A stretch of DNA of 40,546 bases from Sphacelaria rigidula. Taxonomy: Eukaryota. The position numbers and the translations under genes were made by a program. Shown piece after piece: positions 1 through 40,546 of this stretch. Location: assembly GCA_964200075.2 (NCBI GenBank), contig CAXNAA020000010.1, positions 1-40,546 of the forward strand, read 5' to 3'. Within the stretch, counting starts at the first letter, position 1; every line of letters begins with the position of its first letter. The notes under the pieces were generated by a model. The model was not told the DNA's origin. It did not search any database and saw only the letters and a list, made by a program, of their open reading frames with translations.

Positions 1-1279
1 CGAACCACCGTTGCTGCTTTCAACGACGATCTGACTCGCAATTTCGAGCAACAAATGGCCCAAAATACCCCCCCGCTATCGTAGGATGACTCGAGGGATG
101 AGGTCGTCCGTATGAAGGTCATTCGTCATGAATGTAGGTCAGGGAAAACACGGCTTTTGAGTTAAACCTCGTTCGTTTTCTCAAGACCATTTCGAGAATC
201 CACTGTTTGGTGATGCCTCAGAAAACCTTGCGTGCTGGCTTCACCAAGAAGTGCAATTTTGCGCAGTACCTACTGGGTAACCACACTCAGTCGCAGTCGC
301 ATGACCTTATTGCGCCTGATCCATGCCCGATCGTGCAAGTGATCAAGTGATATCGGCATCAAGGGTCCGTCTGAGTTACAGCGCAACATAAGCAGCACAC
401 CACAGGGCACACACCTTCCAGCGCCGTTCTATTCAGTACAACACAGAAAACAGCTGCATCGCAATGGATGTATCTATATGTATGAATGATGAATGAAACT
501 TTGCGAATTCTGTGAAAAAAATGACGGGCATTCATCACGCAGTATAGAATGCGCGTCGCTGCCCGTGAAGAGTGACACGCGAGCGTGTGCTCCGCCTTTT
601 GAAGGCGGCTGCTACTGCTTTTCAGTGGATATATTTAGGAACGTGTACCACGCAGTTCTCAGCCTTGAGGCCCACCAAACATCGAGGGGCTCGAGTGATA
701 CCCACGACATCGCAATATGCCTTGCCTAGGTTCAGGGGTGCGTCGCCTTGTCAACCTAAGCAGCCGGGAGAGTAATTTGACATGCGCTTCCGTTAGAAGC
801 CACAGGGGTCTTTGGTTGCCTGATCGATCGCTTGATTGGCTCAAATAGACTGATCCACTACTGTTACGTCATGATCGCAAGAAAGGCGCGGCCAAGGAAA
901 ATACATGTACCGTAGCACTCACTGAAAATAAACCTCGAGCACAAAAAGGATAACAGAGAGTAGGAAAACCAAAAGGAAGAAAACCGGGTACACTGAAAAA
1001 AAGACACCAGACTAGAAACGGTCCAGAGGAACCCCCAATAACCTCCGCCCGACAGGGCTTGAAACGTGAGGCCGCAGGAAACACCCAAGCTAACCGAGGG
1101 CGTAGCTTGTAGCTCGCGACTCAGCTATCTGGGAGTCGTACCAAAGTAGGAACTGTTAACCACTAATCCATCAAAAAGAAGTTCTCGCTGTTCGTTGTTT
1201 CCCTCGGCACTGCTGCGAACCGTCGCACAAGCGTAGATTTGGCGAAATTTCCCCGAAAGCTTGATTCTCAGGGCCCATA

Positions 1280-4200
1280 TCAGCGATTATTTTGTGATGT
1301 ACCGTAAACTGCACCAGCTGTGGCGTTCTTCTTCGGTTTCGCTGTTGCCATGAGTACTGATCGTGATCGAGCCACTCTACCTCCATTCCCTACCCCGCTG
1401 GAACAGTCGTGCTTGGCACTTCTGCGTGCAGGGTAGTTTGAGGTGCAACCGCAAGAGAGCAGGGGATGACACGCGATTAAAAATAGTTTCAAGCGATAGC
1501 GGCATTTCAGGTGCTCAGGCTTTTGAAGTGATAATGTTATGAAGTGCGTGTAGACAATACAGTATTTCCAAGCCACGAAACGCCGTCGCAGAGAAGGTTT
1601 GGCAGATAATTCGACAGCATCGCCCGTGTGTGAGCGTCTATTCGCTGCCCTGCGTACATCAATCCACTCGAACCGATGTTACGACAGGTGCTCACTCTGC
1701 ACGCCTTGGCCGCTGCATCAGTCCTCCCAGATTGATGTATCGCGGCTCTGCCCCATCTACGAGTGTGTCTGCAATGTCTTCCAGTCCTCCACCCCGCCCG
1801 GCACCCTGGCTGCCGTTCTGGGGAGGAGGACCGTAAATCAATCCCATTTCCGAGCGTAGTCGAGCGGGAAAGGCTGCCCCAGGTAAATTTTCTGCTCCGA
1901 GCAGTTATAGAATGTCGGCGGGAGGACGACGAAAAAATGGTAAATTGTGTGCCTTCTGGTCTGCTCTTTTCAGAAATTCTGAGACATGGGCATGCGCCTG
2001 GGACGCTTATCTGAGACCTCAATCAATCCACGGCGTCAATCTAGACCTGGGATGTGGACGTTTATTTGGTGCCTCAGGTTCATCTGGAACCTCTCTTCGT
2101 ACGTACAATAGACATTCATCTGTGACATCCTTGTGGGATGCTGACATCCACCTTGGAGCTGGAATGTGAGCATCTACCTGGGAATCTTCCCGTGGGACAT
2201 TAGACCTCTACTCGGAACGTTACCATCTGCTGAGACCACTTTACCGTGTCGTCGAATTTCACTGGATGCAGATCGATACTACACCAATCCCACTCAACCC
2301 TAACCCTAACCGTAGGCTGACCCGAAGCTGTGAGTAAACTGTTCGAAACTAATCATAGATTCGGGGTAGCGTGTGTAGATTCGGGTTACTGTGCGTTGGT
2401 ATAGAAGGCACCCGCAACTACGAGACAGGTCACTACAACAAAACACAGGATACTGAGAAATTAAATCTCGAGTTTTGAAAAAAATAATGTATTCGGCACA
2501 GGAAAGTGTGCCCTACAGTAGTGGGGCATGGATGTGGGCAAACGTGCGCTGGTGGTGGATGGCAGTATAGAATGTACTGGCAACGCATACATTTGGGCTA
2601 GCATGCGCCGGTAGAGCGCAGTAAACTGGGCGATGGCAGAACACGCATTTGAACTAGTGTGCGCCGGTAAAACTTTGCGCCGGGTACGCAAATATTGACG
2701 TCCAAGATAGACGTTGACGATCAACATGGACATCCCGGGCCTGGATGGAGACCCCAGACAAATGTACGGTCTCAGAGTAGTGCTACGGTAGGGGTGCACT
2801 TTTTGCGCAAAATCTTGTCTGGTTCAGGGGCTCCTAACGATTCTAGATACACGAGAATATGGATCAGGGCATCCCCGTTCGCAACTTCATTCGGGATATC
2901 CCTAGGACATTGGAATAGTAATCCTGGCGTACTTTCACACATTTCATAACTCGTGTTATGGATGAGATGAAGGGCTCCTGACAATTCTAACCACAGAAAA
3001 TATTTGTGCCCCCCTACCGTAGCATCACTCCTCAGATGAACATCCCAGAGGAAGGTGCGTATCCCAGCTGCAGGTTGCACGACGATGCAAGTTCGTGTTT
3101 CCTTCGGACTGCTGAAAAGGATATTTCTCTCAGCCACAGCGCAACTGTTTCTCTCAACGCTGGGCAACGATCCCCAGAGAGTAGCATTTATGAATTCTCA
3201 CGTCCTGAAAAACAGCGACTACAGCTGAAGGAAGATAGGAAGATAGTGTTAGCAGGCAGACGCGAAGTACGACACCTATTCTGGTATAGCATTTGGCTAC
3301 GTCTACGCCGTATTATACCCTTCCGGGATTCTCACCGTCGGGTATTGGCCTTGAATGTGTAGTTGAGCGTTGACGTTCTATTGCGACCGATTCGCTGCCG
3401 CGTGTAATGATAATGAAACGGTGCACAATGTAAAGGGAAGGGGTAAGGGAATTCAATCCATAAAGTTGTTGCGGCAAACCCATGTCCAACGTGACGATGG
3501 TGCGCTGGTTGCCCGCTTGAAGCATGCTCTCTGTGCGCATTTATCGTTTCGTAGCCAAAGTTTAATCGCATCGTCAGGAAAAGTAGTTGGGGCATCCACC
3601 CGTGTGTCAGTATTCATCTTCGTTGCTACATTATCCCACCACCCCACTACCGCAGCGTGCAACACCCTCAATTCCTGTGTTGACCACATTTGTAATTTGC
3701 TTCAAACCCATGTAACAAATCCAAAGAGATCAATCGCATCTCCGCACCTGTGTCGCCGCTTGAGCGCCCTCTCATGGAGCGCTTGATTGATCTGTCTCCG
3801 GGTTCGATTTCTCCCGTCATCGCCGCTATCACCGTCAACGGTGGATGACCAATCCATTCTCCTCTCATCGGGACCGACTTCCGTCTCTACCGGTGCCGAT
3901 GACACGTGCCCTGTCTCTAAGATTGTTTGTCGCTCATTCTCATGCGACGTCTGATGACTACCTTGATCTCCCTCCCATCTTCGGCGTTCGCTTTGAGGTG
4001 CACCTCGAGAACTACCACCGGGACACGCGTCGGCTTGCGATTCGTCCCTGGCCGCTACGCGCTCGTCATTACCAGAAGCGGCCTGCTGCTGCGATGGTAA
4101 CGCTCGGCAGGCAACAGCCGCCGATACCCCGTGCAGAACACGATTGGTCTCGTCATTTACGAGTCCCGGCGCGGGATGCTGCTCATTTTGTCCTCCTCGC

Positions 4201-7200
4201 CTCCCCCGATCGGAATCTACATCACCGCTGGAGTGACTAAAGCCCCCGCCAGAATTCACTGCACTCCCCCTACTTGGTTGGATCGTGGCAGCATTGTCGG
4301 CTGCCCCAGGCCCACAATTTCCATCGTCATGGCTCCACTCGTTTTTTCCGTCCTTGTGGTCCGCGGTCGGTGGAGCGGGCGGCTCGAAACCGACCCCACT
4401 GTCGGCAAGTACGCTCAGGGAAGCTTCCAACGGCGCCGTAAGCGAGTTATTGTGACCACTGCCGCCACCCCCAAGGGAAAAAGAAGATCCAGCGGTACTC
4501 TGCCAGCTGTCTGCTTACCAAGGGAAAGACGAAAGGCCGCGCGGGTCAGAGGCTGCCGGGCACAAGAGATAGTCAAGAGCAGACTCAACTCCGAAATACT
4601 GCGCATTTCCATGATACATACCTCAAGATGAAGACTCCTCTGTTCAAGGAATCCCTCCCTGTGACTGTCTGCACTTCACGAAAATCATGTGCTGGTATAC
4701 CACATACCGTACATCCATACTTATCTTGGGTAGGCATCTTGTGTTGCCACGGCTTAATTCCTAGGGGGTCAACTAATGTGTGATAGTGAATCAATCAATC
4801 AATACATCAATATCCATATCCGTGCACTAAACCACAACAAACCATTTTCACCTCCAAGGGAAACAACGAGATCGTGTCTTTTTCCAAGTCTCGGAACCAC
4901 CGGAGAGCCGTGACGGCCGACTCCACCACTCCCAATTCCACCACCCCCAGCCCCTCCGAACACACGCTCCCTCCCCAGCGCCTCGTCCTCAGACAATGTT
5001 GCACTTGTGTACTCCATCCGTAGACCACTTGGGTCGGGGTCCGTCGTGAGGCGGGACAAGGCATCACTTAAAACCTCATTTCTGCTTCGACATGGTGGTA
5101 AAACGGGGTATTGTGCAGAAAGTGATGATGGTTGGGCAATTTCACCGACCGAGCTAAACACGCAATGCCCAGCATGTCTTGTTGCTGCCGTGTATAGACC
5201 CAAGGCCACATATACGCCTACTTGGCCGTAGTGTTGCTGGTATTACCAGCACTCACGCATTTATCGGGGGCAACCCGCATGTCTGTGGCACACCCCATTA
5301 AGGCTAGCAAATGTCACAATGACACACCGCGACACTACATCGACATTTGTCGTCCTTCGTAAATACGCGCGCACAGCTTGCTTGCCAAAACGTAATGCCT
5401 TGGTAAGATAAACTTATGACGATTTTTTTCTCCCAACACCCAACAAGTTGAATTTGAGGAACCTCCGTGAACATCTCAACCCGTTCACATCGAACTCAGG
5501 ATTTGACCTTCGAGTGAGTCGCTCGATCTCTGAGTCTCGCTGCCGAACCAGACCCCTCAGATCCTCCTCTGCCTCACGAGCATTTTCTTCGACACCCTTT
5601 GGGAATTCCGAAAACGGGATGGCGCCGCCGTGTTAGAACCTTGCCGCCAGCCTAAACGCGACGAGTTGAACAGTATTTCTCCCATGACATCCCAGAGAAC
5701 AGTTTCGGTCTAAACCTGACATCGTTTTGTTCATCACGTCCTTTGTGGTGAACCGTTGTACCCTGAAGTCCATCTTTGCGAAATGGGTGATATCGGCAAA
5801 TTTCAGTGCCACAGTCATAAGATATGCACGAGGCTTGTCCGCCGAAAATATACCTTCCTCGTCCCATGGGAAAAGCGGGTGTGTTTTTCAGTTCCCGAAA
5901 AATAAAAAACGAAGGCGGGTACGGTTTCTACTTCGCTAGCCTGTGCTAAATATAGTCGCGGTTCTTGTGTGACATGTAAATCACAGAACGATCATTCTTT
6001 TGATGTGAAGTGGAAACACCACAAGGACTCCCTCCATCATCTATTCGTCCGACACCGAGCCAGCTCCCGCCATGAGGTTGTTACCTGTAGCCGTAATTTG
6101 AGTTTGTCGAGTCGCTCAAGCGCAGCGAGCATCTCTCGCTCTTTGCGACAGAGCGAGTCTTCGAGAGAGCTGAAGCAGTGGAGTAGCGTTCAAGCACCGG
6201 GAAAGAGGGATTGATGCCATGAGAAACTATAGTCGCGGCACGAAATTTAACCATAAGAAACCATAGTCGCGGTACGCAATTCGCCCCCCCCCAAAAAAAA
6301 ACTCGGGAAGTCTGCTTGACCAATATTCCTTGGTTGATGGCTGACGTCAGCCATGTTCCCCTGGAGTGGGGGGGGGGCATTTAGTCAATCAGATCTGATG
6401 AGCTTCTGTTTGGCCAATCGCAAAACCGCCTGCCATTTTAGCCTCCTCTCTAGAAGTATAGTAACGGCGGGGTACTGATGGTAGGCTGAGAAACTGGAAA
6501 TTCTGCCCTCCGACGGGTAACTTTGGCTGCTGAATCCACACACGGAATCAAGTGCCACTTATCGAACTGACTGCATCTTGCTACTCCGACAAGGCCGACA
6601 AGGCGGACCAACAGCACCGATGAGAGTTCAAATGCGGAGATTGGGAGATCAACTTGGATGGTCTGACGTGCTCTCCAAATAGCACAACTTGCCTTGTTTT
6701 TCTAGATTCCTCTTCCGCGCGTGATCGTGCTTCGAATGTGCATTTCTCTGCCGACTCCTTCGCCTGGAAATAACCCGACGGGATATCGGCACGTCTCTGT
6801 AATGTGAACTACAATGATTTTCGGATATCGCGACGTAGATAGCAGCGGATGCTAAGGCAAGTGCACGGTTTGTCGGTAAAGACCGAAATCAGCAGTGCAC
6901 CCGCATTCAACACATATATCCTGTTATCCACAACATTTGATGATGAGATGGAGTTAAGAGGAAGGGGTCAAGATAACAGGGTGATGCAGCGAGGTGATAC
7001 AGTGGGAGGTGTACGTAATAAGGAAACCAATTCGGCTAGTTCGCTAGGGGGTGCACTCTTGGCGTGTAAAGTCGCGGTTGAACCGCATCAATTCGCTTGC
7101 GAAGACCTGCGACAACCTGCTGATATTTCTTCAATATCGACGAATCAAATTGAACAGAGGCACGTCTCCCTAGTTTACCTGGGTTGCAGCCGCCATTTGC

Positions 7201-10200
7201 CGTCGAAGGGTTGTTATTTCAGCCTCCGTAACCTCGGACCCTCTGTTGCTTTCCCCCCCTGACCCACCGACGCTACCGCTACCGCTGTCGCCGCCGCTCC
7301 CACTTGCAGCACTGCGGCCGGTGTTACCACCACCTGAGCCAACTTTGCTCATGCGAGCTGAAAGCTGTGATACTTGCCTCTCTAAGCCGGAGCCCTTCGC
7401 CTCAGAACTTCTCAGCTCGCCCTGTAGCGCCTGTTTTGTTTTCGCGCGTCTTTCCCATTAGCTACGAGAGAGATGAACAATTTGCGGTTGCGGCTCATGT
7501 TCCATGCGTTTAGTGATCAGCACTTGTTGTTTTTACTAGTCAAACACGTGTAGTTTGATCCTAAGGTGCTCCAGCGGTCACACCCTTTTCGACGAGCGAA
7601 AAATGGTATCATACGAGGAATGGTTCGTGTTCGCGACGGAGAGTTAAAAAATGCGCCGCTCCATTATGCTGAGAGAAGATGACAGACGGGATGTCATCGA
7701 ATCCCACAAAGCAGCAAACGTGCCTGCAGAAAGGAGATTGACAGTCGGGGGAGCTATGAGACCACGTCGACATGTTGTGGGCACCCTCAAATCTCTCATC
7801 AGAACTTGTTCAAAATTGAACATCTACGTTATATGACGACCCAAGGACTCGCCTGTGGTTTTTATTAAGTCCGTGAAGATTTCGCAGTGTGCCTTACCTG
7901 GAGGGCAACGACTACGGCCTTGGACTTCCGTCGAGCATCGGCTACCTCCCGCGTCCTCTTTTCCACTTCTTCTGCCAACTGTTGAATTGACGACCCACAC
8001 GACCACCCATTTACCCCGAACAGGTGCAGAAGCCGGAGGCGGTGAAAAGTAGGTGGCATGGCGCGTGAGGAGTAACAAGAGCTCATCATGTTCCTGCGGG
8101 TGAACACGAGGTCTCCCGCCACACAAGACACAACAAAACGTGGTTGCGGAACGCCATCTTCTGTTTCCTGTTCTGTGTTCGGTATCTCTTTCGTGATTTC
8201 GGGTAAAGGGTCGTACGTGATCAGCCTTCCCTGCCTACTGCGCATATTGCCTTCCGACACCATGTGTAGCCAACGTTATGCCCTTCACGAGACCCCCCTA
8301 CTCGGAACTTCGAGGATCAGCAATATGTTCGATTTTCTACATGATGCGTGAACTAGTAGCAGAAGTCGAGCAATGCTACGGTGGGGGGGCACTTTTCAGT
8401 CCAAAACGTTTCTGAGGCTGCACACTACGACCCAGATGTTTGCCATGGTGAGGTTCCTACACCTAATGAGCCTCAGAAAAACAGTGCACTCCTACCGTGG
8501 CATTGCTCGGTCGTCAACAGAGGTCTCCAGAGCACTTCTCTGCGATATACGTCGTAAAATAAATAGGCAGGTTACGTTGAGTACCCTCAACCTCCAAGAG
8601 CCCCTTATATGTCTTGGCAGAATCGAGGTATTGTTTGCGTCTATACCGCCCCGTGCAATATGCCTACGCACTCGTTTTTTCGCGTCGTCCTGCACGGTCG
8701 CCAGATTTCGCTCGTAGGTTCTTTCTGCAGCTCGCTGTCCTGCTTCCGCTTCCATCAAACGGCGCTGAGAACTCGCCTGATTTCATCGTGAAGTTGTTGT
8801 CAACAGGGATGGATGTGCATGGGGTCGAAATTCTGCATACTGGCGGCCACGTACGAACGGAATGTCGATAGAGCAGGGTGACTCGTGTGCCCATTGGGAC
8901 GTACGCGTATTCGCACGGTAAGGGTACTGAGTTGAAAACGGGTTTGGTGCTGCTGGAATAACGTAGCTGTCCATTCTGTAGGCTGCGATCTTCCGCTTGA
9001 CTTGGGATAGGGTTGGCGTGGTGCTGACGGAAGGGATCTCAGGACTTATGTCTTCCCCGGGCTGAGGTACATGCTTCACACCTTTGCGTCATGTTTCCGC
9101 TCAGCCAAATCATGGAGTCACTGGCGCAAGGCGCGAACTCCTGTGGATAACGGTCTTTCTGCAATCGCGCAGGGGTCCCACACATGAAGAAAAACATACC
9201 GTACATGTTCGAGTTTACTTGATTTCGAAATACGCCGTTCACACACGTACCGAGGGGGATGGGTTGATCCCTTGAGACCACGGACTCATCCCGAGGAAGG
9301 GGAAGGGTTCAAAGTGCGACAAGTAAAGAATGAATAAATAAATACACATCGTAAAGAAGGTGATGTGACTGTTCGTTTATATTGATGAATGATCGTTGAT
9401 AGGGGTCTCGCTCGCCTGTGTTTCTCGCAAGGCTTCATCTGCCTCTCTCTTCATGGAATCTAGCGCCTCCTTCAGCTTTCGACTGGCCTCTGCCGCTGCC
9501 CTGAGCATTGGTTGATTCGATTGGTTCATTTGTTGTCGCATATTGACGTATTCGCTACGAATACAGCCGTGGTCGCACGGTGGACGTATCCATGCTAAAT
9601 GAACGGAAACACTCACTAACCGAATCTCGAGGGCAACCTCAAAAAAAGGGAAAGAGCGAGAAAAGAGAAAGCAGGGAGAAAACAAAAAGATAATAAACTA
9701 GTCTTGATGCCGAGCTAAGAGATAGTATCGTTCTTGAGAGGATCTGCGATAGGCCCCTGCCAGAGCCTCAGATAAGAGGCCACACAAAGAGCAACGCCAT
9801 CGGAGCACGTCACACTTGAGCCCTCTGGAGATGGCACACAACATGTATCGAGGAGAGTGTAAGATTTGACCGTAGAATTTTATAGCGTATAGACGCGTGT
9901 AATAGAGTAGTACGTAGCATGGGGGGGTGGCAATTGCTTCAGTCCATGAGATGAATACAACCCGACAATGATGCAGTCGCACGAACGCATTACGGTTGTC
10001 CTCATCTGATATTGAAAACACCGAGTTGTCTCCTACTGTGCACGCAATCCAGGTCAGTCTGGGCTATACTTACACATGCAGGAGGTTCCTTCCACATTTG
10101 TTGTCGTGCCTGGGGTGTGTGTACCTCCAAATGTTGTTCCTCGGGATAACGTGTGAATATGTTACATCAAATTATTGTTTTTAGGACCAAATTCGAGGTC

Positions 10201-13200
10201 CAATACCGCCGGGGAGACGCTCACTGCCTGTAAATGTGTTGAACACCGTACTGGCTTTCGTCATGCGCAACATCCTGATGTAGCGCCATTGCCTCTGCAG
10301 TTCGTATTTTTTGCATCACCCCCACCTCTTCGAAGGAAAAAAAACACACATACCCAGCTCATGAAATCAGAAGGGTATGTTCACCTGCAAAGCATTGTCT
10401 ATCTAGTCCTGGACAAAATGGAGTATGGTTCATACCTCTTCTCTCGACGGTCAGCCGCCTCTAGCTGCCCCTGCGCCGCCTGCCATCTAGCCTCTGAGAC
10501 TTCTAGTTCTTCCTCTAACCTTTGCACACTTTCCGCCGCCCGTCGCCCCTCCTCTTCCGCTTTTGTCAACGTTTTCTTCAAGTCCTGTTTACGCAAGGGA
10601 AGTAAAAGGTGGCAACAATGACCCAGGTTGAATTATTTGTAGTCACATATTACCGTCCAGGCTGGTGAAGGCGACCTGATCTGCAAGGGGTTGACTCGTA
10701 TTTTTATTCCAATGTTCGCGTTTCGCTCGGTGCTGTAGCGACCGAACCTCGACTTACGGTCGCATGGGTACGTTTAACATTTATTCAACGGCTGCTTCGT
10801 TCAGTAGTTCACGTATCGAAGTCATCAACCTCTGAATTTTGCCCAATTTCACAACGTTCAACTTCTCGGCGCTGGTTCGAACGACCCGTGCGGACTCCTG
10901 CGGTAGGGACGAGAGAGGATGCAGGCTTTTAGGTCAAGTATACGAACATCTTCACCACCTTCCATGAACCGTTCATTCCGCCGGGGGGCTACTTTGATGG
11001 AAACTGCGGTGCATTTCCGCAACGCAGACATTCGCGATTTGGGTCGTGGCGCAAGGGTTTGCAGCAAATCCTGCGATTCAGGTCTCAAATCTGGCACAAC
11101 CGTACTGAACTGCACCCACGTCGAGCTCATAAGCGTGCTTCTCGGCAACGTCTTCCGCGTCGGCAAGCCTTCCCCTAGCGCCCGCGCCCTCGCTCGAGAG
11201 CCTTGCGTTTGCCTGGCTCAACTGAACCAGCCGCTGCTCAAGCAAGGATCGCAAGGATGTGTCGATTTTGGAAGAAAATATACACAGGGGTAATGATCTA
11301 CTCCAAGTGTTGGCCGGTACGCGTAAAACGAAATGTGCGGGCGAGTGGAGTCCGCGCACGAATTCATCCATTATAATGAAAAACACAAGATCCAAATGCT
11401 TTGCCAGAACAAAGATACCGCAATCGAGTTTCGATAGGTGTGGTAAACCGAAATATTTCGCATGGTGTTTCTACCCGTGCTGATGTGCAGTGCCCCAAAC
11501 TGACAACAGGACGCGGTCAGACGATCCACGGATATTTTTCAAGTGAAGTGATATATATACATATATATATATATGTGTGTGTGCCATCAATGTTGCCGAG
11601 AGAGGCTATACCGTCGAGGTATTCACGTGTGTTGTGAGGAAGATTAGACAAACGCGTGATGGTGAGCGCACCTGAGCGCCTTCCCTGTCGCTCGCCTTGG
11701 CTGTCTCAACGGTTTGTTCCAAGGTGCGTCGTAGAGAGGACAGCTCCGACCTAACGACGTCGACACCGAGCAGAGAGCAACGATTGTAAATCTCCTTCGA
11801 GCGTGGTGCTGGAAGCATGTCGGAGCTATGGTGGAATCTCATCACGTCTGTTCAACGCTGGCGGTGAATAAAGGGCGTATATGTAGAGTCGGTGTTGTTG
11901 TACTGTTGCGGAGGTGCTATTTTTGGAGCGTCAAGAACCGTCATGGGTAGCCACCCGGCCGTGCTTGACCGAATAGGTGGACCGAGGGACGCACCTCAGG
12001 GCTTCGATCCGTTCGTCTTGCATCGCGGTTGCGACTTTTGCCTCGCTCAGCTCGTGCAATGTCTGTGTAGCATGAGAGCAAAGACGTATCACAACAGACA
12101 GGGTCACGCCTTGTGTCGCGCGAAGATACGCAGTGGCGTGCGTTTTTGAAGCGATTGTGTTGATTAGTTTCCGCACTACCTTAACCAATCCCCGAGGGAT
12201 CCAACCATGGTCATTGTCCACAGGATAGGCGTACCTCGGGAACCCCAAACAAAAGCACTTGGGGATCTGAAATGAGGTTTTAGCGAGGGCAGCAGGCGAT
12301 ACCATTTCTACAGCGCTGTCTGTGTCTGGACACCAAGTGGCAACTGATCTGAAATCGGAATATTTTCCCAAAGATAGGGGAGTAGGGCGATTGTGCTACT
12401 TGAAGCTACGAATGGGTGCACAGAGATACAGCCGGAGAAATGTACTACTGTTCACGCTTTGATGTCGCTCAGGGTGTCGTTTTTTTCCCGCGCTAAATGT
12501 TACCGATGTCCATCTCCGGATAAATTCCGCAACTTTCAGCTTCCGCATCTTTTGAAATAGAGCATGGAAACCTTCTGAAAAGGGTGCACCTTTTGTTCCC
12601 TGTCCTCGGCGCCCAGCTTCGCGGACACTTCCGTTTCGGACTTTGCGTGTGCTTCGGAGAGGAGCTGTTGATGCCGTTCTACATCCTTTGCCGACTCCTG
12701 CGTACACGGAAAAGCGATGTGCGAGTTTTGTCTAGAAGCGGGGACCACGGGACGAAGTCAGAAAAGATGCCGGTTTAGCTTTCGTCGGCTTTTGCACGCG
12801 AAGAGACGAGTGTTTTTTTTAATCGTGATGCATTTTGATTGCAGGGCAATGCCCTAGGAGACAGTCATCAGCATAGTCCGTAACCATGTGCTGTTCGTAC
12901 AAATAGCGAAAAGTTGTCGTCCCTGCGTTGTGTAGCCGTCATTCCTGCCGGGAATGTGAGACAACGCCTGCGTCGCCGTATTCTCGTTCACACGCAGCCC
13001 GGAATGGATGTAGGCACGTATCGTGCTTTTATCGTCCTTGAATTCAAAAGACTCACATGTCGGTCATGTGACAGTCAAACCGCTGAGGACGGAATTGCTT
13101 GCCTTCAATGTTCGTACCCTCTCTTGAACGTCCAGGATGAGGTCGTGCTTCTCCCGCTCAAGGAGTGCTAGCTGTAATCAAGAGAGAGATAGCGCAAGCG

Positions 13201-16200
13201 AGAGTGCAACACGACAGCTGAATACGGTGTGGCAACACGATGGCTAAATACGGTGTGGCGATAATACCTCGAGTTTACTCCGTGAGGTATCCAACCTAAT
13301 CTGCGTGCAGGAGGGCACCACGCTGCGTTTGAATAGGGACACTTCCTCGGAGCACGCGGGAGAGATGCAGAACATACGTCAGCGTGTTTGAAACAAAAAA
13401 AGCGCGATTCAGTTCACGTATAATACAAGGAAGTCCTGGCTGTCGGCACGGTAAGTGTAAATAGCTGTTCCGTTTAAAGCGTGTCCCGCCTATTAAAGCG
13501 AGGAACTACGAAACAAGTTTTTTTTTTTAGTAGAAGCGGGGCAAAATCGGAACTGGAAAACCCGTGATTGCCTCCGTTAATATTTGAAAACCTCAACCTG
13601 TTCGTACCAAAGATTTTCGTGGTCACCGCGTTCGCATGACACCATCATTTCCTTACCTCGCCCCTCTGTCGCTCGATTTCCTCCCAGCGGGCCTCTGCCT
13701 CGAATGACGCTTTTGCTAGAGCCTCTTTTAGCACCTGCCTTTCTCTAAGCGACAGAGGAGTTGCCAGTCCATTGCATAACAAGAAATAGGTGCGGAGTGA
13801 TCATGGGACGTGTTTCATTGAGGGGGGAACGACGCTCGAGAGCGCGGCAAATACGGCGCTGTTGATCCCAACTTTGGCAGAGGCCGGCACAATTGCAATG
13901 CCGTATTTCCGTCCTCTACTTTTTGATGCGACGATCACCGTGCAAGACGTTTCGTCTGCGCGTGTCGTCGCTTTACCGAGGTCGACCATGATACGGTATG
14001 CTTGTACGCTTGCGTAAGAGATCGCCTTCGATTAGCTTCCGTACCACCCTTCATGCTGGGCTACGATACACGTCTTTTACCGCTGTCGGTTTCTGCATCA
14101 CTTGCTTCCCCAACATTATCATCCAATTGACGTAAGATCTTCTTTCGGAGACCGGTACACAACACCACTCATCACACGCTCAAGACACGCTAGTGCTGTT
14201 CTTCAGTTACACCTGAGTGAGAGATCTTGCCTGTCGTCCTGATTGCGTTGGGCTCCTCTATCTCACTGGTCCGGCACGTTTTGCGAGCATTCTATACTGA
14301 GACCTTAGTCGCACGGACACTTTCTACGATAGCCCACCCCAAAAAAGTGCCTGATTTCGGGAGGCAAAATCTTCACGTAGATCGAAACGGGAAAAGCCGA
14401 GCACAACGAGCAGGTGGGAATTCCCACGCTTGGATTTGTTCTCGCCAATGTCGCCCATATAAGGCACTTCGTGCAGCCTGAACCCAAACATCAAGCTCTG
14501 TATCGCCATTTTTTTCGTGATACTTTTGGGCTGGTTTCGGGGGGGGGCTGTCGCAGAAAGTCTCTACGGCGTTCCACCAGAGACTGTGTTGTGTATCATA
14601 ATTAGTACAGTGTCACTTGAGCCCAATAGTGTTCAACTTGTGAAGCCACTTGTGGTGCGAGATGATCAATGGCAGTGGTAATGTGTCCTATACGTGAAAA
14701 CTGATGGGCGTCGTATTGTCTACTGATTGTCACTGTTGGCATCTTACCTATCCGACGCCGTTAGCCTAGCCTCCACGGCTGCCAGTGCATCTGCAAGACG
14801 CCGCACCTCTGCGTCTTTCTCGCCCGCTGCCGAGGTTGAAGCCTCCAATCGCTTCGCATCATTCTCGGCCGCAGTCCGAGCCTCTTCGAGGTCCGCTGAG
14901 AGGCGTTGGAGGAGCGCGTTGAGATCTCTGACAGCGAAAGGAGTCGGGCAGAACCGAGAAACGCATGCGGGGGGGGAGGGGGTCGAGAATGGGATGGCAG
15001 AACTGCCGACCTGGGTAGGAATTTGGGCATCCGCAAGCGTCAAACCCCCATTTGCAAGTTCATCTTGTAAAGCGCTTGTAATGCTTTGACATTAAGATAT
15101 GCGACAGGTTGCTTGATCACTGTCTAAAGGATGAAATGTCACACCAAGCATATGCACCTCAAACACTTGAGTGGGAATACTTGACGACTTGCATAGGTGT
15201 TTGGTATGCACGCATCGACAACATGAGTGAGTCGTGTTTTCATGTCTGGCGAAATGTCTTGTCTGCTATGCAACGACAACATCAACTCGCACCTGTTAGT
15301 GGCGTTCATCTTCTCGCTGCTGCCGCGATACCTGAACTCGCTCTCCTTGAGCCGATCCACCTCGACAGTGAAGGCCGAGTTCTCTCGGTCCCTATCCTCC
15401 GACACCTTTCAAATGAGGACCCGGCACAGAATCAACACAGGAAAACTAGGCCATTGAATCGACCGACGTCAACCTAAGCTTAGTGCGCCATCACGATGAC
15501 ACAAAAATGTCCTGGTGACCAGGTGGAGTCGAACGACCGAGAAAACCTTACCCTTGCTGGCATTTTTTCATTGACCATTTCTTTTCCCACCGACGACAGG
15601 CAAGGCGTGACTTGAGCGTTGCCTGGGGGCTCTCAAAAGCCCGTGGTGCGATGCTGTGGGCGTACCGGCAAACTGTGCAAAGTATGTTGCAGGACTGCGT
15701 TCACTTGACACCTTGTTAAGCTCGACAAACAACCGTTCTCGTTCGCCGGTTTCCTTTCTCAGGCGCTTCTCCGACTCCTTTGCTGACCCAAGAACTGTCG
15801 ACAACATATCCTCCGCCTTTCTGCACTTGCCCTCCGCGTGCAAGAGATCTGCGATTTATGGGCAGAAGACTATCTCGTGGTGGCGACTCAATCTGTGTGA
15901 CTACGTTCCAACGTTACTCCTGGCCTGGAAGAACAAAAGGGCCGTGGACAGCGAAAGTGAATCCATCGTAAAATAGTTGTCTGGAGTGGGTGGTATTGGT
16001 GATCAACTTCCCTACTTGAAGCCCTGTGCACGGCCAGAACGGTAACGTAGCCGTCACAACGGGGCTCCAGCTATCCCAGTTGTGAGTAATAGAGGAGCTA
16101 CGCCTACAGCACTTTGTTCCTCTCACCTTTCGCCATTTTTTCCTTGGAGGCCTTGGCGCCGTCCAGCTCGCGTTGGACTGCCCCCATCTCCCCATGAAGA

Positions 16201-19200
16201 CCAGCCATTGCCTCGTGAAGGGCGCCAACCTCCGCCTGCATAGTTTCCACCCTGTATGGTCAATTACACCAACAACGCGTTTGCGTCGGCACATCAGAAT
16301 TTCATACCCGTGACATAGTTCAACGTTGTACGAGGAGTAACGCGTTAATATCTGTAGCCCACTCAGTCGTTGCTAAACGATCGTCCTCGGCGTTTCTCGG
16401 TTATTTGCTGCGAGGACGCTCTCCTCAGTAACTTTTTAGCAAGGTTGCTCATTTCACGAGTAAAAGAAATTTCTATTGCATTTGTTTGCAATCCCCGCGA
16501 ATCAAACCCATGAGCTGACCTTGTAAAAAAGAGATAGATACCTTGATCTCTGACAAAGTGGGTGGAAGGTACGCGTCTACTTTCAGGAATAGGTAATTCC
16601 GGGAGTCCAGACCCCGGCCCTCCTTGTGAGGTCCTTTTCACGCTGAGGACGTCTCCCCTCGCCAGCGCTACAGCCTTGGGGCCGGAGACACCCATAGAGA
16701 CATTATCCAAAAGCTTCACGGCACGTGCGTGGATCGATATCTTTGCTTTCATATTGCACTTTCAGTGTTTGGCTAAGCCAGGGAATGTGCTGGTATGACG
16801 ACTCTGGCGACCAGTTCGCGCAGGGATACGGTTGGCTTGAGCATGGTTGGTTGTACCTCCTCCGCGATTGGGGGATCACGTATGTTATTTTGGCTCTGTG
16901 TCTCTCGTTTTTAGCCGTGCCCAATATCCTCCTTTTCGCTACCATCCGCATTTCCTGCGAGATCGATCGTACCTAGTTGACCCTCTGCACGAAATATTCA
17001 ACCGTACTCTCTGACTGTTGACAGCCTGGGTTACCGTTGACAGACGCTCTTGGCATGAGCCTGGTTTCCTCCTTTTCCTCATGACCCGCATGTCATGCGA
17101 AATTCATCATATGTACTTGGCCCTAGGCACGAAGAATTCAACAGTACTCTCTAACTGTCGACAAACTGAGTTATCTTCAAAACACTTCGAGAAAACGCAC
17201 AATAACCACGGCGCTAAACAATCGTCATTTACTGTCCGGAGTTGTCATCCCTGTAGCCGGCTCTGCTCTTCAACCTGGCGCGCTGCTAAGTGCAAGCGGT
17301 TTATTTGCTTACTGTCGTCAAGAGTGTATATACCGTTTTTTACCTGTGCGCTTCTGAATTCTACTTCTCGCAGAGAAACCGGCCAAGGATGAACGTAGGG
17401 AGAATCGAACCTGGGACGAACTTGTGTGAGAACGCACAATAACCGCTGGGCTATTAGTGGGTGGGCTGACTGACAGCTCAGCGGTTATTGCGCGTTTGAC
17501 GCAAGTTTTCTTCGGGGTTCATTTCTCCCCTCGTTCATTCTTGGCCAGCATCTTTGCGAGGAAAAGAAATACACGGGACACACCTCTGCTGACTAATTGT
17601 TCGGTACCTATTGTGCGCTTCAACAGAAGTTCGTCCCGCGATTTAATTCTCCCCACGTACGTTCGCGATCGGTTTCTTTCGGTCGGAGAAAAGAAACATG
17701 GGGGTACACACCTGAAAGATAGGCATATCGTACACACTCTTGGCAAGGAGAATCAAGATAAAACCTGTTTAGCATTGGTACCAGGGTTCAGGTCCAAGAG
17801 CAGCGCTGGTTGCAGGGATCACAACCCTGGGGTGAACATGACGGTTCTATGGTCCAACAGCTTGACGGACCTCGGGATTGAATTTTGTTCGACGACACGA
17901 TAGCGATTATGCTAATAAGTCAACGCTGCCTGCTTGCCTCGATGGTTATTGTACGTTCTAACAAATGTATCGACACTAAAGGCTCCCACCTGATATGCTA
18001 AACACACGTGCATGAAAATAACAAGGTTGCCTCGTCCTGTCGCCGTGACAGCAATGATCCCGATCGTGGTATGGGCGCGTGCGATCGGGAATGACGTCAT
18101 TGTCATGAATCTCGCTTTGTCGTGCAATATATTATTTCGATGGTGCTCCAAAGAGAGTAAAACGTTCACACATAGTAGTCCGAATGACGCTGTAGGCAAT
18201 GCACCTTGTCTCCCCAGACTTCGCCTTCTTTTGCCATGTTGCGGTCGCCTCGTCCGCAACCCTCGCGTCCTCTCGCAGCCTGTGTTTCGAACGATACCCG
18301 CGATGTTTGAAGGCAACGTGGTGCTCACGGCACAGCATAGTAAGATTGTTACCAGGTTGCCGCCGCCGAAATCTAGATGTGGGAACGAATACACTGAACC
18401 TGTTGAAAGCTAGACGCACGTCACGCACACCTGAGGAGTTCGCTCTCTGCAGCCATGGCTGCGGCGTCGGCCTTATTCTGTAGAATTGTGTTACCTTCTC
18501 GAGCCTCGACTAGACCACGCTTGAGATCTTCGATCTGTCGGACACCGAAAAGCCGGCATGACGTGCACAAGGCAAGCAAAGTCAGCCTGTCATCGCCGGA
18601 TTTGAACACGTGATCACCCCTGGGGCACAGTGCCCAGTAAACCGCAGTGTCTCATTCCGTTCGAAGGGTTATACTGTCTTCAGAGAAGGTACCGTAGCAA
18701 GGGATCAAGACTTGGTGTCACGAAATAAGGCACCAGTACGTCTCGTGCCAGGAAGAAAATAGGAGAGTACACGCGACATATTGATATCGGTCTACCATGC
18801 TGTCCCGCGCGACATTCGCCGAACCTCCATGCGAAGGTCAGATTTCATCTTCGCCTCAGCATGGTCGGCCTGGGCCCTCTCGTCCTTCTCCGCAGCGACG
18901 TCTGCTTTCGCCTTCGCCAAGCCGGCCAGCGCTGTGTTGCGCTCGTCCAAGCGTTGCTTAATCACGTCGATGATGCCGGGGTGTGCTGCAGAAGCCAGTG
19001 CTGAGGAGAGCCTGCATCGGCACGATGGAACGAACGGAGTTATTACCGCGCGCGCGTTTCCCTACTTCTTCCGTCCTCGAGATACAAGGGGAAACGCTAA
19101 CAATACTCGTCGGTGTCCCGATTATCTCTCTTTTAGTTTAGTTTTCAAAATTGCTCGCATGCCGGACGGAATGAGTTGAAACCACCTGACAATAGAGTTG

Positions 19201-19532
19201 TGGATGAATAAGAAAAGTTACTCCTCGTACAGAACAAAGTACCACAATGGCCGTGCGTGGGTACCATCTGAATGAATCCCTGCACTCACCAGTTGGCCTT
19301 TCTTTCAAACAGGTCGCTGACATCGCCTTTGCCACGATGTAATTTATACTGCGAACTATTAATAGTGCAAGACATGTCTTCATGTTCACCTTGCCAGTGC
19401 CTCCTGAACATCAGCATGAACGGCCTGTCCTCTCGACAGACTCGACAGCGCATCATCATCGCTCATTGTTGCGGTCTTTGGCGGGCCGCCTCCCGCACCG
19501 TTCGGTCCGGAAAAGGGTGCCTGTAGATCCAT
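1280..19532 (-). CDS. Multi-exon gene for a long coiled-coil protein of unknown function with a low-complexity/disordered C-terminal region
   Basis: Phase-consistent exon chain read by hand: 19532-19390 (MDLQAPFSGPNG..), 19011-18825, 18534-18431, 18279-18205, 16251-16127, 15848-15712, 15405-15293, 14927-14748, 13744-13657, 13171-~13103, 12697-12590, 12062-11995, 11750-11672, 11233-11120, 10584-10436, 9500-9416, 8776-8672, 7978-7898, 7430-7179, 6763-6693, 6169-6085, 5596-5508, 5003-4852, 4510-3748, then tentatively 1817-1696 and 1397-1280. Exons are E/K/R/A/L-rich with heptad character (e.g. LKKTLTKAEEEGRRAAESVQRLEEELEVSEARWQAA). Structure below 3748 is not resolved. Confidence 0.8.
1978..2260. 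repeat. Degenerate short-period tandem repeat (GACATCTACCTGG-like)
   Basis: Recurrent variants of CTGAGAC/CCTGGGA/GACATC across the segment. Confidence 0.45.
2293..2311. repeat. Short telomere-like (CCCTAA) run
   Basis: CTCAACCCTAACCCTAACC. Confidence 0.5.
2786..3019. mobile_element. MITE copy 1 (Tc1/mariner-like, TA-flanked)
   Basis: TIRs CGGTAGGGGTGCAC ... GTGCCCCCCTACCG, flanked by TA on both sides. Internal sequence is alignable along its whole length with 21255-21496. Confidence 0.8.
4690..4812 (+). mobile_element. 5'-truncated LINE/SINE 3' end with (CAAT)n tail
   Basis: CCACGGCT..AGGGGGTCAACTAATGTGTGA..AATCAATCAATCAATACATCAAT resembles the tail at 36915-36981. Confidence 0.55.
8379..8497. 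mobile_element. Short MITE with related TIRs
   Basis: TA|CGGTGGGGGGGCACTTTT ... GTGCACTCCTACCG|TG; 119 bp with a different interior. Confidence 0.55.
9084..9345 (+). mobile_element. Probable retroposon remnant with (AATA)n tail
   Basis: Ends in GAATGAATAAATAAAT. Segment GACTCATCCCGAGGAAGGGGAAGGGTTCAAAGT is similar to GACTCGCCCCGAGGAAGGAGAGGGGTCGACAGT at ~28061-28093. Confidence 0.45.
14317..14563. mobile_element. Putative non-autonomous TIR element
   Basis: Imperfect 24-bp inverted termini ACACTTTCTACGATAGCCCACCCC / GGGGGGGGCTGTCGCAGAAAGTCT. True ends are uncertain. Confidence 0.5.
16928..17173. repeat. Degenerate tandem direct repeat, ~141 bp period, 2 copies
   Basis: CTCCTTTTC..GCACGAAATATTCAACCGTACTCTCTGACTGTTGACAGCCTGGGTTA versus CTCCTTTTC..GCACGAAGAATTCAACAGTACTCTCTAACTGTCGACAAACTGAGTTA. 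Confidence 0.75.
17220..17850. repeat. Head-to-head inverted repeat of a tRNA-like (A-box/B-box) repeat unit, with a tandemly duplicated head on the + arm
   Basis: 17432-17453 and 17474-17495 are near-perfect reverse complements. Homology continues outward: the - arm 17452-17220 versus + arm units 17466-17588 and 17588-17850. Confidence 0.7.
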
Positions 19533-21254
19533 TAGAACATACACACGCTGCTGCCCACGCAGCTATTGCAACAAGGTCTTTGTTGGTGAGGAATGTGGCG
19601 TAAGACAGCGGACCTTTTCTGCTGTGGGTAATGAAGTATTCGGGGCGAAGTATGTTTCAATCGCGGTATTTCTCAACGGCCCGCGCCCGCTCGTGAGCCA
19701 CAAGAGACCACAAATTTGGCGAAAGCATTACCGCAAAGAGGCTATCTCATCAGCATGCTTCTGGGAAGACCGGCGCAGGATCCAACGGCTAGGATAAAAT
19801 GGACCCCACAAGTCATGTTCCACATTTGTGGTACACCAATAATGTTGTTTTCTATTCTTGATGCGTTTTTCCTTCCCCCAAAAGCCGAGCTGCGAACGGC
19901 TGAGGGTTCGCACTTAACGTCTATGAGTGTCCTCTATCATGTTGTAAAATGAGAGAATGCTATGTTCATATATGGGCTCTTTCCTTCTGGCTGCGGGTCT
20001 GGATTACTCACAGGCGGTACAATGTGACAACGAAGCAATATCGTCAGAAGCCCGACCACTAGCACTGCTACCATTCACTTGAGGGGGCTGAAGTGCGGCA
20101 ACGATAAATAGGATACGCGTTTTCGTGATTATGACTATGTGAAATGAACAGTATCATGAGCAACTCGATAGTGCCACGAGTCGCTACTAATCAAGCGGCT
20201 GAAACGTCGCCTTGCCTCCTGCTGGGCCACGATTTATCCTCTAAGGAGCATACCTTCACATGGCAGCTGGGATCCGACGCGCCGCACGCTTCGAGAGTAT
20301 TCCTCACCTCCAACATACGCAACCGATTTTCGTCCAGAATGAGCGTACCCGAAGCCTAGAAGCCGTCTTTGATCCACGTTCGCCCGGCTTCGAAGCAAAG
20401 GTATGCGATCATCCTGCGAAGGGACTCGATACCCAGCTCTGTGGCCCATCCGAAGATTGAATGGTTGAAGGTTGGCCTTCACCCGGTCAACTTCGCAGAG
20501 GACGGGCACGATATTAACACTCAGCGCTGACGTCTCGTCACTGCCCATAACCCTCATAGCATCAATCCTGTCGGTATATTTCTGCTGTAACATACCACTC
20601 CTGCAACATACCACTGGCGCGCATGAATATTTTCATTCTGCTTCTTTTACGTGCATGGGTTTACCATCAAAACTGGATCATTCGTCCGCATCATCCCGAT
20701 CGAGTTGGCCCGCATCAATTCTGCTTTGTTTTCAGGACCAGTTTTGCAACATACCGCTTCAACATGATTACCCACAAATCCAGACCCTTGCAACCCGTAC
20801 CGATCGATGAGCTTCGTGTGCCTGTTGTAGGTCACAGGAGGAAAGAGCACAAATCAATCACGTTGCGGCAGGATCGTGAGTTGTGGTGGAGTGAGACATA
20901 CGTGTATATATGGAGTTGTGCCAAGGCAATAAGCGACGGCGACAACTTGGCTTCATACGTCGAAATATTCGCGTGTGGAGTGTGAGGGCGACGCACTCAT
21001 CATGCAGCAGCACGTATTTTCTAACGCATGTTTACAGTAGAGCGAACGCTCTCAACAATGCGAACGCATTATAATAGGATATTTTTACACGTCGAACAGA
21101 TCATGATCCGTCTGAAAATTACTTTCTCTCAGTGTGCTGATCCGGATCATGATCCAGATCATTCGCCCCCCCCTCTTCCATGTGTATTCCCTTCAGCGCC
21201 GGACGCCGAGCAGCGAGTAGCGCAAAGGTTGCGCTTCGGCTTTTCGGAATTCTA

Positions 21255-21496
21255 TGGCAGGGGTGCACTTGTTGCGCAAAAATTTATCCGGCTCAGGGGC
21301 TCCTAACGGTTCTAGATGCGCAAGAATGTGGATAAGGGCATTCCCGTTTGCAAATTCATTCGAGATATCCCTATAATAGCACATTGGAATAATAGTAATT
21401 TCGGCGCACTCTCACATATTCCATAAGTCGTGTTTTGGATGAGATAAAGGGCTCTTAACAATTTTAACTTCAGAATATATTTGTGCACCCCTACCG
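21255..21496. mobile_element. MITE copy 2 (same family)
   Basis: TGGCAGGGGTGCAC ... GTGCACCCCTACCG, TA flanks, colinear homology with 2786-3019. Confidence 0.8.
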
Positions 21497-21978
21497 TAGA
21501 ATCACCCTTCGAGTTCCGCGGTCAAATATTTTCTGTTTCTGGACCAACGAATCCGAGAGTCGTCTTCGATTAGTTATTTCAAACGGATCATCATCTGTCC
21601 GACTTGTGGAAAATTTCGATCTACTTTTTCATTTTTGCACAGGCAAAAAATGAAAAATCGACAAGCTTACGCTGAACGGTTGTGGGCTCACGTCCTACAT
21701 CACACGTGCCATTAAACGGCGTCATGCTAGCAGCGCTGCGCCAAATAAGTCATGATCATCCTCAACAGCAGCAAGATCTAGGATGCATGTAGTGCAGTCA
21801 TGGCAATGCAGTATTATTGAGGTTGCGCGTGAACCAAATTGAATAAAACGAGCAGTGATAATAGTCGGGGATGCCTACCTTTCAAATTTGGAATGGAAAC
21901 GCATAACTTGATGGGGGGAACGTCATGCACGTGTCCGAATATCAAATTTTTAAAAAATGAAAAGAAAACGCTCAAGAA

Positions 21979-22002
21979 ATATATATATATATATATATAT
22001 AT
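21979..22002. repeat. (AT)n microsatellite
   Basis: Direct reading of the sequence. Confidence 0.9.
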
Positions 22003-23889
22003 TGTCATGAAGAACAGCCCAGAACAGCCCTCACCATGTGGTTAACAGCAACGCCGCGAAGAGATGTTTTTAATTAGCCTCTGCACCGTCTCCCTGTAAG
22101 GGTTGGGGTCGGTTGGCGATGACGGTGTAGAAATACGCCACTCACTGCGTGAAGTAGGCTATCAGGCTACCGATTGTTTTTCTCGCTCGCGTTTTCCCGC
22201 CATAGCTACGGTGGTGGTCGAGTTTGATCATATTATGCGGGGTGGGGGGTCGTCAACCCCGCGCAAAGGGGATAATCGTACGACGTAGTGTTTAAATGGT
22301 GCGACTCCCATGAGGCAATGTCACCCGTTGCTGTCTCTGGAAGTGGCGATGCCAGAAAATGAAGCAACCCATTGGAGGCTGTCATCCATATGCGAGATAC
22401 TGTTTCGTACACACCCATTTTTCATGCTGAAAATTGGAACGCTTCGGGCCGAACAATCATAGCAGGATGCAGGTCAACCCCTTTGCGACTTGCAGAACAC
22501 ACCACAACGCTCCGCGCTTGGTGATCGCAAGCCTGGTCCGGCGAAAACCCGGCGTGCTCCGTTCCTAGTTTGTAGGAATGCGAGGTCAATGGTCTTATAA
22601 CTGCGGCATGCAAGACCATGAGTACACCCCCACGCGTGTAGCAACAAGCATTCGATGCCGCCTGGACTTACCCACGAACCCATGGTTTCAACGCTTCCTT
22701 TGTAGCGAACCATGCATGACTCATCATGCAAAATGTCGATTGATTTGCACCAGTCACCCCCCACTCCATAGTGTGCCGTGGTAAAAACACTGAGCGTGGA
22801 GTCAGAACTGCGACGCGGGTGCTCATTCACACTTTGATCACGACCACTGCACTGGCAGTAGATGAATACAGGCAGAGGTTGCATTCGTTCATTGATCGTA
22901 GACCCCTCGATGATTTAGCAGCCCTAGCTGGTGTATCCTTACGGTTAGGGCTCGTTCGCTTTCGATGGTGTGATTTGAAGCGGTCTGCTGTGACGCATCG
23001 TCTACACGCAACTTGATGAGATTAACGTACCCAAAGTATATCAAACGCGAGTGAAAGATGCCAACAAAAACGTCGCGGATACTTCCGTCCCTCACAATCG
23101 GAAAAATTCCAAGACGGCACGCGTGAACGGCGACGAACCGCACAGTACATCTCACGTCAACCCTACACATCACTTGTCAACACCGAAAAGAACGGGTATC
23201 TGACACAGCTTTTACTTGGTAAAACGTAGATATTTTCCACCTTCCTCACTTTAAAGCGCACACAAAAAGCTGTACGGCGGATATCTACAAAAAAAGGACA
23301 GTCAGCAGTCGTCCCTAACAGCACGAATCGGCACCTCCCTCGGCGTGTTTCTTGCTTCCCGCTACAGATTTACAGCGGCCTGTTGGTGGACAAGATTGAA
23401 ATCGAACAGAAACATACCGAGCACGGGAAAATAGCAAGGGTCGGATAAATAATGATTCGTCTGAGAATTACTTGGTTTCAGTATAATTGATTCGACTCGT
23501 ACGAATCAATCCCTAGGCTTTGTTTTCAGCGTTCAGCGTTGCAACCCAGGTACACGCAGCCCAGACACGTGGAATGGCGCAAAAGTTGCGTGGGAACCTT
23601 TTTGATCATCGGTCAACTTTTTCTCCCTTTTGGGCAATCAGGCCGAAGAAATCGTGGATTTGGCGGTTCTTAGTCGTGATGATTCGTTTTAACCGTGGAA
23701 AATAGCCATTTCAGCGTTGTGCACTGGTGCTCTGGATATCGGAATCCTTAGCGCAGGTGTCGGACACAGCAGGTTAGGAACATGCAGTATCGCAGCCCGT
23801 GTGTGTAGCTTTGCGGCAACAAAATGGTGCCTTTCGCACTGAGTACGGTGGCAGAAAAGCAGGTGGCAAAGCTCGCAGTTGACATCATG

Positions 23890-26800
23890 TTACCTCGTGT
23901 AAATGAAGAGTTGTCCGGCCTTATCCTGCATGACTCGCATGCCATCATCTATGTACACCACCGTCTGTTTTGTTACTGGTACATTCCCCAGGATCTGCAA
24001 CACACGAAACAGCGACGCGTTTGACGGCGAAGTCAGCGGGTTGGTGAGAATGCTTGTCGTCATGCAAACTGAATATTCCAGGCAGCAAGTCGTGAACTCC
24101 TTGTGTGTATTCCTTCGGGGTTATCTGCCGAAACAGTTTAGTGATATGCGTACCAGCGTCGAAGTCGTATTCCTCACTGCGGGCCGGATCATGGTGGAGC
24201 TGATTTGAATGTTATTTGATTGCTATAGAACATTTCCATGGCGCGGTGCCGCGTAGCACGAGTGCATAGCTGGACACTTTTAGCTGTTTCCTCGTCCCTC
24301 CCTTCAGATCGGTGCCCGCCCGCTTCTTCCCCTCTAGTTCGCCGACGATGGGTTGTCTCGCTTACCGTTTTCGCCACCTGTCCGGTGGGAAACTCTTTGC
24401 CCTCGAAGAACGACCCAGCCAGCGGGAGTAAAGGGACGTCTTCCACTGCCTTAAGCTGTGTCGATTCTACCTTAAGCTGCAAGAGATAAGCGTGCAAAGA
24501 ACAAGCGGCAGGTATTCAGAAGCGGTTTCACGGCGGATTTACGGCGCGAGTGTTACGTGTATCAAATAAATCAAGCAGTCAACTTTGTAGACGTACGTCC
24601 TCTGGATTCGATTGAGTACACTCGAATTTCGTTCCTCCCCAAGAAGCGCACCTCGACCACCTCGTTGTTGTCTCCTGACAACGAGCAATAAGCCTTGGTT
24701 GCAATGCAGCCCCCAAAGGTCGGCAGCAGCTTCCAAAACCCAACGAGGGGTATGGTTGTAAGTGGTAGCAGAATGAGATCCACCTGGTATTACAACAACG
24801 GGACACCGCAAAGTATCATTCTCGACGCCACTCTTTCTTTGCGTGGCTTCCATTGTATTTATCCAATAGCATGGCAGATAGAAATCAAAATGGAAAAGAG
24901 GAATGGCGACATGAACAAGAAAATGAAGGGACGCGGCTAAACAGAAAATATAATAGTTTGCGCGAGATCGTGGAAGAGGATATGGTCAGCAAAGTCCCTG
25001 TACCAGCACACGGTCAAGCACGCGACTGCTGCCACGATCGGCTTTTTGACGTCAATCACAGCAATTTATTATTATTACTATTATTATTATATCCGTCACA
25101 TTAGCTCAATCTCTCGAACCCGTGGTCACAAGAGTGCAAGGAACATACCACCCTTACCCATATACCAAACAGCCCGCAGAGGTAGGAATGCAACTACACC
25201 ATGAATACGATAGCGCCAAAGGAATGCACCTTCTATGCATCGCGACGCCGAGGCGTATTATATCATAGACACCGATCTGCTGCGTATCATGTTGGAAGTG
25301 CGCGTATTCACACGACCAACAATACACTGTCCCACGCCACACGTCATGGTGGACTACCTCATCAACAGCAAAGCCCTTCTACGTGCACCCATCTTATCGT
25401 GGGAACAACAACGTTTACCTCCGACTCCAATGAACCACTGCCACCGCCTGCTTTCGCCACTAGCGCCTCCTTCCCCGATCCATCACCAGCTACGACAGTA
25501 TCTTCTGCGTCCGCAAGCGGTTCCTCTTCAAGCGACCCCGATTTAACGAGGTCGACCAGCTGAAACGAGTGTGGAGGGGAGCGGAACGCTTCCAACGTCA
25601 TCAAGAAATAGGGGGAAACAGAACTCGCAGCTTGATTGACATGTGATACGTGAATCCACGGCAATGTGGTCGTCGTACTTTTCATTTTCGTTCACGTCAT
25701 TCCAGTTTCCGTGGGGGTATACAATGTACGGTGCGGCCAAGACAGCGAGTCACGCGAGCGTGGGCTACAGCAGTGGTTTGTCGAGGCACAGCAAAACAGA
25801 GCACGCAGTAAGCATATATCTTGTGACCGCGGCTGGGTCCCTCTGGGATCAGTTAATGTCTGACAATTATTCGATCAAATACATGTATTTTGGTCGAGGT
25901 TGTGCGCAGTCCCACGAGGGAGGGTCTGCGCTGTCTGGTAGTAGAACGATCTATATGTGATTTTACCGGGTCCACAAGCGAGTCTTCTGGAGAAGTGAGA
26001 CGAAAAAGACCGACACAATAGTTTGAGAGTGGCATCATTGTTTCCCCATCAAGTTACTTTGTGTTTGTCGCTTCCCTCGCCTGTGTCACGCGGCCGATGC
26101 GACTGATCCCCCAAGAGCCCGTCTGAAGCTGGTGAAGTTTGAAGAAAAGATCCGATTTTTCGGGGTCGTCGTAGCCAGCCTCCACCTGGGATTGATGGTG
26201 CGCGCAGACAGAGCCAAATCTTTCCATTAGACACTCTTTGGTATACTCGCAGCAGGCGTAGTTCCTATACGTTCATCAACATGAAATTATGTCAGCCAAT
26301 GAAGCGGTACCACTCGCGCTCTAAGGGATACAACCCATACCACTGTACTGCGTGTGCGCTAGTGTCGACAATTCATGTACATGGGGCCCTGAACCTTTGT
26401 GAGAAAAAAAAAGTGAGATTTCAATAGGTATGGTTCTTGGCTTGCTGCATGCTCGAAAAAATAGCTCTGCAAGTATTCCTCGAACTCCTCAACAACGAAT
26501 GCGACGTTCGGGAGGCAAGCATGCGATATACACAGCCCTGCTCCGTCGTCTGTATGCACGCTACTAGTACACAAACGAGCTGCAATCACTCACTCACCAT
26601 CTGGAAAAACGGAGACGCACGAAACAGCTCGACCGTCGTGTAGACCAATTCCCATCGTCCGCTGAGCTGTGCCCCCGTCAGGGGTCGGGCGACGGGCTGA
26701 ATTTGCGATAGCTGATCCACAAGATATCGCATGTCGTCCTTCGTCTTCAAGTAGGCATTTGATATGCCTGTAAGGAGAGTGACGTGTGCAGTTTTCAGTC

Positions 26801-28810
26801 GACAGGAAAGTCTTGATATACAACGTCGTGTTTTCGCCAATGAAATCGCTTTTGCTGGGCTCAAGTTGACATGGAAGTTTGGAATTAACCAAGGTGTGAC
26901 CATACAAGACGATAAACTGCGGCCATCTGCATTGCACTGCTTGTGCGGTACTGGGACCTTACAGGTAAAGTGCTGTCGACTTCTAGTGATCAAAATTACA
27001 AGATGGTCAACGAGAGCCAGGACACTACGTCGATTATGTACCGCTGCGCTGCTGGCAATCATGCCCGGCGGCCGATGAGAGTTTGTTCATGTTCGTGGTT
27101 GTGTTCATCTTGAGTGGGGACAGACTGCTGAACAGTGAAGTACGGGGCTAACCCCCTCATGAACCGCCAGTTTTGCACATGTCGAGTTCACGACACTTAG
27201 AGGCGCGCTAGGTAAATGGACTAAGATAGAGCGTATATGAGCACATACATTCCCCATGTTCCGCGTCCTCGGCGTAACGGAGTGAAGGACTTGCAGTGTG
27301 TCGTAGAGTATATAGTAGAACAACACAACACAGTGCTCGCAGCTCGTGATGGAATTGTGATGCAACGCTGTGTAGAGTGCCGAGTGGATTGAATATATGT
27401 ATAATGTAAAGTACAGTACAGGAAAGCGCAACAGTGGCTCTCACCAATGTTATGTTCATTCTCAAACAACACGACGATCTGCACAACACGGGTACAGGTG
27501 AGCATCAACCGCAACTTACACTGGATGAACTCGCAGGAGAACCAGATGAACGAAAACGCAGGTAAGTGAAAAATCTCATTCTATAGTCACAAGAATTGTG
27601 AGAAGATTGGAAAAAAATCATTACGATTCAGGTGCGCCCCAGTGGTCATGCAGATGCGCCAATAACCACTTAGGGCGGGAGGGTTGCGAATTTGGATCCC
27701 GGCGGGCGCGGAGTTTTGGAGGACTAGATAACCTAGTTTTCGCCATTGAAAGCGTGAGGGCCCGAGTAGCAAGAAAAAACCCGTCAGTGGCTAGCGTGGG
27801 TATATAGTCTGGGGAACACTAGATCCTTGGGGTACTTTAGAGTACTGGGTACTCCAGGGTACCCAGGACATCATCGATACTCAGTATTCTACGGTACCCA
27901 CGGTATCGACACCCCCAATATCTTGCCCTGCACCCTACCCTAACCTAGCTTACATACCCTGTGGTGCCCTGCATTTTCAGGGTATCCTGGACTTGCTGAT
28001 CCAATCTTCGGTTCGAAAATGTCAGGCCGGTAATGGGGGGAACACGGGTCGATTGCCTGAGACTCGCCCCGAGGAAGGAGAGGGGTCGACAGTATCACAG
28101 AGATGACTAGTCACGACAGTATACCCGTCGAGGCCAGCTGCACTTTTTTCTTTATTGTCCTACTCGTTCGTAAAAAAGGATGGATCACCTGATGACCTAT
28201 TTTGCTTGCAGACTGCTGTTGTTGACAGATTCCTGTACACTGTAAACCGTGAACAGGGAGTAGAACCGTCCATTTCGCATGCCTAGGGGAAAATTGATCT
28301 TGAATCGCTGCAATTGCGCTGTCTGGTGTTGCATTTGTGTTGTGTGCTGACAGTGTGTGGTAGTGTACTGTAGCGTACTCAGTATCATGTTGTTTGTGTG
28401 GTACGAGTATAAGCTGTTGATGCTATAACAACAGTACAAACATCGTACTCGTAGTACTACACATGAACGACCGTTCTCGATTCAAAAGTTCAAATATTCT
28501 GTTCTGCAGGAGCTGACTCTTACAGCGCATGCTTGCCTGAGCACGCCATACCACCCCTGTCCGTGAGTGCCGCGAGTTGCAATATCTTGGATCTCATGCC
28601 CTCTGCTTCTTCATTTGCCATAGAAAGTACAGTAGTCGCCTTGTTTCGGCCGCCATCGTCACCGCCGCCACTTCGCCATCTACGTGCTGACGTTGTAGAG
28701 ACAGGGATCCATCTCAACCCGAATCCCGACACAAAAGGGCAGTAGCACCCGAGCACAACAGCCTGAAGTAACAGAAACACTTTGAAATTTTTCTTTATAA
28801 GAGTATACAT
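23890..28810 (-). CDS. Plastid lipid-associated protein (PAP)/fibrillin family protein, plastid-targeted, 7 exons, ~345 aa
   Basis: Exons 28810-28537, 26767-26598, 26185-26081, 25559-25419, 24783-24652, 24476-24366, 23994-23890 join in frame (1038 nt including stop). Fibrillin-type motifs: LAALTDRG, LSGRWELVYTT, and C-terminal YIDDGMRVMQDKAGQLFIYTR. The N-terminus is a hydrophobic signal peptide ending ..FVSG/FGLR, followed by a Ser/Thr/Arg-rich transit peptide. Confidence 0.88.
27830..27990. repeat. GGTAC/GGGTACCC-rich low-complexity repeat
   Basis: Multiple GGTAC/AGTAC/GGTAT words clustered in fibrillin intron 1. Confidence 0.5.
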
Positions 28811-30025
28811 GTTTATATGTCTCTGCTCGCGTTCCTCCTTGTACAGGCAGGCGTTGTCAGAGAGACAATATCCACCCGCGAGATAGATACGCCGTAGACA
28901 GGTGTTATTCGCCGTAGGGGGTGAAACAATGGAAAATGACAACGTGAAGGCGAGCATTTCGTCTTTGCTTGCCTTTTGCCCTTCAAGACTTCAAGTAGAC
29001 CAGTACTTGTGAGGGGCATAGCGGTGATGAAAAGAAAGTCTATGGACGACAGTACGACCGATGGTGAGTCTTCAGATGAGCACTGATTTCTGCGTTCTAT
29101 GGGTGGTGCATTTTCTTTGGTTTGTTCCAAACTCCGGCTTTGTAGCTGGAGGGAGAGGGGTGCTCTCCAAAGATCGGAGGTTCTGCCCTGCCACTGCTTG
29201 GCGCGGCACCCCGTCTCCCAAGCATTCATATACAGGCAGTGCAATGCAGTGCGCAGGTGTAGCGTAGCCTTATAATCCATCGTATACAATATAGCGATGT
29301 TGGGAGCAGTGTGACTTCAAGCGCATAGTTGAAACTCCATGAGCTTTTTCACGGAAGCCTCGAAAGCCTCCCATCAAGAAAATTTCGCTGTGCACCAGGT
29401 CGTTCTTGAGAGTGAGGAATCACGAAGTGCAAAGCCCTCGACGGCAGGTATACAACAGTAGGCAGAGCGACGTGTTGCACACGCTTGTTGGCTTTGCACT
29501 TCGGTCTAAGTGTGTCACGTTATGATTGGCTAATGCACGACTCGGCCACGGACCACCTGCCTTGCTGTATCTCTGAAGCGAAACCAAAAAGCACGCGGCC
29601 CTGCGGCGCAATGCGGTTTTCATTCTTATGGGTTTCCTTCGGTAGGCGGGGGAAGCGGTTCCGGAGGGCCATTATTATGGACACTGTTTTTCGGAGATAC
29701 AGGTATCCGAAAATTTACGGACTGGCGAGGGACCTGATCACTCTTGAACACTTGCGAGCGCCACGGCGTACACGCATAGCAGCTCTACGAAGCGCTGCGG
29801 TGCAATCCGAATGTTTCGAACTTTTCAAAAAATGATGCTCTGGAGAAAAAATCAAGCCGCTTCGTTTTCGGGGAAGTTTGAAGGCGGAGTCCGAAAAGTC
29901 TGAAAAAAAATCTGAGATCTCCGAAATAGTTGTGTCGACAATGATGTGCTTGAGCGGGAACATTTTGTTGGTTTGAAACCGCCAAATCAATGCGCTATTC
30001 AGGGGGGATGGGATAAGGACAAAAT

Positions 30026-30046
30026 ACACACACACACACACACACA
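30026..30046. repeat. (CA)n microsatellite
   Basis: Direct reading of the sequence. Confidence 0.9.
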
Positions 30047-30388
30047 GTAGCAGAATACAGCGGATATCACCCGACATCGCCGTGCTGTAGGGCATGTCTA
30101 ACGATGGTATCGCACAAAACGGACCCCCGATGTCTGCCCTTTTCGGTATATTTCTAACCAGAATTATAGTGAAGATGCCGACAGACCTACTCCGACTGCG
30201 ATCTAGAGGCAAAAATGCACTTTAAAACAGTGTTGATAAGAAAGGGCGCGTTGCTGTGTGAATTAGCGCAATGCCGTCCATGTTCAGTGGCGTAACTCTC
30301 TCAATTTTGCGTCAAAAACGACCTGCAAGCATTTTACGACAGGTTATATTCCATGCCGTCTCCTTGCCTCAAGATCACAAGAGCGGTA

Positions 30389-30457
30389 CTGACGTTATCG
30401 GGTCGAAAAGCGCACACATTTCACTCGAAGCCTCATTTTCCTGACGTTATCGGGTCG
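30389..30457 (+). promoter_or_regulatory. Perfect 17-bp direct repeat CTGACGTTATCGGGTCG in the divergent fibrillin/UBA3 intergenic region
   Basis: Copies at 30389-30405 and 30441-30457, with a partial CCTGACG at ~30483. The regulatory role is inferred from position only. Confidence 0.35.
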
Positions 30458-31243
30458 TAGGATAGCAACAGTCACTTATTTCCCTGACGCTCGTTGGAGT
30501 ACAAATTCAGCGTTCGTACTCACCAGCAGTGCATCAGTCGATATTATGCCGTGACCGGCCTCGGATACACATGTGTCGGTTCCGCATACACGCATTTGGG
30601 GGTGTGCGCGAGGTATTTTTTTTTTCCGGGATTCTAAAGAGGCACATTTGAAACCTATCAAGAAGGACTGCGAACCGTCTCTCGGAAATCGAAGGCCCTA
30701 GTACGCCCCTAGGACACCCGCATATCTTGGTTCAGCGGGGGTCGTTCTCAACACGCCGCCAACGTAAGCAACTGTGAATTCTCCACCGTGCTGCGGTGTG
30801 CATGACTGTTGCTGCGCCGCTATTTTAGCGGCATCCTCAATAACTTTCTTCCTGAATCAATTCTGTCAACGGGTTGTTGCGACACTGCCCTGAGGCTATG
30901 CACCCACACTGCTTCATCTGCTGTACATCTTCGGCCATGGTCCCGTTGTCGTGTGGTGCTGCTGTAGATCCGGCGTGTTCGACTCCACAGCTAAGTATTT
31001 AGGGTTTCCACAGCACTCTAAACCCAGTATAACAGTGGTTGCGCCGCATTTTGGAATCTGTAGCGTGGTTCTGGAGCAGGCCCTCGAACAAACACGTCGC
31101 AATTTTGCAAGTAGCCTGAATTTGGGGTTACGATCATTATTTGAATCACTCTCAGGATCATGTGACCGAGCTGAATAACCCCGACTATGCACTGCCTGCC
31201 TTCTTGTTCTACCCATGTTACCGATGTACCCCGAACTGCCAAG

Positions 31244-34200
31244 GCAATGAAGATGTTTCGATCTCAGCGATAGCGCCTGAGATCGACACTCCGGCCGCCA
31301 TCAACGGCGTAGACAATGGCGCCAACGCCACCGACGCCGCCGCCAACATTGACCCAAGCCAACGATGGAGAGCGATGGAAAAAATATTGGCCCGCGCTTC
31401 GCCTTTCGGCGCGGAGACTGGCCTCCTCCCCACCGGACAGTTCGAGCCATTCGAAAATGTGAGCCGCCGCATGTTGAAAGAAAGGGCACAACAACCGCGC
31501 TCCGGTGGTTGTACTGGTACAGGTTTACAGTTTGAGCGGAATGTTGCGAGCTCGACTCTACACAAATACGTTATCTCTGAGCAAAATATAAATTCCGTGG
31601 ATAGAAGCATGACGCTAGTGGCAAGGAAAAAGTTGGCGAGAACTGACGGGTAACGGGGGTGCCATCCAATAGTCCATGACACAATGTCAAGCAGGTACCG
31701 TGGGGAAATCACTTCATCGCTCAGGAATGCTCTGGTCTATTTCTTGGTGGTCACGCACCCCATCCATCGAACTGTATATCAATCGAACGCGATTTTCGAG
31801 GGACTTCCGGGAGCCTTTTCCCAACGCAGACACCTGCATTTGTCACTGTTCGAAGAAAAGGCTCCAGAACACGCAAAACGCATCTCGAAACAACAATATG
31901 TGAGGTCTTTCGCAGTTTTCTAGATCCCAACGACAAGTGAGGCGTCGTTCGGGCATTGCCGAAAAGTCTGTAAGTGCAGGTTTAGATCAATACCTGGCTC
32001 GTGCTGTGAGTCGCGGGACCAGATGGTCTACGCAACCAGGGAAGATTGCGTATCGATTTACTGGTTGAAAATTACAAAACACGTACAGCTGTTGTTTTCC
32101 ATTTAGGTTCTACTGCGCAGTACAGCCAGTGCTTTGCCCAGTTATATTTTTACTACCCTTCCAATAGACAATTCATGGTGAGATAAGCAGACTCGGTGAA
32201 GCATTTACCGTTTTAGCGCCTGCGGCCTGCAATTGGACGTGACAGTCCCGTGGAGGATGACGATGTTGTAGGCGAGGAAGATGATCTAGGACGTCCAGGC
32301 GCTTAACCCTTTGGAAACCCAGTGCTGTTTTTTGTTTTTGTGAGTCGGCATTATTTTGACCTGAAAATGAATGAAAATGATGCCGATTCACAAAAACAAA
32401 AATTGTAAATGGATTCCGAAAGGGTTGAACAGTTTTGGCGTAGTTATTTTTTTGCCAGTAGCATCGCAGCAGGCTACGAAGGTTGAGAGGGTGGAGTGGG
32501 GTCTCTAGCCATGTTTGCCCAAGACTTAGCAGCAGACAGCCGCGGATGGAAGCTGAGGTTCGTGGAAAGGACAAACTGACCACTGAGGCTCATTAGTGTT
32601 CCATGTGTGTGTCAACGCGTGCGTTCGTCCTGCTCAATCGTCTGTTCGGGTTAGGGAGGAAACTTCCGCGAACCTCCGGCACAAATCAAACTCTACACAA
32701 CCACAGCCGCACATCCCGCCTGGAGCCCGTACATCCCCGATAGAATGCACCACGCCCTTCAGCTGTCCATCAACAAACAGTTCAGTTGTGTTTGTTGACC
32801 ACATACATATAAGTGTAGCAGGTTGGCGCGATGGCCACTGTACTGTACTGTTGAAAATTGTGAGACAGCGTTGCCGGTGGCCCTCCCGTGTGCAAGAAAA
32901 ACTTTTCTACAGACTGCACTGTAATGCTGTGATGTCTGTGACGGGTGCATCTGCGTGTCAACGACCTTTCTATGTAGGTGTTGTGTCGCCACCACAACAA
33001 TTTATCCCGAACCCCCGGCTGAAGAAAAAAAAACGGCCTGCAATGTCACGGTCTTCAAAGAGATTAAATCCCAATAGCCTTCAACTATAGACCATATTCA
33101 TGCCTACCTCCTCCAGAAACTTCGACACAACTCTCCCCACCACAGCGCACGAACGAACGATCGATATTTGCCAACAGCTGGCAAAACAGGTACTCAACGC
33201 CTCCAGCGTAGGACGTTTTGCAGTGTCTCGATTGGTGTCATGGGTGGGCTGCTGTCGGGGACTCCAGTTCCGTGGTGGCTGTACATCCCTCAACGTATTT
33301 GAGGACGTGCTACACAGATTATACCAATAAATCACCAGTCTTCGCTTTTTTGCTCATTTACGCTTCACCCACCTTCTATGCGTTGTACAGGTGGCGGAAT
33401 ACTTGGAGGGCGAATTTAAGGTACTAGTTATTGGCGCAGGCGGGTTGGGGTGCGAGCTGCTAAAAGACTTGGCGCTCTCGGCCATCACCGATATCACAGT
33501 GATCGACATGGACTCCATCGACGTCTCAAACCTCAACAGGTGAGTGTCCGACGATCCAGACCAAACATTCACAGCAGCCATTGCCAGTTGTCAGGAACAG
33601 AAAGGACGACTGTTGACATGTGTCGGGCTCCCCTTACGTACGTGCTGTAGTACGCATTTAGATCGATGTGCGACAGATCGTGCTCCGGCAAATGCCTGTT
33701 GTGATCGTCGGGATCTACCGTGGATATTTACTACTGTGATTTACCGCACATACTGCGATCAGCTGGGCTTCGCACAACTCGCTGCACGGCTCCCTAACAG
33801 CATCCCCGCATGTTCATCTCGTCTACTGATCATATAAACGTAGAAGAGTTGCTGAAATCCAGGAAAAATCCTGTAGCAAACAAGCTCCCGTCCCCGCGCG
33901 CCGCGCCTGCCCTCGCTCCTTTCTCCGCGGACGTGTGTCACGTCGTGAGCAGGCAGTTTCTGTTTCGACAAAAGGACGTCGGGCGTCCGAAGGCAACCGT
34001 TGCAGCGGAGGCAATCATGTCCCGAGTGGCGGGGTGCAAAGTGGAGGCCCACCACGCCAAGATTCAAGACTTTGACGCAGACTTCTACCGTGAGGTGAGT
34101 GAGCTATACTTGTTTGTTTGGCCTTTACACAATGATGCTGCATGCTGCACCAGGCGTCGAAAGCAGCGTTAAGCAGCTTATCTTGCGTGATCAGGGCTGC

Positions 34201-37200
34201 CTTTTCTGGATTTCGAGCAGGGTTTAATCGAGCCGCGGCTACTGAGCACAGCTGGATTAATCTGCAGCGAAAACCGCGGTACGAGTCCGCTCGTTCACAC
34301 ACACATACATATGTATGCACAACTCAATTGCACTACCGAAACTGTTGTTTGTTGTCGCCGCACCCGGGCCCAGCGGCTTTTTGCTGACTTTTTTTTTTTT
34401 CCAACACCCGATTCCAGTTTAACGTGGTAATTTCAGGCCTAGACAACGTGGAGGCCCGGCGATGGCTGAACTCTATGCTCTGCTCGTTGGTGTCACAAGA
34501 TGATGATGGCAACGTAGACTTCAGCACCATCGTTCCCCTCGTCGACGGGGGCACCGAGGGTGAGTCTTTGGGATTCAAGTCCTTGAGCAACCACCGCGTC
34601 TCGGTGGTTTGATTGTTGCAACTGACCCGATTTCAGGTCGAATGGGTGTGGGTTCGATTTCCAACAGGTGCTCGTGTTTTTTTTCCTTCTGAAAAAATTA
34701 GATTTTTGCCTTTGAAAACGCGAGGATATGAGTAACGACGAAACTTTATTCGATGAAAGTCCACGCGGTGCGGAAGTGCTGACCCAATCTGCGATGCCAA
34801 ATGCTAGGAGTGTACCGAGGGCGATGTGTGCTGATCCCTCAAGGCCACGGGTTGGTCCCCCTGTTGATGAAAAGAAGAAAGAAGCATCGCGTACGGCACG
34901 TTGCACTCGATAGTCTCGTGCAGTGTTGACCATAAAATGGCCCGTTTGGTTTCCCTGTCCAGTTCAGCTGCTCCGTGACTCCGGATCTTGACTGCGTCTA
35001 TTGAGGTCCGTGACGCTGTAAACACCAACTAGTTATCGGCGATAAAATGATCTTGTATCTACTACTGTAGCGTAGTCCACCGCGGTGTATCTGGAGAATA
35101 AGAGTTACCTCGTTACCCCGGAGGCATTGTGTAAGCTTGTTTCGTCTCCTGGTTCATCGACGCTGTGTTGAGGCCCGTTGCTATGCTTCACCTCTGCTTT
35201 ACTTTCGTTGGCCGTACCTTCCACACTTCCCTTACATTTTGCCGCACAGGTTTCAAGGGCCAGGCTCGCGTGATACTTCCGCACGTGACTTCGTGCTTCG
35301 AGTGTTCTCTGGGCATGTTCCCCCCGCAGAAAGTGTTCCCCATGTGTACCATCGCTGAGACGCCTCGCATGCCGGAGCATTGCATCAGCTATGCGATGCT
35401 GCTGCTCTGGCCAAAACAGTTTCCGGGTAAGGGTTTCGCTTTTGAGAATCAATATACTGGGTTTTATATACCTCGGCATGGGGTGGACCGGTGTCGACGG
35501 AGGGGCCCTGGCAGCGGGAAGCAGTACGACTGGCATCTGTTCTGAGGAACAGTGCAAAATTGACGCTAGACGTGGAATAGACAAACATTAATGTCGCTGC
35601 TAGAGCGGAGTTGTCCTGCCTTGTTTATCACCTCGCTGTGCTTCTCCGCCTCGTCCGCCCTATCGTTTCGCTGCTGGATCAATTGACAGGGAAGAAGCTG
35701 GACAACGACGACCCGGAGCACATGAAGGTATACTATGCTGTTCTTCCATGTGTTGCACCCCGTCTTTCACTAGACCCCTCGAGCCATTCTGTGAGACCTT
35801 GCAGTGAAGAAGATTGAAATGCTGTGTCCTTTGTTGTCTTTGCCTCCAACACTGTCGTTTCCCGAAAGGAATTCGAGCTCAAGCTGTCTAGTAGTCGAAC
35901 ATTTTGTTACTCGGGTAGGACGTGCCCGTACCCAGTTTGCCAGGATGACCGTTCCTGATTAATCTATTCCGCTGAAGACGAGATGAATTCACGACCCGCC
36001 TGCACGGCTCAGCGTAATTACGAGTCCTCCACCCCCCAAATAGACTCATGCTAGCGCTGTACAGGACTCCGCTTCAGCAAGTCGTGGAGAAGTGAGCTCG
36101 ATCGACCCGCCAAAAAGCGTTCCCCGAGAAAATCATCGTGACTCTTTGATGACAAGGGCTGTACAGTACAGACAGAGAAGCGTCTCCGAAGCCCCCCCCC
36201 GCCCCAGATCCGTCCTGGTGTCGACAGTTGCTTTTATTCCTCTACTCGTCATACATTTGCATAGCGTTTCTACTCACGCCCTGCATTTGTTTGGTGAGGG
36301 ATAGAGATAGTGCAGCTTTGTTTTCATTTGCGATACTCGACCACGCCAACCATGTTTACCAATTATTGCTACCGACTTGCTGCAGGTTCTTCAATTTTTC
36401 GGGCTCAGCATTGTTACTTTGTCATCTTTTTCGATGTTGCATTCTGCAGTGGGTGTGCGAGCAGGCCAAGGAGAGAGCCGACGCGCATGGCATCGCCGGG
36501 GTGACGTACGAACTGACCCTTGGTGTGGTGAAGAATATCATCCCGGCTGTGGCAAGCACGAATGCGATCATCGCGGCGGCGTGCACAAACGAAGCGATCA
36601 AGCTGCTGTCCTACGCGGGTCAGACAATGTACAACTATATGATGTGAGTGGGATCGAAGACGGGGCTCATGGTAAGATATACATGTGCACAGCACACGGA
36701 AATAGCGTTGACTGTCGAGGTCAAGTTGATAATTTGTTCTCCGTGAATGGAACGGCCATACCACGTCGATAGCAACACGTCCCGCCCGCTCTGTGAAGTA
36801 AAGCGGCGTCGGGAGAAGCTAGTACTACGGTGGGGGACCACGTAGGAAGCCCTGGTGCTGTTCCTTTTTCTTCAGCGAGTGTTTCAGTTTTGTTTTTGTT
36901 GGGTACGTCTATCATGCGACCACGGCTGGACCACTGGGGGGTCAGTTAAAGCGCGACAATCAATCAATCACTCATCAATCAGTGTAGATACTGGTGGGAC
37001 AATCAGTGCACAATTAGGATTGTAGGGTTGGGGTGTGTGTTGAAGTGTTGTGCTGTGCTGTGTTGTGTTGTGGATGCCCGGCGCCTGTGTCCTCGTCGTC
37101 GTGCTTTCTTGCCGGGAATAGCTGGGGACCGGCAGTTTCCATGCATATGTTTACAGGGGCATCGAGCTGTAGATGGACTGTCAAAGCACCCCCTTCCTCT

Positions 37201-38859
37201 CTTGTTTGTTGCCACAGAAGGAACCCTGTAGCCGCTCTCAACGGGCAAACCGCTCGCAACGCCCCCCCTTCCCTATCCTCTGCGTTTTGTTTGTGCTTGG
37301 AAAAGTCGGATTTACTTTCTAGAACTTCACCTGCGACTAGACATCTGTTGCTTCGGGATAACCCGCGAGAGCTCCTAACCTCAACCCCCATCGCCGTGTC
37401 CGACATGTTCCGTCCATGTTAGGTACCAGGGAGCAGAGGGTATTCACGGCCTCACCACGGTTGTTGATAAGAGGAAGGATTGCCTGGTGTGCGGAAGTTC
37501 TCAGATGACGATGGAGATCGACCCCGTGAATACTCTGGCCTCGCTAGTAGAAAAACTGTGAGTTAAAAACGTGCACCCAACGCTTTTCGGCTCTTGAATA
37601 GAAAGCGCACGCGATAACGGGTTGAGCTACGTGATGGAAAGAACGACGGTCATGGGTTGCGTTGATGTCGCACCTTCCCGGTGCTTTCGTGTTTTTGCCC
37701 ACTCGATTTAATGTTGGAATCACCTTCGTTTGCGCGTTGGTGTAGATCTCTCCCGCTCTCTCCGCGCGCGCGTGTGTGTGTGCGTGTGTTTTTTTTCTGT
37801 TTGTGTGTCTATGCGTAGATGCGTGAACCATCATGGCTTCCAAGACTTGATCTTGTGTTGTCGTCCCATCTTGAGTCCATTATTGACACCAGGGCAGGGG
37901 ATGTTGTGGGAGGATGTGGTTTCCTTGTCAATCGTGACGACCGTCTATACAAGGATTATTTACCCGTCAATCACGAGGTGGCGTTAATCATGAGGTGGCG
38001 TACACGTCAACAATTCACGATGCTCCAAGTTTTTGCTCAAGGTTAAGTTGGCTGGAGGGGGGGTACTTTCAATCGAAGCTCTTAAGCTGCCAGACGTCAG
38101 CAGAGGTCTCAAGCGGAAGTTGATTCACGTGTTGAGAGTGTGCCACTGGACTGCAGGAAGATGCACACGGTTTTTGAGAGGCTAGTAAGAGTTGATCGCA
38201 CTTGGAAAAAGCGGAGATCCCAACAGACCGTACAGGGAGGGTGGGTTCAGGGAAAACACGAGGTTGGTTGACGAGTTATCCACAACGTACGTCGGATCAC
38301 TCTTGCAGCTGATGCAGCTGCTTGCAGCGGTCTTCACACTGCTCCTGCTGTGATTTTCGTCCAACGTGTGAAGTACTTCTTTGAGCCCAACAAAGAAGAG
38401 GTGCGGGACTTGGAGATGTGCCACCCATTGCGTCAATGTACGTATCCATTCTGCTTCACGACACTTTCGTATGTATCGGGTACAACTGACAACGCATGGT
38501 TTATTTTCACACAGTCCGTTTTTTATCAACCCAGTAGGTCCAAAGGAGAGACCACGCAAGTTTCATATCTTGCTTGTTGTGCATATGTTTTTTTACAGAA
38601 GTTGCTTCGACCGGCTAACGCACCCCCTACTCCCTTTTCTTGCTACGCAAACATTCGCAGGGGTCTACGAGAGCCATCGCTGACTCGACCGGGCTTAGTT
38701 TTGTACATGTCCAACCCTGTGGCTTTACGGAAACAGACGGAGCCCAATCTCAAAAAGACTGTGGGCGAGCTGTGTTCGGATGGGGATGTGCTGGCGGTGA
38801 CGGAAAAGTATTGGCATGACCGATCACTCTCCGTTGTGGTTCGCTTCAACAAAACATGA
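31244..38859 (+). CDS. UBA3: NEDD8-activating enzyme E1 catalytic subunit (UBA3)
   Basis: Exons ~31244-31458 ([16 protein letters not shown]), 33391-33539 ([33 protein letters not shown]), 33953-34094 ([14 protein letters not shown]), 34418-34559 ([22 protein letters not shown]), 35250-35426 ([24 protein letters not shown], catalytic Cys codon 35345-35347), 35690-35727, 36450-36643 ([15 protein letters not shown]), 37423-37557 (CLVC), 38661-38859 (E2-binding domain). All are joined by GT-AG introns in phase. The GQARVILP arginine is typical of UBA3. Start codon not located. Confidence 0.95.
36749..36865 (+). rRNA. 5S rRNA-like sequence (probably the head of a SINE or a pseudogene), in a UBA3 intron
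   Basis: ~117 nt GGAACGGCCATACCAC...GAAGTAAAGC...CTAGTACTACGGTGGGGGACCAC...GGTGCTGTTCC. The 5' GGAACGGC pairs with the 3' GCTGTTCC (helix I). Box A/IE/box C-like internal promoter, immediately followed by TTTTT. Confidence 0.85.
36749..36981 (+). mobile_element. Candidate 5S rRNA-derived SINE (SINE3)
   Basis: 5S head, then a T-rich linker, a ~50 bp 3' region similar to 4740-4810, and a (CAAT)n tail. No clear target-site duplication seen. Confidence 0.65.
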
Positions 38860-40546
38860 GTATGCTGGTGGTACCGATTATGATGATATGGCTGTTATTT
38901 TCGACGCTGTCGACTACTTCATCACATCATGACTCTTGACAGCCGACAATGTGTCACAGCTTGCTTCCGTCATGTTTCGCGCATGTCTTGGCGGGAACTC
39001 GGGGTTCAGGACTCGGTCGTCCGCTGGTCGAAGAGCAACACTAGTGATGTAGGCTTTGTGCCCCCCGCCCTCGTCGACGCGTTGACAGCGCTGTCGGCCG
39101 CTGCTGAGAGATCACCACCAGCCCATCACCTTCCCGTCGTGTATTCTGTGTTGGGTGTTTTGATGGTCTTTTTTTGCTCTGGGCGTTCTGTTGGCGCGTT
39201 TTTCTGTGCTGTGTAGCGGTGTCAGTCGTTTGTACACGCGGAAAAGGCGGATGGCGCGGTGCATGCGTGACGGTGATCGTTGTGATGGTTGTACTGCACT
39301 ACGATACTCAGGCGACGGTACTAAATATACAGTGTGGGGCCGTTTCGGTGTCGGGCACGTAAACGGTTGAATATTGTACAACTAGGGTGCTGGGTGTGTT
39401 TGTGCATATTCGGACGTTTCGTTTTGTTGAGTTGGTGTTTTGAGCGTGTAGGATCAGATGGGAGAATTCAAGACACTATTGCTGACATGAACATTCATCC
39501 TCTAAAATTTTACTTTCCCGTCATTTCTCGCCGCGTTCGATTAGGTATGATCCATATCTCGGCTTCGGTTCTGCTGTACTTCGTGCACTTTTTCGATCTT
39601 CCCCTTTTCAACCCGTCTTTCTTGCCAGTTGTTCATATTTGCCATTTAATCGCCGATCGTACGTCTTAGGCTGCAAGAAGTCACTCCTTCACCATTTTGC
39701 AGATGAAAAGGACATGTTTTTTATGCGTGCTGCATCGCGAATGATGTTCCTGTACCTTCATGGAAGATTTGTACTACCCGTGGAACGGAAAGCTGCCCGC
39801 TGCGTGGTTATCTGCTGAACATGCACCCTACAGGGCGAAAGGGGGAGCAGGACGCTGTAGCTACAACAGTGTCTCTACAATACTGCAAAGTGATGTATTC
39901 GGTTTGTTGATCCTAGAAGTTTTCTCTTGCTACGAGCTGGGCCAGCAGTAAATCCCGCATTCGCTTTCTAAACCACAACTTCTCAAGCTCCCAAATTAGC
40001 GCGACTTGAGCATACCGCTGTGAACTGCAGACCAACCTGGTGACACAGAGCACCGCCGCTGAACAAAAAATAAAAATGAAAGAAAATGTACTGCATAATA
40101 TATATAACCTCAACGACGGAACGAAAAAAAACGAGAATATGTCGGGATTCGAAATCATGACCTCCACGACCTATATCACTTTTTGGATCAAAGGGGCGCG
40201 GCCGTGTCACACGAAAAGTGTGATGCGGCGCCCAATTTGAGGTATTTTTGGCCGACACTTCACCACAATATCCTGGAAGCGAGTGTCGACAACATTGTTC
40301 GGGGTGCAGCTGTATTCATGATTATTTCACAGAGATATGGGATTCTTGCTATTTTTGCTGAAACTTCAACTCGCTCTAACTTCCTCTTTTTTCCCCCTCT
40401 GCACCACTTTTCCACATCCAACACGCCTACTTACAAGCTCACTGTTCGTCTACCGTCTTGAGCATAGTCGTCGTCCATCCCCGTCCGGCTTGTTTTTTTT
40501 TTTTTTCCTTATGGAAGGAGGAAACCCAACCCCACACTCAGCTCGC

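Follow-up and report, generated by a model that had tools for sequence, protein, structure and literature searches.

The 233-nt block lying in an intron of a UBA3-like gene of the brown alga Sphacelaria rigidula is best read as a chimeric retrocopy, in which the RNA of a short retroposon (the tail) and a 5S rRNA (the head) were joined by a template jump or by RNA ligation, the copy now being dead; we give this reading a probability of about 45%. The head is a 5S rRNA sequence that has decayed, the tail is a repeat with a stem-loop, the junction between them is directly visible, and most tails stand without a 5S. As a whole, the composite resembles what a single event of reverse transcription would leave behind. 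The sequence analysed (the window) comprises 40,546 bases, and positions throughout are window coordinates (Table 1).

Table 1. Position of the composite, its parts, its host intron and the other tail copies in the window
Feature	Position	Strand	Basis or remark
Host intron, UBA3-like gene	36644..37422	+	Spliced contig of run X6; contains the composite in sense orientation
5S rRNA-derived head, full length, decayed	36749..36866	+	RF00001, contig majority letters, pair check
Run of five Ts at the head/tail junction	36865..36869	+	Sequence; compared with 5S ends of run X4
Tail body: T-rich 5' part, conserved core, stem-loop	36866..36956	+	nhmmer, five more window copies; contigs of run X1
Tail stem-loop, 6 bp, 3-nt loop	36929..36943	+	Covariation, six window copies
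(CAAT)n-like 3' microsatellite, element end	36957..36981	+	TRF: period 4, 6.5 copies
Tail copy T1	9505..9645	-	No 5S adjoining; about 300 nt in common with T5 (longer form)
Tail copy T2	4674..4813	+	No 5S adjoining
Tail copy T3	25738..25892	+	No 5S adjoining
Tail copy T4	12149..12288	-	No 5S adjoining; similarity to the tail of the composite begins near the same point, ~36866-36870
Tail copy T5	809..948	-	No 5S adjoining; longer form; CTGTTATCC + T-run motif before the tail

The genomic setting agrees with the one proposed in an earlier sequence-only reading of this DNA, which had placed the element in a UBA3 intron. A contig from run X6, a run that is RNA by guess only, joins 36643 to 37423 across a 779-nt intron of the GT..AG type. 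The host protein carries the ThiF and E2_bind domains and is 100% identical to a public record named Sphacelaria rigidula. Also, the limits proposed earlier for the element, 36749 and 36981, are correct to within a few bases. The contigs of run X6 cover the tail, hardly cover the head and leave the intron around the element uncovered, a pattern that says nothing about expression. For run X4, the intron part 36659-36732 has no contig cover, which proves nothing.

A search with the 5S rRNA covariance model (Rfam RF00001, cmscan) gives a match on the plus strand at 36748-36866, over model positions 1-120 of 120, with 72.8 bits and an E value of 1.2e-13. The score is above the gathering threshold of 38 bits over the full model, and the head belongs to the 5S rRNA family. 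RF00001 is the sole Rfam family at gathering level across the 40,546 bases; permissive scans of 1-13000, 13000-30000 and 30000-40546 reveal no second 5S, and ARAGORN finds no tRNA in the window. The covariance-model check therefore bears out what had been proposed from the letters, namely a full-length 5S-like head standing alone, outside a tandem array; it is the only 5S in 40.5 kb. In helix I, described as intact, all 8 pairs are formed, including one G-U. The poor pairing of helix V, taken as decay, is seen as well, with three non-pairs (36814-36855, 36815-36854 and 36817-36852, by cmscan and a pair check). The majority letters in the contigs of runs X1, X3 and X4 would turn all three into Watson-Crick pairs, and 98-99% of the summed contig depth in these runs carries the pairing letters at the three sites. 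Compared with the family majority, which is taken from the contigs of the same runs, the head shows at least eight differences (36775, 36779, 36785, 36800, 36814, 36815, 36817 and 36844). Those at 36814, 36815 and 36817 are private to the window copy and correspond to 5S positions 66, 67 and 69, which we take to lie at or beside the intermediate element in Xenopus numbering. These three changes are best read as breaking both helix V and the intermediate promoter element, leaving the window copy dead.

The tail is an independent mobile unit, a member of a retroposon family that is dispersed and very abundant. There are six tails in 40.5 kb, and none of the five others has a 5S beside it, according to nhmmer and to permissive 5S and tRNA scans. 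Around 11,000 contigs of run X1 match 36749-36991, mostly in the tail part, with more than 128 contigs per position over the tail versus 69-116 over the head. Moreover, 754 contigs of this run pass into unlike sequence behind 36967, 36970 or 36974, and the flanks after the (CAAT)n differ from contig to contig. Across the six window copies, 86% of the cells of the stem-loop are paired and four of its six pairs have changed on both sides, a result as high being reached by 1 of 500 shuffles. The stem-loop of the composite has a single mismatch, 36933-36939, which the majority letter of the family, C, would repair, and its tail differs from the family majority at no fewer than 4 of 109 positions. 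A microsatellite-like repeat together with a conserved stem-loop is what characterises the 3' end of RTE-type short retroposons. The anatomy deduced from the letters, that is, five Ts, a T-rich stretch, the quoted 3' motif and then an array of (CAAT)6.5, is confirmed; the sequence-only reading had named a normal 5S spacer downstream of the head as a finding that would speak against it, and the downstream part is instead this dispersed family.

No reverse transcriptase or endonuclease domain of a partner LINE is present in the 10 ORFs scanned with Pfam, out of 43 of at least 130 aa in the window; one of the 10 is the E2_bind exon of UBA3. Beyond the window, a metagenome scan with a 22-base tail pattern yields no stretches and a viral-contig scan yields none either. 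A gapped tail pattern has one metagenome match, which was rejected: it looks like coding sequence, no Rfam family matches it, and a single match is roughly the number expected by chance. The sequence before each of the other window tails shows no significant similarity to 5S, the best case (T5) being matched by 56 of 500 shuffles, and no Rfam 5S or tRNA match appears at E up to 10. The consensus upstream of other tail copies has T as its plurality letter, which is suggestive only, since the T/C-rich stretch of T1 and T5 may be internal to the element. Just before 36866, this consensus ends in CTGTTCCTTC, and because this resembles the 3' end of 5S rRNA, the exact junction of the composite is ambiguous; judged by this resemblance, the whole tail family could conceivably be of old 5S ancestry.

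The join between head and tail is too exact to be put down to chance: at the tail density of the window, the two would lie within 5 bases of each other in the same orientation about 8e-4 times per 5S copy. The junction is end to end: the 3' end of the 5S with its U-run meets the point where the similarity of many members of the tail family starts. The five Ts there either would terminate Pol III transcription or would be the copied oligo-U end of a 5S transcript plus the first Ts of the tail. For comparison, in 14 contigs of run X4, with loose ends behind 36868 and 36870, the 5S end and four or five Ts lead into another conserved sequence, and this looks like an ordinary 5S gene end with its natural terminator. 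Each run contains about 60-115 distinct 5S-like contigs. Contigs go into unlike sequence just before 36749 (70 in X1 and 59 in X3), and the full-head pieces among those listed (6 in X1, 6 in X3 and 5 in X4) end at 36866-36874. What is dispersed is thus the transcript unit and not a gene with its flanks. Loose ends before 36865/36866 are found in 404 contigs of X1, 397 of X3 and 336 of X4.

Other joints between the two parts exist elsewhere. At least four head-to-tail joints, 36866 to 36946, 36861 to 36911, 36864 to 36911 and 36798 to 36937, occur in contigs of single-copy depth, with 22 further joints beyond those listed; they come from contigs at 80% likeness with sides of 20-34 letters (20-47 for joints of all kinds), and repeats can produce such joints. 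The tail positions reached are 36911 (twice), 36937 and 36946, compared with ~36866 in the window. There are also tail-to-tail joints (36970 back to 36861) and, in one contig per DNA run, a 5S-to-5S joint without spacer (36871 back to 36749). Serial template jumps would give the mix of head-to-tail and 5S-to-5S joints that is seen, although the two joints at 36911 could represent a propagating subfamily instead of independent events. Head and tail are collinear in none of the 32 contig pieces listed (the longest and some at joints) of 30,062, and the longest pieces on the repeat reach at most 126 letters in three DNA-like runs.

The divergence of the two parts from their majorities is similar (at least 8 of 118 positions for the head and at least 4 of 109 for the tail; Fisher p 0.38), which fits one insertion date. 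No significant target-site duplication is detected for the composite, for the tail alone or for the head alone; this absence is uninformative because the same test fails for all five control tails, that is, the other tails of the window. Folded as a whole, the 233 nt are no more stable than shuffles (z +1.06).

For the chimeric retrocopy, the following sequence of events would apply. A LINE reverse transcriptase, RTE-like by analogy only, would start target-primed reverse transcription on the tail RNA, a short and abundant non-autonomous element of ~110 nt with stem-loop and (CAAT)n, and would copy it to its 5' end. Synthesis would then continue on 5S rRNA, entering at the 3' end of the latter, either by template jumping or through a tail RNA and a 5S ligated beforehand. 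The product, a complete 5S with U-run and a complete tail unit, would be inserted in sense into the UBA3 intron, where the copy would later decay through the three changes in helix V and the intermediate promoter element. In this account, the order of the steps, the switch between the two RNAs or their ligation, and the type of LINE are inferred. What is found in the window is the arrangement characteristic of chimeras of this type, with a small RNA, complete at its 3' end and in sense, directly 5' of the 3' part of a retroposon.

The sequence-only reading had claimed a SINE3, that is, a true 5S-headed SINE. The window would then hold one old, dead copy of a low-copy SINE3-like family. Pol III, starting from the internal 5S promoter of a master copy, would read past a leaky T-run into the tail, and a LINE enzyme that recognises the tail would make many copies. 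We regard this as a doubtful, though not far-fetched, explanation. The anatomy fits: the 5S head is complete, the linker is T-rich, and the LINE-type tail is complete too, with its stem-loop and microsatellite. Joints of head to tail also occur elsewhere in the genome, two of which share the tail position 36911, and SINE3 elements are described as having arisen several times independently (account in PMC10886601). Moreover, depth beyond the majority letter amounts to ~18-45 single-copy depths at 36814 and to 40-140 across the eight positions in X1, and this leftover at the eight positions makes a small subfamily with the letters of the window possible. Nonetheless, in a SINE3 the Pol III transcript would have to reach the tail without a terminator on the way; the five Ts found here equal the four or five that end the apparent ordinary 5S gene, and Pol III should therefore stop before the tail. 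The 5S-derived head and the retroposon tail with (CAAT)n stand, but amplification as a unit is not supported: none of the five other tails of the window has a head, no listed contig piece is collinear, the junctions seen differ among themselves, and ~60-115 head contigs per position face at least 128 tail contigs per position and ~11,000 contigs overall.

Two unrelated events would explain the block in another way, with a dispersed 5S gene or pseudogene already residing in the intron and a tail inserted later directly after its terminator, whether by coincidence or through a preference of the element for sites near T stretches. Tails are dense in the window, each 5S gene ends in a T stretch, insertion some ten bases downstream of such a stretch is reported for RTE-related short retroposons (as described in PMC6007223), and CTGGTG at 36852 and 36991 is a weak candidate duplication. 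This explanation is nevertheless improbable, given the small frequency of chance adjacency calculated above. Also, similarity within the family sets in at the T-run or inside it, too early for the ~10-nt spacer and duplication of the RTE signature to fit in, other joints too set the tail directly on the 5S end, and CTGGTG is not significant (49 of 500 shuffles do equally well). A functional 5S rRNA gene, solitary and followed by its normal spacer, is more improbable still and can hardly be reconciled with the data, even though the full-length Rfam match is well over threshold, helix I is intact and five Ts could serve as terminator. In this case, the helices are not all intact, the sequence is unlike the majority form, with three helix V non-pairs where nearly all contig depth carries pairing letters, and the downstream part is a dispersed repeat and not a spacer. 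In Ectocarpus and, as reported, in many brown algae, the 5S lies in the rDNA unit (according to PMC11541908).

In the literature searched, no 5S-derived SINE or 5S chimera is found for brown algae, though the supplementary TE libraries of the Phaeoexplorer preprint and of the Ectocarpus survey in PMC12477816 could contain one. The main text of the Phaeoexplorer preprint has no occurrence of 'SINE', and the curated Ectocarpus TE survey, in its treatment of abundant LINE-dependent short elements, could name a Pol III origin for none (PMC12477816). A 5S copy welded to a LINE-dependent element, together with tens of dispersed 5S-like copies in the same genome, indicates that the LINE machinery of brown algae acts on Pol III RNAs as well, and the locus is a concrete test case for 5S-derived SINEs outside animals and fungi. 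If the composite is no more than a single chimera, retrotransposition has left an ordinary by-product here, and no effect on UBA3 is expected because the spliced contig skips the whole intron. A bolder proposal, which we consider rather unlikely, is that S. rigidula has a genuine 5S-promoted SINE, or that its most abundant short retroposon has a motif resembling the 5S 3' end (CTGTTCC + T-run), which steers the reverse transcriptase onto 5S rRNA and so scatters 5S copies repeatedly. If either were true, the window would capture a SINE at its birth or close to it, and, for brown algae, a 5S-promoted SINE would be the first one with a Pol III head to be defined.

A comparison of the chimeric retrocopy with known systems shows a close parallel in the mammalian U6/L1 and 5S/L1 chimeras, which are ascribed to template switching or RNA ligation and described as each unique and not propagating (preprint 10.1101/2025.02.02.635956, as far as its account of these chimeras goes). 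In both cases, a small Pol III RNA precedes a retroposon 3' end in the same orientation and is joined to it by its own 3' end. However, the Sphacelaria block has a brown-algal host, and no target-site duplication is visible. Its retroposon part is a complete short non-autonomous unit, whereas that of the L1 chimeras is a truncated LINE. Moreover, the tail ends in a stem-loop and (CAAT)n instead of poly(A), which suggests a sequence-specific enzyme. The 5S part of human chimeras with L1 is often truncated and in antisense, as the same preprint describes, while the Sphacelaria 5S is in sense and full length.

SINE3 elements, the 5S rRNA-derived SINEs, include SINE3 of zebrafish, HaSE3 of Lepidoptera and MEG of fruit bats, among others (as listed in PMC10946416 and PMC10886601), and 5S-related SINEs are reported for Aspergillus fumigatus (PMC5063351, in its description of these elements). 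The composite shares with SINE3 a 5S-derived head followed by a LINE-type tail, and differs in having a terminator of five Ts between the two parts and a head whose intermediate element and helix V are damaged. The TRIM elements Cassandra and Ajax, whose LTRs contain 5S, also have 5S-derived sequence inside a non-autonomous retroelement (as summarised in PMC10886601); in contrast, the Sphacelaria block has no LTRs, primer-binding site or polypurine tract, and its tail is of the non-LTR type. Finally, very abundant short LINE-dependent elements such as RTEX-N1_Ec32, which have a 3' end in common with LINEs and are frequent in introns, are described in Ectocarpus (survey in PMC12477816). The Sphacelaria tail resembles them by description, as both are abundant, short and intronic, the 5' part of the Ectocarpus elements being given there as of unknown origin, and its family belongs to a different order, the Sphacelariales.

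The covariance search proposed by the earlier sequence-only reading gives a full-model match to 5S rRNA (RF00001, model positions 1-120/120) at 36748-36866 (+), with 72.8 bits (Rfam gathering score 38) and E 1.2e-13, 5S being the sole Rfam family above its own threshold within 40,546 bases. No second 5S appears in permissive Rfam scans covering the window in three parts and no tRNA in the ARAGORN scan of it; the head is thus a lone 5S outside any tandem array, as had been claimed, and its helix I is indeed intact (8/8 pairs kept, one of them G-U). Behind the run of five T come a T-rich stretch, the motif quoted in that reading and the (CAAT)n array, an arrangement that the Rfam match and the sequence confirm. 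The block lies in sense orientation inside a 779-nt intron of a UBA3-like gene, an assignment supported by a contig of X6 (a run taken as RNA by guess only) that splices 36643 to 37423 with GT..AG, and by the ThiF and E2_bind domains of the host protein. This protein is identical (100%) to a public record of Sphacelaria rigidula, with Ectocarpus and other stramenopiles as next relatives, in agreement with a brown alga. Also in this region, a contig of the DNA-like run X4 on 36400-36657 carries 932 extra letters towards the element that do not match the window; for 36657-36748 this may mean that strains differ in the intron ahead of the 5S copy. The right flank of the tail is present in X4, and one X4 contig has one additional unit of the (GTGTT)5.6 microsatellite at 37045-37072, which is therefore polymorphic between samples.

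Features of the 5S-headed block, tail copies in the window and contig joints
Feature	Position	Strand	Basis or remark
T run (five T)	36865-36869	+	sequence directly behind head
Stem-loop of tail	36929-36934 with 36938-36943	+	6-bp stem, 3-nt loop
(CAAT)6.5 array	36957-36981	+	tandem repeat at block's 3' end
Tail copy T1	9645-9505	-	nhmmer
Tail copy T2	4674-4813	+	nhmmer
Tail copy T3	25738-25892	+	nhmmer
Tail copy T4	12288-12149	-	nhmmer
Tail copy T5	948-809	-	nhmmer
5S end to tail joint	36866 to 36946		contigs at 80% likeness
5S end to tail joint	36861 to 36911		one letter between
5S end to tail joint	36864 to 36911		four letters between
5S interior to tail joint	36798 to 36937		contigs at 80% likeness
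5S to 5S joint	36871 back to 36749		no spacer
Tail to tail joints			listed among contig joints

Contigs of four public runs were aligned to 36400-37500 at 80% likeness. Contig depth on the unique flanks is ~65, ~27 and ~12 in the DNA-like runs X1, X3 and X4, versus a summed depth three to four orders of magnitude higher over 36749-36991, where 10,981, 10,550 and 7,794 contigs are placed; summed depth is not copy number, and abundance was judged by contig counts. Eight head positions (36775, 36779, 36785, 36800, 36814, 36815, 36817 and 36844) differ from the majority, the non-window letter making up 97-99.7% of summed depth and the majority letter being found in 69-116 (X1), 62-113 (X3) and 33-105 (X4) contigs. 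Three of them (36814, 36815 and 36817) are the helix V non-pairs marked by cmscan, and the majority letters restore Watson-Crick pairing at all three. The majority therefore represents ordinary 5S, and the head in the window is a damaged copy, in line with the poor helix V pairing and decay noticed before.

Among the matches listed, 6 (X1), 6 (X3) and 5 (X4) contig pieces span the full head, all at single-copy depth, with 14-25 differences from the window, beginning at 36748/36749 and ending at 36866-36874. Moreover, 70 (X1) and 59 (X3) contigs enter unlike sequence just before 36749. These shared 5S ends and unlike preceding sequences show the transcript unit itself to be the dispersed entity, at tens of genomic loci. 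The letters before 36749 in other copies (36719-36748) give X1 and X3 consensus sequences ending in an identical 15 letters, whose last letters form a GGAACA-like word similar to the beginning of 5S (agreement only ~0.5 overall); some 5S-like copies may have a short common leader or partial duplication before the head. The working 5S gene is reported within the rDNA unit in Ectocarpus and, reportedly, in many brown algae (PMC11541908). In 14 X4 contigs the 5S end and four to five T are followed by conserved letters that differ from the tail in the window (agreement 0.57 and 0.89), presumably the flank of the ordinary 5S gene.

The tail is a mobile element in its own right. With 36867-36981 as query, nhmmer detects five more copies within the window (E 1e-8 to 6e-6), and a six-copy profile recovers the same six tails. 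Beside the other five, permissive Rfam scans and ARAGORN give no 5S or tRNA, and the 200 nt upstream of them hold no significant likeness to the head. Each tail position is covered by at least 128 contigs in the runs, and 754 X1 contigs pass 36967, 36970 or 36974 into sequences agreeing only 36-38% among themselves, so that the flanks after (CAAT)n differ. The downstream part as a normal 5S rDNA spacer is not borne out, the tail being a dispersed repeat with unlike flanks. Copies T5 (809-1113 (-)) and T1 (9505-9816 (-)) have ~300 nt in common, a longer form of the element with a ~130-nt 5' part, a 50-60-nt T/C-rich stretch and then the tail; no tRNA or 5S signal is found in it.

In the tail stem-loop, 4/6 pairs show changes on both sides with pairing kept, and 86% of stem cells are paired versus 72% in shuffles (1/500 shuffles equally high), the sample being small, six window copies from which the structure itself was read. 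Shifting the partner column lowers pairing to 22-61%, and the family majority letter at 36933 mends the window copy's single stem mismatch. In LINEs recognising their own RNA, the 3' signal is usually a stem-loop with a short tandem repeat behind it. Microsatellite-like repeats are described at the ends of RTE-related short retroposons (PMC6007223), and RTE-X, RTE and CRE LINEs with short non-autonomous dependants are described as the most abundant Ectocarpus transposable elements, the dependants being frequent in introns and of unknown 5' origin (PMC12477816). No reverse transcriptase or endonuclease domain of a partner LINE was found in the 10 scanned of 43 window ORFs of at least 130 aa. 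Other window features include a ~250-nt repeat (2775-3033 and 21252-21510, 83-85% alike, 25-nt terminal inverted repeats) that looks like a MITE, its terminal motif being resembled by one X6 loose end before 36920, and a near-perfect hairpin at 32305-32426 (53-nt arms 79% complementary, 16-nt loop) with only sub-threshold microRNA-like Rfam matches.

Loose contig ends at 36865/36866 number 404 (X1), 397 (X3) and 336 (X4), the start of similarity for many family members; tail-to-tail joints run from 36970 back to 36861, and the likeness of copy T4 starts close to 36865/36866. Together these starts suggest that a complete 5S meets a complete ~110-nt tail unit end to end. With six tails per 40.5 kb, the chance of a same-strand tail starting at most 5 bases from a given 5S end is ~8e-4; the join is mechanistic rather than accidental. 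Before 36866, other tail copies have a consensus ending in CTGTTCCTTC after a plurality-T stretch (four of four runs, agreement ~0.56); at the matching place in copy T5 stand CTGTTATCC and a T-run. This stretch resembles the 5S 3' end, and may be either microhomology favouring a jump onto 5S rRNA or the relic of an older 5S ancestry.

We favour, at a probability of about 0.45, a chimeric retrocopy: reverse transcription would have been primed on the RNA of the short tail element and synthesis then continued onto 5S rRNA, via a template jump or an earlier RNA ligation. A five-T run is expected if the U-run of a 5S transcript was copied and is followed by the tail's first T's. Divergence from the majority is similar in head (at least 8/118 positions) and tail (at least 4/109; p 0.38), compatible with a single insertion date. 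A tail inserted separately behind a 5S copy already in place matches the direct junction poorly and is improbable, and a working solitary 5S gene, contradicted by the helix V damage, is hardly credible. Target-site duplications are undetected around the composite and equally around five control tails.

Fusions of this kind are regarded as the origin of SINEs, and a low-copy SINE3-like (5S-derived) family is therefore kept as a rival, although a less likely one; the leftover depth at the window's private head letters leaves room for no more than a few tens of copies with the same letters. Against it, the T run before the tail is as long as the four to five T ending the presumed ordinary 5S gene, so that Pol III should stop ahead of the tail, the obstacle that the sequence-only reading had foreseen. 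Also, the joints listed (15 of 37, bridging letters from 12 of 26) lie at about single-copy depth each; every one occurs in X1, and the majority in X3 or X4 too. At face value, on sides of just 20-47 error-prone letters at 80% likeness, they would be a variety of fusions between abundant small RNAs rather than a single architecture that recurs. No piece joins head and tail among the 32 of 30,062 listed (the longest, plus some at joints), the longest listed on the repeat having 126 letters, which is weak evidence because the window's own locus splits at 36813/36847 and 36941/36948. Of the SINE3 proposal, then, the 5S-derived head and the dispersed retroposon tail stand, but amplification as a unit is not supported.

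5S-derived SINEs are reported from fish, insects and mammals (PMC10946416, PMC10886601) and listed for Aspergillus fumigatus (PMC5063351). In the literature searched, the Phaeoexplorer preprint main text included, no 5S-derived SINE or 5S chimera is given for brown algae; supplementary TE libraries might contain one. The block provides a locus at which the birth of SINEs with a Pol III head could be tested in a separate multicellular lineage. Finally, chimeras of L1 with U6 and 5S are documented, each as a unique event (preprint 10.1101/2025.02.02.635956), and the same priming followed by continuation on a small RNA would account for the Sphacelaria block.
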